This document shows, in pieces, positions 1-64,000 of a DNA stretch of 64,000 nucleotides. The notes beneath the pieces were generated by a model. The model made no database searches. It saw only the letters and a list, made by a program, of their open reading frames with translations, and was not told where the DNA came from. This DNA is from an uncultured Pseudomonadota bacterium. GTDB taxonomy: Bacteria; Myxococcota_A; UBA796; SXON01. The stretch covers positions 93,438 through 157,437 of the forward strand of contig CAIUMM010000015.1 of assembly GCA_903900265.1 (NCBI GenBank), read 5' to 3'. The position numbers and the translations under genes were made by a program. Within the stretch, counting starts at the first letter, position 1, and every line of letters begins with the position of its first letter.

Positions 1-55
1 GGCGGCGATCGCCGCGATCGCGAGCCTGACCCGCACGCTCCCAGCGGGGACGCGG

Positions 56-499
56 GTGTTCGAGAGCGACGGCGGCGTCGCGATGTTGGGCCTGTCGGTG
101 CTTCCGTTGGCGGGCTGCTGCTTGCTGCTGGCTGGCGCGGCCGATCAGGTCGGACGCTACGGCCTGCGCGGCGTAGTGTGGGCGGTGCTGTGTACTGGCC
201 TCGCGGCGGCTTCGGGCGTAGCCGGGGGCGCGCTCGCGTGGACGCGCGAGGAAGTGCGCGTAGGACCCGGGCAGATCGCGGTGATCGCCGGCCGCGGGCT
301 CCCGAGGGTGCGCCTTTGGCGCGGAGCTGAGATCCGGCTGGAGTGCAGCGAGGTGCACGTGTACAAGGGAGTCAGCTGGAAAGTCGAGGTGGTCTCGGCT
401 TCTGGTGAGCGTCAGGTGGTCGGGCGTGCGCGCACCGAGGCGGACGCGACCGCGGCGCGGGATGCGATCCTTGCGTTGGTTCGAGCTCCGGGGGCCTGA
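56..499 (+). CDS. hypothetical membrane protein (two hydrophobic helices plus a soluble C-terminal domain)
   Basis: 147-aa ORF with hydrophobic stretches LGLSVLPLAGCCLLLAGAA and VVWAVLCTGLAAASGVAGGALAW. The same frame stays open back to base 2, so the true start may lie upstream of the window. Confidence 0.4.
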   Translation: MFESDGGVAMLGLSVLPLAGCCLLLAGAADQVGRYGLRGVVWAVLCTGLAAASGVAGGALAWTREEVRVGPGQIAVIAGRGLPRVRLWRGAEIRLECSEVHVYKGVSWKVEVVSASGERQVVGRARTEADATAARDAILALVRAPGA

Positions 500-780
500 C
501 CCGGGTGAGTCGGACTAGCGCCGACGGGCCAGATGTGTGCCCATCTCGACAACGAGCCTGAGGCGGTGTGCGCTCGGATCATCGTTTGGCGCCTTCAGGA
601 GCCACCAGCCCGCGGCGCACCGCCTGTACGGCTGCTTGTTGGAGGATGTCGGGCGGTAGCGGGCCCGCAGCACCATCCTGGAGGGTGCGCACTGCGCTCG
701 TGGTCGGGCGTCTCGCGCCGCGCGCTCGATGAACGCATTTTGAATGGTATTCATCACTCCGCGCGGACCCTTGAATCGTT

Positions 781-950
781 GCGACCGTCGCCGATTTGAT
801 GAATAAATAAGGTTATAAATTTATAAATGTCCAATCTTGCCAAGATCGTCCGGTACGGATCGATACCGGACTGCCGCGTTCTCCCCACAGTCGCGCTCAT
901 TCTGAACAGGTTTTGAGCAGGTCAATTCCGACCCTTGCCTGGAGGCAACG
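781..950 (+). promoter_or_regulatory. AT-rich upstream region of the rhodopsin gene (candidate promoter/operator plus RBS)
   Basis: Most AT-rich tract in the window. It contains TTGATG (796-801), a perfect tandem octamer TTATAAAT TTATAAAT (813-828), an imperfect hairpin CCGGTA..TACCGG (850-869), and GGAGG (941-945) 5 nt before the ATG at 951. Confidence 0.45.
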
Positions 951-1742
951 ATGTCCCTTCCCCTCGAACTCTCGTCTGGCGAGTTTCAGCTAGTCTACAA
1001 TATGTTATCGCTGGCTATCGCCGCGATGTTTGCCTCGTTCGCCTTCTTTGTGATGGTGCAGCAGCAGCTCACCGCCAAGTACCGTCCCGCGATGATCCTG
1101 TCGTCGCTCGTGGTCGGCATCGCCGGGTACCACTACTGGCGCATCTTCAACAGCTGGGAGGGTGCCTACGCGCTGAATGAAGCCGGCCGTTACGTAGCGA
1201 CCGGTGAAGCCTTCAACGACGCGTATCGGTACGTAGATTGGCTCCTGACCGTGCCGCTGTTGGTGGCCGAGCTCGTGGCCGTGTTGGCGTTGCCAAAGGA
1301 GCGTCGCGGCTCCATGATGGCGCGGTTGGTGGTCGCCAGCGCGCTCATGATCGGTCTCGGGTACCCCGGTGAAATCTCGGGCGATGCCACGACCCGCGTG
1401 GTCTGGGCGGTCTTGAGCACGATCCCCTTCGTCTACATCCTTTTCGTGCTCTACACCCAGCTCGGACAGGCGGCCAACATCAAGGATTCCGAGGTGAAGG
1501 TGCTCCTCCGCAACACGCAGTTGTTGCTTCTCGGGACTTGGGGCTTCTACCCCATCGCGTACGCGATGCCCCTGCTCGGTATCGGTGGCTCGGGGGCTAC
1601 CGTCGCACTGCAGGTCGGTTACTCGATCGCCGACATCGCTGCAAAGTGCGGCTACGGCACCATGATCTACCACATTGCACGTGCGAAGATGGCGGCTGAG
1701 GGCGTTGACGAGGCTGAAGAGCCCCGGCTCGCTTTGAAGTGA
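951..1742 (+). CDS. microbial rhodopsin, xanthorhodopsin/Gloeobacter-rhodopsin-like light-driven proton pump (DTE motif)
   Basis: 263 aa with seven hydrophobic segments. Helix-C string RYVDWLLTVPLLVAEL gives D96/T100/E107. Helix-G string YSIADIAAK gives D228 and Schiff-base K232 (nt 1644-1646). H61 lies in IAGYHYWRIFNSW. The blocks FNDAYRYVDWLLTVPLL, GYPGEIS, STIPFVYIL and GFYPIAY match my recollection of Gloeobacter rhodopsin/xanthorhodopsin. Confidence 0.95.
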   Translation: MSLPLELSSGEFQLVYNMLSLAIAAMFASFAFFVMVQQQLTAKYRPAMILSSLVVGIAGYHYWRIFNSWEGAYALNEAGRYVATGEAFNDAYRYVDWLLTVPLLVAELVAVLALPKERRGSMMARLVVASALMIGLGYPGEISGDATTRVVWAVLSTIPFVYILFVLYTQLGQAANIKDSEVKVLLRNTQLLLLGTWGFYPIAYAMPLLGIGGSGATVALQVGYSIADIAAKCGYGTMIYHIARAKMAAEGVDEAEEPRLALK

Positions 1743-1945
1743 TCGCATCCGACGATTCCGCGGTGGGTCACTACCGGACGAGCGCTGGGGCGCTGGGTTT
1801 CGTCGGCGCGCTCGGGGTTGTGGTCGGGGCGGTGTCCACGGCCACCGGCACCGAGCTGCACTTCATCGATGGGCAGGCGATGGTCGGGTTCTCCCTGCTT
1901 TATGTCGTAATCGCGATGTACATGGCGTTTGCCAAGACAGGATGA
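1739..1945 (+). CDS. small two-TM membrane protein translationally coupled to the rhodopsin gene
   Basis: The GTG start overlaps the rhodopsin TGA stop (GTGA at 1739-1742). 68 aa with two hydrophobic helices (GALGFVGALGVVVGAVSTA and MVGFSLLYVVIAMYMAF). Third-codon positions are mostly G/C, as in real genes here. Confidence 0.5.
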   Translation: MIASDDSAVGHYRTSAGALGFVGALGVVVGAVSTATGTELHFIDGQAMVGFSLLYVVIAMYMAFAKTG

Positions 1946-1952
1946 TCTCGCT

Positions 1953-1987
1953 CCGGTCTGCTGGGAAATCGACCCCCAGCGGACCGG
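1953..1987. terminator. candidate bidirectional terminator hairpin between convergent genes
   Basis: CCGGTCTGCTGGG (1953-1965), a 9-nt loop, then CCCAGCGGACCGG (1975-1987). This is a 13-bp stem with one mismatch, followed by TTCC. It lies between the rhodopsin operon (+) and the SDR gene (-). Confidence 0.45.
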
Positions 1988-2050
1988 TTCCTACCGTGGG
2001 CGGGGCGTGCGGGCGGCTGGCGTCTCTGGGGGAAAGGTCCGAAACAGGGG

Positions 2051-2773
2051 CTAGCCCTTGGTGCGCACCGTGGACCGGCCACCGTCGACTGGCAGGACCT
2101 GCCCGGTGATCCACCCCGCGTCCGGCCCGAGCAGGAAGGCAGCTGCCGCCGCCATGTCCGCCGCCTGGCCGAGCCGCGGGATCGGGTGGAGAGCGGCGAT
2201 GGACTTGGCTATGGCTTCGTTGCTCGTGAGCCCGGCCGCGAGCGGCGTGTCCGTGAGGCTGGGTGCGATGCAGTTCACCCGGATTGACGGAGCCAGATCG
2301 GCCGCGAGGCTCCGGGTGAGCGCCTCCACCGCGCCCTTCGCCGAGGCGATGACCACGTGGTTGGTGAACCCCTGCCCCGCCGCAATCGACGAGAACAACA
2401 CCACGGACCCGCCGCCGGCTCTGAGCGCGTCGTGGGCCTCGCGCACGGCCACCACCGCACCGACCACGTTTAGTCGGTAGGCGTCGACCATAGTGGCGGA
2501 GTCGACGCGACGGACCGGCTTCAACACGATGGACCCCACACAGTAGGCGAGTCCGGAGACAGTATCGCCGGCGGCGGCGATCGCGGCGGCGAGTTGGGTT
2601 TCGTCCACCACATCGGCGGCGGCCCAGGTGGCGCCGAGCTCGGCGGCAAGAGCAGCGAGGCGGCCTTCGTCGCGCGCGACGAGGTGCACGGCGCGGCCTT
2701 CGGCGACGAGCCGCCGCGCGAGCGCGGCCCCGATGCCACCGGTGCCACCAACGATCACGACGGGTCCAGACAT
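2051..2773 (-). CDS. short-chain dehydrogenase/reductase (SDR) family oxidoreductase
   Basis: 240 aa with the N-terminal Rossmann motif VVIVGGTGGIGAALARRL and a length and profile typical of classical SDRs (SSIAA...ASKGAVEAL). Confidence 0.9.
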   Translation of the reverse strand: MSGPVVIVGGTGGIGAALARRLVAEGRAVHLVARDEGRLAALAAELGATWAAADVVDETQLAAAIAAAGDTVSGLAYCVGSIVLKPVRRVDSATMVDAYRLNVVGAVVAVREAHDALRAGGGSVVLFSSIAAGQGFTNHVVIASAKGAVEALTRSLAADLAPSIRVNCIAPSLTDTPLAAGLTSNEAIAKSIAALHPIPRLGQAADMAAAAAFLLGPDAGWITGQVLPVDGGRSTVRTKG

Positions 2774-3034
2774 GTGCGCTCCATCCGAAGCGGTTCGCTT
2801 TAGCGCCGAGCACGGCGCCGGGCGAGCGTGTGCCGCGCAGTGCGAGAAGCAGCATACGGAGCGGGTGGTTCACGCGACGCCCATCCCGTGGTGGGGTGGG
2901 GGATGAGCGAGGCGGGCGCCCGGGTGCGCTCTGCGGGCGGACGGACAAGGGAAGTGCTGGGGCGCTGCAACGATGGGATGCTCTTCGCACCCGGAATGGC
3001 GAGGAGTCGAGCCGCGTCCGTAAGCCGCCGCGCG

Positions 3035-3775
3035 TCAAATCCGCCTTGCCCGCCGCGTCGGGCGGGCTGAGGGTTTACGGCGCCTCAGCAGCGCGGCGAA
3101 GAGGCCCATCGTGGTCGCCCATCCGGCAGTGGGGCTGCTCACGGTGGCGCAATGCGCGAGGTTCTCGGGGCCGACCCAACTGGAGAGCTCCCCCTCGCTG
3201 TCGATGGCGGCGGCGTAGACCTCGCCCTCGTACTCCGTGCTCCACCCTCCCCCCGGAAAGGCAAAGCCGAGCACGTCGGCCCCTTCCAGCGCGTCGAAGG
3301 GCGCTTCGGCGAACAGCACGGCCACCGCGTCCGTGCTTACCGTGATCCGGTTGGCGGGCACGGTGGGCCCGCTGCAATCCTCCTCTTTGATGTGGGTGAT
3401 GGCGGAGGCGGCGACGGTGATGCCCGGGGCGTCCGGCGCCACACCAGGGTCACCCAGCCCATCGGAGATCGTGGCCACGCAGCCTTCCTCGCCGCAACGG
3501 TCGGTGCGGTACGCGCCCGGCGCGAGCGGCGCGTCGGGGAGGATCAGCGTTTGCTCGCTGCCGTTGACGAAGAAGGACACGGACGTCGCCGCCACCTCGC
3601 CCGCTTCGCCGCTCACGGTGGCGCCCGCGTAGTCTGCGGTGAACACCGCTGCGGGCCCTGCGGTGAGACCCGGCAGGCCGAAGCCGAAGCCGTAGGGGCC
3701 GCGCGAGAGCGAGCAGGCGGAAGCAGGAGCGGGGGCGAAGGGGAGCAGGAAGATCAAGAAGAGAATGCGGCGCAT
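3035..3775 (-). CDS. secreted protein with a Cys-containing C-terminal sorting tail (MYXO-CTERM-like)
   Basis: Start trimmed to MRRILFLIFLLPFAPAPASAC (signal/lipobox-like). The C-terminus HCATVSSPTAGWATTMGLFAALLRRRKP has a Cys, a hydrophobic helix and a basic cluster. Confidence 0.6.
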   Translation of the reverse strand: MRRILFLIFLLPFAPAPASACSLSRGPYGFGFGLPGLTAGPAAVFTADYAGATVSGEAGEVAATSVSFFVNGSEQTLILPDAPLAPGAYRTDRCGEEGCVATISDGLGDPGVAPDAPGITVAASAITHIKEEDCSGPTVPANRITVSTDAVAVLFAEAPFDALEGADVLGFAFPGGGWSTEYEGEVYAAAIDSEGELSSWVGPENLAHCATVSSPTAGWATTMGLFAALLRRRKPSARPTRRARRI

Positions 3776-3955
3776 GGTGACCTCTGCAGGCACTGCAGCA
3801 ACAGGCGTGCCATGCGTGGGGTGAGCGTCGACCGGTGTAGCTTCGACCGGCTGGATCGCTCACCGGCCGCCGATGCGGCGGCCGCCGCTGGCGGCGCTCC
3901 GGGCGGACGTCGCGGCGGCGCTGTCGCGGCTGGTGGGACAGCTTAGGCTCCACCC

Positions 3956-5608
3956 ATGCCCGCACCCGTACACGTCCCCACCGCAAAGACCCACGCCCGC
4001 GTGAGCGCGCCCGTCCCTGAGCGCGTCGACGTCGCCGTGATCGGCGCCGGGCTCGGCGGCTTGATGACCGCCGCCCGACTCGCGAAGCGCGGCCGGAAGG
4101 TCGCCGTGTTGGACAGCCACTACGTCGCGGGCGGCTGCGCGACGATGTTCACCCGCGGCACCGGCGAGCAGCGGGTCAACTTCGACGTCGGCCTCCACTA
4201 CGTCGGGGACTGCGGCCCGGGCGGCCGGATCCCCGAGCTGCTGCAGGAGGTCGGGGTCGACGTCGACTGGCGCCCCCTCGACCCCGACGGCTTCGACGAG
4301 CTGGTGTTCCCCGACCTGCGCTTCCGCATCCCCGCGGACCGCGGGCTGTACCGCGACCGGCTGGTCGCTGCGTTCCCGAAGGAGAAGGCGGGCATCGATC
4401 GCTACGTGCGCCTGCTCCGGGAGGTCGAGGTGCTCGCCCGCCCCGGCGCGCCCAGAGGTTGGCGGCTCGCGTGGGAGGCCGCGACCCGCGCGCGTGTCGC
4501 CGCCGCGAACAAGGCAGAGACGCTCGGCGCATTCCTGGACTCGTGCACCCAAGACCGGCACCTGCGGGCGGTGATCGCCGGGCAGAACGGCGACTACGGC
4601 CTGCCGCCGTCCCGCGTGAGCGTGATGCTGCACGCCGGCCTCGTCAATCACTACTTCAAGGGGGCGTATTACCCGCGCGGCGGCGGCCAAGTCATCGCGG
4701 ACCAGCTGTGCGCGGTGATCGAGGCCGCAGGCGGCACGATCCACCTTCGACACCCGGTCACGGGCATCGTCGTCGAGGACGATCGCGCCGTCGGCGTGCG
4801 CTACCGCGGCCCGCACGGGATGGCGGACGCCCCCGATCCCGTTCTGCATGCGCCGCTCGTCGTCAGCAACGCCGACCTTCGGCGCACGGTGCTGGAGCTG
4901 ATGCCCTCGACCGCGGTGTCTCCCGCCTTGCGCGCAAAGGCCGAGGGCTGGGAGATGGGCGGGGCGATCTTCCTCACCTGCTTGGCGGTGCGTGCTGACC
5001 TCTCCGCGCTTGGCGCGACCAACTACTGGCAGTTCGACGACTACGACTTCGACACGATGTACTCAGAGACGCGTCACGCTGAGACGCGGGGTGTCGAGAC
5101 GCGAGGTGCCATCCCGCCCGTGCGCGGCTGCTACATCACCAGCGCCACGCAGAAGGACAAGGGCACGCCCGGCCACGCGCCCGAGGGCATCGAGACCGTC
5201 GAGGTGATGGCGCTGGTCCCCGGTGCGCCCGAGGCGTGGGGGGTGCCCGAGTCCGAGGTCGGACGCCCCCGCTACCGCAGCGGCGCCGTGTACCAGGCCC
5301 ACAAGGCGCGTATCGAGGCGGACCTCGTCGCCCGGTTGGAGCGGCTCTTCCCGGGCTCCACCCGCGAGATCGTCCACCGCGAGAGCGCGACCCCGGTGAC
5401 GCACAGCCGCTACACGAGCGCGACGGCGGGCAGCGGCTACGGTCTGGCCGCTACGCCGGACCAGTTTTTAGAGCACCGCCCGGGCCCGCGCGGGCCCGTA
5501 GCCGGGCTGTACTTCGCCGGCGGAAACCTTCGGTCCGGGCACGGGATCTCGGGCGCTTTGGCGTCCGGAGCCCAAGCGGTGCGGGTCATCGAGCGGGACG
5601 GCCGGTAG
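3956..5608 (+). CDS. FAD-dependent oxidoreductase of the CrtI / phytoene-desaturase / retinol-saturase (RetSat)-like family
   Basis: 550 aa. Carries the dinucleotide-binding motif VAVIGAGLGGL, HYFKGAYYPRGGGQ, and a C-terminal LYFAGG...GHGISGA motif typical of amine-oxidase-fold carotenoid/retinoid enzymes. Confidence 0.85.
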   Translation: MPAPVHVPTAKTHARVSAPVPERVDVAVIGAGLGGLMTAARLAKRGRKVAVLDSHYVAGGCATMFTRGTGEQRVNFDVGLHYVGDCGPGGRIPELLQEVGVDVDWRPLDPDGFDELVFPDLRFRIPADRGLYRDRLVAAFPKEKAGIDRYVRLLREVEVLARPGAPRGWRLAWEAATRARVAAANKAETLGAFLDSCTQDRHLRAVIAGQNGDYGLPPSRVSVMLHAGLVNHYFKGAYYPRGGGQVIADQLCAVIEAAGGTIHLRHPVTGIVVEDDRAVGVRYRGPHGMADAPDPVLHAPLVVSNADLRRTVLELMPSTAVSPALRAKAEGWEMGGAIFLTCLAVRADLSALGATNYWQFDDYDFDTMYSETRHAETRGVETRGAIPPVRGCYITSATQKDKGTPGHAPEGIETVEVMALVPGAPEAWGVPESEVGRPRYRSGAVYQAHKARIEADLVARLERLFPGSTREIVHRESATPVTHSRYTSATAGSGYGLAATPDQFLEHRPGPRGPVAGLYFAGGNLRSGHGISGALASGAQAVRVIERDGR

Positions 5609-5623
5609 GGTTCTGCGCGCGCC

Positions 5624-6382
5624 CTACCCAACCTTCTGCCCCCGCAGGTAGATCCACCAGTAGGTGAGCGCCACGAGGCCGCCCCCTCCGACCACGTTCC
5701 CGGCGGTCACCGCGACAAGGTTCCGCGCGGCACCTGCAAGGTCGAGCCCGCCGAGCATCGCGGCGAGCGGCAGCAGGTAGAAGTTGGCGACTGAGTGCTC
5801 AAACCCGCAGGCGACGAACGCCGCGATCGGCCCGACGATGACGAGCACCTTCTCGCCGGTGCCCTCGCACGCGGTCGCGCACCACACCGCGAGGCAAACG
5901 AGGACATTACAGAGGATCCCACGCACAAAGGCGACCCCGAAGGGCAGGGCGACCTTGGCGGTGGCGACCGCGATCACCGTGGCCCGCACCGGCTCGGCGG
6001 GGTGGGAGAGCGCGACGAGCACCGCGAGCCCAACCGCGCCGACGGCGTTTCCGGCCAACACCACCGCCCAGGTGCGGAGCAGCCGGCCGATCGAGAGCCG
6101 CCCGGCGGCCGCCGCGATCACCAGCAGGTTGTCGCCGGTGAAGAGCTCCGCGCCGGCCACCACCACGAGGACCAAGCCCACGGAGAACACCCCGCCCGCG
6201 AGCACCTGACGAAGCCCGTACCCGAGCCCTTCGGTGCCGGTGAGCGCCACCATCGCGAGCTGCGCGGCGATCGCGATGAACGCCCCGGCCAACACCGCGA
6301 GCGGGAACATCGTCGCCAGCGGCGCACGTGCGCGCTCCTCCCCCGCGGAGAGCACTTTTGCCGCAACATCTGCAGGGGTCAC
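5624..6382 (-). CDS. formate/nitrite transporter (FNT) family channel
   Basis: 252 aa and polytopic. GAELFTGDNLL and FEHSVANF are hallmark FNT motifs. Confidence 0.9.
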   Translation of the reverse strand: MTPADVAAKVLSAGEERARAPLATMFPLAVLAGAFIAIAAQLAMVALTGTEGLGYGLRQVLAGGVFSVGLVLVVVAGAELFTGDNLLVIAAAAGRLSIGRLLRTWAVVLAGNAVGAVGLAVLVALSHPAEPVRATVIAVATAKVALPFGVAFVRGILCNVLVCLAVWCATACEGTGEKVLVIVGPIAAFVACGFEHSVANFYLLPLAAMLGGLDLAGAARNLVAVTAGNVVGGGGLVALTYWWIYLRGQKVG

Positions 6383-6448
6383 GACGCCATCCTGTTTCTG
6401 GGGATCAAGCTACTCACGCGGAGGTAGATCGCGGAGCCCCCCGCGCAT

Positions 6449-6706
6449 TCAACCCGCCGGATCCTGACCCGCCGCGCGCCGCTTCAGCTCGCGCAGGTGC
6501 CACTGATACAGGCTCTCTACCTTGGTTCGCGCCCACGGGGTCTTGCGCAAGAACTTCAAGCTCGACGCGATGCTGGGATCCTTGCTGAAGCAGTTGAGCG
6601 GGATCATCTCAGCGAGCTGCTCCCACCCCCAGGTTTCGAACAGCTGGGTGACCATCTGCTCCAAGGTGATGCCGTGGAGCGGGTTCTTGGGTTGTACGAG
6701 CGGCAT
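6449..6706 (-). CDS. VF530/DUF2132-family small DNA-binding-like protein
   Basis: Start trimmed to [16 protein letters not shown], with AAGGAG 5 nt upstream. The [24 protein letters not shown] block matches my memory of DUF2132. Confidence 0.7.
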
Positions 6707-6717
6707 GGGGGCTCCTT

Positions 6718-7254
6718 TCAGCTGCGCGCGCGGCGGGGCTTGACCGACCATGTGAACGAAAAGCGGCTGACCTCGCTGCCGTCGGCGAGGGTACCGACGC
6801 TGTGCAGGGTGAACGTGCGTGACTCGCCGGTGGCTTTGGCCTCGCGCACCGCGTCGAACACCACCGCACCTTGCTCGCAGACGAACGTGGCCGTAGATGT
6901 CGCTTTTTTACCGAATGAAGCCTGCATGTCGACGATGAGGATCGAGAACGGCACGCCGGCGTCCTCCAGCGCGAGCATCCCCAAGGCGCCGGTGGACATC
7001 TCCGCGGCCATCGCCTGCGCGGCAAAGTACGTGGATCGAAAGGGGTTTTGGCTACGCCAGCCGTAGGGCACCGCCGCGACGCAGCGCTGCGTGTCGACGC
7101 TCACGAGGCGCACGCCGGTGAACCAAGCCGAGGGCAGCTTCAGCAGCGACCACGTCGCGAACGCGAAGGGGTAGCGGATCCGGTGCCGCAGCAGCTCAGC
7201 CGAGGGGGAGAGCGCGGTCGGGGCTGTCGGGGACTGCGAGGCGGGAGTTTCCAT
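6718..7254 (-). CDS. hot-dog-fold thioesterase-like protein (DUF4442-like)
   Basis: 178 aa. Overall pattern is a beta-sheet-wrapped helix domain, with [16 protein letters not shown]. The family call is from memory only. Confidence 0.5.
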
Positions 7255-7287
7255 CGAGTGGCATCTACCCCGCTGTCCGCCGGTCGG

Positions 7288-8931
7288 TCAGGGGTAGGCG
7301 CCGGTGCGCGGGATCGCGTAGATCCGGGCCTCCCCGCTCGTCGCGATCGGCTGGGATGCGGCGGTGATCCAAGCGTCCATGGCGCGGCGGGCGGGCGTGA
7401 GCTGGTCGTTCGGGAGCGCGTCGATCACCACGTACGGAATCGGGCCGTCGCCCTGACATTCATGGCGCATGATCGTGATGCACTCGGCAAAACCCTGCTC
7501 GGTCGCGGACATCGGACAGGCGGTGTGCGGGCAATAGGGCATGCCGGCGTAGGGCAAGGGGTCGCGCAGGATGCTCGCCGCGCCGCCGCCGGCCGGAAAG
7601 CGCTCGGCGAGCACTTTTCCAAGCTGCAACGCCTGTTCGGCGGGGTCCTCGCCGTTCTGGCGCGGCAAGGGCGCGCGCTGCAGGTCGTCGGCTTGATCGC
7701 GCAGCACGCACCCGACTGCCAGCACGCCTTCCGCCAGCATCGCGGCGCGCACCGCATCGAGGCGCCACCATCGAAACCGCAGCCCGGCGGCGTGCACGCC
7801 CGCCACCATCGTTGAAGCCCCGCGCGCGAGCAGCAAGATCCCGACCGGCAGCAGGTTCTGGCTGTAGCGCGCCGGCGCGTTTGCAGCGGCGAGCGCGATC
7901 ATCGGCGCGCAGGCCAGCACCAACGGCAAACCTTCGCCCACCGAGCGCGCGGCCCAGCGCAGCCGCTCCTTCCAGCGCGGCGCGCCTAAGACGTGCTCGC
8001 CGGGTTGAAAGGCGCGCGGTCCAAGCAACCCGGCCCAGAACAGCGCGATCGAGAAGGTCCACGGCGTCCCCAGATGAAACTCGGTGACGATGCGGTTCAG
8101 CGCGGTGGTGACGGCGCGCGGGGCGTTGGCTTGCAGCGTCTGCAGCGCCGCCGCCCGGGACGCCGCGGCCGCGGCCGGCGAGGTGTTCCCCGCGGTGGTG
8201 GCGATGCCTTCGGCAAAAACGTCGGTCACCATGTCGCGCGGCATCAGCGGGAACACCCGGTAGACGGCGTACACCGTCAACGCCGCGGAACCCACGTACA
8301 GCAGCAGCGCGAGCCAACGCCAGCCCCCCCGCCCAGTAAACAAGCACATCGCGGCGCCGGTCACCCAGAACGCGATCGCGGTCAGGTGGGCGGTCGCGGT
8401 CAGCCCGCCGATCATCCCGGCGACCGGCGCGAACCACCACCACCTGCCCGCGACGCGCGCGCTCAGCAGCGTCGCGACCACGAGCAGCTCCACCGTCGGA
8501 TCGACGCCAAACACCGCCGCCGCCGACAGCAGCGCGGGATGAAACGCGACCATCGCCGCCGCGGCAAACGCGGCGCCGCGCAGCCCGATCGCGCGCCCTA
8601 AGGCATAGACCGCGGGCCCCAACAGCAGGTGCATCCCGCGATTCAGCAGGTGACCGGCCGACGCGACGTCGAGGTGCGTCAGCGTCATGGTGATGCCGGT
8701 CAGCAGCGTCCACGTCGGCATGCGGTGGTCGTCGAGGTCGCCGTAGCGGCCTTGCGCGAACGCGACGGCGTTTTCGGCCCAGGACGCCGAGTCCGGCCCG
8801 GTGATGTACCGGTCGGAGACGTAGCGCCAGCCGCTGCTCACTGCGCCGGCGCGATGCCAGCCTTGAAAGGGCAGCAACAGCAGGATCGCGACCGCGAGCG
8901 CGTCGAAGGCCCGAGCGACGCGCGGGGTCAC
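7288..8931 (-). CDS. polytopic membrane protein, GT-C/ArnT-PMT-like glycosyltransferase candidate
   Basis: Start trimmed to a GTG overlapping the upstream stop (GTGA at 8928-8931). About 12 hydrophobic segments, plus a first-loop pattern DSASWAENAVAFAQGRYGDLDDHRMPTW like ArnT/PMT_2 proteins. Confidence 0.6.
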   Translation of the reverse strand: MTPRVARAFDALAVAILLLLPFQGWHRAGAVSSGWRYVSDRYITGPDSASWAENAVAFAQGRYGDLDDHRMPTWTLLTGITMTLTHLDVASAGHLLNRGMHLLLGPAVYALGRAIGLRGAAFAAAAMVAFHPALLSAAAVFGVDPTVELLVVATLLSARVAGRWWWFAPVAGMIGGLTATAHLTAIAFWVTGAAMCLFTGRGGWRWLALLLYVGSAALTVYAVYRVFPLMPRDMVTDVFAEGIATTAGNTSPAAAAASRAAALQTLQANAPRAVTTALNRIVTEFHLGTPWTFSIALFWAGLLGPRAFQPGEHVLGAPRWKERLRWAARSVGEGLPLVLACAPMIALAAANAPARYSQNLLPVGILLLARGASTMVAGVHAAGLRFRWWRLDAVRAAMLAEGVLAVGCVLRDQADDLQRAPLPRQNGEDPAEQALQLGKVLAERFPAGGGAASILRDPLPYAGMPYCPHTACPMSATEQGFAECITIMRHECQGDGPIPYVVIDALPNDQLTPARRAMDAWITAASQPIATSGEARIYAIPRTGAYP

Positions 8932-9425
8932 GGGCGCCAGTGTCGGTGCGCGACGTGCGCGCCGGCTCCCTTTCCGGGGCTCGGGTACTCGTCGAGCCGC
9001 TCGGCGAGCCACTGCATCCACTCGCCCTGCGAGATGCCGACGTCGATCCGGCGTTGTTCGGTGTGACGCCGCAGCTTGCGCCAGATCTGACGGACGTAGC
9101 CTCCCATCAGGTCATCCACGAGGTTCAAGGGCAGGATGCGGTGAAAGACCAGTACGCCGAGGCTCTCAAAAACGTGCCCGATCGACAGCGCGGCCGCCGC
9201 CATCTCGGGATCGTCGGCGATCTGCGCCGGGTCGGCGTCGTCGGGCAGGGTCATCACGATGCGCACGGTGCGGGCAAACTCGGCGGTGAGCATGGCGTGA
9301 ACCAGCTCGGTGGCGGTGAACAGCGCGCGGGTCTTGGCCATCTGCCGGATTTGCAGCGTGCCGAAGATGACCGCGAACACCACGGCGAGGCCCGATGCGA
9401 GGTTCGCTAAGGGGGCGAGGTTCAT
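8928..9425 (-). CDS. hypothetical N-terminally anchored protein
   Basis: 165 aa with one N-terminal helix (LASGLAVVFAVIFGTL). It is 21 nt downstream of the SPFH gene on the same strand. Confidence 0.55.
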   Translation of the reverse strand: MNLAPLANLASGLAVVFAVIFGTLQIRQMAKTRALFTATELVHAMLTAEFARTVRIVMTLPDDADPAQIADDPEMAAAALSIGHVFESLGVLVFHRILPLNLVDDLMGGYVRQIWRKLRRHTEQRRIDVGISQGEWMQWLAERLDEYPSPGKGAGAHVAHRHWRP

Positions 9426-9446
9426 GGGGCCGGCCTCCGGGTCTGC

Positions 9447-10388
9447 TTACCGCGGCTTCGGCGGGGCGAGCTTGTTCATCGCCATCATCTGGCGCATGGT
9501 CTTGTCCATCCCGTCGGCCGAGCCGTCGAGGAACATCACGTTGCCACGCCCGTTCTCGGCGAAGTGCTTGAGCGACTCGGTCCACATCGAGAACAGGATG
9601 AAGCTGACGTCGAGATCGGCCTTCTGCATCTCCTGCGCGGCTTCGGTCATGCCCTTGGCGACCTCGGCGCGGAACAGCGCGATGCCCTGACCGCGCAGCT
9701 GGGCTGCGGTCTTTTCCGCCTCGGCGGCGATCTTGATCGCGTTGCCTTCGGCCTCGGCACCCTTGGTCTTGGTGATCAGCAGCGCCTGTCCTTCGTTCTC
9801 GGCGGCGGCCTTCAGGTTGCTGGACGCGACGACCTTGGCCATGGAGCGCGAGATCTCCTCGTCGAAGCCGATGTCGTTCATCTGCAGGTCGATGAGGTGG
9901 TAGCCCCAGCTTGCGAGCGCGAAGTCGAGCTGGTCCTTTACCGAGTCGATGATCTCGCGGCGCAGCGCGAGGATGTCCTGCTGCTTTTTGGTAGCGACGA
10001 ACGCGCGCACTGAGCCTTCGACCGAGCGGGTCAGCGCGACCATAAACGAGCGCTCGTCGACGAACTTGAACGCGACATTGAGGATGGTGTCTTCATCCGA
10101 GTTCAGCACCGAGTACAGCAACATCGCTTTGAAGTGTACGTTGGCCTGATCGGCGGTGATCGCCTGAAACGAAAGCTCGACCGACTGGTTTTGCAAGGAC
10201 AAGCGCTTGGCGGCGCTCTCGATGATCGGGATCTTGAAGTTCAGCCCGGCGCGTTGCACCCGCGCGAACTTGCCAAAGCGCGTCAGCACCACCACCGTGC
10301 CTTGGCCCACGACGTTGAAGCAGCCGGCAAAGAGGGAAAGGCCAAAGAGCCCGCCCATAAGGATGAGCGAGAGGGCGATGAGTTCCAT
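9447..10388 (-). CDS. SPFH/band-7 (stomatin-prohibitin-flotillin) domain protein
   Basis: Start trimmed to ATG at 10388 (MELIALSLILMGGLFGL membrane anchor). This is followed by VVVLTRFGKFARVQRAGLNFKIPIIE and a coiled AE/AK-rich C-terminal region typical of SPFH proteins. Confidence 0.9.
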   Translation of the reverse strand: MELIALSLILMGGLFGLSLFAGCFNVVGQGTVVVLTRFGKFARVQRAGLNFKIPIIESAAKRLSLQNQSVELSFQAITADQANVHFKAMLLYSVLNSDEDTILNVAFKFVDERSFMVALTRSVEGSVRAFVATKKQQDILALRREIIDSVKDQLDFALASWGYHLIDLQMNDIGFDEEISRSMAKVVASSNLKAAAENEGQALLITKTKGAEAEGNAIKIAAEAEKTAAQLRGQGIALFRAEVAKGMTEAAQEMQKADLDVSFILFSMWTESLKHFAENGRGNVMFLDGSADGMDKTMRQMMAMNKLAPPKPR

Positions 10389-10420
10389 GGGCAGTTCCGG
10401 GGTTTGAATTCTTGTTCTGG

Positions 10421-10648
10421 CTAACGCGCCTCGCCAACCTTGGACATGGATCCTGCCAGCAGCGCGGCGACCCCGTACGCCGCCAGCGCCACGAGGAAGC
10501 CGTCGGTGTAGCCCCACATCCGCGCCACCAGCACCGTCCCGAGGCTCGCGACCACGCTCATCCAGCCGTTGATCGCCCACGCCCACGGCACCAACGGCCG
10601 CGCGGCGTCGGGCAGCGCGCGCATGCCCATCGGGAACGGCATGCCCAT
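10421..10648 (-). pseudogene. orphan duplicated 3' tail (75 codons) of the spermidine-synthase-like membrane protein gene
   Basis: Translation MGMPFPMGMRALPDAARPLVPWAWAINGWMSVVASLGTVLVARMWGYTDGFLVALAAYG.. is almost identical to the last 75 residues of the 762-aa protein at 11174-13462. No upstream part of the gene is attached. Confidence 0.7.
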
Positions 10649-10649
10649 C
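10437..10649. repeat. direct repeat copy A (213 bp)
   Basis: Aligns without gaps to 11187-11399 at a constant offset of 750 bp. I count 5 mismatches (10451, 10462, 10471, 10472, 10535). Confidence 0.95.
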
Positions 10650-10658
10650 TAGGCTTCG

Positions 10659-11162
10659 TCAGTATGGCGCTTCGCACGGCAGGTCGCTCACGTACATCTC
10701 GGCTGTCACGTATTCCGCAACACCCGTCGTGGCGTCCAACCGCGCCATGCTGAGTTTCCGCCCGTGCGGGAAGGAGTCATCGCAGGCGTCGAGCCATCCG
10801 ACCACTTCCCAATTGGCGCCTACCGCTGACCATTCGAACGTCGCGGTGCACCCGCTCACGCCGGGCACCAGACCCTGCGCTTGGGCGGCACAGATGGCAG
10901 CCGCCTCGCTCAGGTAGCGGTTCGGATCACACGCACCTCCGCTGCACGATGCAGGTATGAGCACAGCGTCTGCGCCGCGCCCGTGCGCCGCAATACAACA
11001 CCCCACAGCGTCCTCCACATCCCCACACGTCACCGCGCAGTCGTCCACCGGGCACGCCTCCGTCTCGGGACCGCCTGGGCCGCAGGGTTGGCAGCTGAGG
11101 ACCGTTGTGCAAGGGAACACAAGCAGGCCGCAAATCAATGCCCAAGAAAATTGCACGTTCAT
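10659..11162 (-). CDS. small Cys-rich secreted protein
   Basis: Start trimmed to ATG at 11162 (MNVQFSWALICGLLVFPCTTVLSC signal-like). About 18 Cys in 167 aa. It lies exactly between the two 213-bp repeat copies. Confidence 0.65.
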   Translation of the reverse strand: MNVQFSWALICGLLVFPCTTVLSCQPCGPGGPETEACPVDDCAVTCGDVEDAVGCCIAAHGRGADAVLIPASCSGGACDPNRYLSEAAAICAAQAQGLVPGVSGCTATFEWSAVGANWEVVGWLDACDDSFPHGRKLSMARLDATTGVAEYVTAEMYVSDLPCEAPY

Positions 11163-11173
11163 GGCGTCCCGTA

Positions 11174-13462
11174 CTATCCTCGGCCGACCTTGGACATGGA
11201 CCCTGCCAGCACCGCGGCGATGCCGTACGCCGCCAGCGCCACGAGGAAGCCGTCGGTGTAGCCCCACATCCGCGCCACCAGCACTGTCCCGAGGCTCGCG
11301 ACCACGCTCATCCAGCCGTTGATCGCCCACGCCCACGGCACCAACGGCCGCGCGGCGTCGGGCAGCGCGCGCATGCCCATCGGGAACGGCATGCCCATCA
11401 CGAAGCCTAACGGCAGCAGCAGCACGCCCACCGCGAGGCAGCGCCCAAGCAGCGACCACCCCAAGGCGTAGCTGTAGAGCAGCGGCGGTACGACGAAGGC
11501 CTGCACTGCGCCGAGGAGCACGACGGTCGCGAGCACCCAGCGCAGCTTGGAGGTGTCCAAGCGCTCAGCCACGAGGCTGCCGACGCCTGAGCTGACCAGC
11601 ATCGCCAGCACGACCACGGTGATCGCGTAGGTCGGGTGCCCGACAAACAGCACCAGCGCGTGAATGAGCACCGTCTCGATCGCGAGGTAGCCGTAGCCCA
11701 GGCACGCGACGTAGCCGAGGGCCGCGCCCGCGCCGGAGAGCCGCGCGATCTCGGAGCGCCCGCGCAGCGCCCAGGGCAGCGCCAGCAACAGCACCCCGGA
11801 GAGCAGCACCACGCCGCATTGAACGACGATCGAGCGCCACAGCACCGCCAACGGCGCTTCGGTGTCGCCCGCCGCGTGGGTCCACGCGTCATGCAGCGCG
11901 TCCGCCACGATGGACGGGCTGTCCTGGTAGGGATGGTCGTCGGTCATCGCCGGCTCGCTCATCACCTTCTTCCACGCGGAGGTCGGGCCCTCGGCCATGG
12001 GATCGAGCGTGAGCGTCGCCTTCACGTAGTTGGGGAGCAGCGCGACCATCGCGTCCCGCTCCGCCTGCGTCCACGCGCGTGGCCGCGCCAGCATTACCCG
12101 GCTGTTGCCTTCGATGTACGCGATGTTGTGCCACGGATCGGTGACACCGCGCGCGCGCAGCGCAGCCACACAGGCGCGCACGATCTCGTCGGTCTGTGAG
12201 CCCTTGCCGAACGAGACGATGCCGTCGGGGTTCAGGTGCGCGAAGTAGTCCTCAAACGCGTCTTGGGTCTCCAGCAGCGCGGGGGACCACACATTCGACA
12301 AGAGCCCAGCGGACGACCACAAGTTGGCGTGCACCATCAGGATGACGTCGTAGGGCTCGGTCGCGCGCAGGATCGCCGCGCGCCCGTCGGAGTGGACGCG
12401 CACGGTGTCGCCGTGGGTGTACGGGTTGACCGGGCTGTCGGCCCAGCGCGTAGCGACGATCTCGAAGATCTCCGAGGCGATGTCGACCGCCTCGATGTGG
12501 GTGTGACCGTAGGACTGCGCGATCGCGACGTCCGGGCCAGCGGACGCGGCGAGGATCGCGCCGTGCGCGGGCGGCGGCACGAGCTGCCAGGCCAGCGAGC
12601 GGTTGATGTTGGCGGCGCGCTGCTTGACGTCGCTCGCGGTGCGCACGATCTCGGAGGCCGAGGTGTTGTCGAGCAGCACGTAGGCGTGGTTGGGCTTGTC
12701 GAGCACGGACAGGCGGGTGAGCGGCGTCCAATAGGTCGCGACCACCTGATCTTCGGCGAAGCCTGCGGCGCGCTCGATCTTCAGCACGTCGGTGCGCGTC
12801 GACACGCCGATGAGCCCCAGACTCACGACGCCGGCGATCAACGAGGGCCAAAGCGGCGTTCCCGCCGCGCGTGATAGAAGCAGCGCCGAGAGCGCGCAGG
12901 CTGCGAGCACCACAAACACCACGTCCGGCCCGGCCAGCGCGCCGAGCAAGGGCAAGAACACCGCTGCCCCCGCCGCTGCTCCAAGCAGATCTGCGGCGTA
13001 CAGCTTGGCGATGTCCTCTTTGCGGCGCTGGAACAGCCCCGCGAACACGAGTCCCGCGGTCGCGAAGGGCGCGGCGAGCACCGGCAACAACGCGGCGAAC
13101 CACCAGCCGTTCAGCAGATCGTCTTTGATCGACGAGCGGTCTTGGTATGCGTCCGGCGGGGTCTCAAAGTAGCGCAGCACCGGGAAGTGCAGCACGGCGA
13201 GCACCGCGCATAGCGTGACCGCCGCTTGGATCAGCGAGAGCGTGGAGATGCGGCGCAGCAGGCCCTCGACTGGCACCAGCGAGGGGCGCAGGTGCTGGGC
13301 GAGCGCGCCCGCGGCGATGCCACACAGCGCCAGCGCCAGCGCGAGATGCGCAAAGTCGGCGAAGAGCACGACCGCGAAAAGGCGCGTCAACAGCAGCTCG
13401 TAGAGGAGCAGGGCAAAAGAAAGCAGGAACGCTGCGGCAGCGAGGGCGCGGTTCTCGGACAT
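11174..13462 (-). CDS. fused polytopic membrane / spermidine-synthase-like (class I SAM-dependent aminopropyltransferase fold) protein
   Basis: 762 aa. An N-terminal block of about 7 TM helices is followed by a central soluble domain with GAILAASAGPDVAIAQSYGHTHIEAVDIASEI and YDVILMVHANLW (SpeE-like), then a C-terminal TM bundle. Confidence 0.8.
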   Translation of the reverse strand: MSENRALAAAAFLLSFALLLYELLLTRLFAVVLFADFAHLALALALCGIAAGALAQHLRPSLVPVEGLLRRISTLSLIQAAVTLCAVLAVLHFPVLRYFETPPDAYQDRSSIKDDLLNGWWFAALLPVLAAPFATAGLVFAGLFQRRKEDIAKLYAADLLGAAAGAAVFLPLLGALAGPDVVFVVLAACALSALLLSRAAGTPLWPSLIAGVVSLGLIGVSTRTDVLKIERAAGFAEDQVVATYWTPLTRLSVLDKPNHAYVLLDNTSASEIVRTASDVKQRAANINRSLAWQLVPPPAHGAILAASAGPDVAIAQSYGHTHIEAVDIASEIFEIVATRWADSPVNPYTHGDTVRVHSDGRAAILRATEPYDVILMVHANLWSSAGLLSNVWSPALLETQDAFEDYFAHLNPDGIVSFGKGSQTDEIVRACVAALRARGVTDPWHNIAYIEGNSRVMLARPRAWTQAERDAMVALLPNYVKATLTLDPMAEGPTSAWKKVMSEPAMTDDHPYQDSPSIVADALHDAWTHAAGDTEAPLAVLWRSIVVQCGVVLLSGVLLLALPWALRGRSEIARLSGAGAALGYVACLGYGYLAIETVLIHALVLFVGHPTYAITVVVLAMLVSSGVGSLVAERLDTSKLRWVLATVVLLGAVQAFVVPPLLYSYALGWSLLGRCLAVGVLLLPLGFVMGMPFPMGMRALPDAARPLVPWAWAINGWMSVVASLGTVLVARMWGYTDGFLVALAAYGIAAVLAGSMSKVGRG
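11187..11399. repeat. direct repeat copy B (213 bp, inside the intact gene)
   Basis: See copy A. This copy forms the authentic 3' end of the 762-aa gene. Confidence 0.95.
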
Positions 13463-13584
13463 CAGCCTCTACTTGGGGTTTGGCGGGCTATCGCGTGATC
13501 GGCCGGAGCGGCACCCCTCGCGGTCCGGCGCCGCTCGCGGCCCGGCTCGCGCCCGTCCTTTGCTCAATGAAGTAGACTGGCGGC

Positions 13585-15408
13585 ATGAACCGCCTTCCTG
13601 CGTCTCTCCTGCTGCGTAACTCCCCGCTTGTCCTCGTTGCCCTGCTCGCGCTTGCGACGGCGCTGCCCGCGTCCGCCTCGCCCGCGAGGTCCCGTGCGCC
13701 ATCCGCGCCTGCGCAGTCCCGTGCGCCATCCGCGCCTGCGCCGTCCACGCCCGCCGCGTCCCCGCGTCTCGCGACCCTCAACATCCCCGGCGATCGTCGC
13801 TTCGCGCTCATCGCTCGTGACATCATCGACGCGCGCATCGCGTTGAACCCCGATCTGGCCTCCAGCGTCGGGCTTTTCGAAGACGCGGTGCGCGTCCCTT
13901 CGTACACCCCCGCCGCAGTGGCGGCTCAGGACGCGCGGCTCGCTCAGGACCTCGCCGTGTTGACCAAGATGCGCTGGCGCGGCTGGTCGGTCGACGCGCA
14001 GATCGACTACCGCTGGGTTTGGGCGAACGCGGAGGAGGCCCGACGCCGCTTGACCGTCGAGCGGATGTGGGAGCACCGCTATGGCGAGTACCTCGAGCCG
14101 GTCGCCAACACCTTCATCTCGCTGACCACGTACGCGCCCGAGCGGGTGGACCTGCGCGTGAAGCTCGCGGCGCTGCTCCCGGCGATGATCACCGAGATGC
14201 TGGCGCAGGTGACGGCGCCCACCCAGCGCGACGTGACCACGGCGCTTGGGCTCTTAGATGGCTTGGATGCGGTGGTGGCGCAGCTCCCCGAGGGTGCTGA
14301 GCGTCAGGCGGCGGCGGTGGCGTTGACCGAGGCGCGCACCCAGCTCAACGCGCGCGCCAAGGAGACGCTGCCCGAATTCGCGGTGATCGGAAAGGAGAAC
14401 TACGAGTGGCGGCTGACGCACGCGCTGCTGTTGCCGTGGGACTCCGCGGCGCTGCTGGAGCACGCGCAGGGCGAGCTCACCCGCGTAGACGCCGAGCTTG
14501 CCGCGTTGAAGCCCGCGGAGTTCAGTGGGGTCGCGACGCCGGCCGAGTCCGAAGCCGCGGCGGCGATGGACCGGGCGGGGTTCTTGAAGCTCTACGATGA
14601 CGTGGTGGCGCGCAACCTCGCCGCCTTGCGCGCGATGAACGTGCTGACCGTACCCGCCGACCTCCCGGCGATGCATTGCCGCGAGACGCCCGCCGCGCTG
14701 CTGCCGTTGACCGGGGACGGCGGGAGCATGAACCCGCCGCTCGCGTTCCCGTCGCTGGGAACCGGGGGCGCTGCGCCCGTAGGCTGGTGGAACGTGCAGC
14801 ACTACAGCGCGGACTGGACGCTCGCCGAGCGCGAAGCGATGATCGTGTCGGCCAGCCATGCGGAGCTTTCGGGTCTGGGGCCGTACGCGGTGCACGAGGG
14901 CGTGCCTGGGCACCACCTGCAGCTGTCGATGCTGCCGCAGCTCAACAACCCGATCCACGCCATCCTCCAAGACGGCAGCGCCGTCGAAGGCTGGGCGCTC
15001 TACGCCGAGCAGCTGTTCTGGGAGGGCGGCGGCTTCGGGGACTCCGAGCGCGCCCACGCCAACATGCTCCGGTCGTATCGGGGCCGTATCCGCCGGGTTT
15101 TCTACGACACGCACATTGAGGGCGGCGAGTGGACGCTGCAGCAAGGCGCCGATTGGAAGGCCGGCACCGCCCCGGGCGTGACCGCGCCGGATCCCGACGT
15201 GCTGCGGTCCATCCAGTGGCCGACGCAGCTGATCACCTACTTTGCGGGGAAGAGCCAGATCCTCGCCTTGCGGGAGGATGTGCGCGCGCTTCAGGGCGCT
15301 GCGTACTCCGATCGGGCGTTCAACGATGCTCTGCTGGCCGAAGGCCCGATCCCGGTCGCGCTCATCCGCGCCAAGATGTTGGGTGAGCCGGTGCCGGACG
15401 TTCGGTAG
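13585..15408 (+). CDS. DUF885-family secreted protein (metallopeptidase-like HExxPGHHxQ motif)
   Basis: 607 aa with a signal-like N-terminus. HEGVPGHHLQ and the later EGWALYAE blocks are typical of DUF885. Confidence 0.85.
   Translation: MNRLPASLLLRNSPLVLVALLALATALPASASPARSRAPSAPAQSRAPSAPAPSTPAASPRLATLNIPGDRRFALIARDIIDARIALNPDLASSVGLFEDAVRVPSYTPAAVAAQDARLAQDLAVLTKMRWRGWSVDAQIDYRWVWANAEEARRRLTVERMWEHRYGEYLEPVANTFISLTTYAPERVDLRVKLAALLPAMITEMLAQVTAPTQRDVTTALGLLDGLDAVVAQLPEGAERQAAAVALTEARTQLNARAKETLPEFAVIGKENYEWRLTHALLLPWDSAALLEHAQGELTRVDAELAALKPAEFSGVATPAESEAAAAMDRAGFLKLYDDVVARNLAALRAMNVLTVPADLPAMHCRETPAALLPLTGDGGSMNPPLAFPSLGTGGAAPVGWWNVQHYSADWTLAEREAMIVSASHAELSGLGPYAVHEGVPGHHLQLSMLPQLNNPIHAILQDGSAVEGWALYAEQLFWEGGGFGDSERAHANMLRSYRGRIRRVFYDTHIEGGEWTLQQGADWKAGTAPGVTAPDPDVLRSIQWPTQLITYFAGKSQILALREDVRALQGAAYSDRAFNDALLAEGPIPVALIRAKMLGEPVPDVR
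13690..13743 (+). repeat. 27-bp in-frame tandem duplication (2 units, 1 mismatch)
   Basis: TCCCGTGCGCCATCCGCGCCTGCGCAG / TCCCGTGCGCCATCCGCGCCTGCGCCG, encoding SRAPSAPAQ SRAPSAPAP in the linker after the signal peptide. Confidence 0.9.
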
Positions 15409-15427
15409 CGCGGGCCCGGTGCGCCCC

Positions 15428-17311
15428 TCAGTCCTCGGCGATCACGATGACCTTGTCGGCCTCATTGAACGTGATCATCGCTGACTTCTTGGGGTTGACC
15501 GCGACGCCGTACTTGCCTGCGGCATCATGGGATTTGCCCGCGATTCGGTAGCCGATGGCGATCTCGCCGCGGTGGCGCGCGGACTCGACGACGGTCGCAA
15601 AGTTGACCGGGACGCCGGGAGCGACGTAGTCGGCGCAGGGCTTGATGTAGATATCCGAGCCGTCGTTGAACACCGCGTTGAGCTCTTTGTTCTCCGAGAC
15701 CTGCGACAGCATCAGGCTGACCAGCTGGTCGCTGACGATGAAGTCGTCCGCTTTGGTGACCTCGGCGAGCGCGCGGTTGCGGACGTCGAGCATCTCACTG
15801 ACGATGGAGAAGTCGTGGTTCGCTTTCTCGCCGATGTCGCGCAGGTGCAGCAGCGTGACCAGCACGCGGGAGTCGGCGCGCTGGGGATCGAGCTGGTCGG
15901 AGCACAGCACGATGACGTGGTCAAATGACGTCAGCGCGAGGCTCTCGAGGGTGCGTCGGTGGGTGCTCTCGCCCTTGATGACGGAGATCGTCTGCCGGGT
16001 CAGCTGCGGGCGTGCGGCCTCGATATGGGCTTCGATGTCATCGGCTACGGCGAGCACGGTGACCGTAGACCCCTCCGCGACGTAGGCATCGAGGCCGGTC
16101 ACGATCCGCGCGCCTTTCCAATTCCATCCGAGGATCAACGTTCTCTCGACGCGTGCAATGGCTTTTTCTGCGGTGCGGATCGCGGGCTCCTGCACCCTAG
16201 GCTGGGCGCTGGAGAGCTTGATGGTGTCGTCGTCTTCGCTGATGGCGATCACCTTGTCGCTGGGCTGGATCACCGTGCTCATCGGCGGGTTGATCCTGAC
16301 GCTGCCGTCCGCAGCGCGCAGGCCGATCAGCGCGGAGTCCTCAAAGGCGTTCAGCGCGTCGCCGAAGGTCTTGCCAGACAAGCCAGGCTCGTGCTTGAAG
16401 TAGATCTCGCCGCCGCCGAAGTCGAGCAGCTCGGGGTGCACCACCGAGAGCCCGCTCTGGCGGCAGGTCTGCACCGTCACCCTGGAGAAGAGGTCGCCCG
16501 CGACGACGATCTCGAGCTCGTTGCGGCCGACCAGCCGTGCCGCGTCGATATTATCGGGGTTTCGGATCTCCGCGGTGATGTGGTAGGGCGCATCCCGCCG
16601 GTTGGGGCCGTTGGTCAGCGCGAGCACCGCCTTGATCACGTCGCTGTCGGGGTCGTCAGCCCCTGCCTCGGCGAGCACGATGATCGAGCGGCTGGTCTGC
16701 ACCGCCACGCGGTTTAGATCTTTGAGCTCCATCGGGGATCCCGACCGGCACACGATCCGCGTGTTCCCTGCGTGACCGATGGCATCGCGGATCGCATCCT
16801 CCATTTGCACTTTGTCGCGCTCGGCGAGGATCACGATGCAGGCGTTCTTGCGGTTGGCGTTGGCCTTAATCAGCTCGCCGAGGATGGTGAAGATGTGGGG
16901 CGACCAATTCAGGATGACCGTGTGATCCTTCTCAATCACCCTAGACCGACCCTTGCGTAGCTCGACAACGCTGGCACCGATGCCGTTGTTGAGCACGCCG
17001 ATCAGCGTGGACACGACAAACACGCCTCCCAGCGTGATCCACAGCATCGAGAGCTTGAACGGCCAGCTTCCTTTGTCCGAGCCCATCGTCCCCGAGTCGA
17101 GGGTGCGCATGAGGCCGTACCACACCGTCTCTGGCAAGCTCATCGCGGGGGTCTCTTCCGGCGTCCAACCCGCCAGCCAGACGACGAAGGTGGAGGCAAA
17201 AAGGAACCCGAAGGTGCCCACAGATAGCCAGCCGATCAGCGCGATGGTGCCCCGCGACATGGAATTGTCGAAGGCGTATTGTGCACGTAGCACGACGGTA
17301 GACTTTGCCAT
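15428..17311 (-). CDS. CASTOR/POLLUX-like ion channel with tandem RCK/TrkA-type domains
   Basis: 627 aa. The N-terminal TM helices are followed by two repeats of a Rossmann-like module (HTVILNWSPHIFTILGEL.. and RTLILGWNWKGARIVTGL..). The gene is visibly less GC-rich than its neighbours. Confidence 0.75.
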   Translation of the reverse strand: MAKSTVVLRAQYAFDNSMSRGTIALIGWLSVGTFGFLFASTFVVWLAGWTPEETPAMSLPETVWYGLMRTLDSGTMGSDKGSWPFKLSMLWITLGGVFVVSTLIGVLNNGIGASVVELRKGRSRVIEKDHTVILNWSPHIFTILGELIKANANRKNACIVILAERDKVQMEDAIRDAIGHAGNTRIVCRSGSPMELKDLNRVAVQTSRSIIVLAEAGADDPDSDVIKAVLALTNGPNRRDAPYHITAEIRNPDNIDAARLVGRNELEIVVAGDLFSRVTVQTCRQSGLSVVHPELLDFGGGEIYFKHEPGLSGKTFGDALNAFEDSALIGLRAADGSVRINPPMSTVIQPSDKVIAISEDDDTIKLSSAQPRVQEPAIRTAEKAIARVERTLILGWNWKGARIVTGLDAYVAEGSTVTVLAVADDIEAHIEAARPQLTRQTISVIKGESTHRRTLESLALTSFDHVIVLCSDQLDPQRADSRVLVTLLHLRDIGEKANHDFSIVSEMLDVRNRALAEVTKADDFIVSDQLVSLMLSQVSENKELNAVFNDGSDIYIKPCADYVAPGVPVNFATVVESARHRGEIAIGYRIAGKSHDAAGKYGVAVNPKKSAMITFNEADKVIVIAED

Positions 17312-17387
17312 TTTCTGTGCCTTCGAGGGCGGCGGGACTAACGCGCGGCGCGGGTGTGGCTACGTTGCTCGGGCCTTCGGAGTGCGC

Positions 17388-18407
17388 ATGTCTGTCTCCC
17401 CGGTCGTCCTCGACGTAAAGCCCCTTGGCTTTGTGTGGCACACCGCTGATCCCTTCCTGTTCTGCGTACACCACGACGACGCGTACCCTGCGGGCAACGA
17501 CCGGCTGGGGCCGGCGGCGAGCCTCGCCGGTCGGGACATCGGGCAGGACTTCGAAGGAAAAGACGGGTGGCGGATGTACCATGGCGACGTTGTCCCTGGC
17601 TTTCCTTCGCATCCACACCGGGGTTTTGAGACGGTGACCATCGTGCGGCGCGGGCTGATCGATCACTCGGACTCGCTCGGCGCAACTGCCCGGTTTGGCG
17701 GCGGCGATGTGCAGTGGTTGACCGCCGGCAAAGGCATCGTTCACTCCGAGATGTTCCCGCTGGTCAAGAGCGCCGCGCCCAACCCGGTGGAGCTGTTTCA
17801 GATCTGGTTGAACCTCCCGAAGCGCTCCAAGATGGTGGAGCCCTACTTCACGATGCTCTGGGCCGACACGATTCCGACCCTCGACCTAGTAGACGCTGCC
17901 GGGCGCGCGGTTTCGATCACCGTGGTCGCCGGCGCGCTGGACGGCGCGACGCCGCCGTCGCCGCCGCCGAATTCTTGGGCGGCGCAGGCGGACAACCACC
18001 TCGCGATCTGGACCATCCGGCTGGCCCCGAACGCCCGTTGGACGGTGCCAGCGGCTCCGGCTGGCGCGAGCCGGATGCTGTACTTCTTTGAGGGCCAGAC
18101 GATGCACATCGGCGGCGTAGCCGTGCGGTCAGGCGTGGGCGCGCGGGTGCGCGGCGACGCCGACGTCGATCTCGTCAACGGCGACGTCGCGGCGGAGCTG
18201 CTCTTGTTGCAGGGCCGCCCCATCGGGGAGCCCGTCGCCCAGCACGGTCCGTTCGTGATGAACACCAACACCGAGATCCATCAGGCGTTTTCCGACTACC
18301 AGCGCACACGCTTCGGCGGCTGGCCGTTCTCCAGCAACGCGCCGGTGCACCCCCGCGCCAAAACGCGCTTTGCCCGTCACGCCGACGGGCGCGTCGAAGA
18401 GCGGTGA
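17388..18407 (+). CDS. pirin family (bicupin) protein
   Basis: Start trimmed to ATG 17388, because the longer ORF overlaps the channel gene. PSHPHRGFETVTIV and DVQWLTAGKGIVHSE are pirin metal-site motifs. Confidence 0.9.
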   Translation: MSVSPVVLDVKPLGFVWHTADPFLFCVHHDDAYPAGNDRLGPAASLAGRDIGQDFEGKDGWRMYHGDVVPGFPSHPHRGFETVTIVRRGLIDHSDSLGATARFGGGDVQWLTAGKGIVHSEMFPLVKSAAPNPVELFQIWLNLPKRSKMVEPYFTMLWADTIPTLDLVDAAGRAVSITVVAGALDGATPPSPPPNSWAAQADNHLAIWTIRLAPNARWTVPAAPAGASRMLYFFEGQTMHIGGVAVRSGVGARVRGDADVDLVNGDVAAELLLLQGRPIGEPVAQHGPFVMNTNTEIHQAFSDYQRTRFGGWPFSSNAPVHPRAKTRFARHADGRVEER

Positions 18408-18420
18408 AGCCGGATTTTTC

Positions 18421-20361
18421 ATGCTTGGGCTGATCGGGCTGCTGGTTGGCTGCACGGACTTCGTGCCGGTGGCGCCGACCTGTGATCCGCGGGTGTTGGA
18501 CGCCGGTGAGGTGCGCGCGCGGCAGCTGCTGTGCACCGACGAGCTGATCCCCGGCGGGGAGGCGCGGGTCGGCGACTGGGTGATCGAGAACAGCGTGGCG
18601 CGGTTTGCGCTGCGCGGCACGTACTCGGCGCTCTACACCCTCGACGATCAAGGCGGTACGCTGATCGACGCGGTCTCGCTCAGCCCGGAGGCAGGCGCGG
18701 ACGACGAGGCGGACGGCGAGGCTGCCGACGAGGGCGGCGTGTCCGTGGATGCGCTCGGCGAGATCCGCGTCGAGGGGGATCGCAGCAGCATCGCCGCGGT
18801 AAACGAAGGTGGCACCTCCTCTTTGGTGCTGCCCGGCATGACCTGGACGCTCGCGGCCGACGAGGGCGTGCTGCGGCTGTCTGGAGCCAGCGGCGCGAGC
18901 GCGGCGACGATACAACCGCTGCCCGGCGGCACCCGCACCGGAAGCAGCTGGCAGGGCGCTTCGGGGGGGATTTTGGGCGGGTTTTTGGGCACGGACGGCA
19001 GCGCGGAGGACGGTCTAAGCGCGGCGGTGATCCAGGCGGAGATCACCTTCGTGACTGCGGATCGCGAGGCCTGGACCGCCGCGCAGTATGGTTCGGCCGA
19101 GGCGGTTTTGGAGACGGTCGACGCCGACTCCGTCGCGGTGGAGCTCGATGGCGCGGTGCTCACGCGGCTGCCGGTGACCGACGGCGTGGTCAGCGGGTGG
19201 GCGCCCGAGGGCGCGACGCTGCGCGGGGAGCGCGAGGGCTGCACCTACGAGGGGCTAATCCAGACCGCCTGCGGGTTCATGCATGTGCGCGTGCGGGACG
19301 ACGCCGGCAACGATCTGGTCTCGAGCTTCTACACGGCCAGCGCCCGCTGGGTTTTGCCTGCCGGCGGCGGCGTGATCCCCGGCGGGCTTGAGCCCTTCGC
19401 GGGCACGCTCTGGGCGGGCCCCGCCTACGGCTACACGGCGCTGACGTTCACGCCCGGGACCGATCAGGCGGTGACGCTTCGCCGGGAGATGAACACCGAC
19501 GGCGCGGTGCTGGCCGACCTGCGTCGCGCGGTCGCGCCGGACTCCGACGCTGCCTGGGCCTCCCCGGAAGCCGCGCATGACGCCTCGGGCGACGGGGTCG
19601 GGTTCGTGGTGGTGTACGCCGACGACGAAGTCCCGTCGGCCAGCGTCCTTCGTGCAGACACCCACGAGCGCGCGGTCGATGGCGCCTACCCGCTGATCGT
19701 GACCGCCGGAGTGCGCAGCCCGAGCGCGGATGGCGGCACGGTGCTGTCCTGGCCGTGGTCCGCGAACAGCAAGCGCCCCGCGCACGGCGCGCCCCAACAT
19801 GGCTGGTCGGCGCTGGACTTGTTGACGCTGGTGCGCAACAACAGCGCGGACCGGCGCACGATCGTAGACGCGGCGTGGGTTCAGGCTGCGCTCGCCGAAG
19901 CCCCGGTCTACGCGTGGTTTGACACGCCCCTATCGGTGTGGCTCGACGACGCCGACGCGATGACGGTGTACTTCGACCTGTTGGAGCACTACGTCCCCGT
20001 GGTCCCCGTCGGCCCGCGCACGTGGATCGAGCTCCCCAACGGCGACCGCAACATCCCGGGCATCGAAGCCGGGTTGTACGCTGGTCAGGCCACCGCTGGA
20101 AACGGGCCGCGCATCGAAGCCTCCAGCAGCGCCTCGCTGGTCGGCGATCGGCTTTGGCGCGTGCAGGTCGACGCCGCCCGCTGGATGGGCGTGCGCGCGC
20201 TCACGGTGTGGACGCCCGAAGGGAGCCGAACCCTAGTCTTGAGCCCGATCGGGCCGGGCCTGGGCGGGGGCTACACCACGTTCCATGTGCCCGAAGACAC
20301 CGCGTGGGTGGCGGTCAGCGTGGCGGGGGACGACGGGATCTGGGCGGTGCGCGGCCTGTGA
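18421..20361 (+). CDS. hypothetical lipoprotein
   Basis: Start trimmed to MLGLIGLLVGC (lipobox). About 646 aa, with no family recognised. Confidence 0.55.
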   Translation: MLGLIGLLVGCTDFVPVAPTCDPRVLDAGEVRARQLLCTDELIPGGEARVGDWVIENSVARFALRGTYSALYTLDDQGGTLIDAVSLSPEAGADDEADGEAADEGGVSVDALGEIRVEGDRSSIAAVNEGGTSSLVLPGMTWTLAADEGVLRLSGASGASAATIQPLPGGTRTGSSWQGASGGILGGFLGTDGSAEDGLSAAVIQAEITFVTADREAWTAAQYGSAEAVLETVDADSVAVELDGAVLTRLPVTDGVVSGWAPEGATLRGEREGCTYEGLIQTACGFMHVRVRDDAGNDLVSSFYTASARWVLPAGGGVIPGGLEPFAGTLWAGPAYGYTALTFTPGTDQAVTLRREMNTDGAVLADLRRAVAPDSDAAWASPEAAHDASGDGVGFVVVYADDEVPSASVLRADTHERAVDGAYPLIVTAGVRSPSADGGTVLSWPWSANSKRPAHGAPQHGWSALDLLTLVRNNSADRRTIVDAAWVQAALAEAPVYAWFDTPLSVWLDDADAMTVYFDLLEHYVPVVPVGPRTWIELPNGDRNIPGIEAGLYAGQATAGNGPRIEASSSASLVGDRLWRVQVDAARWMGVRALTVWTPEGSRTLVLSPIGPGLGGGYTTFHVPEDTAWVAVSVAGDDGIWAVRGL

Positions 20362-20368
20362 CGCGCGC

Positions 20369-20962
20369 CTACCCGACCTGCCGCAGGTTCAAGCCGCGGA
20401 TCAGCTGCGCTTCTTCGGCGTCCGCTTCGGCGAGGAACTGCACCTTCACATAGTCGCGCCCGTCAATGCCGACGTCGTTGGTGAGCGGAAGCCCGAGCGC
20501 ATCGAGCGCGTCGCGGAACGCGAGGTCATCCGGGTAGGTGTAGAGCACGCCCAGCTCGTCGAGCACGACTTGCTCGCCGTGGGCCTCGCCGCGGATCCAC
20601 AGCTGGTGCCGCCCGTCCTCCCAGACCAGCCGACGGGCTGCGTGCAGCGCCTCGATCACCTTGGCCGCCGGCAATACCATGCCGACCCAGCTCAACGCCT
20701 TGGGCAGCTGTCCCACCGCGCGGTCGGTGAGCTGCACGTAGCGGATGGACAGCTTGTCGCCTAACGCCGCGATCAGCGCGAGATGCACGGCGGGCAGCTG
20801 CTCGGCGCCCACCGAGATCACCAAGCGCGTAGCGCCATCCGGTGCGACCTGAGCGCGGTATCCGCTGGGCGGTGTCCAGCTGTCTGGGGTGCCGTCCTCC
20901 TGGACCGATTGGGCCTTGGGGAGCGAGCGGGTGCCGGGGGATGGGGGCGAGGCGTTCGACAT
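20369..20962 (-). CDS. hypothetical protein
   Basis: 197-aa ORF with ordinary amino-acid composition. No motif recognised. Confidence 0.45.
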   Translation of the reverse strand: MSNASPPSPGTRSLPKAQSVQEDGTPDSWTPPSGYRAQVAPDGATRLVISVGAEQLPAVHLALIAALGDKLSIRYVQLTDRAVGQLPKALSWVGMVLPAAKVIEALHAARRLVWEDGRHQLWIRGEAHGEQVVLDELGVLYTYPDDLAFRDALDALGLPLTNDVGIDGRDYVKVQFLAEADAEEAQLIRGLNLRQVG

Positions 20963-21060
20963 CGCGGGTGTCTACCACGCCGACGCCTGGTTGGGTCTTC
21001 GGTAGGCGCGCGCTTCGGTCCCGGGTATGCGTTCGCCGCATTTCGGGCTATGGCGCGACG

Positions 21061-21732
21061 GTGAACCCCTTGAAGCCCTTTCCGGTTGATCCCGATGTGC
21101 TCGGCCGCATCCGACCGATGCAATACCGCGACGCCGAACGCGTCGCCGAGCTGCACGAAGCTGCCATGGGCAAGAGCCTCTGGGCCCAGCTCGGACGTCC
21201 ATTTCTCGTGGCGCTGTATCGTGCGCTCGTAGACTCCCCGACCTTCATCGGCTTTGTCTACGTCGAAGAGGTCGAGGTCAAGGGCTTCATCGCGGGGTCG
21301 CTGGACACCCGCGCGATGTTCGGGGACATCCTGCGGCGTCGGAAGCAGTTTGTGCTCCCGCCCGCGGCGCTTGGCGTGCTGCGCCGTCCTTCGCTGATCC
21401 CGTTGCTGGTGCAGACCGCGCGCTACTCCGATGTGTCGGGGGCAGATGTGCCGGGGGAGAGCTTGTTCTGCTCGTTCGTTCCGAACCTCCGGGGCAAGCG
21501 CGTCAGCGGCCACATCAACAAGGTGCTGTTCGACGAGCTGCTCGCCCGTGGGCACGCGCAGGTCAAGATCACCACTGAGGTGGACAATCAGGAGGCGAAC
21601 CGCCAGCTTCAAAGCTGGGGTTTTGAAGACTCGGGGCGGTTCCGGTTCTATGGCAAAGACATGGTGACCTATGTCCTGCCGTTGCAGGGCCATCCGCGCC
21701 TCGATCCTATCAGCCGTCACCCGACGATCTGA
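21061..21732 (+). CDS. GNAT-family N-acetyltransferase
   Basis: In-frame GTG 21061 (alternative ATG 21118). Core pattern VEVKGFIAG...RGKRVSGHINKVLFDEL...NQEANRQLQSWGF resembles the acetyl-CoA binding segment of GNATs. Confidence 0.65.
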   Translation: MNPLKPFPVDPDVLGRIRPMQYRDAERVAELHEAAMGKSLWAQLGRPFLVALYRALVDSPTFIGFVYVEEVEVKGFIAGSLDTRAMFGDILRRRKQFVLPPAALGVLRRPSLIPLLVQTARYSDVSGADVPGESLFCSFVPNLRGKRVSGHINKVLFDELLARGHAQVKITTEVDNQEANRQLQSWGFEDSGRFRFYGKDMVTYVLPLQGHPRLDPISRHPTI

Positions 21733-21739
21733 AGGTTCC

Positions 21740-22612
21740 ATGGGCATCCTTCAGAGTCTGAACGCGCGTCGCAATGCCTGGATGTCGGGCTGCGTGCTGC
21801 TGTTGGTTTTTGGCTGCGGCGGCCTGCTGGTCCTATCGGTGGGAGCGGCGTTGATCGCGCTCTATACGATGGGAAAACTGCCCGGCGTCACGGCCGCACC
21901 GGTGACGGTGACGGTGCGCAACCTCCGCGCCGAGCCGGTAGACGTGAACTGCGTCCATCTGGACGGCGGCGAAAGCCTGTGGGAACCTACGCGAATCGCC
22001 CCGGGCGCGAGCGCGGATCTGGTGGTTTCAAGCCCGCCGGTGTACTGCTCCGGTAAGGTGGGCGAGGAGCCCGTGTGGAATTGGAGTGGAGATATCGGTG
22101 CAGTTTGGAGCGTGGATGTCCCGGCCGCCCCCGCTCTGGCCGCCGAAGCGACGCCTGCGGACGTCGCTCCAGTTGACCCCGCGGCGACCGAGCCTGCGGC
22201 GACCGAGCCCGCGGCGACCGAGCCTGTGCCCGCCCAAGCCGCCGCGCCGGTCCCTTCCGGTTCCCCCGCAGCTGCACCCGCCGCAAAGTCGGCGCGGCCG
22301 CCGGCTCGCCCGCGCGCTGCTGCGGAGCCCACGCCTGCGCCGGAGGTGGAGGCAGAGCCGGACGAAACGCCGCCGGTCGCAGCGCCTACGCCAGTGACCG
22401 TGCAGCTGTCCCGCAAGTCCAAGAAGCTCAAGGGCATCGCGGTCCTTGTGGACGGGCGGTCCGTCGGAACCGTGCCCTACAGCGGCGAGGTCTCGTTGGG
22501 GATGCACTCCATCCAGATCCGGAAGGGCGACCTCGATAAGACCTGCACCATCGCCGCGTCCGGCAACGCTTGGGTCTGGCAGGTCGACGTCGACGCGCCG
22601 GCCTGCCCCTGA
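21740..22612 (+). CDS. membrane-anchored protein with Pro/Ala-rich linker and C-terminal PEGA-like domain
   Basis: Start ATG 21740. TM anchor CVLLLVFGCGGLLVLSVGAALIAL. Contains a 15-bp x3 tandem repeat (22181-22225, PAATE x3). The C-terminal VLVDGRSVGTVPYSGEVSLGMHSIQIRK is PEGA-like. Confidence 0.55.
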   Translation: MGILQSLNARRNAWMSGCVLLLVFGCGGLLVLSVGAALIALYTMGKLPGVTAAPVTVTVRNLRAEPVDVNCVHLDGGESLWEPTRIAPGASADLVVSSPPVYCSGKVGEEPVWNWSGDIGAVWSVDVPAAPALAAEATPADVAPVDPAATEPAATEPAATEPVPAQAAAPVPSGSPAAAPAAKSARPPARPRAAAEPTPAPEVEAEPDETPPVAAPTPVTVQLSRKSKKLKGIAVLVDGRSVGTVPYSGEVSLGMHSIQIRKGDLDKTCTIAASGNAWVWQVDVDAPACP

Positions 22613-22628
22613 GGCTTTTGCTTTGGGC

Positions 22629-23915
22629 ATGAAGGTTTTTGCTGGCGCCTACGTTGCTCTGCTGGAGATGCTCATGGTCACGATTCGAAGCTTACTTGCT
22701 CCCACCGGTGTTCCCGCCGGTGTACCCGTCGGTGCTACCGCCAACCGCCTGTCGATGGGCGCTGCGCTGCTGCTGCTTTGCCCGTCGGCCGTGGGCGCCG
22801 CTACGCCGGCGGATCTCCCGTCGCGCCTCGCCGCGACCGCTCCGGGCTTGCAGCTGTGTATGCAAAAGGATGAAGGAACCAGCCCCGTGCCGAGCCTCGT
22901 GGACTTCACCGTCGCGGTGTCGTCGGTCGGGTCGGTGTCGGTCTCGATGGACACCGGCCCGCGGGGCGCGGCCAAGGCGTGTATGGAGCAGCTGGTGTTG
23001 AGCGCGGTCACGCCGCTCAGCGCGGCGCCGGGCACCTCGCTGCATTTTCAACTCCCGCCCGGGTTTGCGGTCGGTCAGCTCGTCGAGAGCGAGTTCGCGG
23101 GCGCGTGGTCCAACGCGACGGTGCTCGGGCTCGAAGCCCGCGGTCGCGTGCGCGTGGCTTGGGACGGATGGGGCTCGCCGACCGAGTACTCCCGCGCTGC
23201 GACCGAGGTGCGCCCGCGCCCAGGCGTGCCGGTCAAGGTCCCGGTGATCACCGAGATCCCCCCGGTGTCCGAGGCGAAGCCGGTGGTGCCCGCGGTCCCC
23301 GTGCCGCCCGCGAACGTCGCGCCCGCGTCCGCTTGCCAAGATCTGTCCGACACCTACGCGATCGTCGCCGGTGTGGGCTTCGGCTTTGCGCCTACCGCCG
23401 CGCGTTCCCAATGGACCCGCTCGGCCTGCAACACCCGCCCGTCGCTCGTCAGCGTGTCGGCCCTGTGCCAGTACATGAGCAACGCCTACGGCATCGACGT
23501 GAGCGGCGCTTCCGGCACCGCCGACATCGACGTGCAGGCGTCCTTCAAAGCGTTGGCGTGTATGACCCGCGCGCCGGCTCCCGCTGCTCCCGCGAAGCCG
23601 CTTCCCGCTGCTCCCGCGAAGCCGCCTCTGGCGGCGACGGCTCCTACCGCGCCGGTCACGCTGACCTGCCAGCAGCTGTCGGACGCCTACGCGATGACCC
23701 CGCAGGCGCGCGGGTTTGCGCCCGAGCCCGCCAAAGCTTCCTGGCGGCAGCAGATCTGCCGCACGCGCCCCTCGGCTACGATCACCGCCGGGCTGTGCCA
23801 GACGATGGCGGACCGCTTCGGCATCCTGAACGGCCAGAGCTTTGGATCCGCCGACGCCGACTCCGCGGGCTCTTGGGTGGCGCTCGGGTGCACCGCGGAG
23901 CCGCGCACGCGCTGA
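22629..23915 (+). CDS. secreted protein with Tudor/agenet-like module and four Cys-bracketed repeats
   Basis: Start uncertain (ATG 22629, 22670 or 22754). GQLVESEFAGAWSNATVLGLEARGRVRVAWDGWG is Tudor-like. There are four C-x(31-33)-C units with CQxLSDxY / CQxMxxxxG starts. Confidence 0.55.
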   Translation: MKVFAGAYVALLEMLMVTIRSLLAPTGVPAGVPVGATANRLSMGAALLLLCPSAVGAATPADLPSRLAATAPGLQLCMQKDEGTSPVPSLVDFTVAVSSVGSVSVSMDTGPRGAAKACMEQLVLSAVTPLSAAPGTSLHFQLPPGFAVGQLVESEFAGAWSNATVLGLEARGRVRVAWDGWGSPTEYSRAATEVRPRPGVPVKVPVITEIPPVSEAKPVVPAVPVPPANVAPASACQDLSDTYAIVAGVGFGFAPTAARSQWTRSACNTRPSLVSVSALCQYMSNAYGIDVSGASGTADIDVQASFKALACMTRAPAPAAPAKPLPAAPAKPPLAATAPTAPVTLTCQQLSDAYAMTPQARGFAPEPAKASWRQQICRTRPSATITAGLCQTMADRFGILNGQSFGSADADSAGSWVALGCTAEPRTR

Positions 23916-23928
23916 TTCTGCTTCGGGG

Positions 23929-24771
23929 CTACTTGTTGGCTTCGGTGGTCTTGGCGACGTCGATGTCGAAGCTCCACGCTTCGAGCGGGACCGGCATCAG
24001 CGCCGACTCCGAGAACGTGTCCCGAAACAGAGCCTGAAAGGGGATAAACTGCATGTCGCCGTCGGTCACGGGGATCTGGAACCACACGCCAAACTTGGCT
24101 TTGTCGCCGGGGAGCAGGACGTCGCGCTTGGCGTTCTTCAGGATGTTCGCGAACTCTTTTCCGCTCTGAGCGCGCGCGCTGACCGTGCGGGCGTCGATGA
24201 ACCCGACGCCGGTTCCGTGGTAGACGCACTGGAATTCGGCTTGGGTGTCTTTGGTGTCCTGAACGTGCATCGTCAGGTTGCAGTCGAACGGACCGGCGCT
24301 GAAGGTGTTTACCGCAGGCGGGAGCACAAACTCGGGGCCGGCAATCTTGGTTCCTGCGTTCGGCGCGCTGTAGAGACCGCTCACGTTCAGCGCGAAGCGA
24401 TCGACGTGGTAGTTCGTGGAGCCGTCGGCGCTCGCCCATGTGTACGAGCCCTTGTCGCCGGGAGGGATGACCATTGGGCCGCTGAACAGCGTCGGGGCCT
24501 TCACGGGGACATTCCCGGTGGGCAGCACAAATTCGCCTTGATCCTTGCGAAGGATGTACAGCGTGTCGCCCGTCGTGTTGGTGATCTTGCCGTCGACCTT
24601 GAGGAACGCCTGCTGCGACTGCGCCCCGTTCAGCGTGATCGTCGCCCCCGGCGCCGCGATGGTGTTGAGCGGCTTGTAGTGGTTCTCGTGCTTGGGATGG
24701 TCCGGCTTGCGCGCGGCGAGCAGGAACACCGCCACCACCGGGAGTGTGTAGGCGAGGGTGCGACGGGTCAT
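23929..24771 (-). CDS. hypothetical secreted/anchored protein
   Basis: 280 aa with an N-terminal hydrophobic segment YTLPVVAVFLLAA. Ordinary (non Arg/Pro-rich) composition, and less GC-rich than the flanks. Confidence 0.55.
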   Translation of the reverse strand: MTRRTLAYTLPVVAVFLLAARKPDHPKHENHYKPLNTIAAPGATITLNGAQSQQAFLKVDGKITNTTGDTLYILRKDQGEFVLPTGNVPVKAPTLFSGPMVIPPGDKGSYTWASADGSTNYHVDRFALNVSGLYSAPNAGTKIAGPEFVLPPAVNTFSAGPFDCNLTMHVQDTKDTQAEFQCVYHGTGVGFIDARTVSARAQSGKEFANILKNAKRDVLLPGDKAKFGVWFQIPVTDGDMQFIPFQALFRDTFSESALMPVPLEAWSFDIDVAKTTEANK

Positions 24772-24805
24772 GGGCTTTCCTCGATGGATGTTCGCGCGTT
24801 GTGCG

Positions 24806-26698
<1,893 letters not shown>

Positions 26699-26833
26699 CG
26701 GGAGCCTCGAATGGAACGCGGCGCACTATCGCGTTCTCGCGACGCGTTCCCGGTTCGTCGGAACTTCGGAGCGAAACGTCACCCGGTCGTGGGCGCATTC
26801 CGGATCGGCGCGCTTCGGGCTATACGGCGGTTC

Positions 26834-27379
26834 ATGGCGATCCTCGGAATCCTCACCGTGCCGAACCCCCTGCTCGCGCGCAAATGCCGCGCGGTTGAGC
26901 CGCAGGAGTTCAATGACGATCTACGCCGGTTCATCTCCGATCTGGCTGAGACGATGTACGCCGCGCCCGGCGTAGGCTTAGCCGCGCCTCAGTGCGGCGA
27001 TCTGCGGCGCATCGTCGTGATCGACCCCGGCAACGCCAAGCGCGAGGAGGACGAGAACGGTCGCCCGACGCGCCCGCGCTTCGCGGCGCTGTGCAACCCG
27101 ATCATCCTCGATGCGAGCAAGGAAAAAGTCGTTTGGGAGGAGGGCTGCTTGTCGGTGCCCGACTTCAACGACGACGTCGCGCGCCCCCGCCGCGTGCACG
27201 TGCGCTGGCTGGATGAGTATGGCAAGCCACAGCAACAGTGGTTTGAAGATTACGACGCGGTCGTGGTCCAGCACGAGATGGATCACCTCGAAGGGACCGT
27301 GATCCTCGACAAGGTCAGCCGACTCAAGAAAGGCCGCTACTTGCAGAAGCGCAGCCGCCAGAAGGTGTACGCGGAGTAG
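26834..27379 (+). CDS. def: peptide deformylase
   Basis: Start trimmed to MAILGILTVPNPLL. Motifs GVGLAAPQ, EGCLSVP and HEMDHLEG are all present. Confidence 0.95.
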   Translation: MAILGILTVPNPLLARKCRAVEPQEFNDDLRRFISDLAETMYAAPGVGLAAPQCGDLRRIVVIDPGNAKREEDENGRPTRPRFAALCNPIILDASKEKVVWEEGCLSVPDFNDDVARPRRVHVRWLDEYGKPQQQWFEDYDAVVVQHEMDHLEGTVILDKVSRLKKGRYLQKRSRQKVYAE

Positions 27380-27393
27380 CTGCGGCGGGAGGG

Positions 27394-28047
27394 TCAGCCC
27401 TGCAGCAGCGCGCGGCCGGCTTCCGCGAGCGTTTGGCGCTCGAGGTTCGGCAAGCGCGGCAGCGTTCGCACCGGCGTGTTCGGCAGCAGCGCGCGCAGGT
27501 CTTCGAGGTTCGCCGTAGGCTCTGGACCCGCGACCAGCACGATCCCGGCGACGAGCAGGCCCTTTGCGCGCACCGCCTCGACGGTGAGCAGCGTGTGATT
27601 GAGCGCGCCTAGCTTGTCGCCGGCGACGATGAGCACCGGCCAGCCGAGCCGCTCAGCGAGCGCGCTGACGCGGAAGTCCGCGGTGATCGGCACCTCCCAG
27701 CCGCCTACGCCCTCGACGAGCGTGATGGTGCCGCGCTCTTCGCCGATCCAGTCGAGGATCGCTTCGGGGCTGAGCGCGACGCCTTCCGCGATGGCCGCGC
27801 GGTGGGGGGACGCCGGCAAGCGCAGCCGAACGCCGCCGGGCGGGACCGCGTGACCTGCGGCATACGCGAGCAGCGCTGCGTCTTCGCCGGGCTCGCCGTC
27901 GCGCACGCCCGAGGCGATCGGCTTCAGCGCGCGCACGGATCCGCCGGCCAGCCCTTCCGCGATCGCCGCAGCCAGACACGCCGTCGTCACCGACTTACCG
28001 ATGTCGGTGTCGGTGCCGGTGATGAACAGGGCGTCGCCGAGTCTCAT
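27394..28047 (-). CDS. bioD: ATP-dependent dethiobiotin synthetase
   Basis: 217 aa. The N-terminal FITGTDTDIGKSVTTACL P-loop-like motif and the length are typical of BioD. Confidence 0.9.
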   Translation of the reverse strand: MRLGDALFITGTDTDIGKSVTTACLAAAIAEGLAGGSVRALKPIASGVRDGEPGEDAALLAYAAGHAVPPGGVRLRLPASPHRAAIAEGVALSPEAILDWIGEERGTITLVEGVGGWEVPITADFRVSALAERLGWPVLIVAGDKLGALNHTLLTVEAVRAKGLLVAGIVLVAGPEPTANLEDLRALLPNTPVRTLPRLPNLERQTLAEAGRALLQG

Positions 28048-28502
28048 GCTTTGGGCTCGCTGTCGGGCTCGCTGTCGGGCTTGCTGTCTGGCTTGCTATC
28101 GGGGCGGTTGCGCGGCGCGACCACGTCCAACACCCCTTCGGCGACCTTGTACAGGCCGCCGCCGAAGTCTCGCATGCCGGTGGTCAGCACGGTCTCGCCG
28201 TCTTTGGCCTCGGGGATGTCGTTGATGTGCTCCTGGGCTTCTTGCACCGCCGCGCCGGGGTCGAAGGGATGCGCTTCAATGGCTTTGCCGGCGGCGTGCA
28301 GCCACCTCCCGACCGTGGCGCCCGCGGCGTCGATCGCGACCGCGGCGTCGGGCGAGATCGCGTCGGCCTCGCCGCTTGGGGGAGGGACCACCTTGGCGCC
28401 GAACAAGCGAGTTCCTACGCCCCACATCGTGCGCCCGATGCGGTCTACCGTCTGGCTGACATCATCGGCGACGGTGTGTTCAGGGTCTTTCGGTTTGGAC
28501 AT
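28044..28502 (-). CDS. hypothetical protein with C-terminal PDSK/PDSE repeat
   Basis: Start trimmed to MSKPKDPEH. The stop overlaps the bioD start (ATGA). A 12-bp repeat x4 (about 28053-28100) encodes PDSKPDSKPDSEPDSEP. Confidence 0.5.
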   Translation of the reverse strand: MSKPKDPEHTVADDVSQTVDRIGRTMWGVGTRLFGAKVVPPPSGEADAISPDAAVAIDAAGATVGRWLHAAGKAIEAHPFDPGAAVQEAQEHINDIPEAKDGETVLTTGMRDFGGGLYKVAEGVLDVVAPRNRPDSKPDSKPDSEPDSEPKA

Positions 28503-29289
28503 GGGCTTCCTCTTCTTCGTGGATCCACTGGAGTATCGACGCGACCTGCAGCGCAGCGATGCTGGGGTCGACCCCGGGCAGGCCTCCATAGACTCGCTCG
28601 GCCAGCGCCCGCGGGTCGGCGCGCAAGGCGGGCGTGAGCACGGCGCGCACCTGATCGGTGCGCAGCTGCCGATGCGCGAGGTACTGACGCAGCGTCGCCT
28701 CGCCGGGCAGATCGGGGCCGTGCGCCGGGTACAGGCGCTTGGCGATGGGCAGCATCCGGCGCAAGCTGTTCAAGTAGGTGCGCAGGTGACCTTCGGCCCC
28801 GGCGATGAGGATGGTGCCCACGCCCGCGACCAGATCGCCGGCGATCACGTCGCCGTTGGGCGCGGCGTAGACGAGGTGCCCGTCGGCGTGGCCGGGGGTG
28901 TAGTACGCGGTCAGGGTCTCGTGATCCCCGGACTCTCCGGTCGGGATCACGTCGCCGTCTGCGAGCGTGCCGTCCAGCGCGAACGTCAGGCAGCTGTCGG
29001 CGTGGGCCAGCACGCGGATCGGCGCCCCACCCCGGTCGGCCAGGCCCGTCCGGCGCGCGTCTCGTAGCGCGTCCCGCAGCGCGATCACCCCGCCGACGTG
29101 ATCGGCGTGGTGGTGCGTGAGCAGGATCGTGTCCACCGGCGTCGGGCTGGCCAGCACCCACTGCAAGGTGCGCGCTTGCTCGTCCTCCCACGGGGACGCG
29201 GGATCGATGACCACGCGGCCGACGCGGTAGACGTTGGTGTGCGTCGCCGGGGGCAGCGTGGGGGTGCGTACGGGAAGGACGTGGATCAC
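28480..29289 (-). CDS. MBL-fold metallo-hydrolase
   Basis: Start trimmed to GTG 29289. The ILLTHHHADHVGG zinc motif is present. Confidence 0.85.
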   Translation of the reverse strand: MIHVLPVRTPTLPPATHTNVYRVGRVVIDPASPWEDEQARTLQWVLASPTPVDTILLTHHHADHVGGVIALRDALRDARRTGLADRGGAPIRVLAHADSCLTFALDGTLADGDVIPTGESGDHETLTAYYTPGHADGHLVYAAPNGDVIAGDLVAGVGTILIAGAEGHLRTYLNSLRRMLPIAKRLYPAHGPDLPGEATLRQYLAHRQLRTDQVRAVLTPALRADPRALAERVYGGLPGVDPSIAALQVASILQWIHEEEEAHVQTERP

Positions 29290-29326
29290 GCTAGGGAGTC
29301 TAAGCACGCCCGCGCGGCGCGCCCGC

Positions 29327-30925
29327 TCAAGTCCGCCCGCTGTTCCGCGCGGTGCCCGGCGCCCTGCGCCAGCGCTGGACGACCAGCCCGAGCGCGAGCA
29401 GCGCGCCGGTCGCTTGGGCCGACGCTGATCCCGCTTCCGCTCCCGCTCCGCCGCTGCAGCCGCCACAGCTCACCGCGTCGATCGGCGTGGCTACGCCGGG
29501 CAGGTTCGCGTCCCCGCTGCTCGCTGAGTCGCCGCCGCCGTTGGGGTCCAGACAGCCGGCGGTTGCGTCACACTCCAAGCCCGCGGCTGCGCAGTCTTGC
29601 TCGGTGTACACGCCCCCTGCGCACGCGGTGAGCACGCCGGCGTCGGAGCACGCGCGTGCGTCGGGCCCGTTGGTGCAGCGTGGGTCTACGCATGCGGCGG
29701 CGCCGTCGCCCTCCCAGCACGATTGAGCGGTCGCGGTGCAGTCGCTCTCGGCGTAGACGCCCGCCGCGCAGCTTCCATACAAGCCGGAGTCGGTGCAGAA
29801 CGCGCTGTTGGGGCCGGCTTCGCAGCGGGGGTCCATGCAGGAGGCGCCGCTCGCGTCGGTGCCGCAGACCAGCCCGAAGGCCGCGCAGTCTCCTTCGGAG
29901 TACACACCGTCGTTGCAGGAAGCGGCGCGGGTCGCGTCGAGGCAGGACACGCCCGAGCCCGAGCCGCCGGGGCAGCGGTAGTCGACGCAGTACGCGGTGT
30001 TGCCGTCTTCTTCGCAGGTCGCGCCGTACGCGGCGCAGTCTCCGGACCCGAGCGATCGCCCGCCCTGACAGGTGGTGATCACCGAGCCGTCGCACCAGCG
30101 GCCGTTGGCGAGGGTGCAGGCGGGATCGATGCTGTCCGAGTAGACGATGCCGAGGTGGTTGGCGACGGTGCGCGGAGAGCCGTCGGACGGGTTGTTTTTG
30201 ACGTCGCCTTCGATGACCAAGGTGGAGCTGCCGCCGCCGTCGAGCATCGCGCCGTCCCAGCAGTCGAATTGCAGCATCATGTCGCGCGTCTCGTCGCAGG
30301 TCATGCCGGCCGCGGTGCTGGTGCGGCCATCGATGACGAACAACCACAGCGTCGTGCCATCGGCGAGCAAGCACATCGCGCTGCGCGGGTTGCGGGAGGT
30401 GTCGTAGCACCCGGACTCAGCCGCGCCGTCGGAGACGAGGATCTCGCCGTTCATGCCGATGGCTTGAAAGTAGCGGTAGGGCGCGAGCGTCGGGGTGGTG
30501 AACCACCACGCGACATCGGTGGGCTTTTCGGCGTCGATGGTGCAGTCTTTGTCGACGGTGCAGCCAAAATAGCCCCAGCGCGAGCCAAGGTCGTTGTTGG
30601 CGAGGTGGTTGTGCCACTGCACGCCGTCGGAGATCGCGAGGCCGACCGGCGTGGTCGCGTCCGACCAGTCGCCGTTGATGCCGACCAGCACATCGGCGTT
30701 GTTCGCGAACGTCGGGGTCGTGACGTGGCGCTCGTCGCCGGTGGTGGAGTTCGACGAGTGGATGCCGACGTTCGGCACGGTGAGGTCGATGCGCGTGGCG
30801 TAGATGTCCTGCCCGTCGGCCTTGCGGTGCAGGTAGTCCACGCCGTTGCGGATGTTGGTCCAGGTGTCGCCCGCGTGCGCGGTGCGCGCGGCGAGCGTGG
30901 CGAGCAGGATTCCAGAGAGCAACAT
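29327..30925 (-). CDS. phosphodiester glycosidase (DUF2233/NAGPA-like) with Cys-rich repeats and MYXO-CTERM-like tail
   Basis: The ATG overlaps the upstream TAA (TAATG at 30923-30927). Signal peptide MLLSGILLATLAARTAHA. GINGDWSD and MLDGGGSSTLV blocks are present. There are five to six C..G....C..G.Y..GDCAA.G..C modules. The tail is CGGCSGG...LLALGLVVQRWRR. Confidence 0.7.
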   Translation of the reverse strand: MLLSGILLATLAARTAHAGDTWTNIRNGVDYLHRKADGQDIYATRIDLTVPNVGIHSSNSTTGDERHVTTPTFANNADVLVGINGDWSDATTPVGLAISDGVQWHNHLANNDLGSRWGYFGCTVDKDCTIDAEKPTDVAWWFTTPTLAPYRYFQAIGMNGEILVSDGAAESGCYDTSRNPRSAMCLLADGTTLWLFVIDGRTSTAAGMTCDETRDMMLQFDCWDGAMLDGGGSSTLVIEGDVKNNPSDGSPRTVANHLGIVYSDSIDPACTLANGRWCDGSVITTCQGGRSLGSGDCAAYGATCEEDGNTAYCVDYRCPGGSGSGVSCLDATRAASCNDGVYSEGDCAAFGLVCGTDASGASCMDPRCEAGPNSAFCTDSGLYGSCAAGVYAESDCTATAQSCWEGDGAAACVDPRCTNGPDARACSDAGVLTACAGGVYTEQDCAAAGLECDATAGCLDPNGGGDSASSGDANLPGVATPIDAVSCGGCSGGAGAEAGSASAQATGALLALGLVVQRWRRAPGTARNSGRT

Positions 30926-33900
30926 TACGAAGGCGACCCGTTTGCGCGGCGGCGACGAACCAGCGCCAGCGCGCCGATCATCCACGCTGCGCCGACCACG
31001 CTGGCGGGCGCGTCGGCCGTGGAGCAGCCACAGCCTCCGCCGCCCGCGGTCGTGCCGGTGTCATCGTCGACGTTGGGCACGTTGTCGCTGCTGTCCCCGG
31101 TATCGCCGCCGGTGTCGCCGCCGGTGTCGCCGCTGTCGCAGAGTCCGATGGCCGCGTCGGTGTCGTCACAGTCGTCTTCGACGCCGTAGCCGTCGCCGTC
31201 TTGATCCTGATCATTGCCGTCGCAGTTCTGATCGACGCCGTCGTACCAGGTCTCGGCCGCGTCGGGGTTGACCGAGGCGTCGTCGTCGTTGCAGTCATCG
31301 CCGCCGACCTCGGCGCTGTAGTCGGCGCTCGCGTGGCCGTCGGCGTCGGCGTCGTAGTCGTTGGCGCCGTCGCAGTCGCTGTCGATGCCGTCGTACCAAG
31401 CGTCGGCTGCGCCGGGGTTGACGTCGGAGTTGGCGTCGTCGCAGTCATCGCCGCCGACCTCGGTCGCGTAGTAGCCGTCTGCGTCGGCGTCGCCTTCGTG
31501 CGCGTTGTTGCAGTCGGTGATGCGGCCGTCGTAGGGGTCATCGGGGGCGCCGGGGTACACCGCGCTGTCGCTGTCGTCGCAGTCGTCCCCGCCGTAGGTA
31601 GCCGAGTTGTAGCCATCGCCGTCGGCGTCCAGATCGTTGCCATCGCAGTCCTGATCGACGCCGTCGTACCATACCTCCGGGGTGGCCGGGTTGATCGCTG
31701 CGTTGGTGTCGTCGCAGTCGTCACCGCCGTACGCAGACGACGTGTAGCCGTCGCCGTCGGCGTCGTAGTCGTTGGCGCCGTCGCAGTCGCTGTCCACGCC
31801 GTCGTAATCGCTGTCGGCCGCGCCCGGGTAGACGGCGGCGCTGGTGTCGTCGCAGTCGGCTCCGCCCGCGGCCACCGCGGCGTAGCCATCGCCGTCGACG
31901 TCGGTCACGTCGAGGCCGTCGCAGTCTTGATCGATGCCGTCGTACGGGACCTCGGTGGCGCCGGGGTACACGCTGGCGTCGGTGTCGTCGCAGTCGGTGC
32001 TCTCGTAGTAGCCGTCGGAGTCGGCGTCGGTCAGGATCGCCAGCGGACCGCCGAACGCGCCGATGTCCGAGGTGGTGCCGTCCGGGTCGACGATCGAGGG
32101 ATCGCCCGCGTCGATGAGCGTGCTCGCGGCGTCGAGGGTCAGATCGTCGTTGTCGCAGTCGCCGTCGAGGCTGTAGTCGGCCAGCAGCGGGTCCGCGGTG
32201 AGGTTGCCGCGCCCGGTGATCGACGCCGCGGTCAGGTAGCCGCCGGTGTCGGCGCTGGTGTTGCTGTACCAGTCGTTGTAGCGCAGCGACGCGTAGGTGG
32301 ATTCGTAGCCGGAGCCGTCGTAGATCGCCGTTCCCGACCCGGTCCAAGCAAAGATGTTGTTGGTGTAATCGACGTAAGCGCCGCCGAGGTACACGCCGCC
32401 GCCGTAAGTGGCGCTGTTGCCGATCACCGTGTTGTTGGTGAAGTCGGTGTAGTACTCGTAGTAGTGGAGCAGCGCGCCGCCGTAGGTCGCGGTGTTCTCC
32501 TCGAACACGTTGTTGCTCCAGTCGTCCGACATGCCGAGGTTGGAGTAGCTGTAGACGCCGCCGCCGTAGACCGCGGAGTTCCCGCAGAAGTGGTTGTTGG
32601 TGACCGACCGGGTGTTGTTGTAGTAGGTGTACATCGCGCCGCCGGCCGAGCTGGCGGTGTTGTCTTCGAAGTGGTTTCGGTCGAGGGCGACCGAGTCGAA
32701 GTAGTACGCGCCGAGGCCCCCAGCCGACACGGCGGTGTTGTCGGAGAACGTCGAGCTGGTCAGCGAGAACGTGCTGGTGCCGCCGTAGGTGCCCATCGCG
32801 ATGAAGCCGCCGCCGGTGCCCAACGTGGACGTGTTGCCCGCGAAGGTCGTGCTGTCGACGGTGGTGTCGGTGGCGTAGTACGCGTAGGCGCCGCCGCCGT
32901 CGTAGTACGCGGTGTTGTCGGTGAACACGCTGTCGTTGATCGCCGCGCCGGTGTTGTAATAGTAGTACAAACCGCCGCCGTAGCCGGCGGTGGCGCTGTT
33001 GCCGTCAAAGGTGACGGCGTTGAGCGCGAGCGTGTCGCCCAACGACGACACGTAGATGCCGCCGCCGCTGTAGTAGCTGGCGTTGTCGATGAACGAAGTG
33101 TCGGTGAACGACGCGGTGCCCGTCGAAGACAGGTAGGCTCCGCCCCCGGAGTACAAGCCGGTGTTGCCGGAGAACCGCGTGCCGCTGACGGTGAGGTCGA
33201 AGTTGTCGTAGGCGTAGATTCCGCCGCCATAGTAGTAGGCGTAGTTGCCTTCGAAGATGGAGTCTTCTACCGACAGTTCGCCGCGCGAATAGTCGGTGAT
33301 CGTGCCGTAGTAGCTGATGGTGCCGGTGAACGTGGTGTTGGTGATCACCGCGTCGGCGTGGTCGTACAGGCCGAGCGCGCCGCCGTAGAAGCCGACGTTC
33401 GACGTGAACGTGGCGCCGTCGATGACCCCGCTGGAGTTGTTGGTGAGCAAGACCGCGCCCCAGTACCCGGAGCTCCAGTAGACAGCGGCGTTTCCAGAGA
33501 AGGTGCCGCCCGAGATGGTGACGTCGGCGCCGGTGGCGTAGAGCGCAGCCCCGCTGGTGTAGTAGCCGGAGTTGTCAGTGAAGTCGGTGTCGGTGAACGT
33601 GCCGCTGGTCGAAGATTGCAGCGACACGCCGCCGGTGTAGTACGTGAACGTAGATCGCACGGTGGAGTCGCTGACGTCGAGCGTGCCGTCGGCCACGTAG
33701 ATGGCGCCGCCATAGTAGGCCCAGCCGCCGTCAAAATCGCAGTTCGTGAACACCGGCTCGGCGCCGCCGTCGACGTAGACGTGGCCGCCTTGATAGCCGT
33801 AGTTGTCCGAGAAGTTGACCGTGTCGAAGGTCGGCGCGCCGCCGTCTATCGAAACGCCGCCGCCGTACACGTAGCCGTACACATAGGAGGTGCTGCCGGA

Positions 33901-34293
33901 GTCGGTGATGCTGAGGTTGCTGAACGTCGGGCTGCTGTTCTCGGTCTGGATCGCGTGGCCGCCGGAATTGCGCACGGTAAAGCCGGACAGCGCTGCGCTG
34001 CTGGACTCGCCGGAGTCCAAGGTCACCGCGCTGGTGGCCCCATCGCCGTCGATGATCGTGACCGCCGCGCCGCCGGTGGAGGAGATGTCGAGGTTCTTGC
34101 CCTTGTAGTCGACGGTCTCTTTGTAGGTGGCGGGCAGCACCGAGATCGAGTCGCCGCTGCTCGCGGCGTTGATCGCGGCTTGGATGGTCGTGTAGTCGCC
34201 GGATCCGTAGCGATCGACGGTCCAAGAGGCCGCGAAGGCCGGGGTAGCGATTCCGCCGAGGGCGAGGACGATCAACAACCGATGTGCGCGCAT
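30925..34293 (-). CDS. giant secreted right-handed beta-helix protein (PMP-type GGAxY/FxxN repeats) with MopE-like acidic repeats and MYXO-CTERM tail
   Basis: Start trimmed to MRAHRLLIVLALGGIATPAFA. It has dozens of about 20-25-aa repeats containing GGA(I/L)Y, GGGIY and F.DN.. . Six and a half DGDGY..DCDD...PGA.E..YDG.DQDCDG repeats follow. It ends GGGGCGCSTA...GALALVRRRR. Confidence 0.85.
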   Translation of the reverse strand: MRAHRLLIVLALGGIATPAFAASWTVDRYGSGDYTTIQAAINAASSGDSISVLPATYKETVDYKGKNLDISSTGGAAVTIIDGDGATSAVTLDSGESSSAALSGFTVRNSGGHAIQTENSSPTFSNLSITDSGSTSYVYGYVYGGGVSIDGGAPTFDTVNFSDNYGYQGGHVYVDGGAEPVFTNCDFDGGWAYYGGAIYVADGTLDVSDSTVRSTFTYYTGGVSLQSSTSGTFTDTDFTDNSGYYTSGAALYATGADVTISGGTFSGNAAVYWSSGYWGAVLLTNNSSGVIDGATFTSNVGFYGGALGLYDHADAVITNTTFTGTISYYGTITDYSRGELSVEDSIFEGNYAYYYGGGIYAYDNFDLTVSGTRFSGNTGLYSGGGAYLSSTGTASFTDTSFIDNASYYSGGGIYVSSLGDTLALNAVTFDGNSATAGYGGGLYYYYNTGAAINDSVFTDNTAYYDGGGAYAYYATDTTVDSTTFAGNTSTLGTGGGFIAMGTYGGTSTFSLTSSTFSDNTAVSAGGLGAYYFDSVALDRNHFEDNTASSAGGAMYTYYNNTRSVTNNHFCGNSAVYGGGVYSYSNLGMSDDWSNNVFEENTATYGGALLHYYEYYTDFTNNTVIGNSATYGGGVYLGGAYVDYTNNIFAWTGSGTAIYDGSGYESTYASLRYNDWYSNTSADTGGYLTAASITGRGNLTADPLLADYSLDGDCDNDDLTLDAASTLIDAGDPSIVDPDGTTSDIGAFGGPLAILTDADSDGYYESTDCDDTDASVYPGATEVPYDGIDQDCDGLDVTDVDGDGYAAVAAGGADCDDTSAAVYPGAADSDYDGVDSDCDGANDYDADGDGYTSSAYGGDDCDDTNAAINPATPEVWYDGVDQDCDGNDLDADGDGYNSATYGGDDCDDSDSAVYPGAPDDPYDGRITDCNNAHEGDADADGYYATEVGGDDCDDANSDVNPGAADAWYDGIDSDCDGANDYDADADGHASADYSAEVGGDDCNDDDASVNPDAAETWYDGVDQNCDGNDQDQDGDGYGVEDDCDDTDAAIGLCDSGDTGGDTGGDTGDSSDNVPNVDDDTGTTAGGGGCGCSTADAPASVVGAAWMIGALALVRRRRANGSPS
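31138..32028 (-). repeat. about 138-bp coding tandem repeats (6.5 units) encoding MopE-like putative metal-binding motifs
   Basis: Repeat units of 44-49 aa were counted from the protein sequence. The first unit starts at GACGCCGACTCCGACGGC (minus strand, 32028). Confidence 0.85.
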
Positions 34294-34423
34294 ATAGAGC
34301 TCCGAGTCGCGGTGAGTATGCGTCATTCCGGCGGGGAGATCAAGGGGTTTGGGGGCGAGACGTGGGGGGCGCTACACCAGCGGCTACACCATGAAGCAAG
34401 CCCCCTTGTGCTACCGTCTGCCG

Positions 34424-35743
34424 ATGCGTCCTTCCATTCCGTGGATTGTCGTCGGTGTAGGCGCGCTGGTCGGGCTTTGGCTAGCCTGGCCGGAAGCCGA
34501 GCCTGCCCCGGCGCAGGTCAGGATTGTGCCGCCCTCGGCGGTCGCGCCGCCGGATGTGCCCGCGACCGAGGCGTTCCTCGAAGCCGCAGCGCTGTCGGCG
34601 AGCGTGCCAGATCGGGATCGCACGCGGGAGGCCTTAGCGCGTGCGTTGCTTCCCAAGGGCCCGCCTCCCGACGATGCGCGGGAGGCCTGGAAGCCCTTTG
34701 CCGAGGCTATCGCCGCGATCGAGGCGGTGGTGGCGCGGCCCGGGCTGACGATTCCGGACGAAGATCCTGACGCCACGTCGCTGCCGGTCATCGACGTGCA
34801 GCGGGTCATCTTCGCGCTGTTGGTGCGCGGTTGGGATCGGGCGCTCTCCGGGCAGCCTGAGGACGGCGTCGCCGACATGCTGCACGCCTACGCCTTCGCG
34901 GTGCGCATCGTGGATGCGGGGGAGAGTTTGCTGGATGTCGCGGTCGGCGTGGGGTTGCAAGGGGCGTCGTTGCGGGAGTTGGGCGAGCTGCTGGACGCGA
35001 CGGGGCCCGCGTCGGGGCCCGCGTCGGGGCCCACGTCGGCGCCCGCCTTGGCAGGCTCGCCCCCACATCGCGCCGCCCTCGCCGGCTTGCTGAAGTACCG
35101 GGCGCGCGGATCCGCGACGGCGCGGGTGGTGCCGCACGACTGCGCTGCGTTCAAGCTTCAGACCGCCAAGGATATGGCGGAGCCAGGGGCGATGCTCCGC
35201 TACACGCAGCTGGAAGAGGTGGTCAATAATCTGGGTGTCTCGCCCACCGTCGCGAACGCGGTCGTGTCTACGGCGGTCTACGATCCGGTGGAGACCCGCG
35301 CGCAGATCGACGCCGCCTGCCTCGCCGCGATGATGCGGCTCGCCGAAGGCCGTCCGCCGGTCCCCGATGTCAAGACCCCGCCGCCCGCCGCGCCGGTAGG
35401 GCCTGAGCTGGTGCTGGAGCTCTTCGACAACCCGGCCGGCCACGCTGCGGCGCGGGACACGGACCGGACGTTCCTGACCGTCGGGGCGCGCGAAGCCTCG
35501 ATCTTGGCCGCGCGCGAGGTGCTGACCACCGTGGTCGCGGCGCGGTTGTACCTGTGGGCGAGCGGCAACGCGCCTACGCGGGTGGCCGATCTGGTGCCGG
35601 CGTGGCTCCCGACCGAGCCGGTCGATCCCTACCGCCCCGAAGGTCTACGCATCGTCGATGGCCTTGTGCGCTCAGCCGGGCAGGATGTGCCCGATCGGCC
35701 GCGCGCCGACACCGATCCCCGGCTGGCGATCGCGATTCAGTAG
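34424..35743 (+). CDS. hypothetical N-terminally anchored protein
   Basis: Start trimmed to MRPSIPWIVVGVGALVGLWLAW. Contains a GPASGPASGPTS micro-repeat. No family recognised. Confidence 0.5.
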   Translation: MRPSIPWIVVGVGALVGLWLAWPEAEPAPAQVRIVPPSAVAPPDVPATEAFLEAAALSASVPDRDRTREALARALLPKGPPPDDAREAWKPFAEAIAAIEAVVARPGLTIPDEDPDATSLPVIDVQRVIFALLVRGWDRALSGQPEDGVADMLHAYAFAVRIVDAGESLLDVAVGVGLQGASLRELGELLDATGPASGPASGPTSAPALAGSPPHRAALAGLLKYRARGSATARVVPHDCAAFKLQTAKDMAEPGAMLRYTQLEEVVNNLGVSPTVANAVVSTAVYDPVETRAQIDAACLAAMMRLAEGRPPVPDVKTPPPAAPVGPELVLELFDNPAGHAAARDTDRTFLTVGAREASILAAREVLTTVVAARLYLWASGNAPTRVADLVPAWLPTEPVDPYRPEGLRIVDGLVRSAGQDVPDRPRADTDPRLAIAIQ

Positions 35744-35764
35744 GGGGCGATCTCTGTTCCTCGC

Positions 35765-36436
35765 CTAGTTCTGCACCCACTCGACCTTGCCGGTGTCGAG
35801 GTCGTAGCGGGCTCCAAGCAGGGTCACTTTGCCTTGGTGCTCCAGCTCGGTGAGGATCGCGCTGTTGGCCCGGAGCGCGGCGATCTGGGCGTTGATGTTG
35901 GCCCGCACCGCGGCGTCGAGGTCGGCAGCGCCCGCGATGCCGGGGCGGATCAGGCCGAGCAGCGTGTCGAGGTTGGGGCCCAGCGAGCCGGCGCCTTGCG
36001 CGGCTTTGACCGCGCCGCAGCTCTCGTGACCGAGCACGACGACCACCTGCGATCCAAGGTGCTCCGACGCGTATTCGACCGAGCCGATGGTGCTGGGCTC
36101 GGCGACGTTTCCGGCCACGCGCACGGTGAACAGGTCCCCGGTTCCGGTCTGGAACAGCACCTCGGGCGGCACGCGCGAGTCCGCGCAGCCGAGCACGGTG
36201 CACCAGGGATGTTGGCCCCCGGCCAGCTCGGTTCGGTGCTTGGCTGAGATGTCGACCTTCACAGCTTTGCCTTTCACGAACGCTGCGTTTCCAGCTTCAA
36301 GCCGGGAGATGACCTCGGCCTTGCCGGGCCCTGCGGGCACGGTCTCGGCGTGGACGGCGGGGGCTTCGGCATGGAGGGATGGGACGAGGAAGAGGCCGAT
36401 GAAGAAGCTGAGGAACGAGGGAAGCAGCGTGCGCAC
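35765..36436 (-). CDS. beta-class carbonic anhydrase (exported)
   Basis: GTG 36436 is preceded by GGAG with a 6-nt spacer. Signal-like VRTLLPSFLSFFIGLFLVPSLHA. CADSRVPPE and LGHESCGAV are the zinc-ligand motifs. Confidence 0.9.
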   Translation of the reverse strand: MRTLLPSFLSFFIGLFLVPSLHAEAPAVHAETVPAGPGKAEVISRLEAGNAAFVKGKAVKVDISAKHRTELAGGQHPWCTVLGCADSRVPPEVLFQTGTGDLFTVRVAGNVAEPSTIGSVEYASEHLGSQVVVVLGHESCGAVKAAQGAGSLGPNLDTLLGLIRPGIAGAADLDAAVRANINAQIAALRANSAILTELEHQGKVTLLGARYDLDTGKVEWVQN

Positions 36437-36602
36437 GAGAGGCTCCTGTAGAGGGTCCGCGAAGGGTATCGTGCCGCTGATCACACCGCCGCTGCGCTCC
36501 GGTCGGTCGTTACGGGATCGTGGCCGCCGGCTCGGGGAGCAGTACGGCGGAATCTATGCGCGTCGGTGACGCCGTGGGGAGATGGGGATACAGCATCCCA
36601 AT

Positions 36603-37541
36603 ATGCGTTTGCGCGGCGTTCTCTCCGTTGCTCCGACCCGCCCAGCGGCGGGCTTGGCGTTCTTCGTGTGCGTCGCGGGCTCGGCGTGCGACCGGACTCC
36701 GGAAGTCCCACCCGCGTCGTCCCCGTCGCCCCCGTCGGCCGCGCAGGCGGGCGCAGCTTCTCCCGCTCCTCCCGCTCACTTGACTTCGTTTGGGTACGAC
36801 CTCGTGCGGGTGGCCGCCGGTACCTACTCCATCGGCAGCCCTCCGGACGAGCCCGGCCGCCGCGCCGACGAGATCCAGCACTCGGTCACGCTCTCCCAGG
36901 GGCTCCTCATCGGCACCACCGAGCTGACGCAGGCGCAGTACCAGTCCGTGCAGAAAGACAACCCCGCAGCTCGCCCCGACTGCTACCGAGCGGGAAACGC
37001 GGCGGACCCTGCGGGCGACCAGCCGGCATACTGCGTGAGCTGGCTCGATGCCGTGGGGTTCGCCAACGCGGCAAGCATCGCCGAGGGGCTGCCGGAGTGC
37101 TACCGCATCGATGGTGTCACGGTCCTCTGGCCGGATTCCGCGTGTATCGGCTTCCGCCTTCCCACCGAGGCCGAGTGGGAGGTCGCCGCGCGCGCCGGCT
37201 CGCACGCCCCGTTCAGCGGGGCTGACACGATCGAGCCCGTGGGTTGGTTCGCCGGCAACAGCGGCGGCGCCAGCCACCCGGTCGGGCAGCTCGCTCCCAA
37301 CCCGCTTGGCCTGTACGACATGAGCGGCAACGTCTGGGAGTGGACCTGGGACATCTACGACGACGACCCCTACGGCTCCGACACGGATCCGCAGGGCGCG
37401 TTGGACGGCCCGGTCCGCTCGGTGCGGGGCGGTTCGTACCTCTACGCCTCGGCGTACGCACGCACGGCCGCGCGGGGGCGCAGCAGCCCCCAGGTCCGGT
37501 CGGACACCATCGGCGTCCGCCTCGTGCGCACCCTGCCCTGA
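36603..37541 (+). CDS. formylglycine-generating enzyme (FGE/SUMF1) family protein, lipoprotein-like
   Basis: Start trimmed to MRLRGVL...VAGSAC. PAYCVSWLDAVGFAN, FRLPTEAEWEVAARAG, YDMSGNVWEWTWD and RGGSY blocks are present. Confidence 0.9.
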   Translation: MRLRGVLSVAPTRPAAGLAFFVCVAGSACDRTPEVPPASSPSPPSAAQAGAASPAPPAHLTSFGYDLVRVAAGTYSIGSPPDEPGRRADEIQHSVTLSQGLLIGTTELTQAQYQSVQKDNPAARPDCYRAGNAADPAGDQPAYCVSWLDAVGFANAASIAEGLPECYRIDGVTVLWPDSACIGFRLPTEAEWEVAARAGSHAPFSGADTIEPVGWFAGNSGGASHPVGQLAPNPLGLYDMSGNVWEWTWDIYDDDPYGSDTDPQGALDGPVRSVRGGSYLYASAYARTAARGRSSPQVRSDTIGVRLVRTLP

Positions 37542-37635
37542 GCGCGTCGAACACGGTGGGGAACGTGGATGATCATCGATCATCGGCGCCGGCTTGCAAC
37601 CGCATCGGGGGCGGTGATAGCATCTGCAGAGGAGC

Positions 37636-38211
37636 GTGTCCGCCATGCTATTGCTCAGCCTGCTTTTCGCCTGCACAAATAAGCAAGAGGAGTCCACTCC
37701 CGGGTGCGACTCGGGTCGGGCCGACTCCGATGCCGACACCGATGCCGACACCGATTCGGACACCGATTCGGACACCGACGCCGACACCGATTCGGACACC
37801 GACGCCGACTCCGATTCGGACTCCGACTCCGACTCCGATTCAGACACTGACGCCGACGCCGTATGTCCGAGCGGAGTCACGGCCATCTGCGGCACGCTGT
37901 CCGGCACGCTGCCGACCCAGCTCTTTGCCATCACGTTGTTTGCCGACGGGAGCGAAGGCGCCCCCGCCGCCATCAACGCGCAGAACCCGGCGGAGATGTC
38001 CATCAGCTTCCCGCTGTTCTACATTTTAGACGCGTCCAACTTCGCCGGAGGCACCGCGTACCCGGGCACGTACAACGCGCGGGTCATCATCGACTCGAAC
38101 AACGACGGCATTCCCGATCCGGTGCGCGACACCGTGATCGACTACCCGTACAACCCGATCACGCTCTCCGAGGGCGTGGCCACGACCGGCATCGACTTCA
38201 CGCTGCCCTAA
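37636..38211 (+). CDS. lipoprotein with (D-T/S/A)n acidic repeat
   Basis: Lipobox LLSLLFAC, then DSDADTDADTDSDTDSDTDADTDSDTDADSDSDSDSDSDSDTDADA, then a roughly 115-aa globular domain. Confidence 0.6.
   Translation: MSAMLLLSLLFACTNKQEESTPGCDSGRADSDADTDADTDSDTDSDTDADTDSDTDADSDSDSDSDSDSDTDADAVCPSGVTAICGTLSGTLPTQLFAITLFADGSEGAPAAINAQNPAEMSISFPLFYILDASNFAGGTAYPGTYNARVIIDSNNDGIPDPVRDTVIDYPYNPITLSEGVATTGIDFTLP
37720..37860 (+). repeat. hexanucleotide-type coding microsatellite (GACxCCGAYKCS)n
   Basis: About 140 bp of imperfect GAC/GAT-NCC/TCG repeats. The antisense translation gives the SESESE.. artefact ORF. Confidence 0.9.
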
Positions 38212-38247
38212 GCGCCTGCGCGAAGGCCCGGCCAACGGGCAAAGGGG

Positions 38248-38730
38248 GTGCACGTGGAGCCTGAACAACAAGCGCTGGTCTTCTCGGTGGCAGGCCCGGC
38301 CAGCGGCGCCATCGCCGACATCACCTTTGAGTGGGAGCGCGCGGGTTCGGTTCACGAGCTCCGCCTGACAGACGACGGCAGCTACCCGTCGGACGTCCCC
38401 TGGGATGGCGTCTGGACCACCGAGGACGCTGGCATCGCCGTACACGAAGTGAGCGGTCGGCTGTACGTCACCGATCTGGAAGGCCGGAAGGCCGTCATCG
38501 ACACCGGTGCGGTGGCGGTTTACGACATGCGGCACGACGTCGTGTCCTGGCAACTGTCGGGGTCTGACGGGCAGTACGCCGCGCACCTGATCGTCGCCGC
38601 GTGGCCGGGAGAGTCGGTGCTGCTGCCCGAGGGGGCGTCGATCTATGTTGGCGCCGCGTGGACCGGCCTGTGCTTCGCGATCGCGGCGGCGCTGATCCAC
38701 GTCGTGCGGCGTGAGGGCGTGGGGTGGTGA
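38248..38730 (+). CDS. hypothetical protein with a C-terminal TM helix
   Basis: GTG start, 160 aa. LRLTDDGSYPSDVPWDGVW motif. C-terminal helix VGAAWTGLCFAIAAALI. The stop overlaps the next gene by 7 nt. Confidence 0.45.
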   Translation: MHVEPEQQALVFSVAGPASGAIADITFEWERAGSVHELRLTDDGSYPSDVPWDGVWTTEDAGIAVHEVSGRLYVTDLEGRKAVIDTGAVAVYDMRHDVVSWQLSGSDGQYAAHLIVAAWPGESVLLPEGASIYVGAAWTGLCFAIAAALIHVVRREGVGW

Positions 38731-40445
38731 CTCTGGAGCGGCTCAGCGCGCGCGCCTTTGCGCTGCTGTGCGTGGGGTATGCGCTGCTGTCGGTCGCGTG
38801 GAGCTGGCCGCTGGTCACCGATCCGCTCGGCCTCGACCTGGCCCGCCACGCGGACAGCCCGAACACGCTGGGGCTGGCGGCGGCCGTTGCCGGCGCGTCG
38901 AACGTGATGGCCCCCGAGCGTCTGGCGTGGCCCTGGGGCCAGTCGCTGGTACGCGGAGACTCCTTTGTGTACTTCCTGCTGGCGCGCGGACTGGGCGAAC
39001 ATCACCCGACACTCGTGGTGGCCCTCTGCATTCTTGTCGGGCCGGTGGTGTCCGCGCTGGGCGCCGAGCGGCTGGCGCGCGCGCTTGGCGCTGGCTTCCC
39101 GTGGAGCGCGCTCGCGGGCGTGGTGTACGGGTTTTCGGGTACCGCCGCCACCTCGGTGCTCGAGGGCTACGGCTTCAGCCTGCTGAACCCGTGGATGCCG
39201 TGGATGGTGGTGGCGGCGCTGCGCGCCAGCGGGCCGGACGGGCGGGTCCGGGATGCCGTCGTCGGCGCGGCCATGTGGGCGCTGTGCCTCGCGACCACCG
39301 CGTACACCGGCATCGCCGCGTCCATGATTCTCGCCGCGGTGGTCGTGGGCGGCTGGCTGCGGCACCGGCGGGTGCCGATGCCCAGCGTGCTGCTCAGTCT
39401 CGGCGTTCTCCTGCTCGGCATCGGCGCGGTCGCGTTCTTCCTGTCCGCGCCGCAGTACGGCCGGCGCTTCGATCCCGATCTCGACACCTCGATGGCGATG
39501 ATGACCGCAGGCTCGGCCTCGCTGGGCACGCTGCTCTGGCGCACGGCCGCGAGTGACGCCGCGGTGCACTCCCAGGGCGCGCTCGTGAGCTCCCTCGCGC
39601 TGGCGTTGAGCCTGCTGGGCAGCGTGCTCCCCGCCAGCCCCGGCGCGCGGCGTCTGCGGGTCACCGCTGCGGTCGGCATCGCGATCTCGCTCGGCCCCGC
39701 GTTGCGGTTCACCTCCACCGACGTGGGCGTGCCGTGGCTGCTCGCACCGCTGGCCCGATGGGGCGCCGGCGCCTACTTCCGGTTCCCGGAGCGCCTCCAC
39801 ACCGCCGTGGCGCTGGCGCTGGGGGCGCTGGCCGCAGTGGCGCTGACCCGGATCGCCGCGGCGCGGCCCCGGACCGCGGCGGTGCTGCTCGCAGCAGGAG
39901 TGCTGGAGGCCCTCGTGGGGGTCGGTCTGCCGTTCCGCGTGGCGCGCGGCGACTGGGGCGCTCCGACGGCGTACGACGCCGCTCCAGAGGGCGCGGCGGT
40001 GCTGGATGTCTGGCCGCGCATGTTGGGACGCAACGTCGAGCTGGAGGCCCGACTCTCCCGGCGCATGGTGGGCTACGCGGCGTTTCATCGCCGGCCGATT
40101 CTGAGCAACGGGCTCAACGTGTCGGCCGAAGAGGACGGTCGCGCGCCGGTCAGTGACTGGCTCGTGCTGCGCGCGCGCCCCGACCGGAGCGCAGAGGACG
40201 CCGACACCGTGGCGCAGCTGCGCGCGCTCGGCATCGGCGCCGTGGCCCTCCATCCCGACCTGTACACGATTTCCAATCGCGCGTGGCTGTCGGACGGGCT
40301 GACCCGGCTGTTCGACGCGCCCGTCGCCACCAGCGTCGACCACGGCGAGACCGTGACGGTATGGCGCGTGGCCAGCGGGCTGCCGGCAGGTGGCCGGGAC
40401 GACCGCATCGCCGCCTGGACCCTCATCCACGACGAGGTTCGATGA
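38724..40445 (+). CDS. polytopic membrane protein (GT-C-like glycosyltransferase candidate)
   Basis: 573 aa with about 11 hydrophobic segments followed by a roughly 150-aa soluble C-terminal domain. This architecture is shared with 41446-43242. Confidence 0.6.
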   Translation: MVTLERLSARAFALLCVGYALLSVAWSWPLVTDPLGLDLARHADSPNTLGLAAAVAGASNVMAPERLAWPWGQSLVRGDSFVYFLLARGLGEHHPTLVVALCILVGPVVSALGAERLARALGAGFPWSALAGVVYGFSGTAATSVLEGYGFSLLNPWMPWMVVAALRASGPDGRVRDAVVGAAMWALCLATTAYTGIAASMILAAVVVGGWLRHRRVPMPSVLLSLGVLLLGIGAVAFFLSAPQYGRRFDPDLDTSMAMMTAGSASLGTLLWRTAASDAAVHSQGALVSSLALALSLLGSVLPASPGARRLRVTAAVGIAISLGPALRFTSTDVGVPWLLAPLARWGAGAYFRFPERLHTAVALALGALAAVALTRIAAARPRTAAVLLAAGVLEALVGVGLPFRVARGDWGAPTAYDAAPEGAAVLDVWPRMLGRNVELEARLSRRMVGYAAFHRRPILSNGLNVSAEEDGRAPVSDWLVLRARPDRSAEDADTVAQLRALGIGAVALHPDLYTISNRAWLSDGLTRLFDAPVATSVDHGETVTVWRVASGLPAGGRDDRIAAWTLIHDEVR

Positions 40446-41467
40446 CCCCCACTCTTTCCCGCTCCGTCCTTGCCTGCGCCCTGCTGGTAGGGTGGATGGG
40501 CTCAGCGCACGCGGCGCCTCCAGCCGCCGAAACGCCCAACGCGCCCATCCCCGCGCCCCCCGGCACGCCCGGCGGTGCCCCGCCGACGGACGCCCCCGCG
40601 GGCGCGCCGCCGCCGATGGACAGCGGCACGATCACGCTGCAGCTCCATGACCCCAAGTCCAACTTGGACGGCCCGCCGGTGGTCACGCTGGCCGGTCTGG
40701 CAGCCGGGCCGCTGTACCCGCTCGACGACGGCACCCGCGGCGACCCCCACGCGGGAGACCACGTCTACACGGCCATCATCCCCGGCTGGGACGGCTCCAC
40801 CACGTCGATCGAAGTCACCGATGGCAGCCACGCCTGGACCGCTTCCGGCGCGCATGAGGGCGGTCCGTCTTTCTGGGTGCGCATCCACGACGCACGCACG
40901 CTCCAGATCGGGGAGCACATGCCCAACGCGGACCCGTCCAGCGGTCCGACCGAGGAGGCGCTGGGCGAAGCCTCGTCCTCGGCATCCGCGCCGAGCAGCA
41001 CGTGGACAGCGACACTGGTGCTCTGGGGCATCGCCGCGGGGGGCATGGCGTTCGGGCTTGGCTTCGGCCTGATGCGCACCGTGCGGCCGGACGCCCCGCC
41101 TGAGGCGCGTGTGCTCGGCACCGTACCGCGCTCGCCGTACCTCGAACTGCGCACCATCTACGCGGGGGACGTCGCGGGGACGCTGAGCGCGCTGGGCGCG
41201 CGTCGCCTGCTGATGATCGGCCCCCCGCCCGTGCGGCTGCCGCCCGGCACGATCGGCGTTCCGATCGAGGACGGCGCGCTGCCCGACGAGATCTACGCAA
41301 CCGCCTACGACCTGGCGCTGCAGGAGGGCCCGCCGATCGCGTTTCTGGTGACCGACCCGGGCGCGATGGAAGGACCGGACCCGGTCGAGCGACTCGCCTC
41401 GCGGATCGACGGGCGGTTCTGGCTGATACTACAGGCCTCCGGCGCTCAGGGCGCCGGCACCGCGTAG
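40442..41467 (+). CDS. single-pass membrane protein (exported N-domain, cytoplasmic C-domain)
   Basis: The ATG overlaps the upstream TGA (ATGA at 40442-40445). Signal peptide LACALLVGWMGSAHA. LYPLDDGTRGDPHAGDHVYTAII motif. TM helix ATLVLWGIAAGGMAFGLGFGL. Confidence 0.55.
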   Translation: MTPTLSRSVLACALLVGWMGSAHAAPPAAETPNAPIPAPPGTPGGAPPTDAPAGAPPPMDSGTITLQLHDPKSNLDGPPVVTLAGLAAGPLYPLDDGTRGDPHAGDHVYTAIIPGWDGSTTSIEVTDGSHAWTASGAHEGGPSFWVRIHDARTLQIGEHMPNADPSSGPTEEALGEASSSASAPSSTWTATLVLWGIAAGGMAFGLGFGLMRTVRPDAPPEARVLGTVPRSPYLELRTIYAGDVAGTLSALGARRLLMIGPPPVRLPPGTIGVPIEDGALPDEIYATAYDLALQEGPPIAFLVTDPGAMEGPDPVERLASRIDGRFWLILQASGAQGAGTA

Positions 41468-43242
41468 ACCCGGAACGGGCCGGCCGTGCCGGTTGGCGCG
41501 CCCATTAGGTCCTCGAAGCAGTCGCGCCAGACCTTCGCCACGTCCGCCGGTCCCTCCCGGGAAGGGTCCGCGTAGATCTCGTGCAGACCGGCACGGTAAA
41601 GGCGATGGAGCGACTCTGCGATGGCCTCGTGGAAGCCCGGGGAACGGTCCGGCACCGCGGACACGGTCTCACAGGCGCGGATCTCGTAGAGCACACCGGT
41701 GGACCAGAACTGCTGGTAGAGCGTGCCGGCCACAATGGCCTCCGGGTTCATCGGGCCGCCCAGCAGCGGCCTTTTGTGGGCGATCTGCTCGAGCAGGATG
41801 TTGCTCTGCCAGGCGCGAACGCCCACCGCCTGATCCAACTCCCGCGTTGGCACCATCAGCAGCGGCCCCGAGCCCGACGCCAACGCAGCCACCCGATCCG
41901 GGTCGGGACCCGGCGTGGACGGCATCGGCAGGTTGGGAAGCGTGAACCAGGCCTCTACGAGGAGGGCCAGCGCGGCCGCCACCACCAGACGCGCATGCCA
42001 GACCGGTCGGACACGCCCGGCCAGCCACGCGGGGAGCCCCGACACCAGCAGCACCGCGCCGAGGCAGGCGACCAGCAGGTACCGGTCCGGCCACCAGTAC
42101 CGCCGCATCAGCGGCACGAAGCTCTGCAGCAGGATCGGAGACAGCACCTTGAGCCCGGGGATGGACAGCACCGGGCCCTCCGCCAGCACCCATCCGGTGG
42201 CGATCCACACCACCGGCAGGAACACGCGACGCAGCGGCCGACGCGTGGCGCCGAGCACGATTGCGGCGACAAGCAAAGGGCGTATCGCCCAGCCGCCGTC
42301 CATGAAGCCCATGCCGCCAATGTCGCGCATCTCGAGCAGCACAATTAGGTACGTGGGCTCGCCGGGGATCTGCTCCACCACGCCCCACGGGCCCACCTCG
42401 GAGCCCGGATGGCTGCCGGCGTGGAACAACGTGTACAGCAGCGGGAACCCCGCGACAAGGCCGGCGCCCATCGCGCCCCACACCGTGTGCCGCACCACCG
42501 GCAGCCGCTCGAAGGCGCCCACGGCAAAGATCGGCAGCAGCATCAGCGCCACCCACACCGCCTGGTACCAGAACACCAGCGCCGACAGGCCGACGGCGGT
42601 GCCGGCCAAAAAGGACCAGCGACCGCGGTTCTCGACCACGCCCCGGCAGTAGGCGGCCAACGCCAGGGGAGCCAGCGCCAGGCCGAGCACGTGGGTCAGC
42701 CGGCCCTCTGCGATCTCCCGCAGTACGATGCCGCTGGTCTCGAGCGCCACCACGCCCAGCAGACCCGACGCCAGCGACCGCCACCACGAGGCGGCCAGCA
42801 AACCCGCAGTGGTGCCGGCCAGCGCGAGCGTGAGCACCGAGAACACCGTGAACCCGGTGGGCCAGCCCAGCAACGCGACAAAAGGCGCCGCCGCCATGCC
42901 GTCCGCGGGGAAGCTCATCTCCCCGTACAGGTTGTGGATGGACGGGTACATCATGAACCGGCTGTGCGCCCACGCGCCCGGGCCGCGCATGGCGATCTGG
43001 CTCAGCGCGTGCGCGAGGCCGGGAATGTCGGGCGGCCCGCCAACAATCGCGCTCGCCGGATGGGCGCTGGCCGGAAGGCACAGCACCCAAGCTAGCACCA
43101 CGGCGAGCGCGGGGATCCACCCCCAGCGCGCCGGAAACGGGCGGAAGCGCGGCACGAGCGCCCGCCGGCGCAGGGGCACATGCGGCGCGGGGCGTAGAGG
43201 TGCAGCCTTGGCTGCGGCCTCGGGGTTTTCGGGCGGTTCCAT
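41446..43242 (-). CDS. polytopic membrane protein (GT-C-like glycosyltransferase candidate)
   Basis: 598 aa with many hydrophobic segments and a soluble C-terminal domain. It converges on 40442-41467 with a 22-nt overlap. Confidence 0.6.
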   Translation of the reverse strand: MEPPENPEAAAKAAPLRPAPHVPLRRRALVPRFRPFPARWGWIPALAVVLAWVLCLPASAHPASAIVGGPPDIPGLAHALSQIAMRGPGAWAHSRFMMYPSIHNLYGEMSFPADGMAAAPFVALLGWPTGFTVFSVLTLALAGTTAGLLAASWWRSLASGLLGVVALETSGIVLREIAEGRLTHVLGLALAPLALAAYCRGVVENRGRWSFLAGTAVGLSALVFWYQAVWVALMLLPIFAVGAFERLPVVRHTVWGAMGAGLVAGFPLLYTLFHAGSHPGSEVGPWGVVEQIPGEPTYLIVLLEMRDIGGMGFMDGGWAIRPLLVAAIVLGATRRPLRRVFLPVVWIATGWVLAEGPVLSIPGLKVLSPILLQSFVPLMRRYWWPDRYLLVACLGAVLLVSGLPAWLAGRVRPVWHARLVVAAALALLVEAWFTLPNLPMPSTPGPDPDRVAALASGSGPLLMVPTRELDQAVGVRAWQSNILLEQIAHKRPLLGGPMNPEAIVAGTLYQQFWSTGVLYEIRACETVSAVPDRSPGFHEAIAESLHRLYRAGLHEIYADPSREGPADVAKVWRDCFEDLMGAPTGTAGPFRVYAVPAP

Positions 43243-43293
43243 ACTTCCGGGAGCGACTTGTGTTACGTAACCGACAAGGAGTAGCGCTGCGGC

Positions 43294-44064
43294 ATGAGCG
43301 ATCCCGCGTACCCGACCTCGCCCCCGACGCCGACGGCAGCCGCTCGTGTGCTGGTGCGCAGGCCCCCACTACGCGACTGCCTTGCCGCCCTCCGCTTTCC
43401 CGACATCTACCGTAACTTCGCTATCCACCTGTTCGTGATGTTGCCGGCTGCCGTGGTGATGTGCACGCTGGCGGCCCGGGTGGACGCCGCGCTGGGCTTG
43501 ACGCCGCCCGTGGCTCCGTGGCTGGCGTGGTCGCTGGGGCTGACCAGCATCGCCAGCGGCGGACTCTGGGTGGTGTACGTGTACGGGTACCTGTGTCTGT
43601 CCGGCGGCGGCTCGCCGGGTACGCACGTGGACGGTGGCCCGACCGCGCTAGTGGACACCGGGCCCTACACCATGGTGCGCCACCCGTCGGTGATCGGGAA
43701 ACTGGCCGGTGTCATCGGCCTGGGCGTGATCTTCCAGTCGGCCACGTTTCTGTTGGGCTTCGTGCCGATCCTCGTGGTGTACGCGCTGCTCACGAACCGC
43801 TACCTCCAGGAGCGGTTCTGCGACGAGCGCTTCGGGCCGCAGTACCAGCTCTACCGCCAGCGCGTGCCGATGCTCGTGCCGCGCCCGGCCGGTGTGCGCC
43901 GGTGGCTGCGCGACGAGGCGGCGGTGCCGGAAGACATGCCGCGGCCTGAGGGCATGACGCAGCCGGCGGGCATCTGGATGGAGTTCTACGGGTACCTGCT
44001 CGGTCTTGCGGGGTTGATCGCCCTGTTCGGCGCAATCGCCTGGGCCGTGGGGCACCCCACGTAG
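43294..44064 (+). CDS. isoprenylcysteine carboxyl methyltransferase (ICMT)/phospholipid methyltransferase family membrane protein
   Basis: 256 aa. LVDTGPYTMVRHPSVIGKLAG and a later ...RYLQERFCDERFGPQY block match the GPYxxxRHPxYxG family signature. Confidence 0.8.
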   Translation: MSDPAYPTSPPTPTAAARVLVRRPPLRDCLAALRFPDIYRNFAIHLFVMLPAAVVMCTLAARVDAALGLTPPVAPWLAWSLGLTSIASGGLWVVYVYGYLCLSGGGSPGTHVDGGPTALVDTGPYTMVRHPSVIGKLAGVIGLGVIFQSATFLLGFVPILVVYALLTNRYLQERFCDERFGPQYQLYRQRVPMLVPRPAGVRRWLRDEAAVPEDMPRPEGMTQPAGIWMEFYGYLLGLAGLIALFGAIAWAVGHPT

Positions 44065-44254
44065 GCGGAAAGGCTGTCGCTGTGCGCATCGGTGGTACTG
44101 GAAGATCGTGAGAATCCTGTCGAGGTGCACACACGACGCGGATTCTGCACTACCTTGAAGGAAGGAGTACGACCGTGCCTACGTACGCCGCGCCTTGGCG
44201 CCGATCTTTCCCCGCAGCTCGCCGCGTCGTCCGAACGGACGCCGTGCAGGGTGC

Positions 44255-44620
44255 GTGTTGACCGGGGGAGCCCGTCAGCGCATCGGCGTAGCGCTCGTCG
44301 CGCTCGCCGCAGGGGGTCTGGTGGTGGCGGCGCTCTACGCCCTGCCTCAAGGCTCGGCGGACTCCGACAGCTCCGACAGTGCCACGCTCGATCGCGGCGC
44401 GCAGATCCCGGGGTGGGACGTGGCGGGGATGGATCGCTACCTTAGCGGCATCGAGGATCCGATCGTGCGGCAGGCCGTGCTCTGGGAGTGGCTGCGGCTG
44501 AATAAGGGCCGGCAATCGCCGAGCGACCTGATGGTGCTGTGCGAGCGCATGTCCGGTAAGTCCCACGACCTGTGCATCCGGCGCGTCGGCTCCCCGCACC
44601 TGTACGTGGAGACCCGCTGA
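44255..44620 (+). CDS. hypothetical N-terminally anchored protein (start uncertain)
   Basis: The frame is open from TTG 44195. GTG 44255 immediately precedes the anchor IGVALVALAAGGLVVAALYAL. See the upstream-ORF finding. Confidence 0.4.
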   Translation: MLTGGARQRIGVALVALAAGGLVVAALYALPQGSADSDSSDSATLDRGAQIPGWDVAGMDRYLSGIEDPIVRQAVLWEWLRLNKGRQSPSDLMVLCERMSGKSHDLCIRRVGSPHLYVETR

Positions 44621-45228
44621 TGCGCCGCATGACCGGCTGGGTGCCGGCGCTGCTGAGCGTCCCGCTCTGGATGGTGTGCGGCTGCTCGGACCCCTGCGCC
44701 GACTACACGGACGACCCGCGCCTGCTCGGGCAGTGCACCGTCGTATCCGCAATCGACGCGCCGACGCTGGACGCCGCGCGCTGCGAACGAGCCGGGCCGC
44801 AGGCCGAGGAGTGCAGGATGGCCTGGATGGCGGGACACACCGACCTGCCGGTCGCCCGGCTGGCGCAGGGCTGCACCACCGACGAGTGCAGGTTCGCAGC
44901 GTCAGACCTCGCGATGGACGATCTTGCCGCGACCATCCCGGTGTGCGGCACGCTGGTGCTGTTCCAGAGCCAGTGCGTGGCGCACGCCACCCTCCGATTC
45001 TTAGGTGGGCATCCGACCGTAGAGGCGCAGAAGGCCGCGTTCGCGCTGCTCACGGCTTGGGACGACGTGCTGGCGCGGCAGGTTGGCAGCTATCTGGCGT
45101 GCGGCGGCGTGTCCGCGTGTGCGCTGGTCGGAGCGTCGGCGCAGGTCTGCGAAGACGCGCGCACCCTGCCCCAGGCGCAGGACCAGTGCTCGGCGTTTCG
45201 CCCCAACTTTCCGGCGCCGCCGCCCTAG
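44620..45228 (+). CDS. Cys-rich lipoprotein
   Basis: The ATG shares one base with the upstream TGA (TGATG). Lipobox LWMVCGC. About 16 Cys in 202 aa. Confidence 0.5.
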   Translation: MRRMTGWVPALLSVPLWMVCGCSDPCADYTDDPRLLGQCTVVSAIDAPTLDAARCERAGPQAEECRMAWMAGHTDLPVARLAQGCTTDECRFAASDLAMDDLAATIPVCGTLVLFQSQCVAHATLRFLGGHPTVEAQKAAFALLTAWDDVLARQVGSYLACGGVSACALVGASAQVCEDARTLPQAQDQCSAFRPNFPAPPP

Positions 45229-45240
45229 CCGTACACCCCG

Positions 45241-46509
45241 TCAGGCGATCGGCAGGGTCTCGCCTCCGTAGGTGCAGGACCACACGCCGTCCGTCTGCGA
45301 GAACGATGCATCGAGCCCGGACTCGGTGGAGGTGGTGACCACGATGATTCGGCAGCCGCGCGCCGGAAGCCGCCATGCGTCCAGCGGCGTGTCGAACGCC
45401 GGCACCACCACGATGACGGCCGGCCGAGCCCCGCTGGTGAGCCGCCCCGCGAGCGCCTCGATCTGCTCACGCCCGTCGGACGAGCGGAACACGCTCAACC
45501 CGCGCACCGACGGCACCGGCTCCGAGTTGGCCACCGCGACGACCACCGGATGGTAGGGCGCGAGCGCCGCGATGGTGCGCGCCACCAGCGCCGCCCGGTC
45601 CGGCCTCGCCACACCCCACACCTGCGCCGCCGTGTCGACCCCGGGGGTGCCCGCGCCGAACAGACCGGCGCCTGCCACCCGAAGCGCGTCGTAGTCGAAG
45701 GGGTCCGCGCCCGTATCGTCGGCGGTTCGGCGGAAAAGCAGCACGCCGATGCCCACCAGCGCCATGCCTGCCACAGCTAACGCCGCAAACACGATGGAGG
45801 AGGTCTTGGAGCGGGGACCGGTGGGCAGGTCGAGCTCCGGCACCGACGAGGCCGAGCCCATCATGCCCGGCCCGCCCGTCATGCCCGTCATGCCCGCGCC
45901 GCCCGTCATGCCGGGACCGCCCGTCATGCCGGGACCGCCCGTCATGCCGGGGCCGCCTGTCATGCCCGCGCCACCCATCATGCCCGCGCCGCCCGTCATG
46001 CCCGCGCCGCCCGTCATGCCCGCGCCGCCCGTCATGCCCGCGCCGCCCATCATGCCCTTGCCCGCATCTCCGACCTTAGCCTCGGCAGTGATGACCCCGT
46101 CGGTCCAGCGGATGGCAAGCAGGCGGCGCTCCTCTGACGCGCTCCACTTGACCGGAGGGGCGTCCGCGGATTTGCCGTCTACCTTCATGGAGATGGTGAC
46201 GCCGTCCCCTTCGACGGGGATGAGCGCGCCGAACTCGCTGTCAGCCGGCTTGGTGTCGGGTTCCTTCCCGTCGTCGTGCAGTTCGACCTCGGTCAGGCTG
46301 CCGTCCAACTTCTGCACCACGATCGTGACCTTGGAGCCGCCCTCCACGAGGGCGCGCACGACGGCTAACTTCGGCAGGGACGCAGCCGGCGCCGCGCCAG
46401 AAGCCCCGGCCGGGGCCGCGGTGGACGGCGCCGGGGTGGCAGGCGCCGCCTCGGCGGTGTTCGGCGCCTGCGCGAGCGCCAGACCGAAAATGCCTGCAAA
46501 GATGAGCAT
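45241..46509 (-). CDS. single-pass membrane protein with (G-M-T/M-G-G-A/P)n Met/Gly repeat
   Basis: Signal-like MLIFAGIFGLALAQA. An exported domain carries VELHDDGKEPDTKPADSEF. About 11 hexapeptide repeats follow, then the TM helix IVFAALAVAGMALVGIGVLLF and a cytoplasmic domain of about 190 aa. Confidence 0.65.
   Translation of the reverse strand: MLIFAGIFGLALAQAPNTAEAAPATPAPSTAAPAGASGAAPAASLPKLAVVRALVEGGSKVTIVVQKLDGSLTEVELHDDGKEPDTKPADSEFGALIPVEGDGVTISMKVDGKSADAPPVKWSASEERRLLAIRWTDGVITAEAKVGDAGKGMMGGAGMTGGAGMTGGAGMTGGAGMMGGAGMTGGPGMTGGPGMTGGPGMTGGAGMTGMTGGPGMMGSASSVPELDLPTGPRSKTSSIVFAALAVAGMALVGIGVLLFRRTADDTGADPFDYDALRVAGAGLFGAGTPGVDTAAQVWGVARPDRAALVARTIAALAPYHPVVVAVANSEPVPSVRGLSVFRSSDGREQIEALAGRLTSGARPAVIVVVPAFDTPLDAWRLPARGCRIIVVTTSTESGLDASFSQTDGVWSCTYGGETLPIA
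45858..46062 (-). repeat. 18-bp coding tandem repeat (CATGCCCGCGCCGCCCGT-type units)
   Basis: Repeated ..GTCATGCC(C/G)G(C/G)(G/A)CC(G/A)CCC.. units are visible from about 45860 to about 46060. Confidence 0.9.
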
Positions 46510-46552
46510 ACCGCCTCCAGCCGTGAACTAACACGTTCTGTACCCGCTGGTA

Positions 46553-47806
46553 TTACACCAGCAGCGCACCAATGGGCTCGCCAGCCTCCACCGACACGAA
46601 CTCCGCCGGATCCACGTCCGCGAGCGCCAGCAGCGTGGCCCCCACGTGACCGGGCAGCAGCGACGCGCCGCCGTCCGCGACCTCGCCCGTGTCCAGATCG
46701 ACCGGCCGTCCGATCAAGGCGTCGTCGTAGCCGCCGATGGTGCGCCCGCCCGGAAGCCCGCCGCCCAGCAGCATGGCCGAGGTCCAGGTCCAGTGATCCT
46801 TGCCGTTGGAGTGGTTCAGCTGCGGCGTGCGCCCCATCTCCGAGAGCACCACCACCACGGTCTCGTCGAGCAGCGTGCCGCCGGCATCGCCCGACGACGA
46901 CGCGAGCCGCGTCAGCGTGGCGTCGAGCGAGCGGAACAGCTCCACGTAGAGCGCGTCCTGCAGCGAGAGGTCCGCGTGCGTGTCCCAGCGGCCGTTCCCG
47001 CCGATGCCGAACGCCACAGTGGCCGTACGGCTCAAGCGCCGCTCCAGACAGGAGCACGCGACCGACAGCGCGTCCTGCAGCTCGGAGGTGCCTCCCCGCA
47101 GCGCGTCGACCTCTGGAGCCAACGCCCTGGCCCGATCGAGGGCCAGCAACTCGGCCGACGCGAGCGTGGCGGCCTGCCCGCCCCCCCGCTGATCGGACCA
47201 CCGCTGCACCCGCCGCCGAAGCACGGCGTCCTGCAGCGCCACGACTCCGGGATCGAGAGGCGAAACTTGCAGATCCGACCCGTCCAGCGCGCTGCCGTCC
47301 AGCAGAGACGCCAGCTGGCCGCTGGCACCCAGCCGCACGTGGGCGCTGCCGTAGCGGATCGGGTAGACCGACCCTGAGATGTGCACATTGGGCATGAGCA
47401 GGGACGACGAGCCGTGCCCGGCGATGATGGACACCCAGTCGTCGGTGGAGGAGAGCGCGTCTCCTGTCATCGTCCAGCGGGTACAGACATCGTGCGCCAC
47501 CGATGGTACCTCGACCCCGTTGATGAACACCGTCTGCTCACCCCAGGCCTCCAGGAAGGACGTCACCTCGCGCCGGGAGGTCGAGGCCGTGTAGGCCAGA
47601 TCGCCCACTCGCGCTGGCTCGTCGGCGCGGAGGTGATCGACGCCGCTGCTGAACACCGGCGCGAACACCAGCGCGGGGTCCCAGCCCCCGGGGCAGAACA
47701 CGAACAGGAACTTTCGCCCGTTCACGGTGGGTCCGGCGGCGAGGCGGCGGGGCAGCAGCAGCGCGAGCGCGCCGAGACCCAGAACGGCGCGGCGGGAGGT
47801 GCGCAT
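46553..47806 (-). CDS. DUF1501-family (sulfatase-fold) protein with twin-arginine signal
   Basis: MRTSRRAVLGLGALALL Tat-like signal. GGWDP, GNGRWDTH and NGKDHWTW blocks are typical of DUF1501. Confidence 0.85.
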   Translation of the reverse strand: MRTSRRAVLGLGALALLLPRRLAAGPTVNGRKFLFVFCPGGWDPALVFAPVFSSGVDHLRADEPARVGDLAYTASTSRREVTSFLEAWGEQTVFINGVEVPSVAHDVCTRWTMTGDALSSTDDWVSIIAGHGSSSLLMPNVHISGSVYPIRYGSAHVRLGASGQLASLLDGSALDGSDLQVSPLDPGVVALQDAVLRRRVQRWSDQRGGGQAATLASAELLALDRARALAPEVDALRGGTSELQDALSVACSCLERRLSRTATVAFGIGGNGRWDTHADLSLQDALYVELFRSLDATLTRLASSSGDAGGTLLDETVVVVLSEMGRTPQLNHSNGKDHWTWTSAMLLGGGLPGGRTIGGYDDALIGRPVDLDTGEVADGGASLLPGHVGATLLALADVDPAEFVSVEAGEPIGALLV

Positions 47807-49440
47807 CAGTACGTCCAGAACGCGGGATCGCGCAGCAGCAGGGAGACCGAGCCGATCCAGGCGGTGCGGGCATCAGAGGCCTGTTCGGCCGCAGACCAGA
47901 AGTCCTGGAGCTCGGTCGCCTCCTCCGCCGTGGGAGACGCGCCGATCAGCCGTCGGTGCAGCTCCGCGAGCGCGTCCGGCAGGTCGGCGTCGGGGCGCAG
48001 CGGGTCCGCAAGATCGGTCGGGAGCAGCGTGCGGGCTTCGGGCGCCGCAGCGAGGTCGCGATCGACGCCGTAGGCCGCCGCCGCCTCCGCCACCCGCTGC
48101 ATCGCCACCGCCTGCGACGCTGAGGGCAGGCGGTTCGGGCTGCGCACCGACACGCCGTCCACCCCACCGAGCAGCACGCGGAACCCCAGAGCGTCGCTGT
48201 CGAGCAGGTCCCAGCCGTCCTGGGTCCAACGGAAGCCGGTCAGATCGGCCAGCACGCTGGATAGCGTGGCGGGAGACATCACGCGTACGGTGACCGCGCC
48301 GTCGTCGCGTACGGTGACCGCGCCGTCGTCACGCACGCATGGCGTCGGCGAGCCCGCTCGGTAGGCGGGCGTGGCGAGCACGCCCCGCATTAGCGCGCGG
48401 TAGCGATGATCCCCGGCGGCGAACGTGTCTTGCAGGTCGACCAGCGTGGCAAACTCGTCGTAGTCGGGCTCGCGGCCCCAGAGCCGGGCCGCGGTGCGGC
48501 GCACCGCGCAGGCCTCGAAGCGCGGGTCCGCGGCGACCAGCGGCCCTAACTGCGCCACCGCGTCGATCGGGGTGCCGTACCACCCCGGAGAGGTCTCGAT
48601 CATGCGCTCACCTAGGCGCTCCCGCTCGGGGTGGTACCGGGTCAGCTCGTGCGCGTCCTTGTCCTGAAACGGGTAGAACCCGAACAGCGTGGACGCGATC
48701 GGGTCCAGCGATGCGTGGCAGGCGACACAGCCCGGCTCCGTTTGTACCGCGTTTTCGATCGCATCGTCGGTGGTCGAATCTATCGCGACGAAGTGGACCG
48801 GGCGGGCCAGGAAGTCCTGACAGAGCATCAGCCGGGCGATGGTGTTGGCGCGGCCGCGGTTGTAGTTGAACAGCGTGCTCGGAAAGCGCAGCCACAGCCC
48901 CGAGGTCATCAGCACGCCGCCCGCAGGGCGCCCATCGGTGTAGCGCGCCTCGCGCCAGCCCTGCCCGTCCGGGGCGGTGAACGCGAGCGGCACCAAGCTG
49001 GCCAGATCGTCGTTCGCCATCGTCCAGTCCACCGTGACGGTGTCGGACCAGGGACGGTCCTCGGCGGCCACGCGGGCGAGAATGCGCGCCGGCTCGTCGT
49101 CGAACGCCCGCGAGAAGTCCGCTGCGTTTAGGTCGGAGCCCAAGTCGGAGCCGAAGGACTCCGCGTCTACGCGGAGCTCATCCACCCGCAGCGCCCAGTC
49201 CTCCGCGAACGCGTCCACCAGATGGGACTCGAAGGCCGGGCTCGCCAGCCACTCCTCCCGCAGCCGGTCCACCTCCACGGCTCCCTGCTCCGCGCGCTCC
49301 AGCTCCTCGACCGACGGAACCACGCCCCGCACGTCGATGCTGATCCGGCGCGCCAGCGCCGCGCCCTCGAGCGGCACCGTGAGCTCAACGACCGACGGGG
49401 CCGACGGCTCCGCACAGGCCAGCAGCAGCAGCACAATCAC
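47806..49440 (-). CDS. large exported CxxCH-containing protein (planctomycete DUF1588/DUF1592-like partner of DUF1501)
   Basis: Start trimmed to GTG 49440 (VIVLLLLAC lipobox-like), overlapping the upstream stop as GTGA. Contains the CVACHASLDPIASTLFGFYPF heme-c-type motif. The stop shares a base with the DUF1501 ATG. Confidence 0.7.
   Translation of the reverse strand: MIVLLLLACAEPSAPSVVELTVPLEGAALARRISIDVRGVVPSVEELERAEQGAVEVDRLREEWLASPAFESHLVDAFAEDWALRVDELRVDAESFGSDLGSDLNAADFSRAFDDEPARILARVAAEDRPWSDTVTVDWTMANDDLASLVPLAFTAPDGQGWREARYTDGRPAGGVLMTSGLWLRFPSTLFNYNRGRANTIARLMLCQDFLARPVHFVAIDSTTDDAIENAVQTEPGCVACHASLDPIASTLFGFYPFQDKDAHELTRYHPERERLGERMIETSPGWYGTPIDAVAQLGPLVAADPRFEACAVRRTAARLWGREPDYDEFATLVDLQDTFAAGDHRYRALMRGVLATPAYRAGSPTPCVRDDGAVTVRDDGAVTVRVMSPATLSSVLADLTGFRWTQDGWDLLDSDALGFRVLLGGVDGVSVRSPNRLPSASQAVAMQRVAEAAAAYGVDRDLAAAPEARTLLPTDLADPLRPDADLPDALAELHRRLIGASPTAEEATELQDFWSAAEQASDARTAWIGSVSLLLRDPAFWTY
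48283..48330 (-). repeat. perfect 24-bp in-frame tandem duplication
   Basis: GCGTACGGTGACCGCGCCGTCGTC x2, encoding ..VRDDGAVT VRDDGAVT.. Confidence 0.95.
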
Positions 49441-50315
49441 TGCGCCCCCCAGCTCTGCGCGAACGACGAGGTCAGGCGGTCGCGCACCACGCCGCCGATG
49501 CAGGTCTCGCCGCGTACGTCGTCGCCCCACGCGACCGTGCCGCAGCCGCTGCAGTCGTCGTCGAACGCCACGGTCCACCAGCCCGATCCCGGGTCCCGGA
49601 GCTGGAGCTGGCCCGTGGGCCCGTCGCCGCACGATGGGTCCAGCGTGATGCCCGTCATGTCCAGCTGTACGTCGCCGCTGGCCAGGGGGCCCTCGAAGGT
49701 GCCCTGCAGCCCGCCGGCCTGGGAACCGAAGCGCCCCTGCCAGAGCCCGCCGGCGCTGACGCCGTTGGCCAGCGGCCCGTCTTCGCCCTCGTCCAAGAAG
49801 GTTCCGTCCAGCTCGAGGTAGAAGCTGTCGTCGGACGGATCGGTGCCGAGGATCGAGATCACCTGCCCGCCGCCCTCGATCCGGCCGCCATCCGCGCGGG
49901 TGCCGGCGAACGAGAGCACGAGCCAGGCCCACTGCATCTCCTTGCCGCCGGCCCCTGGAATGTGCCCGTAGGTCGTTACCCAGCCGCCGTCGACCGTCAG
50001 ATCGTCGACCTCGCAGTGCCCGCGCCAGTTGTTGGCCTCCTCGACGGTGGTGCGCGGGTCGGAGGTGAACGCGGACGGACAGCCCTCGCCCCCGGCCGAC
50101 AGCGCGTCTACGAGCCCGAAGAACCACTCCCGCACCGCGAGCGGATGCACCAGCCCCTCGTCCAGCCCGGACGTCACCGTCTGGTCGATGTCGTCGACCG
50201 AGGTGCCCGGCTCCACCGCGGGCGCCGACCAGTCGATGCCGGGCGCACACGGAACCGCCGGCGCTGCGTCTTCTGGCACCGCGACGCAGGCCAACGCCAG
50301 AAGCCACGCCACCAC
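49437..50315 (-). CDS. hypothetical lipoprotein
   Basis: Start trimmed to GTG 50315, one base after the upstream TAG. VVAWLLALAC lipobox. No family recognised. Confidence 0.5.
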   Translation of the reverse strand: MVAWLLALACVAVPEDAAPAVPCAPGIDWSAPAVEPGTSVDDIDQTVTSGLDEGLVHPLAVREWFFGLVDALSAGGEGCPSAFTSDPRTTVEEANNWRGHCEVDDLTVDGGWVTTYGHIPGAGGKEMQWAWLVLSFAGTRADGGRIEGGGQVISILGTDPSDDSFYLELDGTFLDEGEDGPLANGVSAGGLWQGRFGSQAGGLQGTFEGPLASGDVQLDMTGITLDPSCGDGPTGQLQLRDPGSGWWTVAFDDDCSGCGTVAWGDDVRGETCIGGVVRDRLTSSFAQSWGAQ

Positions 50316-50316
50316 G

Positions 50317-50649
50317 CTACAACCCGCACTGCAAGAAGGTGTCCAGCCGGGATAGGTCGTCGTCTGGCACACCCCCGCCTACCGGCATGTCCTGCTGTTC
50401 GAGCACCCGCACCCGCACCCGCGCGGCAAAGGCCCGCACGTCCGCCAGCGTGTCGAAGTCCACGCCATCAGGCGCGCCGTGCCGGTCCGCAGTGGTCGAC
50501 GAGTGGCAGGTGCGGCAATAGCCGCCGAAGAAGCCCGCCCCCCAGTCCTGCCACGTCACCCGTTCCTCGGCGCACGGGTCCGCGCTGTCCGAGCCGGGCG
50601 ACGCGCACGCGATGGCGAACAGAAGCAGCACTTGGTTACCATAGCACAA
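50317..50649 (-). CDS. small c-type cytochrome-like lipoprotein
   Basis: 110 aa (start could be GTG 50631). Lipobox LLFAIAC. CRTCH heme-binding motif, with a downstream DMPVGG as a possible Met ligand. Confidence 0.65.
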   Translation of the reverse strand: MCYGNQVLLLFAIACASPGSDSADPCAEERVTWQDWGAGFFGGYCRTCHSSTTADRHGAPDGVDFDTLADVRAFAARVRVRVLEQQDMPVGGGVPDDDLSRLDTFLQCGL

Positions 50650-50655
50650 CGCCGG

Positions 50656-52248
50656 TCACGGCGCGGCGCCCTCGCCGGGCGCATGGCGGCTTGCAGACGT
50701 CGGATCGACGAGACCCCAGTACCCCTGTCGCCGCAGCGCCTCGACCTCCGCCCCCGACAGCGGCTGCCCGACCGTACCGGCCACGGCCCGTGCCCGCTCG
50801 TCGAGGGTACGCAGCAGGGGCGGGAGCAGGGCGGCCGCGTCCTGCGGCGCCACGTCCACGAGGTTCCGCCTCTCACCGGGGTCGGCCCCCAAGTCGTAGT
50901 ACTCGACCAACACCGACCCGCGCCCGCCGAGCTCACCGCCTCCCATCATCGCGCAGTCGGGCAGGACGAGGTCGGTCAGGCCCTGTGCCTGCAGGAAGTC
51001 GGGGAGCGTGACATGTACCTGGTTCAGGCCTCCGGCTGGGAACCACTCGTCTCCGTCTTCCTGTTGGCGCAGCACCAACTTGCGCCCTCCCCCCGCCCGC
51101 CATGCCACGTGGCACGGGCTCGTCATCGCATAGACCGGGCCTTCGGTGTACGCGCCGGCTGAGAGCCCCAACAATGGCAGCAGCGACTGCCCGACCATGT
51201 CCTGCGCGCGCGGAACGCCGGCGCGCTCCAGTAGGGTCGGCGCCAGATCGGTGTACTGCACCACCGTGGACAGCTCCTGCCCCGACATCTGCGCGCGCGG
51301 GTCGTAGACGATCAGCGGCACGCGGATGGTGCTGTCGTACAGCAGTCCGTGCGCCACGTTCGCGTGCTCGAAGAAGTCGTCCCCGTGATCGGAGGTGACG
51401 ACGACGACCGTGTCGTCCGCCAGCCCGTCCTCTTCAAGCCGGTCGAGGATGGTCCCCACCGCCGCGTCGTAGTACCCCACCATGCGGTCGTAGTGGCGCC
51501 GGATGGCCTCCTGCGCGGCGGCCTCTCCCTGGGTGGCCGAAAGGTGCGCGTAGACGCTCGAGTAGAGCAGGTCCTTCTCGGAGGCCGTTGGCGGGGGAAA
51601 GCCCTCGGCGACGTCCTCTCGGTTGTACAGGTAGGTGTGGTGCATGTTGGCGTCGTGTACCAACGCGAAGAACGGCGTGGGCGCGCGGTCGAGAAAGGTC
51701 AGCACGTCCTCGGTGGGCGGGTCGGGTATGGGCCCCGAAGCGGGCGGCGTTCGTACATAGACGTGTTGGAACCGCGCGCTGAACGGTGAACTGCCGGCCA
51801 CGCCGTAGCCGAAGAACGCGGCGGTGGAGTACCCGTAGTAGCCGAGGATCTCCGGCATCAGGTGGGCCGAGGCCGGAAACCAGGGCACGCTGCGCCAGTT
51901 GGCCCGGGCCGGACTCGGCAGCATGCCGGAGAGCAGCGACGACAGCGCGGGCAGCGTCCAACCGGAGTGGCTGAAGGCGTTCGTGAACCGGACGCCGCGA
52001 CGGGCCAGCGCATCTATATTCGGGGTGTTGGACACGCCGTCACGCACCACGCCGATGTGGTCCCACGAGAGCACGTCGATGTCGATCACCAGGAAGTTGG
52101 GGCCACGCGCCGCGCTGTCGTCCGACGCTGAAAGCTCCAGCGCGATCACGGCGCACGCTCCGACAAGCACCACGCTCGCGCCTACGAGCGCGAGGAGCCG
52201 GTTGCGCATGGGGCGTTTCGGAGCCATCGTCGTCGGGGACAATACCAC
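50656..52248 (-). CDS. sulfatase-fold (alkaline-phosphatase superfamily) hydrolase/transferase, Thr-type active site
   Basis: TM anchor LLALVGASVVLVGACAVIAL. FLVIDIDVLSWDH, and GWTLPALSSLLSG where Cys-type sulfatases have C-x-P-x-R. VVVTSDHGDDF is present. Confidence 0.8.
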   Translation of the reverse strand: MVLSPTTMAPKRPMRNRLLALVGASVVLVGACAVIALELSASDDSAARGPNFLVIDIDVLSWDHIGVVRDGVSNTPNIDALARRGVRFTNAFSHSGWTLPALSSLLSGMLPSPARANWRSVPWFPASAHLMPEILGYYGYSTAAFFGYGVAGSSPFSARFQHVYVRTPPASGPIPDPPTEDVLTFLDRAPTPFFALVHDANMHHTYLYNREDVAEGFPPPTASEKDLLYSSVYAHLSATQGEAAAQEAIRRHYDRMVGYYDAAVGTILDRLEEDGLADDTVVVVTSDHGDDFFEHANVAHGLLYDSTIRVPLIVYDPRAQMSGQELSTVVQYTDLAPTLLERAGVPRAQDMVGQSLLPLLGLSAGAYTEGPVYAMTSPCHVAWRAGGGRKLVLRQQEDGDEWFPAGGLNQVHVTLPDFLQAQGLTDLVLPDCAMMGGGELGGRGSVLVEYYDLGADPGERRNLVDVAPQDAAALLPPLLRTLDERARAVAGTVGQPLSGAEVEALRRQGYWGLVDPTSASRHAPGEGAAP

Positions 52249-52330
52249 ATCCGTCCAAGCGTGCTACGGTCGGCCCAACATGCCGCGGCCACAAAGTCGC
52301 GCGTCGTGCCTACCGCGCGGACCGTGGCGC

Positions 52331-52867
52331 TCAGGGCGGCGTGGTCGGTGTGTTCGGCGGAGCTGTAGCGGGCGCAGGTCGCACGGTCGCCGGGAAGCGC
52401 AGGCCGGCGCGTGCGTAGCCTGCCTCGATGCGGTCGAGCAGCGCGGTCCCCTCCGGCGCGAGGAGCCCGGCCGCTGCCGCAGCCTCGATCTCCTCGTCCG
52501 TGGGCGCGGTCGCGTCGTGCGCGGCGCGCAGCTCCTCGACCAGAGCCTGCAGGACCTTGCGGTCGACGATGAGGTTCGGCAAATCGTCCGTATGGGGTCG
52601 CATGCGGAGGGGGGGGACGTAGGGCGCAGCGTAGACGCGGGGGTCCTGATGGGTGAGCAGCGCGACCAGCTCCGGGAGGTCCAGCGTTCCGCTTCCGTCC
52701 CGATCCACGGCGTCAAAGTCCTGGCCGCGTGCGCGCACGCGCTCGTACTCGGCGCGGTCGACCTGATGGTCTCCGTTCGTGTCCATGCGTTGCAGCGTGG
52801 GCGCCACCGCACCCTCGACGGTCCAGGTGGACTGGTAGGCCAGCAGCCACGCCAACCACAGCAGCAT
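52331..52867 (-). CDS. EF-hand calcium-binding protein (exported/anchored)
   Basis: Two canonical 12-residue loops, DTNGDHQVDRAE and DRDGSGTLDLPE. Hydrophobic N-terminus MLLWLAWLLAY. The ATG shares a base with the upstream TGA. Confidence 0.75.
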   Translation of the reverse strand: MLLWLAWLLAYQSTWTVEGAVAPTLQRMDTNGDHQVDRAEYERVRARGQDFDAVDRDGSGTLDLPELVALLTHQDPRVYAAPYVPPLRMRPHTDDLPNLIVDRKVLQALVEELRAAHDATAPTDEEIEAAAAAGLLAPEGTALLDRIEAGYARAGLRFPATVRPAPATAPPNTPTTPP

Positions 52868-54288
52868 CAGGGGGCTCCGGCATCAAAGTAGCCGTGCTCG
52901 CGCATCACCTTCTGCTGCTCCGCAGACAGCCCGTTCGCCGAGCGGGTCATCCGGCGCGGGGTGTCGCGCAGCCACGTCACGAGCTCGCCGCGCAGCCGCT
53001 CCGCATCCGCCTCGGGTGCGTCCGACTCGAAGCCCGGACCGGGGAGCAGCGCGGTCTCGACGATCTCGGGGAGGCCGGCCGCAGCGGGCGGCGGGCCGGT
53101 GTAGGTCAGCCGGCCGGTGGCATCGGCGATGGAGTACGCGTTCATGCGCTTGCTGCCCCCGGTGACCGTGAACGCGCGCCCGGTGAAGGCCTCGCCGCGG
53201 AGCGCCGGGGCAAAGGACGCGCCGGACTGCACGGCCGGGAGGGGCGCGCCCGCCAGCTCTATCAGCGTGGGAAACACGTCCAACAGGCCCACCCGCTCGG
53301 TCACGACGCGGCCCTCGTGCTGGCGGGGCAGCTTGACCATCAGCACCACGTTCGCGGTGGCGTCGGTCACGCCGTAGCTGTGGTCGAAGACGCCGCGCTC
53401 GCCCAGCTCCTCGCCGTGGTCGGACATCACCGCCACGAGGGTGTCGTCCAGCAGGCCGCGCTGCTCCAGCACGGCCATCAGCGTGCCGAACCACGCGTCT
53501 GCGTAGCTCGCGCCGCCGTCGTACACCTTCCGGAGCTGGGCCGTGTCGGCGTCGGAGAACGCGCGTGGACGGGGCAGCGTGGTGGCGTTGAGCGCCGCCA
53601 GTCGTGCGCGTCCGGCGGTCGAGCGCGGCCGGAGCATGCTGTCGGTGGCTTCGATCGCGGCGGACCCGGGCAGCAGCGCCCCATCGGCCACGAACATCGC
53701 TGCGCTTGGCCCTGCGTCCTGCCACGGGCCCGGCTGCGTGCCGTCCGCGTACAGGTAGCCCCACGGGGTCGGGCGCTGGTACTGGTGCGCGTCGTAGCTG
53801 TGAACGAAAAGGAAGAACGGCGCGTCGGGGCGCCGGCTGTCGAGCCACGCCAGCGAAGGCGGCACCGTGTGGAAGAAAGAGCCGAACTGGGTCGGGCTTT
53901 CGTAGGTGTCGAAGCCCTTAGTCAGCCCGTACTCCGGCGCCAGCGCACCCCCGGCCACGAACGCCGCGGTCTGGTAGCCGCAGATGTGCAGCACCTCGGC
54001 CAGCGTGGGCACGCCGCGCAGATCGGGGACCTTCGAGGTGTCGAACAGCTCCATCGGGTAGCGGCCGGTGAACACAGCGGAGTGGGCCTCGGTGGTGTGC
54101 GTGGCCTGCGTGTCCGCATGCGTGAACACGGTCGCGTCAGTTGCGAAACGGTTTAGGTTCGGGGTGATGCCGTCGGTGTTGCCGTACGCGGCGAGCCGAT
54201 CGGCGCGCAGCGTGTCTAGCGACACCAACAGGATGGACGGCGGCCCGTTGGTGGCCCCGGCGCACGCGAGCAGCAGCAGCAGGGTCAT
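52867..54288 (-). CDS. sulfatase-fold hydrolase/transferase, Thr-type active site, lipoprotein
   Basis: MTLLLLLAC lipobox. ILLVSLDTLRADRL, ATHTTEAHSAVFTG in place of CxPxR, and VAVMSDHGEELGE. Confidence 0.8.
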   Translation of the reverse strand: MTLLLLLACAGATNGPPSILLVSLDTLRADRLAAYGNTDGITPNLNRFATDATVFTHADTQATHTTEAHSAVFTGRYPMELFDTSKVPDLRGVPTLAEVLHICGYQTAAFVAGGALAPEYGLTKGFDTYESPTQFGSFFHTVPPSLAWLDSRRPDAPFFLFVHSYDAHQYQRPTPWGYLYADGTQPGPWQDAGPSAAMFVADGALLPGSAAIEATDSMLRPRSTAGRARLAALNATTLPRPRAFSDADTAQLRKVYDGGASYADAWFGTLMAVLEQRGLLDDTLVAVMSDHGEELGERGVFDHSYGVTDATANVVLMVKLPRQHEGRVVTERVGLLDVFPTLIELAGAPLPAVQSGASFAPALRGEAFTGRAFTVTGGSKRMNAYSIADATGRLTYTGPPPAAAGLPEIVETALLPGPGFESDAPEADAERLRGELVTWLRDTPRRMTRSANGLSAEQQKVMREHGYFDAGAP

Positions 54289-54385
54289 GTGGGGCGGCTC
54301 CGTTACACGCCCTCGGGCGTTTGTGCTTGTGTATCGCGTACGTGCCGATCGGCACGCCGCCGCACCCGGAGCGCGCGCTGCCGCG

Positions 54386-55939
54386 CTACTTGGCTCGGGG
54401 GTGCGCCTCCCGGGGCGCGTCCGTCCAAGGCATCCACAGGTGCTGCTGGAGTGCGTCGACTTTTAGGGCGTTTACGCACTCCTCGCCGTCCTCGCCGTCT
54501 GGCCATTCCCGTGCCAGCGTGGGCACAGGCGTGCCGCCGGAGGCCCGCGCGTAGGCGTCATACACGCGGTTGCGGTCCATGTACGGTACCCGCCAGGGCG
54601 CGACCGGGGACAAAAACCCCGGGATCACCCCGAGCACGGCGAGCGTGAGCAGGCCGATGAGCCCGATGGACGGCTTGACCGGCCAATGTTCACCGCCCGC
54701 AGCACCGCCCGCAGCACCGCCCGCGGCTGCGATGCCGACGCCGAGCATCACCGGGAGCGCGGTCATCCCAAGCGTGAAGTACGTCGGTTGGGCGAAGGTG
54801 TGGAACACCACGTACAGGTTCAGCAGCAGCGGTATCGTCGGGGCGAACGCCGCCAGCCACGCCGAGGGACGTCGGCGGATCATCGGGGCTGCGGCTACGC
54901 TGGCAAAGGCGAGGGGGATCAGCCAGGGGGTCAGCCACGCCTCGCGGGCCGCGCGCTCGGTGGCGCCGGCGGACGCGCTTGCCGGGACCAGCGCCGCCAT
55001 GATCGCGAGCGACCTCAGCGCGTCAGGCAGAGACGCGATCGGCGACACCCCCCACGCAAAGTCTGTGGCCATCAACGTGTGGTGCTCGGGCTCGGAAAAA
55101 TCACGCACTTCTTTTAAGTAGCCGAGCGCTTGGAGCACCACTCCAGCGGGCGGGCGTCCGCCCATCACCGCAGTGTGGGCGAGGCCGGCGACCCACCAGG
55201 ACAGCGCCAGCGTCCCGAGGACACAAAGCAGCCGGGCAGGGAGCCCGCGTACAGGCCCGATCCCCGCGCTGATCCCGACCAGTCCGGCGCACCACAGTCC
55301 GACGGTGAAAAAGCGAACGTCTGCGGCGAGGATGAGCCCCGCGCCGCCGGCCCCCACAAGCAGCGCCGGCACGGTGCGCCAGCGCAGGGCTGCAGCCACC
55401 CCTGCGGCGCCGAGCACGCAGAGCGCGGTGGTCTCCGGATAGAACGATGGGCTTCGGGCCAACCACACAAAAGTTTGGTTTGCTGCGGCAAGTAGGACTG
55501 CGCACGCGCCAGCGACCCGGCCCCCGGCGATCCTCGCCCAGCTGTAGATGCCGAGGCCCATCACGCCGCCCGAGACCAGCGCCCCGCCGGTCAGCGCGCC
55601 GAGGATACCGAGCTCCCGCGTAGGGATGAGCAGCAGCAATCCAGCCAACGGCGAGTGCTTTGCGCCCCAGTCGGTCGGTACGGCGTCCCGGAGCGATCCC
55701 AGCGACCGGCAATATCCGGCGACGTCGATCTCCGAGTAGTCACCGCCGATGATGTGGTACTTGGGAAAGTGGAGTCCGGTGAGCACGGCAAAAAGGCACG
55801 CGAACGCTGCGGCGATCAGCAGCTCCAGCCCGAGCGGGGGGCTACGAACTGGTGTGGGGCTCGCGGGGTTGGGCTGGGTCCGCCGGGCCCACAGCGCGCA
55901 CAGCGCGATGGCCGTTAGCGTAGGCCACACGCTCCACAT
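54386..55939 (-). CDS. polytopic membrane protein, GT-C/ArnT-like candidate
   Basis: 517 aa with about 12 hydrophobic segments and a short soluble C-terminus. The first-loop pattern ..GGDYSEIDVAGY...KHSPLAGLLLL resembles PMT_2/ArnT proteins. Confidence 0.6.
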   Translation of the reverse strand: MWSVWPTLTAIALCALWARRTQPNPASPTPVRSPPLGLELLIAAAFACLFAVLTGLHFPKYHIIGGDYSEIDVAGYCRSLGSLRDAVPTDWGAKHSPLAGLLLLIPTRELGILGALTGGALVSGGVMGLGIYSWARIAGGRVAGACAVLLAAANQTFVWLARSPSFYPETTALCVLGAAGVAAALRWRTVPALLVGAGGAGLILAADVRFFTVGLWCAGLVGISAGIGPVRGLPARLLCVLGTLALSWWVAGLAHTAVMGGRPPAGVVLQALGYLKEVRDFSEPEHHTLMATDFAWGVSPIASLPDALRSLAIMAALVPASASAGATERAAREAWLTPWLIPLAFASVAAAPMIRRRPSAWLAAFAPTIPLLLNLYVVFHTFAQPTYFTLGMTALPVMLGVGIAAAGGAAGGAAGGEHWPVKPSIGLIGLLTLAVLGVIPGFLSPVAPWRVPYMDRNRVYDAYARASGGTPVPTLAREWPDGEDGEECVNALKVDALQQHLWMPWTDAPREAHPRAK

Positions 55940-56065
55940 CAGCGGGCTCCGCAGTAGATGCCGACGCGGTCGTACGCAGCGCTGGTACGCTTGGGGTCGC
56001 TCATGGCGGGGTCATAGCCTATCCAGCCTCAAGTCGACGTAGGGACGGGCTATGCTGGCAACATC

Positions 56066-57628
56066 ATGTCTCGGTCCAGAAATCCAGTCCGCGGACGGGC
56101 GCGACGCAAGCAGGCCGAGCGCATGGCTGGGCTTGCGCTGGGCTGTGTCGGCTTCGCGCTGCTTCTGTTCGGCATTGGCACGACGTTTAGCGTGGAGATA
56201 GAGTCTTTGCAGGCGGTTTTGCAGACGCTTTTGCAGACGTCTTCGGGCCCCGCTCCCAATGCGGCTCCCAAAGCGGCCCCCGCTCCGATCGTAGCGGCTG
56301 TTCCCGCCGCGCCGCCTGCTGAGCCCCCGGAGCCGGTGCTTGACCCCGATCGTCCGCCCAACGTCTTGCTGATCACGCTCTGTTCGGTGCGGCAGGATCA
56401 CGTAGGGGCCAGCGGCTACGCGAGCGCCGCCACGCCGACGCTGGACGCGCTGGCGGCCGAAGGGGTCTGGTTCAGTCACGCATGGGCTCCGGCTACCTTC
56501 ACGCTGCCGAGCCACGCGTCGATGTTCACCGGCTTGCTGCCCAGCCGCGCCGGGGTCATGGAGACGGTCGACACCATTCGACCGTCGGTGCCGACCTTGC
56601 CGGAGATCATGAAGCTGTACGGCTACCACACGGTGGCCTACGCGCCGGTCTCGAGCCGGGCGAGCTTCAGCGCCGGATACGGCTTCGAGCGCGGCTTCGA
56701 TCAGTTCATCGAAGGCGGATCAGCCGCTGCGAGCGCGAGCTTGGGGGATCAAGCCGCGCTCGACGCGATCACGACTGCGCAGCCCTACTTTGCGGTCGTG
56801 CACTTGAAGGAGGCGCACCCTCCCTACACGCCGCCGCGGGGCACCGAGGTAGATCCTCGCATCCTCGAATGGAGCACGCGTCGTGGGGGCGGGCCGGGCG
56901 CACAGAACCCGGACGATTGGATGGTCGGCCAAATGCAGGACGATCCGGCGCTCGCCAAAGCCGTCGCCGGGCTCTACGACGGCGCCCTGCACCGTGTGGA
57001 CGAGCACGTAGGCCGGATCCTCGAGTGGTTGAAGGGCCGCGGCGCGCTCGACCACACCATCGTCATCGTCGCCGGGGATCACGGGCAGGCGTTGGGAGAG
57101 GGAGGGCACATCGGGCATCAGGGCTTGTTGCAGCCTGAGGTACTCAACGTGCCGCTTTTGGTGCGCATGCCGAGCGACATGCCCGAGGCCTCGCGTGGCT
57201 TGCGGGTGGACGCCGACGTCGGGCTCGTTGACCTGCTCCCGACCATCGTGGATCTGGTGGACGCGACGCCCCCTGCCACGCTGGATGGGCGTAGCCTCGT
57301 TCCGTTGCTCGAAGGAGGGACCTTGCCGGAGCGCGGCGCGTTGGCGCAGGCGGTGGTGCAGCAGCCCGATGGGCGTGGGTTCGCGACCGAGGTCCTCGTG
57401 CACGGTCCGCTCTGGCTGAACTTCCCGATGCACGAGCAGGGCGCGTGGAGCCTGCGGCGCTTGTCGAACGGAGTTTGGGAGCCTGTTGATGCCGGATCTG
57501 CAGCATCTGTCGCGGCGCCGATGCTCGCGGAGCGCACGTTGCTCTCGGGTGTTGAAGCGCCTCCGGGAACGCCGACCGCGCTCACGGCAAAGCAAAAAGA
57601 GGAGCTTCGGCTCCAAGGCTATTGGTAG
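56066..57628 (+). CDS. sulfatase-fold hydrolase/transferase, Thr-type active site
   Basis: TM anchor LALGCVGFALLLFGI. VLLITLCSVRQDH, ATFTLPSHASMFTG in place of CxPxR, and VIVAGDHGQALGE. Confidence 0.8.
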   Translation: MSRSRNPVRGRARRKQAERMAGLALGCVGFALLLFGIGTTFSVEIESLQAVLQTLLQTSSGPAPNAAPKAAPAPIVAAVPAAPPAEPPEPVLDPDRPPNVLLITLCSVRQDHVGASGYASAATPTLDALAAEGVWFSHAWAPATFTLPSHASMFTGLLPSRAGVMETVDTIRPSVPTLPEIMKLYGYHTVAYAPVSSRASFSAGYGFERGFDQFIEGGSAAASASLGDQAALDAITTAQPYFAVVHLKEAHPPYTPPRGTEVDPRILEWSTRRGGGPGAQNPDDWMVGQMQDDPALAKAVAGLYDGALHRVDEHVGRILEWLKGRGALDHTIVIVAGDHGQALGEGGHIGHQGLLQPEVLNVPLLVRMPSDMPEASRGLRVDADVGLVDLLPTIVDLVDATPPATLDGRSLVPLLEGGTLPERGALAQAVVQQPDGRGFATEVLVHGPLWLNFPMHEQGAWSLRRLSNGVWEPVDAGSAASVAAPMLAERTLLSGVEAPPGTPTALTAKQKEELRLQGYW

Positions 57629-57675
57629 CCGCTGTTCATCGTTGCGTGCGCGGGTCTAAGGCCGACGCGATTCGC

Positions 57676-59166
57676 CTACGGGTTCGCCGCGCCGGTCGGC
57701 GGTACCAGAAACAGCGGACCGGTGCACGCGCCTTTGCCCAGCGAGAGCGCGCCGGGGCCGGGCGCGCGACTCGGGCCGGTGATGCGCCATCCGTCGGGGA
57801 CGTCGTCGCAGGGGTACACCGGCGCGTCGTCGCGGACGTGAATCCAGGGCTCGTCGCTGCACACGGCAGCGCCGTCGGGGAGCAGCGGAGCCACGCGTTC
57901 GAGCGAGGCTTGCTGGTCCCGTGCGCAGGTCACGGCAAAGCCGGCGCGCGCGACCTCCACGGTAGACAGCCGCAGGCCGGTCCAACCCCACGCGAGCACA
58001 AGCGCGGTCCCGCCCGCGACCCAGCGCCGGGCCCCTCCGAGCTGGCCGAGCATGCCCGCGACCCCCAACACCGCGCCCAACAACGGCAGCTCGATGTGGC
58101 GCGCCTGAAAGACCATGAAGTACAGCGGCGTCCCTGCGGCCAGCATGGTGATCGGCAGCCAACGCCCGAAGCGCGCTGCGGCCGCCGCGCCAAGCCCCCC
58201 GCGCCGCGCCGCCCACAGCGTGACGGCGATCCCAAGCACCCACGGCCCGATCATCGCGACTGTGCGTACGACTTGCAGCGCCGCGAAGCCCGCCGCCCGC
58301 GTCCACGCGCTGCCCCCGTGGGGTCCGAGCACGGCGCGCACCGGCCGGGGCACGATCCACCCCGGGACGTCCGGCGACGCCAGCGCGTTCACGGCGCGGC
58401 CGTTCACGACGAGATCCCACGCTTGTTGCACCGGCATCACCACCCGCCCGCCGAGCCCGTCGGGGGGTTGTCCTACGGCGGCAAATACGGTGAGCGCGGC
58501 GACGCCCAAACCCAGCCCCAGCGCGGCCGCTCCGGCCCGGCGCTTGCGCGCGCGTGTTGAGGTGTTCCAGATCACCCCCGCGTACAACGCAATGAGTAGG
58601 CCTCCGAACACGACGCCGGTCTCTTTGAAGCCGGTCATCGCCCCGGCGAGCACGCCGAGGCCCAAGGACGCGCCGATGCCATCGGTCTCCCGGGCCGCTA
58701 CACGCTGAAGTCCGATCGCGAGCAGGACCACCGCGAGCGCGAGGGTGCTGGTCGGCTCCACGCGCGAGGACCACGCGAGCAGGGTCGGCAGCCCGAGGGT
58801 GAGCCAGCCCGCCCAACGTCCAGCTTTCAAGCCGCCAAGTTGTGCGCCTAAGGTCGCCATGGCCGCGGGCAACGCGGCGCCGGCGACGAGCGATAGAACT
58901 TGCGCCGCCCGCAGGGTGGAGAGGCCGCTCAGCAGGTGTAGCAGCGCAGCAAGGACGGGATAAAGCGGAGGATGTCCGCCGTTGATGTCCCCGTGGGCGA
59001 GGAACACTGCGCGGGCTCCCCAGAACACGGCGTCTTCGCCAAAGGGCGGCGCGCTCGCAGCCCCCGCGCGCGCCCCGAGCCCGAGGATGACCGCGGCGGC
59101 GACCGTGACGAGCAACGGCCGCTCCCAGATGGGCCAACGGGGAGTTTCGGGCATCTCGGACGGCAT
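57676..59166 (-). CDS. ArnT/PMT_2-like GT-C glycosyltransferase candidate
   Basis: Start trimmed to ATG 59166 (MPSEMPETPRWP). GEDAVFWGARAVFLAHGDINGGHPPLYPVLAALL resembles the conserved first periplasmic loop of ArnT-type enzymes. About 11 TM helices plus a soluble C-terminal domain. Confidence 0.65.
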   Translation of the reverse strand: MPSEMPETPRWPIWERPLLVTVAAAVILGLGARAGAASAPPFGEDAVFWGARAVFLAHGDINGGHPPLYPVLAALLHLLSGLSTLRAAQVLSLVAGAALPAAMATLGAQLGGLKAGRWAGWLTLGLPTLLAWSSRVEPTSTLALAVVLLAIGLQRVAARETDGIGASLGLGVLAGAMTGFKETGVVFGGLLIALYAGVIWNTSTRARKRRAGAAALGLGLGVAALTVFAAVGQPPDGLGGRVVMPVQQAWDLVVNGRAVNALASPDVPGWIVPRPVRAVLGPHGGSAWTRAAGFAALQVVRTVAMIGPWVLGIAVTLWAARRGGLGAAAAARFGRWLPITMLAAGTPLYFMVFQARHIELPLLGAVLGVAGMLGQLGGARRWVAGGTALVLAWGWTGLRLSTVEVARAGFAVTCARDQQASLERVAPLLPDGAAVCSDEPWIHVRDDAPVYPCDDVPDGWRITGPSRAPGPGALSLGKGACTGPLFLVPPTGAANP

Positions 59167-59174
59167 GGAGGCTT

Positions 59175-60683
59175 CTATGCCGCTCCGCGGGTCTCGCGCG
59201 TGGCGTACCAATCCCGCAAGCGGACACCGTAGGCGGCGTCCATCTCGGCGCGGATGTCTGAAGGGCCGGTGTGCGCATCGCGGAGCATCGCGGCGGCTTT
59301 GTCCCAAGCTGCGAGGTTCGCGGGCAGCGGGATCCTGCACACCTGCTTGGCGGCCAGCTTGATCGCCCCGCCGGTAAACCCAGCCCCGCCGTACTGCTCC
59401 AGCGCCCACGCGCTCGCGAACGGGGAGAGCAGCACCGCCAACACCCGCCACACGTCCTCGACCTGCGTCGGCGTGACGCTCACCACCGGCGTCACCGGCA
59501 AATACTGTCCTTCGGGGTCGGCGATCGCCTCGAGCACGCGGCTCTGCGTCGCGAGCAGCACCTTCGGCACCCGCCGCCTCGGGATCCACGGCGCGAGCCG
59601 CCCGGGCAGCACGGTGTCGCCGGGAATCGCCGGACCGATCCACGCCTGCTTGTGAAGCCGAACCTTGGTTTTACCCCACAGGCACTGCGCCGGATCGATG
59701 TGTCCGGACACGATCACCGGGATGTCGCCGGGCAGGGCCTCGCGCACGAGCCCGGCGAGCGCGTAGTACTCGTCGCGAAAATCGGCGGTGGCGGTGGCGA
59801 GATCGGCGAGCGTTCCCGAGGTCTGCGCGTTGAACGTGGGCAGTCCGAAGCCCTCGGGGATTAGTGGGCTCCAGGTGCCGGAGGCGTCGGCCGTCGCGTT
59901 GTCGGCGTCCGCGCTGGGCCGCGCGCTTAGGCGGGAGCCCGCAGGCAGGGCCGTGAACGTCGGCCCGCACCAGCGCAGCAGCTCGGGCGGGGCGGCCGCG
60001 GCCCCCTTCGCGGGGAGCAGCGCGGGCGCCAGCCCGATCACGCACACATCCACCAAGGCGTCGGGGAACATCTTTGCGTTGGCGACCCAGATGGCGGCGA
60101 GCTTCGGCGCGAGGTGCGCGCGGATCGGCGCGGCGTCGCGGCTGGCCAGCGTAGACACGGGTTGCACGAGCACGACGGTAGCGGCCAGATCGGCGGCGAT
60201 GCGGAGGAACATGGCGGCGGTGTCGGTGTACGCGCCGATGCCGCCCGGAAAGCGTGCGCGCAGGGCTCGCGCGCGGTCCTCGCTGAGCACGGTGTCGCCG
60301 CGCAGCTGTCCGAGGAACGGCGGGTTCCCGATTACGAGGTCAAAGGCGTAGGATGAAGCGCTGGAAATTGCCGATCCCAGCACGTCGCGGTGTTCGAGAC
60401 GCGCGCCTACAGCGTTGACGGCGGCTTCAGCGAGCGCCGCCGGATCGATGTCCCAGCCGTGGATCTCTGCGTTCGGCCAGCGCTTCTGGCAAGCCGCCAA
60501 CACGCGCCCGTCCCCGCACGAGGGATCGAGGATGCGTAGGGGCGCGCCGGGGGGCGCTGCCGGCAGCAGCCGCGCGGCGACCTCCACCAGAAAGTCGACC
60601 AGCGCGGGCGGCGTGTACCAAGCGCCATGCGAGCGCCGCGCGGTGCGGTCGCTAGAGTTTCCTAGGGCTTTGGTGGCGCTCAC
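59175..60683 (-). CDS. gamma-class N6-adenine DNA methyltransferase (TaqI/Eco57I-like)
   Basis: Motif order is GAWYTPPALVDFLV (X), ILDPSCGDG (I), DLVIGNPPFLG (IV). The likely GTG start at 60683 overlaps the glpD stop (GTGA). No endonuclease-like ORF is adjacent. Confidence 0.75.
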   Translation of the reverse strand: MSATKALGNSSDRTARRSHGAWYTPPALVDFLVEVAARLLPAAPPGAPLRILDPSCGDGRVLAACQKRWPNAEIHGWDIDPAALAEAAVNAVGARLEHRDVLGSAISSASSYAFDLVIGNPPFLGQLRGDTVLSEDRARALRARFPGGIGAYTDTAAMFLRIAADLAATVVLVQPVSTLASRDAAPIRAHLAPKLAAIWVANAKMFPDALVDVCVIGLAPALLPAKGAAAAPPELLRWCGPTFTALPAGSRLSARPSADADNATADASGTWSPLIPEGFGLPTFNAQTSGTLADLATATADFRDEYYALAGLVREALPGDIPVIVSGHIDPAQCLWGKTKVRLHKQAWIGPAIPGDTVLPGRLAPWIPRRRVPKVLLATQSRVLEAIADPEGQYLPVTPVVSVTPTQVEDVWRVLAVLLSPFASAWALEQYGGAGFTGGAIKLAAKQVCRIPLPANLAAWDKAAAMLRDAHTGPSDIRAEMDAAYGVRLRDWYATRETRGAA

Positions 60684-62272
60684 TCCTTCCAAGCGCGGCT
60701 CTGCGCGACCTCGGCCTGCCAAGCCAAGACCTCTGCGGTGCGCCGCGCTTCGTCCCAGCCGCACAGCATCGCCATCCGATCGGCCACGCGCTCGGTGGCG
60801 CCGAGGCCTTGGTCGTGGTCGCGGAAGTACAGCTGGGTGCGGCGGATCATCACGTCACGGACGGTGCGGGCGAGCTCATGCGCGACGGCAAAATCCACCT
60901 GCGCGAGGCGCTCGGGGCGGCCCTCCACCAGCGCCGCGCCCAGCTCGGGGTTGGCGCGGATGCTGGCTGCGACCTCGACGCCGCGCATGCCGTAGGTGCG
61001 CGCGAACAGCTGCGCCGTCGGCTCATCGACGGGCCCAGCCTCCTGAATCTGCCGGATGACGCTCGCGAGGTTGTCATCTTGCGGCCAGCCCACGGCGCCC
61101 GGCAAGGGCTTGCGGGCGGTGTGGGCCTCGCGGAAGTCCTGGGCGGGCGCGGTGAGCCTGAGCAGCGCCACGGCCCGATCCACCACCTCTTTGGACATCT
61201 TGCGGTAGGTCGTCAGCTTGCCGCCGGCGATGGTGATCAAGCCGTCGCTGCCGACCAAGATCTCATGCTCGCGCGACACCGAGCTCTCGCTGCCTTCGGC
61301 GTTGATCAGCGGGCGCAGGCCGGCCCAGGTAGAGAGCACGTCGGCGGTCGTGAGCTGTGCGGCCGGAAAGTAGACGTTCGCAGCGTCTAACAGGTAGCGG
61401 ACATCGTCCGCATCCGCGGCGACATCGGCCGGATCGCCGACGTAATCGGTGTCGGTGGTGCCGATGTAGGTGCGGTCGGCCCAGGGGATCGCGAACAGCA
61501 CGCGGCCATCGCTGGGATGGAAGCAGACGACGGCGTTGTTGACCGGTACGCGGCTGTGATCCACGACGATGTGCACGCCTTTGGTGGTGCGCAGCAGCGG
61601 CTTCGGGCCCCCGCGTACGGTGTCGGTCCACGGGCCGGTGGCGTTGATGATCACGCGGGCGTCGACGTCGCGCTCGATCCCGGTGATCATGTCGCGCACG
61701 CGGGCTCCAGACACGCGCCCGGCGGGATCGCGCCGGAAGCCGACCATCTTGGTCCAGGTGTGGATCTCGGCGCCTTCCTTCTGCGCATCGAGGGCGTTCT
61801 CGAGCGTCAGCCGGGCGTCGTCGGTCGCGCAGTCGTAGTACAGCGGCGCGCCTTTGAGATCGGTGTTGTCCAACGCCGGTTCTTCTTTGGCGATCTCCTT
61901 CCGCGAGAGGTTCCGGTGGATCTTCGGAGACCGAAACAGCGAGAGCCCGTCATAGAGCCACATGCCGAGGTTCACGGTGAACACGCCGCGCCGCGAGCGC
62001 TTGTAGACCGGGAACACAAAGCCTAAGGGCGTGACCAGATGCGGCGCGATGTCCATCAGCACGCGGCGTTCGGACACCGCCTCAAAAACAAGGGAGAACT
62101 CGCCTTGTTCGAGGTAGCGCAGCCCGCCGTGCACGAGCTTGGACGAGCGGGACGACGTGCCGGACGCGATGTCCGAGGCTTCGACCAGCCCCACCTTCAA
62201 GCCGCGCATCGCAGCGTCTCGCGCCGCTCCACACCCGACGATACCGCCACCGATGATCAGGACATCAAGCAT
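60680..62272 (-). CDS. glpD: FAD-dependent glycerol-3-phosphate dehydrogenase
   Basis: 530 aa. DVLIIGGGIVGCGAARDAAMRGL and GTSSRSSKLVHGGLRYLEQ are classic GlpD N-terminal motifs. Confidence 0.95.
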   Translation of the reverse strand: MLDVLIIGGGIVGCGAARDAAMRGLKVGLVEASDIASGTSSRSSKLVHGGLRYLEQGEFSLVFEAVSERRVLMDIAPHLVTPLGFVFPVYKRSRRGVFTVNLGMWLYDGLSLFRSPKIHRNLSRKEIAKEEPALDNTDLKGAPLYYDCATDDARLTLENALDAQKEGAEIHTWTKMVGFRRDPAGRVSGARVRDMITGIERDVDARVIINATGPWTDTVRGGPKPLLRTTKGVHIVVDHSRVPVNNAVVCFHPSDGRVLFAIPWADRTYIGTTDTDYVGDPADVAADADDVRYLLDAANVYFPAAQLTTADVLSTWAGLRPLINAEGSESSVSREHEILVGSDGLITIAGGKLTTYRKMSKEVVDRAVALLRLTAPAQDFREAHTARKPLPGAVGWPQDDNLASVIRQIQEAGPVDEPTAQLFARTYGMRGVEVAASIRANPELGAALVEGRPERLAQVDFAVAHELARTVRDVMIRRTQLYFRDHDQGLGATERVADRMAMLCGWDEARRTAEVLAWQAEVAQSRAWKE

Positions 62273-62326
62273 GGGGAGGTCTAACGCGCCGCGGTCTCGG
62301 GCCTCGTCTCAGGCCCAGGCCCAGTC

Positions 62327-62464
62327 TCAATCCTCGTCGAACATCCGCACCGCGGGGTCTTCGAGGTCATCGAACTGGCCCCGGCTCGCGGCGTACAGAA
62401 AAAGCGCCGCGAACAAGGCGCCGAGACCGACCGCGATGGGGACCAGAAAGATCAGCGCGTCCAT
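62327..62464 (-). CDS. ccoS: cbb3-type cytochrome oxidase maturation protein CcoS/FixS
   Basis: 45 aa, MDALIFLVPIAVGLGALFAALFLYAASRGQFDDLEDPAVRMFDED. One TM helix plus the GQFDDLE signature. The start overlaps the ATPase gene end by 13 nt. Confidence 0.8.
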   Translation of the reverse strand: MDALIFLVPIAVGLGALFAALFLYAASRGQFDDLEDPAVRMFDED

Positions 62465-64000
62465 TTTTCCACCCGGGCCGCTCCCCAGGCGACCATCGCG
62501 CTCGACAGCGGCATCAACACCGCGGCGATCAGCGGGTTCACCCAACCGGCGACCGCCGCGGTCACCGCGAGGGCGTTGTAGATCAGCGACCGCGACGCGT
62601 TGCCGCGGATCGCGCGCTTGGCGGCCCGCGCCGCGCGTAGTCCGGCCGCCACCGGTCCCAGTCCGTCCCGCGCCACGACGGCGTCCGCGACGGTGACGGT
62701 CGACGCGACGCCCGTGCCCATCGCGACGCCCACGGTCGCGGCTGCCAGCGCGGGTCCGTCGTTCACGCCGTCGCCGACAAACAGCACGCCGCCGCCCTGA
62801 GCCCGCACCCACGCGGCTTTGGCCTCGGGCGTCGCGCCGGCGAGCACCTCGGTGATGCCGGCTTCGGCGGCGATGCGCTGCACGACTTCGGGGTGGTCGC
62901 CGCTCACCAGCACGACGCGGTAGCCAGCGGCTTTGAGCGCCGCGACGGTGCGGGCGGCGTCGTCGCGGATGACGTCGCGCAGGCCGATGCGGCCGCCCTT
63001 GTTCTGGGAGGTGTGGGCGGGATCGGCGTCGCAGCAAAGCTCGACCTGACCTGCGGCGCCGGCGCGCAGGGTCCAGCGCACGCCGTCGATGACCCCGGAG
63101 ATGCCGGATCCGGGCTGCTCGACGAGGTCCAGCGCCTCGGGCATCGCGACGCCGCGGCGCGCGGCTTCGGCGCGGATGGCGCGGGCGATGGGATGGCCGC
63201 TGGCGCGCTCGAGCCCGGCGGCGATGCGCAGCACCGCGCTCTCGGTGGTGCCCGTGCCCGCGGTGATCGCGGTGACGGCAGGCTCGCCGTGGGTGATCGT
63301 GCCGGTCTTGTCGAACGCGACGGTCGTGATGGTGGCGAGGCTGCGCAGCGCCTCGCCGCTGCGGACCAACAGGCCGCGGCGCGCCGATGCGCCGAGCCCC
63401 GCGGCGGTCGACAGCGGCCCGGCGAGCGCGAGCGCGCACGGGCACGCGACGACAAGCACGGCCATCGCCCGCTCAGGGCCGCCGATCGCCAAGGCCAAAG
63501 CTGCCAAAATCAGCGTCAGTCCGGTGAACCACGGCGCGATGCGGTCGGTCAGCGACGGCGGGGTGGGACGATCGGCGGCGCGCGCCAGCTCGGCCGCCAT
63601 ACGCGCGAGCAGCGTGTCCCCGCCGGTCGCTTCGACCCGTACGACGATCGCGCCGTCCTCCACGAGGCTCCCCGCGACCACAGCGTCCCCGACGCGCACT
63701 TCGACCGGCTCGGCCTCGCCGGTCAACAGCGACATCCGCACCCGCGCCCGGGCGCCGGACAAGCGCACGATGATCCCGTCCGCAGCGATCTCTTCGCCGA
63801 GCCCGACGTCCAAGATGTCGCCCACGATGAGCGCGCTCGCGGCGACGTCCACCCCGGCGCGGCGCGCGACCCGCGGGGCGGTGCTGGCGAGCGCGGTCGC
63901 GGCTTCGACGGCGCTGCGTCGGCCCCGCTGCTCCCACAATCGCCCGGCGATCAGCAGCGTCACCAGCATCGACAGCGAGTCCAACCACGTGTCGCGCCCG
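62452..64000 (-). CDS. heavy-metal (Cu+) translocating P-type ATPase, CcoI/FixI-like, 5' end outside the window
   Basis: CPC motif (VVACPCALALAGP), DKTGTIT phosphorylation site and GDGVNDGPAL hinge. The frame runs to the window edge. Confidence 0.9.
   Translation of the reverse strand, partial: GRDTWLDSLSMLVTLLIAGRLWEQRGRRSAVEAATALASTAPRVARRAGVDVAASALIVGDILDVGLGEEIAADGIIVRLSGARARVRMSLLTGEAEPVEVRVGDAVVAGSLVEDGAIVVRVEATGGDTLLARMAAELARAADRPTPPSLTDRIAPWFTGLTLILAALALAIGGPERAMAVLVVACPCALALAGPLSTAAGLGASARRGLLVRSGEALRSLATITTVAFDKTGTITHGEPAVTAITAGTGTTESAVLRIAAGLERASGHPIARAIRAEAARRGVAMPEALDLVEQPGSGISGVIDGVRWTLRAGAAGQVELCCDADPAHTSQNKGGRIGLRDVIRDDAARTVAALKAAGYRVVLVSGDHPEVVQRIAAEAGITEVLAGATPEAKAAWVRAQGGGVLFVGDGVNDGPALAAATVGVAMGTGVASTVTVADAVVARDGLGPVAAGLRAARAAKRAIRGNASRSLIYNALAVTAAVAGWVNPLIAAVLMPLSSAMVAWGAARVEKWTR

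Follow-up and report, generated by a model that had tools for sequence, protein, structure and literature searches.

The usual picture of a light-driven pump rhodopsin is a single-gene machine with no further needs than retinal and, in some cases, a carotenoid, and in canonical photosystem operons the rhodopsin gene is accompanied by crtEBIY and blh. A two-helix membrane protein that partners an opsin belongs to the sensory pair SRII-HtrII. In the xanthorhodopsin (XR) of Salinibacter ruber (3DDL), Gly156 opens a lateral window to the retinal ring and so enables an antenna (bioRxiv 10.1101/2022.08.24.505090). Kin4B8, from a freshwater member of the Bdellovibrionota (7YTB/8I2Z), has Gly153 together with the polar residues Ser208/Tyr209 at the floor of this fenestration and binds lutein and zeaxanthin, and the XR positions corresponding to Ser208/Tyr209 are reported to be hydrophobic (bioRxiv 10.1101/2022.08.24.505090). 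Photosynthesis gene clusters and rhodopsins also occur in Myxococcota MAGs, according to a 2023 publication (Li et al., PMC10576062); in the text examined, only the rhodopsin and blh are noted, and we came across no mention of the features described below, namely a conserved small ORF downstream, a subclade with Ala in place of Gly, and a CarH-like repeat.

We analyzed a 64,000-nucleotide stretch of DNA (the window), in which an intact gene for a rhodopsin of the xanthorhodopsin clade lies at 951-1742 on the forward strand and encodes 263 amino acids. The gene is preceded by the Shine-Dalgarno sequence GGAGG (941-945, +), 5 nt 5' of the ATG, and an alignment of the window with two related loci, L003 and L086, shows no variation in CTGGAGGCAACGATG at this region. 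The first-pass annotation had described the ORF with the residues D96/T100/E107, D228, K232 and H61, exactly as we find them, and the PF01036 profile search that it suggested gave a match (E 8.4e-37; 127 bits, cutoff 24.6). It had also likened long blocks of the protein to Gloeobacter rhodopsin (GR) and XR. The best solved relatives are XR 3DDL (58% identity), Kin4B8 7YTB (60%) and GR 6NWD (53%), with E values of about 1e-82 to 1e-85; proteorhodopsins (PR) reach about 1e-24 and the Na+ and Cl- pumps about 1e-29. By E value and in the tree alike, the protein is closer to the group of XR, GR and Kin4B8, and more distant from PR and the NQ/NTQ pumps.

The DTE motif D96/T100/E107 sits in helix C where BR has residues 85/89/96 and aligns with XR D96, T100 and E107 in the same numbering, while H61 on helix B, which pairs with the acceptor Asp, aligns with XR H62 and the Schiff-base lysine K232 with XR K240; D228 on helix G and L104 are further key residues. 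The AF2 model has seven helices (9-39, 45-72, 92-112, 116-142, 146-174, 180-205 and 214-249) at a pLDDT of 82-97. It places the DTE residues in helix 92-112 (helix C) and K232 in helix 214-249 (helix G), which agrees with the mapping of both to helices C and G that had been expected. Foldseek TM-scores were 0.90-0.94 against Kin4B8, psXR, GR and XR, with 0.91-0.92 for Kin4B8, the closest solved structure, which is likewise a DTE rhodopsin from freshwater, and 0.90 for XR, with which the protein shares the H-D pair, the helix-G Lys and the B-C beta hairpin. The DTE motif is present in 120/120 of the closest homologues, and a dN/dS of 0.13-0.19 indicates purifying selection. Judged by its sequence, the protein is almost certainly an outward proton pump of the DTE type within the xanthorhodopsin clade. 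Two ORFs on the reverse strand were rejected as genes, namely 1005-1748, a shadow ORF antisense to the rhodopsin, and 515-757, which is absent from the calls of the public gene callers.

On helix E, at the fenestration site that serves the antenna, the window protein differs from both solved pumps, having Ala153 where XR has Gly156 and Kin4B8 has Gly153, so that the antenna Gly is missing. The residues aligned to Kin4B8 Ser208/Tyr209 read as Leu-Leu in the alignment, as in the hydrophobic floor of XR and in contrast to Kin4B8. This Ala is widespread: of the best 120 homologues, 116 could be scored at the position, with 47 Ala, 68 Gly and 1 Ser. A literature search for a replacement of Gly by Ala at this site returned nothing. 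The substitution suggests that binding of a carotenoid antenna may be weakened or altered in this subclade. A large subclade carries Ala, an intermediate state that goes unregistered when surveys divide xanthorhodopsins from the environment into a 'Gly' and a 'bulky' class.

The rhodopsin gene is directly followed by a second ORF (1739-1945, +), whose GTG start overlaps the rhodopsin stop (GTGA) and which encodes a two-helix membrane protein of 68 aa. Its hydrophobic segments span about residues 15-37 and 46-66, leaving tails of about 15 and 3 residues without a cytoplasmic signaling domain, and its family motif consists of GHYxTxG, TM1, an FID loop and TM2. Among the loci compared, this small ORF is carried by the loci of the rhodopsin clade and only by those. 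It lies directly 3' of the rhodopsin stop in 20 of the 22 clade loci, whose hosts range from 40% to 75% GC, and was further seen in P0004, P0007, P0340 and P0312; in nearly all loci its start either overlaps the rhodopsin stop or follows it within about 15 nt. It is absent from the Salinibacter and Salinivenus loci as well as from the related Bdellovibrionota loci, which sets the window apart from XR and Kin4B8. An exhaustive search for the small-protein family yielded 183 cluster representatives, with a size range of 60-100 aa across the family, and both of the two distant members sampled adjoin a PF01036 gene.

A short ORF in GC-rich DNA that matches no family in Pfam or NCBIfam might be a chance or shadow ORF. 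This explanation is hardly credible here, as the protein motif is kept across hosts of 40% to 75% GC, the position and the start-stop coupling are fixed, and a dN/dS of 0.25-0.6, below 1, indicates purifying selection; moreover, the family has its many representatives and a natural fusion (see below), and the ORF was also called by independent gene callers. For small ORFs behind rhodopsin genes, our literature search returned nothing. The small ORF, linked to the rhodopsin and conserved, is an uncharacterized partner ORF that is specific to its rhodopsin clade and appears to be new.

In P0352 the small protein is naturally fused to a degenerate opsin without pump residues, and this fusion is identical in two independent assemblies. 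The fusion and the presence of a dedicated two-helix partner in the same operon resemble SRII-HtrII, and the pair could be read as a sensory system in which the rhodopsin acts as photoreceptor and passes its signal to the two-helix protein, a minimal transducer like HtrII. We consider this very improbable, given that D96, T100, the donor E107 and H61 are all kept in the window, as is the DTE motif in every one of the close homologues, that the partner, unlike HtrII, is only 60-100 aa long and has no signaling domain, and that the clusters of many relatives include blh and crtY, in the manner of pump photosystems. Most likely the 68-aa protein serves the pump as a physical accessory subunit. 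When the rhodopsin and the small protein were modeled by AF2 as an artificial fusion, the pump part was modeled well, but the small part reached a pLDDT of only 32-44 without confident docking, the alignment for the small protein consisting of the window's own sequence only, which makes this a weak test. Clade-specific surface residues of the rhodopsin were considered as markers of an interface, but the conspicuous ones amounted to P46, M123 and M247, too small a set to interpret. More specifically, the small protein might be a stoichiometric, clade-specific subunit that tunes oligomerization, stability or the loading of carotenoid or retinal, so that in the Ala153 subclade the partner, rather than a carotenoid bound at the fenestration, would shape the photosystem; we put this forward tentatively, as a possibility that we would hesitate to favor.

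Together the two genes form a conserved cassette of about 1.1 kb (842-1945, +), the only stretch of the window that is homologous at the DNA level to its closest relatives. In blastn comparisons, 842-1938 matches L003 at 79% identity and 939-1929 matches L086 at 80%, with unrelated flanks in both cases, and the gene contexts of the cassette in L003, P0004 and P0007 are unrelated. A near relative, recognized by a FAD-oxidoreductase that is at least 90% identical, has eight downstream genes in the same order on its contig, including FNT, VF530, DUF4442 and Band_7, as judged from its gene list. According to the same gene list, this contig lacks the block of rhodopsin, small ORF, SDR and 252-aa genes and has other genes at the site. 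The cassette thus occurs in unrelated neighborhoods and is absent from a syntenic site; within the phylum it has therefore either moved between sites or been gained and lost. No vehicle for such movement was detected: the 64-kb window contains no tRNA gene, Pfam scans found no integrase or transposase domains in the neighboring genes, and no convincing flanking direct or inverted repeats, target-site duplication or terminal repeats were seen at the cassette. A consensus scan detected no intrinsic terminator, and an Rfam search of positions 1-8000 of the window at E <= 1 returned no match.

The first-pass annotation had portrayed the gene as an AT-richer islet acquired from outside. Part of this description stands. 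The gene has a GC content of 0.61 compared with 0.69 for the window, it belongs to a mobile cassette of 1.1 kb, and it does lie directly behind the most AT-rich tract of the window (795-834), which at 17% GC is by far the lowest 40-mer, the next one having 40%. The tract, which contains the perfect 14-bp palindrome TTATAAATTTATAA at 813-826, ends shortly before the conserved cassette begins, and neither L003 nor L086 has anything corresponding to it; a consensus scan revealed no sigma-70 site in it, and its role may be that of a promoter or of a junction. The codon argument, by contrast, fails. Only 47 of the 262 rhodopsin codons end in A or T (TTT 3, TAT 1, AAT 2, TTA 1), and the GC3 of about 0.81-0.82 compares with a window median of about 0.87 and an amino-acid-corrected expectation of 0.87 (z = -2.9), which makes it the sixth lowest among the 47 genes of the window. 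The GC deficit resides in codon positions 1 and 2 (0.60 and 0.42). In a set of 71 xanthorhodopsin loci, the GC3 of the rhodopsin follows host GC (r = 0.96), and in 32/32 hosts above 62% GC the flanks are richer in GC than the gene. Low rhodopsin GC in a high-GC genome follows from the amino-acid composition of the family and is not evidence for recent transfer, and base composition can hence not serve as a foreign mark here.

The relatives of the rhodopsin lead to the same point. The clade is found almost only in MAGs labeled Myxococcota or 'Deltaproteobacteria', with identities of 65-89%. Among the best 120 database homologues, which are 67-100% identical, every attached organism name is Myxococcota or Myxococcales, and the top 22 loci in 185,579 species genomes are almost all assigned to Myxococcota, Polyangiales, Nannocystaceae, Kofleriaceae or 'Deltaproteobacteria'. 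Such labels are noisy in MAGs: 'Enterobacteriaceae' is attached to two loci and 'Bdellovibrionales' to one. An NJ tree places the window protein on the XR side, not with PR or NQ/NTQ, and unites it with L003 at 100% bootstrap, while the Myxococcota clade as a whole receives only 53%. The host chromosome itself carries the Myxococcota-type signal that had been expected from MYXO-CTERM-like tails: TIGR03901 matches the product of 30925-34326 (-) with 25.6 bits for the whole protein and 30.8 for the tail alone (cutoff 20), and a weaker match to TIGR03382 (17.7, cutoff 15.85) is found on the product of 3035-3793 (-).

Since the clade is almost confined to MAGs of Myxococcota and 'Deltaproteobacteria', a recent import from another phylum is disfavored. 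We regard it as unlikely that the rhodopsin is a recent, compositionally foreign islet behind an AT-rich junction, even though the lower gene GC, the extreme tract abutting the left end of the cassette, the empty syntenic site of the close relative and the synonymous GC3 deviation would fit it. The GC3 lies within the range of the window, with five of the other 46 genes lower, the GC deficit recurs throughout the high-GC hosts, the nearest relatives are Myxococcota MAGs that share the private partner ORF, and neither integrase, transposase and tRNA genes nor target-site duplication or terminal repeats were found. Our analysis instead points to an old possession of an aquatic Myxococcota lineage that would have been shuffled between sites within this lineage; transfer between Myxococcota remains compatible with the lack of synteny. 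The view of the lineage as strictly chemoheterotrophic is also outdated in light of the photosynthesis clusters and rhodopsins described in PMC10576062. One of the clade loci, L011, is the published Myxococcota MAG LLY-WYZ-16_1, which has a photosynthesis gene cluster and whose rhodopsin is 72% identical to that of the window. Rhodopsins of this clade in Myxococcota MAGs are already published and annotated, NCBI naming such proteins 'bacteriorhodopsin-like [Myxococcota bacterium]', and the rhodopsin itself adds little.

The window contains no gene set for retinal supply, as the first-pass annotation had noted. A BCD HMM built from six relatives found no blh in the six-frame translation of the 64 kb, an HMM from relatives found no crtY, and Pfam scans revealed no SQS_PSY or polyprenyl synthase and no other crt gene. 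In the related loci L008, L011 and L013 the order is rhodopsin, small ORF, crtY, blh, and other relatives have an adjacent blh, whereas the window keeps the rhodopsin and the small ORF only; it also differs from XR in lacking an adjacent ketolase or blh. Within the available flanks (up to 10 kb on each side), blh (PF15461) is present in 11/21 other clade loci, and it is rarely linked to members of the Ala153 subclade (1/6 contexts seen). As about half of the clade loci have no blh in the available flank, its absence from the window is uninformative. With blh and crtY missing near the cassette, retinal would have to be supplied by genes at other loci of this genome or by an external source.

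The same gap could mean that the opsin works without retinal in a genome lacking retinal synthesis, for instance in a structural or lipid-scramblase role. Opsin genomes without blh are a recognized puzzle and retinal-independent scramblase activity has been reported (PMC12805836), and the rare linkage of the Ala153 subclade to blh would be in line with such a role. We nevertheless judge it quite unlikely, as the residues of the retinal pocket and the pump are under purifying selection, blh is missing from the flanks of so many clade loci, and the 64 kb are part of a much larger genome, the contig alone measuring 222 kb.

Two neighboring genes were considered and rejected as functionally linked to the rhodopsin, namely the SDR gene (2051-2773) and the gene for a CrtI-like flavoprotein (3956-5608), neither association being kept in any related locus. 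The latter product is a distant flavoprotein of the CrtI/CrtISO superfamily, which scores 106-117 bits compared with cutoffs of 238-587 for CrtI, CrtD, CrtO and CrtISO, and its similarity to a neighbor in L019 is confined to short segments of the shared fold and does not amount to full-length homology. Lying far below the Crt cutoffs and without a conserved association, it was not accepted as evidence for a retinoid pathway.

The leader of the cassette contains two repeat elements. An inverted repeat, TCCGGTA-N8-TACCGGA (849-870), is partly conserved in L003 and L086, and the leader alignment of these loci with the window also shows the invariant block CCGGTACG..TCG.TAC. The second element is the direct repeat TGAACAggtttTGAGCA (903-919, +), with an 11-bp period and a TnnACA core, a putative operator of the CarH/LitR-type MerR regulators. 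A PWM scan detected this element upstream of most clade rhodopsins, including loci outside the set from which the matrix was built; L005 scored 21.5 bits and L016, L018, L017, L020, L022 and L033 scored 12-14 bits, compared with about 4-6 bits for shuffled sequence. The DNA-binding consensus of CarH is nAnnTnnACAn in 11-bp direct repeats (PMC8156234). The element at 903-919 matches it only in part: the period and the core (T..ACA / T..GCA) agree, but the number of repeats is two, where three or four would be expected, and position 2 is T, not A.

A divergent gene for a MerR (LitR/CarH-like) regulator is present in seven related loci. The helix-turn-helix of these regulators is closest to CarH 5C8D (E 3e-17), LitR 3WHP and CarA 2JML; unlike CarH/LitR repressors, they have no B12-binding domain and possess an unassigned C-terminal domain with invariant C-E-C, C and H residues. 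A profile made from these relatives found no cognate MerR regulator in the 64-kb window, where the repeats stand without a regulator gene.

Taken together, our results are probably best explained by a green-tuned pump and a translationally coupled accessory ORF within an old Myxococcota cassette that has become detached from blh, crtY and the MerR gene. The product of 951-1742 would be an outward light-driven proton pump of the xanthorhodopsin clade, tuned to green by L104. As in other members of the family, retinal bound to K232 would isomerize, the Schiff-base proton would pass to the H61-D96 acceptor pair with T100 nearby, and E107 would reprotonate the Schiff base from the cytoplasm. The rhodopsin would be the first cistron and 1739-1945 the second, translationally coupled cistron of a cassette extending over about 842-1945, which at this locus appears separated from the genes for blh, crtY and the MerR (LitR/CarH-like) regulator that lie beside it in roughly half of its relatives. 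Probably a factor acting in trans controls its expression by way of the 11-bp direct repeat (903-919).

Pump rhodopsins of this clade would then differ from the single-gene view, as they are strictly linked to a micro-membrane protein, which one lineage has even fused to an opsin scaffold. If the small protein is indeed a stoichiometric accessory subunit, it would be without known precedent as a protein partner dedicated to a light-driven proton pump.

The rhodopsin ORF (951-1742, + strand) encodes a protein of 263 aa in which H61, D96, T100, E107, D228 and K232, the residues named in the first-pass annotation, are all exactly present. The protein matches the Pfam family Bac_rhodopsin (PF01036, E 8.4e-37), and its top match among solved structures is the Salinibacter ruber xanthorhodopsin (XR; 3DDL, E 3.9e-85, 58% identity), with the freshwater xanthorhodopsin Kin4B8 (7YTB, E 4.9e-85, 60%) and Gloeobacter rhodopsin (GR; 6NWD, E 3.6e-82, 53%) close by; sodium and chloride pumps reached only ∼1e-29 and proteorhodopsins ∼1e-24. 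In the alignment, H62, R93, D96, T100, L104, E107, D236 and K240 of XR have one-to-one counterparts in the window rhodopsin. An AlphaFold2 model (pLDDT 82-97 across the pump) superposes on Kin4B8, psXR, GR and XR at TM-scores (target-normalised) of 0.90-0.94. Its helix C (92-112) contains D96, T100 and E107, the DTE pump triad, and its helix G (214-249) contains D228 and K232. Since the residues align to XR and are located in helices C and G, the mapping on which the first-pass annotation had staked its assignment was obtained, and the gene is of an ordinary, already annotated kind that had been correctly recognized.

At E ≤ 1e-30 the protein database yields upwards of 6,000 homologues. The 120 closest, which were examined, share 67-100% identity with the window rhodopsin and all contain DTE; wherever an organism name is given for them, it is Myxococcota or Myxococcales. 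In a locus survey with one genome per GTDB species, nearly all of the 22 best loci were from MAGs labeled Myxococcota, Polyangiales, Polyangiaceae, Nannocystaceae, Kofleriaceae or “Deltaproteobacteria”, a few labels being evidently wrong (e.g., “Enterobacteriaceae” at 70-75% GC), while rhodopsins of Chloroflexota, Verrucomicrobiota, Bdellovibrionota, Cyanobacteria, Deinococcota and Salinibacter appeared below ∼63% identity. In a neighbor-joining tree the rhodopsins cluster largely by phylum, and the window falls in the Myxococcota group (bootstrap 53%), joined to the related locus L003 with 100%. The Myxococcota character of the chromosome, previously proposed from MYXO-CTERM-like tails, is borne out by the 1133-aa product of 30925-34326 (–), whose MYXO-CTERM domain scores above NCBI’s cutoff. 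The same protein also contains Chlamydia-PMP repeats and five putative metal-binding repeats of the MopE type (PF11617), and no other of the longer window genes has as high a GC3 bias as its gene (z = +5). Record names such as BUCK21, GROS21, ME-09jul19 and ZH-15may19 hint at lake metagenomes.

The first-pass annotation had placed the rhodopsin in a lineage usually treated as strictly chemoheterotrophic. However, Li et al. (2023; PMC10576062) described photosynthesis gene clusters in Myxococcota and noted “proteorhodopsin” and blh in several of the MAGs concerned; a rhodopsin in this phylum is therefore no longer unexpected. One related locus, L011, stems from MAG LLY-WYZ-16_1, which is listed among the photosynthesis-cluster-bearing Myxococcota (PMC13043013). 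Its gene order is a MerR regulator followed by rhodopsin, small ORF, crtY and blh, i.e., the full set. Because a photosynthesis gene cluster and a full rhodopsin set occur in one MAG, it is a candidate for dual phototrophy.

The gene had further been described as a foreign, AT-richer islet. Indeed, no other 40-mer of the window comes close in AT content to the tract preceding the gene (795-834, 17% GC; the runner-up has 40% GC), and the rhodopsin gene is AT-richer than the window (61 vs. 69% GC). The “many A/T-ending codons”, however, amount to only 47 of 262. GC3 is 0.82, within the range of 0.78-0.99 among the window genes, and the GC deficit falls in codon positions 1 (0.60) and 2 (0.42). 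Once amino-acid content is taken into account, the expected synonymous GC3 is 0.87 and the observed value 0.81 (z = –2.9); of the 46 other window genes, five lie lower still. Across 71 xanthorhodopsin-clade loci, rhodopsin GC3 correlates with flank GC (r = 0.96), and wherever the host exceeds 62% GC (32 of 32 cases) the rhodopsin gene falls below its flanks in GC, the mean gap being 4.6 points and that in the window 8 points. Since GC3 tracks the host and the GC content lies below that of the flanks throughout, low GC characterizes this conserved hydrophobic family wherever the genome is GC-rich and does not mark a recent arrival.

What remains of the islet is a small unit that changes its place. 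None of the window’s flanking genes recurs beside rhodopsin in any related locus, and no neighbors are shared even with the contexts of L003 (89% identical rhodopsin) or of the database proteins P0004 (87%) and P0007 (83%). At the DNA level, the window and L003 are homologous only over 842-1938. A public contig from sample ERZ1426830 carries an FAD-oxidoreductase that shares 90% identity or more with the product of 3956-5608, followed by the next eight genes in window order; according to its gene list, 297-aa and 284-aa genes replace the block of rhodopsin, small ORF, SDR (2051-2773) and 252-aa gene. Homology limited to the cassette, unrelated flanks and absence at the syntenic site together show that the 1.1-kb unit relocates, or comes and goes, within the Myxococcota lineage; a compositionally foreign arrival is not upheld. 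The window has no tRNA, and neither an integrase or transposase nor flanking repeats were found around the cassette. On the gene list, the synteny breakpoint between the window (2051-5608) and the contig lies immediately upstream of the FAD-oxidoreductase gene. This gene (3956-5608, +) encodes a 550-aa CrtI/CrtISO-superfamily flavoprotein that scores far under every NCBIfam carotenoid-enzyme cutoff; it is named “phytoene dehydrogenase-like” by JGI and is not conserved beside rhodopsins.

In the relatives, rhodopsin and small ORF are commonly followed by crtY and/or blh, with a divergent MerR-family gene upstream. Such regulators were found in seven loci: L008 (8840-9829, –), L013 (7155-8225, –), L007 (181-1134, –), L011, L015, L018 and L033. 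The nearest relatives of their helix-turn-helix domain are CarH, LitR and CarA. Their C-terminal domain of ∼240 aa has invariant C-E-C, C and H residues, is not B12-binding and matched no family. They resemble the non-B12 LitR classes described by Takano’s group (PMC9758184) and may represent a new class of this kind that controls a rhodopsin operon. Most clade rhodopsins are preceded by two TnnACA half-sites spaced 11 bp apart; the pair of the window, TGAACAggtttTGAGCA (903-919), is kept in L003 and L086 and has the same geometry as CarH operators (PMC8156234), although their consensus is matched only in part. HMMs for blh, CrtY and the rhodopsin-linked MerR regulator found nothing within the 64-kb window, in agreement with the earlier failure to see blh or crt genes. 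As blh was seen in only 11 of 21 other clade loci, within the flank available, its absence within 64 kb says little about the genome.

In XR, Gly156 opens the lateral window where the carotenoid ring contacts retinal, and in Kin4B8 a Phe in place of the antenna Gly abolishes carotenoid binding (bioRxiv 10.1101/2022.08.24.505090). The window rhodopsin has Ala153 (codon 1407-1409) at this position, as do L003, L004 and L010. Among the 116 scorable proteins of the best 120 homologues (P0001-P0120), 47 have Ala, 68 Gly and one Ser. In the few contexts at hand, blh is linked to one of six Ala-type rhodopsins vs. about 10 of 14 Gly-type ones. The positions of Ser208/Tyr209 of Kin4B8 align with Leu-Leu in the window rhodopsin. 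A literature search found no data on Ala at the XR Gly156 site.

Elsewhere, the window contains a sulfatase-rich stretch (36582-37541 and 46553-57628) with three paralogous sulfatases (50656-52248, 52867-54288 and 56066-57628), an FGE-type sulfatase-modifying enzyme, an EF-hand protein, DUF1501 and a product that matches PSCyt2 and PSD4 only faintly, a gene set that recalls planctomycete-style polysaccharide degradation. A series of very short ORFs with GC3 of 0.92-0.99 occupies 29793-30803, and a simple GC3-based caller found no gene at 47806-49437 and 57628-59254; these three regions may represent miscalled or frameshifted genes.

Directly 3′ of the rhodopsin gene lies a small ORF (1739-1945, +) for a 68-aa two-helix membrane protein, whose GTG start overlaps the rhodopsin stop (GTGA) and whose end coincides with that of the region delimited in the first-pass annotation. 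Of 22 clade loci, 20 have a homologue at this position, the others being one weak case and one truncated contig. In most of the loci its start overlaps the rhodopsin stop or lies within ∼15 nt of it, and the hosts span 40% to 75% GC. The ORF was found in no xanthorhodopsin locus from other phyla among the related loci examined, and no Pfam or NCBIfam model matched it. Throughout the family, an N-terminal GHYxTxG motif precedes the first hydrophobic helix, which a short F-I-D loop connects to the second; W-M-x-R often comes next. Its dN/dS is 0.25-0.6, vs. 0.13-0.19 for the rhodopsin. A profile search run exhaustively against 1.84 billion representatives yielded 183 members, nearly all of 55-110 aa, and both distant members looked up are located 3′ of a PF01036 gene. 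At L016, a locus of 47% GC, a weak second copy (9467-9685, +; E 6.5e-5) lies upstream of rhodopsin, on top of the regular downstream copy.

A natural fusion, P0352 (336 aa), joins a degenerate opsin-like seven-helix protein to a small-ORF domain (residues 249-311). Two independent assemblies encode it identically (L087, 6001-7011; L088, 1012-2022). Its N-terminal part matches helices A-D of the window rhodopsin (BLASTP E 2e-12), Val takes the place of the acceptor Asp, the Schiff-base Lys is absent by eye in the unaligned helix G region, and PF01036 does not match. A related fusion is represented by the fragment P0334. The domain order of P0352 is consistent with both ends of the small protein being cytoplasmic, and we infer that the small protein physically partners the seven-helix scaffold. 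The element that appears new here is the obligate small partner gene of the Myxococcota rhodopsin clade, the Ala-for-Gly subclade also being of some interest, and both are directly testable at the bench.

Follow-up and report, generated by a model that had tools for sequence, protein, structure and literature searches.

The window analysed here is a stretch of 64,000 nucleotides (positions 93438-157437 of contig C15) from the genome G000, in which a rhodopsin gene, a small gene overlapping its stop codon, a stem-loop and a convergent SDR gene follow one another as listed below.

951-1742, plus strand: rhodopsin, a xanthorhodopsin-family proton pump of 263 aa (PF01036, E value 8e-37)
1739-1742, plus strand: GTGA stop/start overlap, in which the GTG of the small gene shares 4 nt with the TGA of the rhodopsin gene (read from the sequence)
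1739-1945, plus strand: small gene for a 68-aa two-TM protein of an unnamed family (orthologs, dN/dS, profile search)
1766-1780, plus strand: motif G-H-Y-R-T, aa 10-14, at the predicted cytoplasmic start of TM1 (alignments A1, A2, A3 and A7)
1778-1840, plus strand: TM helix 1, about aa 14-34, rich in Gly and Ala (hydropathy, AlphaFold2, alignment A3)
1862-1870, plus strand: motif F-I-D, aa 42-44, in a short acidic loop, predicted periplasmic (alignments A1 and A3)
1871-1936, plus strand: TM helix 2, about aa 45-66, followed by a short basic tail (hydropathy, AlphaFold2 helix 45-64)
1953-1987, plus strand: stem-loop between the small gene and the convergent SDR gene (fold; recurrent hairpins in orthologous loci)
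2051-2773, minus strand: SDR gene, convergent, directly after the stem-loop

The upstream gene has the type-1 fold, the DTE motif, the counterion-pairing His and the Schiff-base Lys by which the xanthorhodopsin (XR) family is recognised, and in an alignment of 99 sequences its key residues are D96/T100/E107, H61, D228 and K232. The nearest solved structures are those of XR (3ddl), Kin4B8 (7ytb) and GR (6nwd), with E values of 1e-82 to 1e-85. The Gly that these three carry after the helix-E Trp, and that opens a fenestration for a carotenoid antenna, is Ala153 (1407-1409) in the window rhodopsin. Upstream of the rhodopsin gene, positions 781-845 are AT-rich and contain the repeated TTATAAAT, within otherwise GC-rich DNA; the promoter or operator of the two-gene unit probably lies here, and a sigma-70 consensus scan called no promoter there.

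In DNA with 69% GC, ORFs of 68-codon size are present in every frame, so the small ORF taken alone is not beyond chance, and it is regarded as real because of its conservation across loci and not because of the ORF itself. A sequence-only reading made ahead of this analysis had described a GTG start overlapping the rhodopsin TGA, two hydrophobic helices, GC-rich third codon positions and a strong hairpin behind the gene. All four were found again: the overlap is read as GTGA at 1739-1742, the helices appear both in the hydropathy profile and as a hairpin in the AlphaFold2 model, the GC content by codon position (0.65/0.47/0.81) follows the same pattern as that of the rhodopsin gene (0.60/0.42/0.82), and the hairpin is present at 1953-1987. 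Furthermore, a word-indexed protein search returned six homologs of 68 aa with 74–78% identity, all unnamed. When 80 rhodopsin loci from species-representative genomes were scanned for ORFs beginning near the rhodopsin stop, an ORF of 63–98 aa was found 3' of the rhodopsin gene in every Myxococcota-type locus with downstream DNA. Conservation of the ORF 3' of orthologous rhodopsins had been set beforehand as the test of the proposal, together with the pattern of synonymous and nonsynonymous changes; the ORF is present at every ortholog examined, and purifying selection is seen in the annotated frame only. In seven close orthologs the dN/dS of this frame is 0.12–0.54 (Nei-Gojobori, bootstrap values below 1), while the other two frames give 0.9–7.6. 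The value for the rhodopsin gene is about 0.11–0.14, and the small ORF is therefore under coding selection that is weaker than that on the rhodopsin. An internal GTG at codon 9 was considered as the start and rejected, since it is not conserved in close orthologs, while the overlapping start is. Judged by comparison of sequences, the ORF of 68 codons is a genuine and conserved gene, whose product would be a two-helix membrane protein.

The arrangement of the two genes is likewise conserved. A 4-nt overlap (GTGA, ATGA or TTGA) occurs in 14 of the 33 distinct loci and a 1-nt overlap in another two, and altogether 31 of the 33 show an overlap or a gap of at most 18 nt. No clear Shine-Dalgarno sequence precedes the GTG of the small gene. 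Strong hairpins lie just past the stop of the small gene in many orthologous loci (e.g. L001, L007, L018, L082, L087, L092, L093 and L139), and their recurrence supports a two-gene unit. The proposal that the two genes would be co-transcribed and terminated together is thus in keeping with the spacing and with the recurrent hairpins. Short JGI contigs with the family member P0006 (samples 3300013077, 3300012745, 3300012732 and 3300016693) may be assembled transcripts, in which case they would already place both genes on a single RNA. In the window, the stem-loop has a 13-bp stem with one G-U pair, a 9-nt loop and no U tail, and the 76-nt stretch containing it folds with −37 kcal/mol (z = −2.25). 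A consensus terminator scan did not call it because the U tail is absent, and it is probably a terminator without a U tail. In the closest relatives, two extra tiny genes (72 aa and 37 aa, with a 4-nt overlap) lie about 240 nt past the small gene (L139:1259-1587, L140, L141, L144:424-707 and L082 at about 1860-2075). The window lacks these two genes, and there the hairpin is followed directly by the convergent SDR gene.

The small protein has two hydrophobic stretches at about aa 14–34 and 42–66, and AlphaFold2 with the family alignment A3 gives a helical hairpin of residues 5–36 and 45–64 (mean pLDDT 86.7). Family-wide, the sequence is characterized by G-H-Y-x-T-x-G before helix 1, a near-invariant Gly in helix 1, the F-I-D loop and G-x-W-M before the basic tail. 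The helix-1 residue G23 is conserved in at least 90% of the members and is the sole column at that level. Type-1 rhodopsins end in the cytoplasm, and in relatives the domain is fused to the C-terminus of a seven-helix protein (see below), so that the hairpin would have both termini inside (N-in/C-in) and its loop in the periplasm. This topology, predicted from the charge distribution and the fusion architecture, agrees with the acidic loop and the basic tail. Neither Pfam, NCBIfam nor the source annotation has a family name for the protein. With Pfam, no family was matched by more than two of 35 members and none significantly; neither a HAMP nor an MCP domain nor any other Pfam domain was found in these 35, and their tails range from a few up to about 30 residues. 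No family came from the ESM Atlas either, its scores of at most 0.86 being leads only, and Foldseek of the hairpin model against PDB returned only generic helical hairpins (best E value 1.3).

The distribution of the small gene follows that of one group of rhodopsins. A quick tree of 99 XR-family rhodopsins places the partner-bearing sequences in one supported clade of 35 rows (SH-aLRT 97), 33 of which have the partner; the other two are a contig that ends at the rhodopsin and a long-branch SAR324 sequence without partner. The small gene is the first gene 3' of the rhodopsin gene in all 33 distinct clade loci, which belong to Myxococcota MAGs and pair it with an XR-family rhodopsin. Of 401 evenly sampled Myxococcota genomes, 12 gave strong profile matches (E value at most 3e-7), each immediately 3' of a rhodopsin sharing at least 61% identity with that of the window. 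Weaker matches had E values of 2.6e-4 or worse, and those listed sit inside reading frames of about 100 to 1,478 aa. Rhodopsin (PF01036) is encoded in 24 of the 401 genomes; the other 12 of these, whose rhodopsins are at most 55% identical to that of the window, have no such ORF, and no strong match was found in any of the 377 sampled Myxococcota genomes without rhodopsin. The linkage is maintained down to a rhodopsin identity of 62%, at which synonymous sites are saturated. Moreover, the pairwise distances of the small protein and of the rhodopsin correlate (Mantel r = 0.57, reached by 0 of 2000 permutations), with a mean p-distance of 0.73 for the small protein, which is fast-evolving, against 0.33 for the rhodopsin.

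D96, T100, E107, H61, D228 and K232 are present in each of the 33 partner rhodopsins, whose fenestration residue is Gly in 23 cases and Ala in 10, the window included. The only rhodopsin positions specific to the partner-bearing clade are M123 and M247, and no obvious docking surface emerges from these. One lower-GC genus (G281, G356) has, besides the usual downstream copy, a second version of the small gene, a paralog about 230 nt ahead of the rhodopsin gene (L084:256-477 and L086 at about 2801-3019 on the minus strand; also upstream of rhodopsin in L012 and L014). This paralog keeps the motifs E-H-Y-H-S-S-G and G-x-W and has lost F-I-D.

An HMM search of 1.84 billion representative proteins gave 204 clusters (50% identity) at E values of at most 1e-3, 95 of them at 1e-10 or below. 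Nearly all are 55–100 aa long, and the sampled ones show the family motifs; a metagenome scan with a narrow alignment found two loci only. In three sequences (P0117, P0158 and P0086) the two-helix domain forms the C-terminus of a seven-helix protein, and the G-H-Y-R-T motif is carried as GQHR. P0117 has 336 aa, P0158 has 343 aa and is 64% identical to P0117, and P0086 is a 182-aa fragment. The P0117 gene is identical in two independent assemblies (L145:4001-5011 and L146:1012-2022), and AhpC/TSA and MsrPQ-like genes are among the neighbours of the fusion genes. The N-terminal 7TM part of P0117 is not recognised by Pfam, and hhalign aligns residues 5–245 of the fusion with residues 5–252 of the rhodopsins over 238 columns (probability 98.3%, E value 2e-14). 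None of the counterion Asp, the donor Glu, the second Asp and the Schiff-base Lys is retained in this profile alignment, and the fused N-terminal part is therefore a degenerate, retinal-free rhodopsin descendant. Since the Schiff-base Lys is absent, the association of the 7TM domain with the hairpin needs no retinal, and since the pump residues are absent, the function of the fused proteins may differ. As an argument from gene architecture, the fusion is Rosetta-stone evidence for the predicted hairpin working with the rhodopsin fold. The AlphaFold2 model of P0117 has a pLDDT of 67 and a pTM of 0.44 with low confidence in the 7TM part, and the packing site of the hairpin is therefore not visible in it; Foldseek of this model gave rhodopsins only among weak, non-significant matches.

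The position of the small gene directly behind one whole XR clade, together with its fusion to a rhodopsin-like domain in relatives, makes the small protein a probable, so far undescribed partner of a pump that is commonly taken to work alone. The sequence-only reading knew of no described small partner for pumps of this kind. For XR/GR-type pumps this stands, as our literature search found none; it does not extend to all rhodopsin pumps, since Bap is known for haloarchaeal bacteriorhodopsin (PMC1885257, PMC2253796). Bap (OE3107F/VNG1468H), the nearest published analogue, is a predicted two-pass membrane protein of 50–70 aa encoded directly downstream of bop. It has been reported only alongside bacteriorhodopsin and is regulated together with bop, and no function has been assigned to it (PMC1885257, PMC2253796, PMC3184054). 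The present family resembles it in small size (68 aa in the window, 63–98 aa among the members), in its two hydrophobic helices and in its location immediately behind a pump rhodopsin gene, read in the same direction, and nowhere else (33 loci; 12 of 12 carrier genomes). The two differ in that Bap is archaeal and goes with bacteriorhodopsin, whereas the present family occurs with XR-family rhodopsins in Myxococcota MAGs and so lies outside the haloarchaeal range. In addition, the distance between the genes in H. salinarum is said to allow independent transcription, while the genes overlap here, and no fusion to a rhodopsin fold is reported in the cited papers, in contrast to the fusions described above. 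A search of a plasmid collection for the haloarchaeal bop-bap locus gave no haloarchaeal match. We file the family as a bacterial, XR-linked variant of the Bap kind, provisionally outside the Bap family itself.

Two more families of small two-TM proteins are encoded in this slot, behind other XR-like rhodopsins. Type B (alignment A4; L022:3756-3983, L034:3885-4115, L046:1271-1510, L049:1635-1910 and L067:3094-3324; also L152-L158) comprises 42 clusters of 70–91 aa proteins whose genes lie 3' of the rhodopsin gene. They come from Bacteroidota, Ignavibacteriota and one Myxococcota MAG, and in one case the two genes overlap by ATGA. Type B is often followed by genes for lycopene cyclase and blh. 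Type B genes also occur with no adjacent rhodopsin gene, either directly 5' of crtY-blh (L155) or coupled to a FA_desaturase-family gene in a carotenoid cluster (L156/L157). Among 300 sampled Bacteroidota genomes, none beyond the seed genome has type B. Type C is a small two-TM ORF directly 3' of rhodopsin in two Deinococcales MAGs (L060:2808-3092 and L069:3801-4007), with the shared motif AFDYF-GFGG. Both types are like the window family (type A) in length (68–98 aa), in the two TM helices and in the position just 3' of an XR-family rhodopsin. Homology of type A to types B and C was considered and rejected, the hhalign probability being below 1%. Together with Bap, there are apparently three or four independent small hairpin proteins in the same operon position, and the presence of three or four unrelated two-TM families in one slot points to a common need.

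What the partner does is addressed by weighing several readings. We give about an even chance to the reading that it would serve the pump as an accessory subunit of two helices, in roughly stoichiometric amount, or as an assembly factor, a role already suggested from the sequence alone and with which the strict linkage and the natural fusions accord. According to this reading, the small protein would be a two-pass inner-membrane protein made from the same mRNA as the rhodopsin, ribosomes that finish the rhodopsin probably re-initiating at the overlapping GTGA, and its helical hairpin would pack laterally on the seven-helix bundle to give a 7+2 helix unit, in which it would stabilise, assemble or tune the pump and would not make or deliver the chromophore. 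We infer in this way translation by coupling, the topology in the membrane, physical binding and an effect on the pump. Besides the linkage and the fusions, the confident AlphaFold2 hairpin and the conserved small residues in TM1 support the subunit; the fast evolution of the small protein, the single column conserved at the 90% level, the small number (two) of clade-specific rhodopsin positions and the lack of a Shine-Dalgarno sequence before the GTG count against it. A working analogy is provided by KdpF, CydX, AcrZ and sarcolipin/phospholamban, tiny hydrophobic proteins with one TM helix that are co-transcribed with, or act on, a larger membrane machine and stabilise or tune it. They differ from the present protein in having a single TM helix and in belonging to unrelated families, no relation in sequence or fold being found (Foldseek best E value 1.3), and we know of no such small subunit for a microbial rhodopsin. 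To our knowledge, the XR-family pumps of other clades function with no gene of this kind and the solved XR and GR structures contain no partner protein, which also speaks against a subunit.

Strict linkage would equally be expected from a transient chaperone or from a chromophore-related role. A transient biogenesis factor, in which the hairpin would aid insertion, folding or oligomerisation of the opsin and be absent from the mature pump, shares the linkage data with the accessory subunit, and the solved XR-family structures without a partner, known to us as general knowledge, speak for it. The reasoning made for Bap can be transferred as well: no two-pass protein was seen in purple membrane (PMC1885257), and Sharma et al. 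proposed for haloarchaeal Bap a role in membrane insertion, folding or oligomerisation. The tight translational coupling and the permanent fusion to a 7TM domain suit a stable partner better, and we consider the transient factor rather unlikely.

The small protein might instead serve the chromophore, either by passing retinal from Blh to the opsin or by holding or positioning a carotenoid antenna outside the pump. The gene neighbourhood gives some ground for this, since in eight loci (L002, L005, L006, L009, L011, L016, L017 and L089) the small gene lies, by Pfam, between the rhodopsin gene and crtY (lycopene cyclase) and/or blh, all in one direction, and since the unrelated type B has the same slot and is also found with crtY-blh or carotenoid genes away from rhodopsin. 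In XR clades that have no partner, blh is often directly after the rhodopsin gene. Where blh is upstream or divergent (L010, L004 and L088), however, the small gene is still 3' of the rhodopsin gene, and in terms of gene order the small gene follows rhodopsin, not blh. Moreover, it is kept in the window genome G000, which is 93.6% complete and in which neither a PF15461 blh nor a PF03055 RPE65-type oxygenase was found, and in the family relative G362, where PF15461, the only family searched there, was not found; in two related genomes, G202 and G072, the same PF15461 search does detect blh, immediately behind the small gene. The fusion to a rhodopsin homolog without the retinal-binding lysine and the presence of the gene with either fenestration residue (Gly in 23 loci, Ala in 10) also stand against a chromophore factor. 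Taken together, the linkage, operon and fusion facts favour binding to the 7TM bundle over serving the chromophore, and we hold the latter to be unlikely, slightly more so than the transient factor.

A two-helix hairpin encoded beside a type-1 rhodopsin also recalls TM1-TM2 of the Htr transducers, as in SRII-HtrII. The Htr hairpin attaches to the side of a type-1 rhodopsin; its gene is adjacent to the opsin gene and precedes it, and Htr proteins have large cytoplasmic HAMP and methyl-accepting domains. Phospholamban and sarcolipin, for their part, act on SERCA. The small protein could accordingly be imagined as a minimal relay or regulator, either an Htr-like hairpin without the signalling domain or a gate on the pump in the manner of phospholamban/sarcolipin. 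In favour of this are the general likeness to SRII-HtrII, the conserved His-Tyr motif at the predicted cytoplasmic face and the comparison of Bap with Htr (PMC1885257). Unlike Htr, however, the small protein has no cytoplasmic domain, HAMP and methyl-accepting domains being absent by Pfam from the 35 members and the C-terminal tails being short, and its partner is a pump that keeps the intact D/T/E motif and H61 in 33 of 33 cases and not a sensory rhodopsin lacking the proton donor. A relay or regulator is therefore very doubtful.

Finally, that the gene is a real and conserved hitch-hiker, with a function unrelated to rhodopsin and merely travelling in the same mobile cassette, is highly improbable: rhodopsin cassettes do move horizontally and linkage alone is no proof of shared function, but in the contexts examined the small domain is never away from a rhodopsin or a rhodopsin-derived domain, the linkage persists down to 62% rhodopsin identity with saturated synonymous sites, and the domain is fused to a rhodopsin fold.

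The accessory subunit would bear on how such pumps are treated. In ecology, optogenetics and bioengineering, microbial rhodopsin pumps are taken as self-sufficient single-protein photosystems, and in ecology rhodopsin gene counts are read as phototrophy. If the partner is true, an opsin expressed alone in a heterologous host may not reproduce the native pump. The question of Bap has been open since 2007, and the present family offers a bacterial system to address it, with some 200 sequence clusters, naturally occurring fusions and simple operons of two genes that could be expressed in E. coli. More tentatively, and with less than an even chance, the XR pumps of this clade might be obligate two-component machines, in which a stoichiometric 2-TM subunit in a 7+2 complex changes pump behaviour, Bap and types B and C being independent inventions of the same solution. 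If so, the 2-TM subunit would alter, for example, the oligomeric state, the stability, the spectral or antenna properties or the regulation of the pump, and small partners would be common to microbial rhodopsin pumps in general and have been overlooked.

Follow-up and report, generated by a model that had tools for sequence, protein, structure and literature searches.

A lipoprotein gene set between two copies of its neighbour's 3' end in a lake Myxococcota bacterium: a probable insertion with long target duplication

In Campbell-type insertion-duplication, a tool of laboratory mutagenesis in streptococci and Bacillus, a circular non-replicating plasmid built to carry an internal gene fragment enters the chromosome by a single crossover. 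Islands that sit at gene 3' ends and leave a displaced pseudo-tail, such as e14 and phage 21 at icd of E. coli and the CIMEs of ICESt1, employ a tyrosine integrase together with a defined att core. [quoted passage not shown] Discussion of it has been confined almost entirely to restriction-modification genes, and in those cases the nuclease of the cargo itself was thought to be the driver. Nobusato, Uchiyama, Ohashi and Kobayashi reportedly described it for restriction-modification gene complexes in Gene in 2000, and to our knowledge the life cycle that Kobayashi's group proposed for these genes has never been observed. The portions of Furuta, Abe and Kobayashi (NAR 2010; PMC2853133) that define the class give repeats of 46 to ~420 bp without mobility genes, leave the mechanism unexplained, describe insertions of this kind for restriction-modification genes, and propose a virus-like life cycle with release and re-entry.

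Here we describe a locus that appears to be a clean natural example of this known but mechanistically unexplained kind of gene gain. The host is an uncultured lake (freshwater) Myxococcota bacterium, represented by a MAG (G000) of 5.8 Mb in 236 contigs that is 93.6% complete. The window, that is the whole stretch of 64,000 nucleotides analysed, belongs to its 211-kb contig C15, and the features of the locus are collected in Table 1. We favour, with a probability of roughly 0.6, an insertion with long target duplication in which ~518 nt of foreign DNA was joined to the chromosome by an illegitimate, recombinase-independent event.

Table 1. Features of the locus, in window coordinates
Feature	Positions	Strand	Description
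Downstream neighbour	9447..10388	-	SPFH/Band_7 gene, untouched; Pfam PF01145, E 9e-30
Original spacer	10389..10420	-	32 nt from target-gene stop to SPFH start; matching spacer of 32-33 nt in empty alleles
Orphan ORF	10421..10648	-	75 codons, MGMPFPMGM...KVGEAR*, own ATG and TAG; encodes the target protein's final two hydrophobic helices
Repeat copy A	10429..10649	-	221 nt; displaced original 3' end of the target gene; colinear with empty alleles through the stop into the SPFH gene
Flipped 10-mer	10650..10659		Reads as 11400-11409 in exact reverse complement; a direct copy at this place would extend the duplication
Cargo gene	10659..11162	-	167 aa, Cys-rich putative lipoprotein
New (foreign) DNA	10660..11177	-	518 nt: 15-nt leader (ATAGTACGGGACGCC) and cargo ORF through the first two bases of the stop
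Target gene	11174..13462	-	762-aa polytopic membrane protein; final 2-3 codons and TAG stop now from inserted DNA
Repeat copy B	11178..11399	-	222 nt, joined to the full-length target gene; carries a base (11182/11183) that copy A and empty alleles lack
Native 10-mer 't'	11400..11409	-	Immediately precedes the duplicated segment; TAGGCTTCGT in gene direction, ACGAAGCCTA on the + strand

The two copies of the repeat match without gaps over 10433-10649 and 11183-11399, at a spacing of exactly 750 and with 6 mismatches in 217 nt (copy A positions 10436, 10451, 10462, 10471, 10472 and 10535). The 213-bp gapless repeat with 5 mismatches and the same spacing (10437-10649) given in the preliminary description of this DNA is hence borne out by alignment. 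If a single 1-nt indel is allowed, at the extra base of copy B, the homology extends by 4 nt to the full copies of Table 1, which are 97% identical over 221/222 nt. BLAST of the whole MAG returned these two copies only, at E 1e-109 and 1e-101, and the repeat is therefore neither a chance match nor a dispersed sequence. It consists of coding sequence of the target gene rather than of a tRNA, and neither a tRNA nor an Rfam family was matched at the locus.

Conspecific strains in lake metagenomes carry the site empty, with a 763-aa gene ending in ...KVGEAR, then 32-42 nt and then the SPFH gene. Empty sites with at least 95% amino-acid identity and the same neighbours occur on a 50-kb contig, on the 39-kb scaffold L029, on L030/L031 and on L032, and two of the four congeners (G001 and G004) are empty as well; a gene tail followed by the SPFH gene was the empty site that had been predicted. 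Base-by-base alignment resolves the empty allele as upstream DNA, repeat and downstream DNA (U-R-D) and the filled allele as U-R-new-R-D, with copy A plus D and U plus copy B each colinear with the empty allele. Because the empty alleles show the same end and spacer, copy A and its downstream DNA represent the original gene end. This reverses the preliminary view of copy B as the authentic end: copy B terminates in ...KVGRG* with a stop supplied by the inserted DNA, in contrast to the original ...KVGEAR* of copy A, and target alleles of at least 90% identity are mostly 763 aa long with the same terminus as copy A.

Other samples, assembled independently, also have the filled layout (L026, 25 kb; L027; L038-L045), and empty and filled contigs coexist within single samples (L030 and L044 in ERZ27263765; L031 and L045 in ERZ28612949). 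With empty sites in relatives and a layout that recurs across assemblies, the arrangement is, as had been proposed, an insertion and not an old fixed duplication. A plain partial tandem duplication, the other origin first considered, cannot supply a foreign cargo. The event is recent, as the preliminary description had suggested alongside gene conversion, and the differences between copies A and B are polymorphisms that also segregate among the empty alleles. The insert now appears to be a presence/absence polymorphism in a recombining lake population.

One may ask whether the filled state is instead the older one in this species, the empty sites being secondary precise deletions between the repeat copies. 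In favour of this, the filled alleles of the window and L026 are ~1-1.5% apart around the locus, their inserts differ at 5/537 nt, and between L026 and the empty allele L031 no more than 2/2610 nt of the target gene are different. However, the more distant alleles L029 and L032 and two congeners are empty, the two repeat copies have hardly diverged and the orphan ORF has not decayed. Moreover, the repeat end and spacer of L031 differ from copy A of L026 at 6/248 nt, so L031 does not look like a simple deletion product. We consider this history somewhat unlikely. It concerns only what happened later, not how the insert originated, and is compatible with an insertion with long target duplication.

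The new DNA is missing from the empty alleles and deviates in composition (GC 0.65; GC3 0.73 versus 0.89-0.95 in the neighbouring genes). Neither blastn nor tblastx found a second cargo copy in the whole MAG, and a copy from elsewhere in the same genome is accordingly rejected as its source. The cargo is not an orphan gene either: a word-indexed search retrieved the cargo alone, whereas exhaustive phmmer found 66 relatives at E<=1e-3, the nearest 47% identical. Members of this Myxococcota family, present in 24 of 182 genomes of the class, are ~150-165 aa long, with a lipobox-like N-terminus and eight positions that are invariant in the alignment, six of them Cys. The AlphaFold2 model of the cargo has a pLDDT of 88; despite this good model, a Foldseek search of the PDB had no hit below E 0.37, and there is no Pfam match, hence a PepSY-like or other known fold was rejected. 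In the congeners G002 and G003 the same slot holds another Cys-rich gene that lacks flanking repeats, and it is not an orthologue of the cargo (BLASTP E 3.5). The target gene, cargo ORF, orphan ORF and SPFH gene all lie on the minus strand, and the cargo is probably co-transcribed with the genes around it.

The locus shares most of its structure with the class as set out in the defining portions of PMC2853133. The insert (528 nt, thus below 20 kb) has one ORF and no transposase, integrase or other mobile element, and Pfam detected no mobility domain in it; as in the class, a short insert without mobility gene lies between long direct repeats (>30 bp is the criterion there) that are unique to the locus and present in single copy where a related genome has the site empty, and its composition deviates from the host. 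In the class, too, overlap of the repeat with the 3' end of an adjacent gene is common, and 221 nt falls within the range of 46 to ~420 bp. The cargo differs, being a single lipoprotein gene with no nuclease or 'selfish' activity instead of a restriction-modification system, a feature that tells where the class was found and is not part of its defining structure. The host, an uncultured freshwater Myxococcota, and the polymorphism within one natural population also set the locus apart from the cases in those portions of the paper, where we noticed no counterpart of the 10-nt reverse-complement copy at the junction. Since the cargo is a lipoprotein gene without nuclease, the explanation by double-strand breaks of a restriction enzyme is inapplicable here.

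As judged from the sequence, both cargo/repeat junctions appear to be illegitimate, one through a 1-nt addition and the other through 10 nt copied in place as the reverse complement. In copy B the added base moves the reading frame to ...RG-TAG, and minus this base the target gene would read on for 84 codons. The flipped 10-mer is found in every filled contig, with a chance expectation of ~1e-6 per position. Its last base completes the TGA stop of the cargo, and it also sets a TAG immediately ahead of the orphan ORF's ATG; if unflipped, the cargo would lack a stop and fuse into the SPFH gene. The preliminary description had stated that there is no transposase or integrase, and none was found in the insert, but its statement that there is no inverted repeat fails on this 10-mer. 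The inverted pair (10650-10659 / 11400-11409) is the sole one, and it brackets the cargo together with copy B rather than the insert; removal of the bracketed unit does not restore the empty site. A hairpin or fold-back origin was rejected on inspection, as the predicted palindrome of reverse repeat, loop and repeat is absent. The 10-mer is also rejected as a general signature, no flipped k-mer being present at five further loci of the family or at 15 further repeat pairs in the genome. Direct microhomology at the junctions is almost nil (at most GAGG, offset by one base); so little would be unusual for template switching and speaks against the reading that we favour.

In an insertion with long target duplication, the foreign DNA, one lipoprotein gene and little else, would have entered the final 75 codons of the membrane-protein gene through repair of a break or through template switching in replication, perhaps on DNA taken up from outside. 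The event would leave the chromosome at the gene end and re-enter ~221 nt upstream, placing the gene tail on both sides of the insert; with the duplication present, the target gene stays intact. The junction irregularities may have been selected at the event or soon after, since each of them gives the upstream ORF an immediate stop. Homologous recombination between strains could subsequently shuffle the insert, while recombination between the two 221-nt copies would give precise deletion and, in principle, amplification or release of a 750-bp circle. The MAG, 93.6% complete, yielded no Ku, which weakens the case for classical end joining as the joining process.

The same signature is seen at other loci. 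In another genus, a gene of the cargo family is bordered by a 66-nt duplicate of the 3' end of a gene next to it; this repeat occurs nowhere else in that genome, and a congener has the site empty. Flanking direct repeats (at least 60 nt and at least 80% identity) accompany 5 of 27 cargo-family loci, as against 0 of 146 and 3 of 400 windows in the controls, the five including one multi-copy local repeat (L056) and two loci without a verified empty site (L058 and L060). The L056 repeat, a local multi-copy array that does not fold like attC, was rejected as an example. Nor do all nearby direct repeats in the genome belong to the same phenomenon, as those on C102, C205, C153 and C206 are copies of a dispersed ~60-nt palindromic element. 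The flanking repeats at other loci are unrelated in sequence, and there is thus no common att site. As the same signature appears at other loci, the process must make its duplication at a new site.

These other loci bear on the Campbell-type crossover that was first proposed. Here a 750-bp circle, holding one 221-nt tail and the cargo, would enter the chromosomal tail by a single RecA-dependent crossover, the irregular junctions having been pre-formed in the circle by imprecise excision or ligation. The locus resembles Campbell-type insertions in its order of homology, cargo and homology, in a distal copy that keeps the original downstream context and in being reversible by recombination between the copies. 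A single crossover yields exactly the final structure, and that a circle with R and cargo, integrated by homologous recombination, ends in the same structure is a point against the favoured reading. Release and re-entry also belong to the life cycle proposed for such inserts in the portions of PMC2853133 on the class. In addition, three short contigs from three samples (L033-L035) run from cargo end through the repeat to cargo start, and one of them is 755 bp long (750 plus a 5-nt end overlap), as expected of a circle or a tandem array.

However, a circle would carry the target tail only if the cargo already sat at this locus, which leaves its first arrival unexplained, as well as the locus-specific duplications at other sites. 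The cyclic contigs are restricted to a strain type whose two copies differ by one base near one end and which short reads therefore cannot phase, and overlaps at the contig ends show that the assembler used k up to 141; these contigs, which fit a collapsed repeat as well, are probably artefacts of that kind. In the strain type of the window, a difference 115 nt from the repeat edge permits phasing, and the window as well as every clustered ORF version has the integrated form. No allele with the cargo and without the second repeat copy was found among the contigs. The junctions, unlike those of a Campbell-type event, look illegitimate, and the homology ends two codons before the stop, which is why the target gene survives. 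A purely homologous crossover is not required, and we regard an origin from a 750-bp circle, of which the cyclic contigs are the only hint, as unlikely.

We also considered a CIME-like miniature non-autonomous element, mobilised by a tyrosine integrase in trans, with the gene 3' end as attB and an element-borne copy that restores the gene. Integration at a 3' end with a restoring duplicate is the mark of islands driven by an integrase, the tail left orphaned downstream of the insert has its parallel in e14, phage 21 and the CIMEs, and five tyrosine recombinases are encoded elsewhere in the genome. Against this, no integrase lies in or near the insert, and tyrosine recombinases (PF00589) had no match on the whole 211-kb contig; the 221-nt repeat is far longer than typical identity segments, and the insert measures only ~0.5 kb. 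No repeat flanks the different cargo that two congeners hold in this slot, the junctions are irregular instead of precise, and no core is shared between loci. Such an element seems very improbable. An integron attC is absent too, and the mere 9-10 nt between the cargo stop and copy A leave no room for one. IS1634-type elements likewise produce a long target duplication, but neither a transposase nor terminal inverted repeats at the insert ends are present here.

An assembly artefact, in which a collapsed or mis-threaded repeat or a strain mixture gave a layout of no real cell, is extremely improbable: although the MAG consists of 236 contigs, one scaffold has a 100-N gap inside copy A and the cyclic contigs indicate that assemblers mis-thread the repeat, the cargo-end/repeat and repeat/cargo-start junctions are found on more than 10 contigs that come from different samples and assemblers, the six differences between the copies in the window each lie no more than 115 nt from the next landmark so that k-mers of up to 141 nt phase U-B-cargo and cargo-A-D unambiguously, and the window-type 762-aa and 75-aa products are each called on 8 contigs.

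The cargo here is an ordinary lipoprotein gene, and the process therefore has no need of a cargo-encoded nuclease. The event at this locus is young, with empty and filled alleles in the same lake samples and with junctions that are still sharp, including the 10-nt reverse-complement copy, and it illustrates that an insertion of this kind can add a gene inside an operon and leave both neighbours undamaged. A much more speculative extension, which we think improbable, is that small accessory genes of aquatic Myxococcota (this lipoprotein family, toxin-antitoxin pairs and secreted peptidases) move as recombinase-free units of 'tail plus cargo', entering by long target duplication and passing through precise release of a small circle (here 750 bp) by recombination between the copies, transfer and re-entry, as in the virus-like cycle put forward by Kobayashi's group for restriction-modification genes. 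If such a cycle existed, the circularly permuted contigs L033-L035 would be its released or amplified form, and the flipped 10-mer would be a footprint of the strand-switching step that makes the duplication.

The target protein matches no Pfam family, which leaves its earlier designation as 'spermidine-synthase-like' without support from that source, and it has orthologues in the four congeners at 78% amino-acid identity. A truncated target allele joined to other DNA (L028) was set aside as unrelated to the insertion and may be a chimeric scaffold. The free-standing 75-codon tail was correctly recognised from the outset, with its own ATG and stop (10648..10421). From its sequence, this orphan ORF appears to be a by-product of the duplication, and it is present as a gene call in 8 and 9 contigs from other assemblies.

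Base-by-base alignment with relatives that lack the insert shows that new DNA entered the window directly behind the gene for a polytopic membrane protein (the target gene; no family was returned by a Pfam search), so that the end of this gene is now present on both sides of a Cys-rich putative lipoprotein ORF (the cargo). Copy A plus all sequence downstream is colinear with the empty allele, as is all sequence upstream with copy B included. Since each flank aligns together with its own copy, the empty allele is U-R-D and the filled allele U-R-(new DNA)-R-D (U, upstream; R, repeat; D, downstream). This bears out the preliminary description, which proposed an insertion with the duplicated tail of a gene on either side. 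Decisive here was the 90%-identity cluster of the target protein, most members of which have 763 aa and end in ...KVGEAR, as copy A does; on their contigs the target gene is followed after 32-42 nt by the SPFH gene, and either side has the same neighbours. Copy A, on the SPFH side, is therefore the original gene end, displaced, and the final codons and stop of the target gene (...KVGRG-TAG) are derived from the insert. For the extreme 3' terminus of the gene, the earlier assignment of copy B as the authentic end and copy A as the orphan thus has to be turned round.

The predicted empty site was found in five contigs or scaffolds of the cluster and in two congeners. The host is an uncultured freshwater member of Myxococcota, with lake MAGs such as 'Myxococcales bacterium Baikal-deep-G128' as nearest named relatives. 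In four congeners compared (78% aa identity in the target gene), the SPFH gene directly follows the target gene in two, and the other two (G003 and G002) hold in this slot an unrelated, different Cys-rich lipoprotein gene of 190-200 aa (L007 3814-4386 and L008 850-1452, respectively), with no Pfam match and no repeat at its flanks. Because two congeners hold a different lipoprotein gene there, the slot has the look of a hotspot for genes of small secreted proteins.

Realignment of the two copies on the + strand gave a gapless match of 10433-10649 to 11183-11399 at an offset of exactly 750, with 6 mismatches in 217 nt, and recovered the 5 mismatches previously counted over 213 nt at the same spacing. 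If copy B is allowed an additional base (11182/11183), the homology extends by 4 nt. Five of the six mismatches lie within the final 40 nt of the gene and one at 115 nt from the opposite repeat edge. Only these two copies, both in the window, were found in the whole MAG (G000; 5.8 Mb, 236 contigs, 93.6% complete, window = C15:93438-157437). All four genes at the locus are on the minus strand, and no promoter-like or convincing terminator-like site was found between them.

Coordinates of the locus and of comparable features in other contigs and genomes
Feature	Location	Strand	Basis or remark
Target gene, 762-aa polytopic membrane protein	13462..11174	-	ORF call
Cargo ORF, 167 aa, 10 nt past target gene	11162..10659	-	ORF call
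Orphan ORF, 75 codons, free-standing repeat of the target gene's final 75 codons	10648..10421	-	ORF call
SPFH/Band_7 gene, 32 nt past orphan ORF	10388..9447	-	ORF call and Pfam
Duplicated block	copy A 10429-10649 (221 nt); copy B 11178-11399 (222 nt)		alignment with 1-nt indel
New DNA, 518 nt	10660-11177		duplicated block and flipped 10-mer left out
Empty-site contigs	50-kb contig; 39-kb scaffold L029; L030; L031; L032		contigs of 90%-identity cluster
Cargo-family insertion with 66-nt duplicate of a convergent TPR-like gene's 3' end	L053 1109-2062 (G022:C15)		91% identity
Three-gene units flanked by locus-specific direct repeats of 67 and 73 nt	L058 124-2017 (G118); L060 142-1984 (G031)		86-87% identity
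128-nt repeats	L093 (G008:C14:28000-46000), at 2140, 4044, 12643, 13597, 14532, 15478		single orientation
Unique direct-repeat pairs of G000	C187:55326-56062; C114:11870-13872; C52:24648-25623; C106:149210-150040; C183:10169-10769		
Palindromic element of G000	C102:11785-11850; C205:39642-39700; C153:13006-13065; C206:65786-65846 and partners		

The possibility of an assembly artefact, raised in the preliminary description, was also examined. The same layout recurs in independent assemblies of other samples (25-kb scaffold L026; L027, which has a 100-N gap within copy A; and eight shorter contigs), and twice an empty-site contig and a cargo contig came from one sample (L030 with L044, L031 with L045). 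Contig ends in the MAG are identical over as much as 141 nt, indicating that k-mers of this length were used in assembly; as the differences between the window copies are at most 115 nt from one another and from the repeat edges, both copies are phased by sequence. The integrated order thus does exist in the window strain. Three short contigs (L033, L034 and L035) run from cargo end through the repeat to cargo start, the order expected of a 750-bp circle or of a tandem array, and L033 measures 755 bp, i.e. 750 plus a 5-nt overlap. All three belong to a strain type in which a single base close to one end distinguishes the two copies, so that short reads cannot phase the repeat, and the phasable strain type has the integrated form in the window and in all clustered ORF versions, with no chimeric version seen among the latter; hence the three contigs are probably collapsed-repeat products. 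Elsewhere in the MAG, the identical 141-nt ends of contig C152 (92,743 bp) make it a probable closed circle (plasmid or phage-like) of about 92.6 kb. It encodes a tyrosine recombinase at 63264-63749, and its stretch from 9 to 26 kb is densely packed with repeats of 60-200 nt. Identical ends were also observed on five small contigs (C18, C21, C74, C82 and C115).

The junctions have an unusual structure. An exact inverted 10-nt pair, overlooked in the preliminary description, is formed by 10650-10659 (TAGGCTTCGT, + strand), directly adjoining copy A, and its reverse complement at 11400-11409 (ACGAAGCCTA), directly adjoining copy B (chance expectation ~1e-6 per position). In gene direction, the 10 nt ahead of the repeat in the intact gene recur inverted in place ahead of copy A, and this flipped 10-mer, found in all insert-bearing contigs, constitutes the insert/copy A junction. 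The copy B/insert junction of the filled allele contains an additional base, 4 nt ahead of the divergence point. Clear direct microhomology is absent at both junctions. In the actual filled allele the target gene stops two codons past the junction, and base 1 of the flipped 10-mer completes the cargo TGA. Removing the extra base in silico leaves the target gene open for 84 further codons; with the 10-mer in native orientation the cargo has no stop and reads across copy A into the SPFH frame, and with the 10-mer deleted it is fused to the 75-residue tail. The extra base and the flipped 10-mer have the same stop-giving effect, and we infer that clean gene ends were selected for, whether from a set of junction variants or through a small mutation by template switching at a later time.

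No tRNA or Rfam match was found at the locus and no tyrosine recombinase on the 211-kb contig, the five tyrosine recombinases of the MAG all being on other contigs; Ku was not found in the MAG (93.6% complete). A ComEC homologue is encoded, which is uninformative because most bacteria carry one. Inserts lacking mobility genes have been described by Nobusato et al. (Gene 2000) and Furuta et al. (NAR 2010, PMC2853133). In these accounts, long direct repeats (46 to about 420 bp) specific to the locus lie on both sides of such an insert, match the empty site of a related genome once and frequently overlap the 3' end of a gene; the cases are chiefly from naturally competent species, and the mechanism is described as unknown, with a proposed cycle of insertion, repeat-mediated amplification and release. 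The window insert agrees with all structural features of insertion with long target duplication as outlined there, and belongs to this known, poorly understood kind, although its cargo is a lipoprotein whereas the published cargo is a restriction-modification system. The value of the case is that it is young, polymorphic in the sampled lakes and free of a nuclease cargo. The Campbell-type crossover suggested in the preliminary description is unproven, and for the first arrival it is not the simplest explanation.

The filled haplotypes of the window and L026 diverge by ~1-1.5% in the surroundings of the locus, and 5 of 537 nt differ inside the insert. Between the empty allele L031 and L026, only 2 of 2610 nt of the target gene differ. 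Variants that distinguish the two window copies were also seen to segregate in the empty alleles. The insert has thus resided in the population long enough for slight divergence and is being shuffled in this recombining population, where it is possibly also lost again through recombination of its repeats. The recent origin proposed earlier is upheld; the fragments do not permit a clean tree. The RCK-channel gene region (15250-17000) differs by ~10% between the window and L026, compared with 1-2% in flanking genes, and is a locally hypervariable or recombined segment. In a 4.1-kb ENA scaffold (L028 249-2312), the match to the target gene ends at about codon 597 and is followed by an in-frame unrelated Cys-rich tail, and the genes next to it differ as well; the scaffold is either chimeric or the product of a real rearrangement.

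The new DNA consists of a 15-nt leader and the cargo ORF through the first two bases of its stop codon, with a GC3 of 0.73 against 0.89-0.95 in neighbouring genes, and no further copy or fragment was found elsewhere in the MAG. The cargo is not an orphan, as an exhaustive phmmer search gave 66 relatives (best identity 47%). The family (~150-165 aa, lipobox-like N-terminus, eight invariant positions including six Cys) occurs in 24 of the 182 genomes of the host's taxonomic class. The AlphaFold2 model of the cargo is confident (pLDDT 88) and matched no solved structure.

Direct repeats of 66-151 nt (80-91% identity) flank 5 of 27 cargo-family loci elsewhere (L046, L053, L056, L058 and L060), bracketing the family gene by itself or together with one or two neighbours, compared with 0 of 146 windows from relatives (Fisher p about 7e-5) and 3 of 400 random windows of G000. 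The repeats are mutually unrelated across loci. At L053, where the repeat is unique within its genome, an orphan tail ORF is left and the cargo runs antisense to the duplicated TPR-like gene; in the empty site of a congener (L097, G020) the two neighbours are ~50 nt apart. L053 thus represents a second, independent insertion with long target duplication for this family. The repeats of L058 and L060 occur as a pair at the locus only, apart from a partial copy of the latter at another contig's end, and bracket a secreted protein, an M10-like HExxH metalloprotease and the cargo-family lipoprotein, at whose stop codon the second repeat begins in both. This placement after a metalloprotease gene in two genomes hints at a possible role of the family as partner or inhibitor of a protease. 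L056 was rejected as a target duplication, its repeat being a local array of 5-6 copies.

At L093, a 128-nt sequence occurs 5-6 times between small cassettes (a DUF4160/DUF2442 pair, RHH/PIN-like pairs and a cargo-family gene), interrupted by a metal-efflux operon. The arrangement resembles an integron, but the repeat has no attC-like fold (z -0.5 to -1.7). Further unique repeat pairs of G000 (48-106 nt, 96-100% identity), some of which copy a gene's final codons, enclose inserts of 0.4-1.9 kb, mostly under genome GC, whose cargo includes a DUF433/PIN-like pair as well as an S53-like secreted peptidase of 631 aa that lies behind the mnmE tail; they are possibly insertions of the same kind. A dispersed, intergenic palindromic element of ~60 nt (AGGTGTCAGGTTGTT...AACAACCTGACACCT) in G000 imitates flanking repeats and needs to be masked in scans for target duplications.
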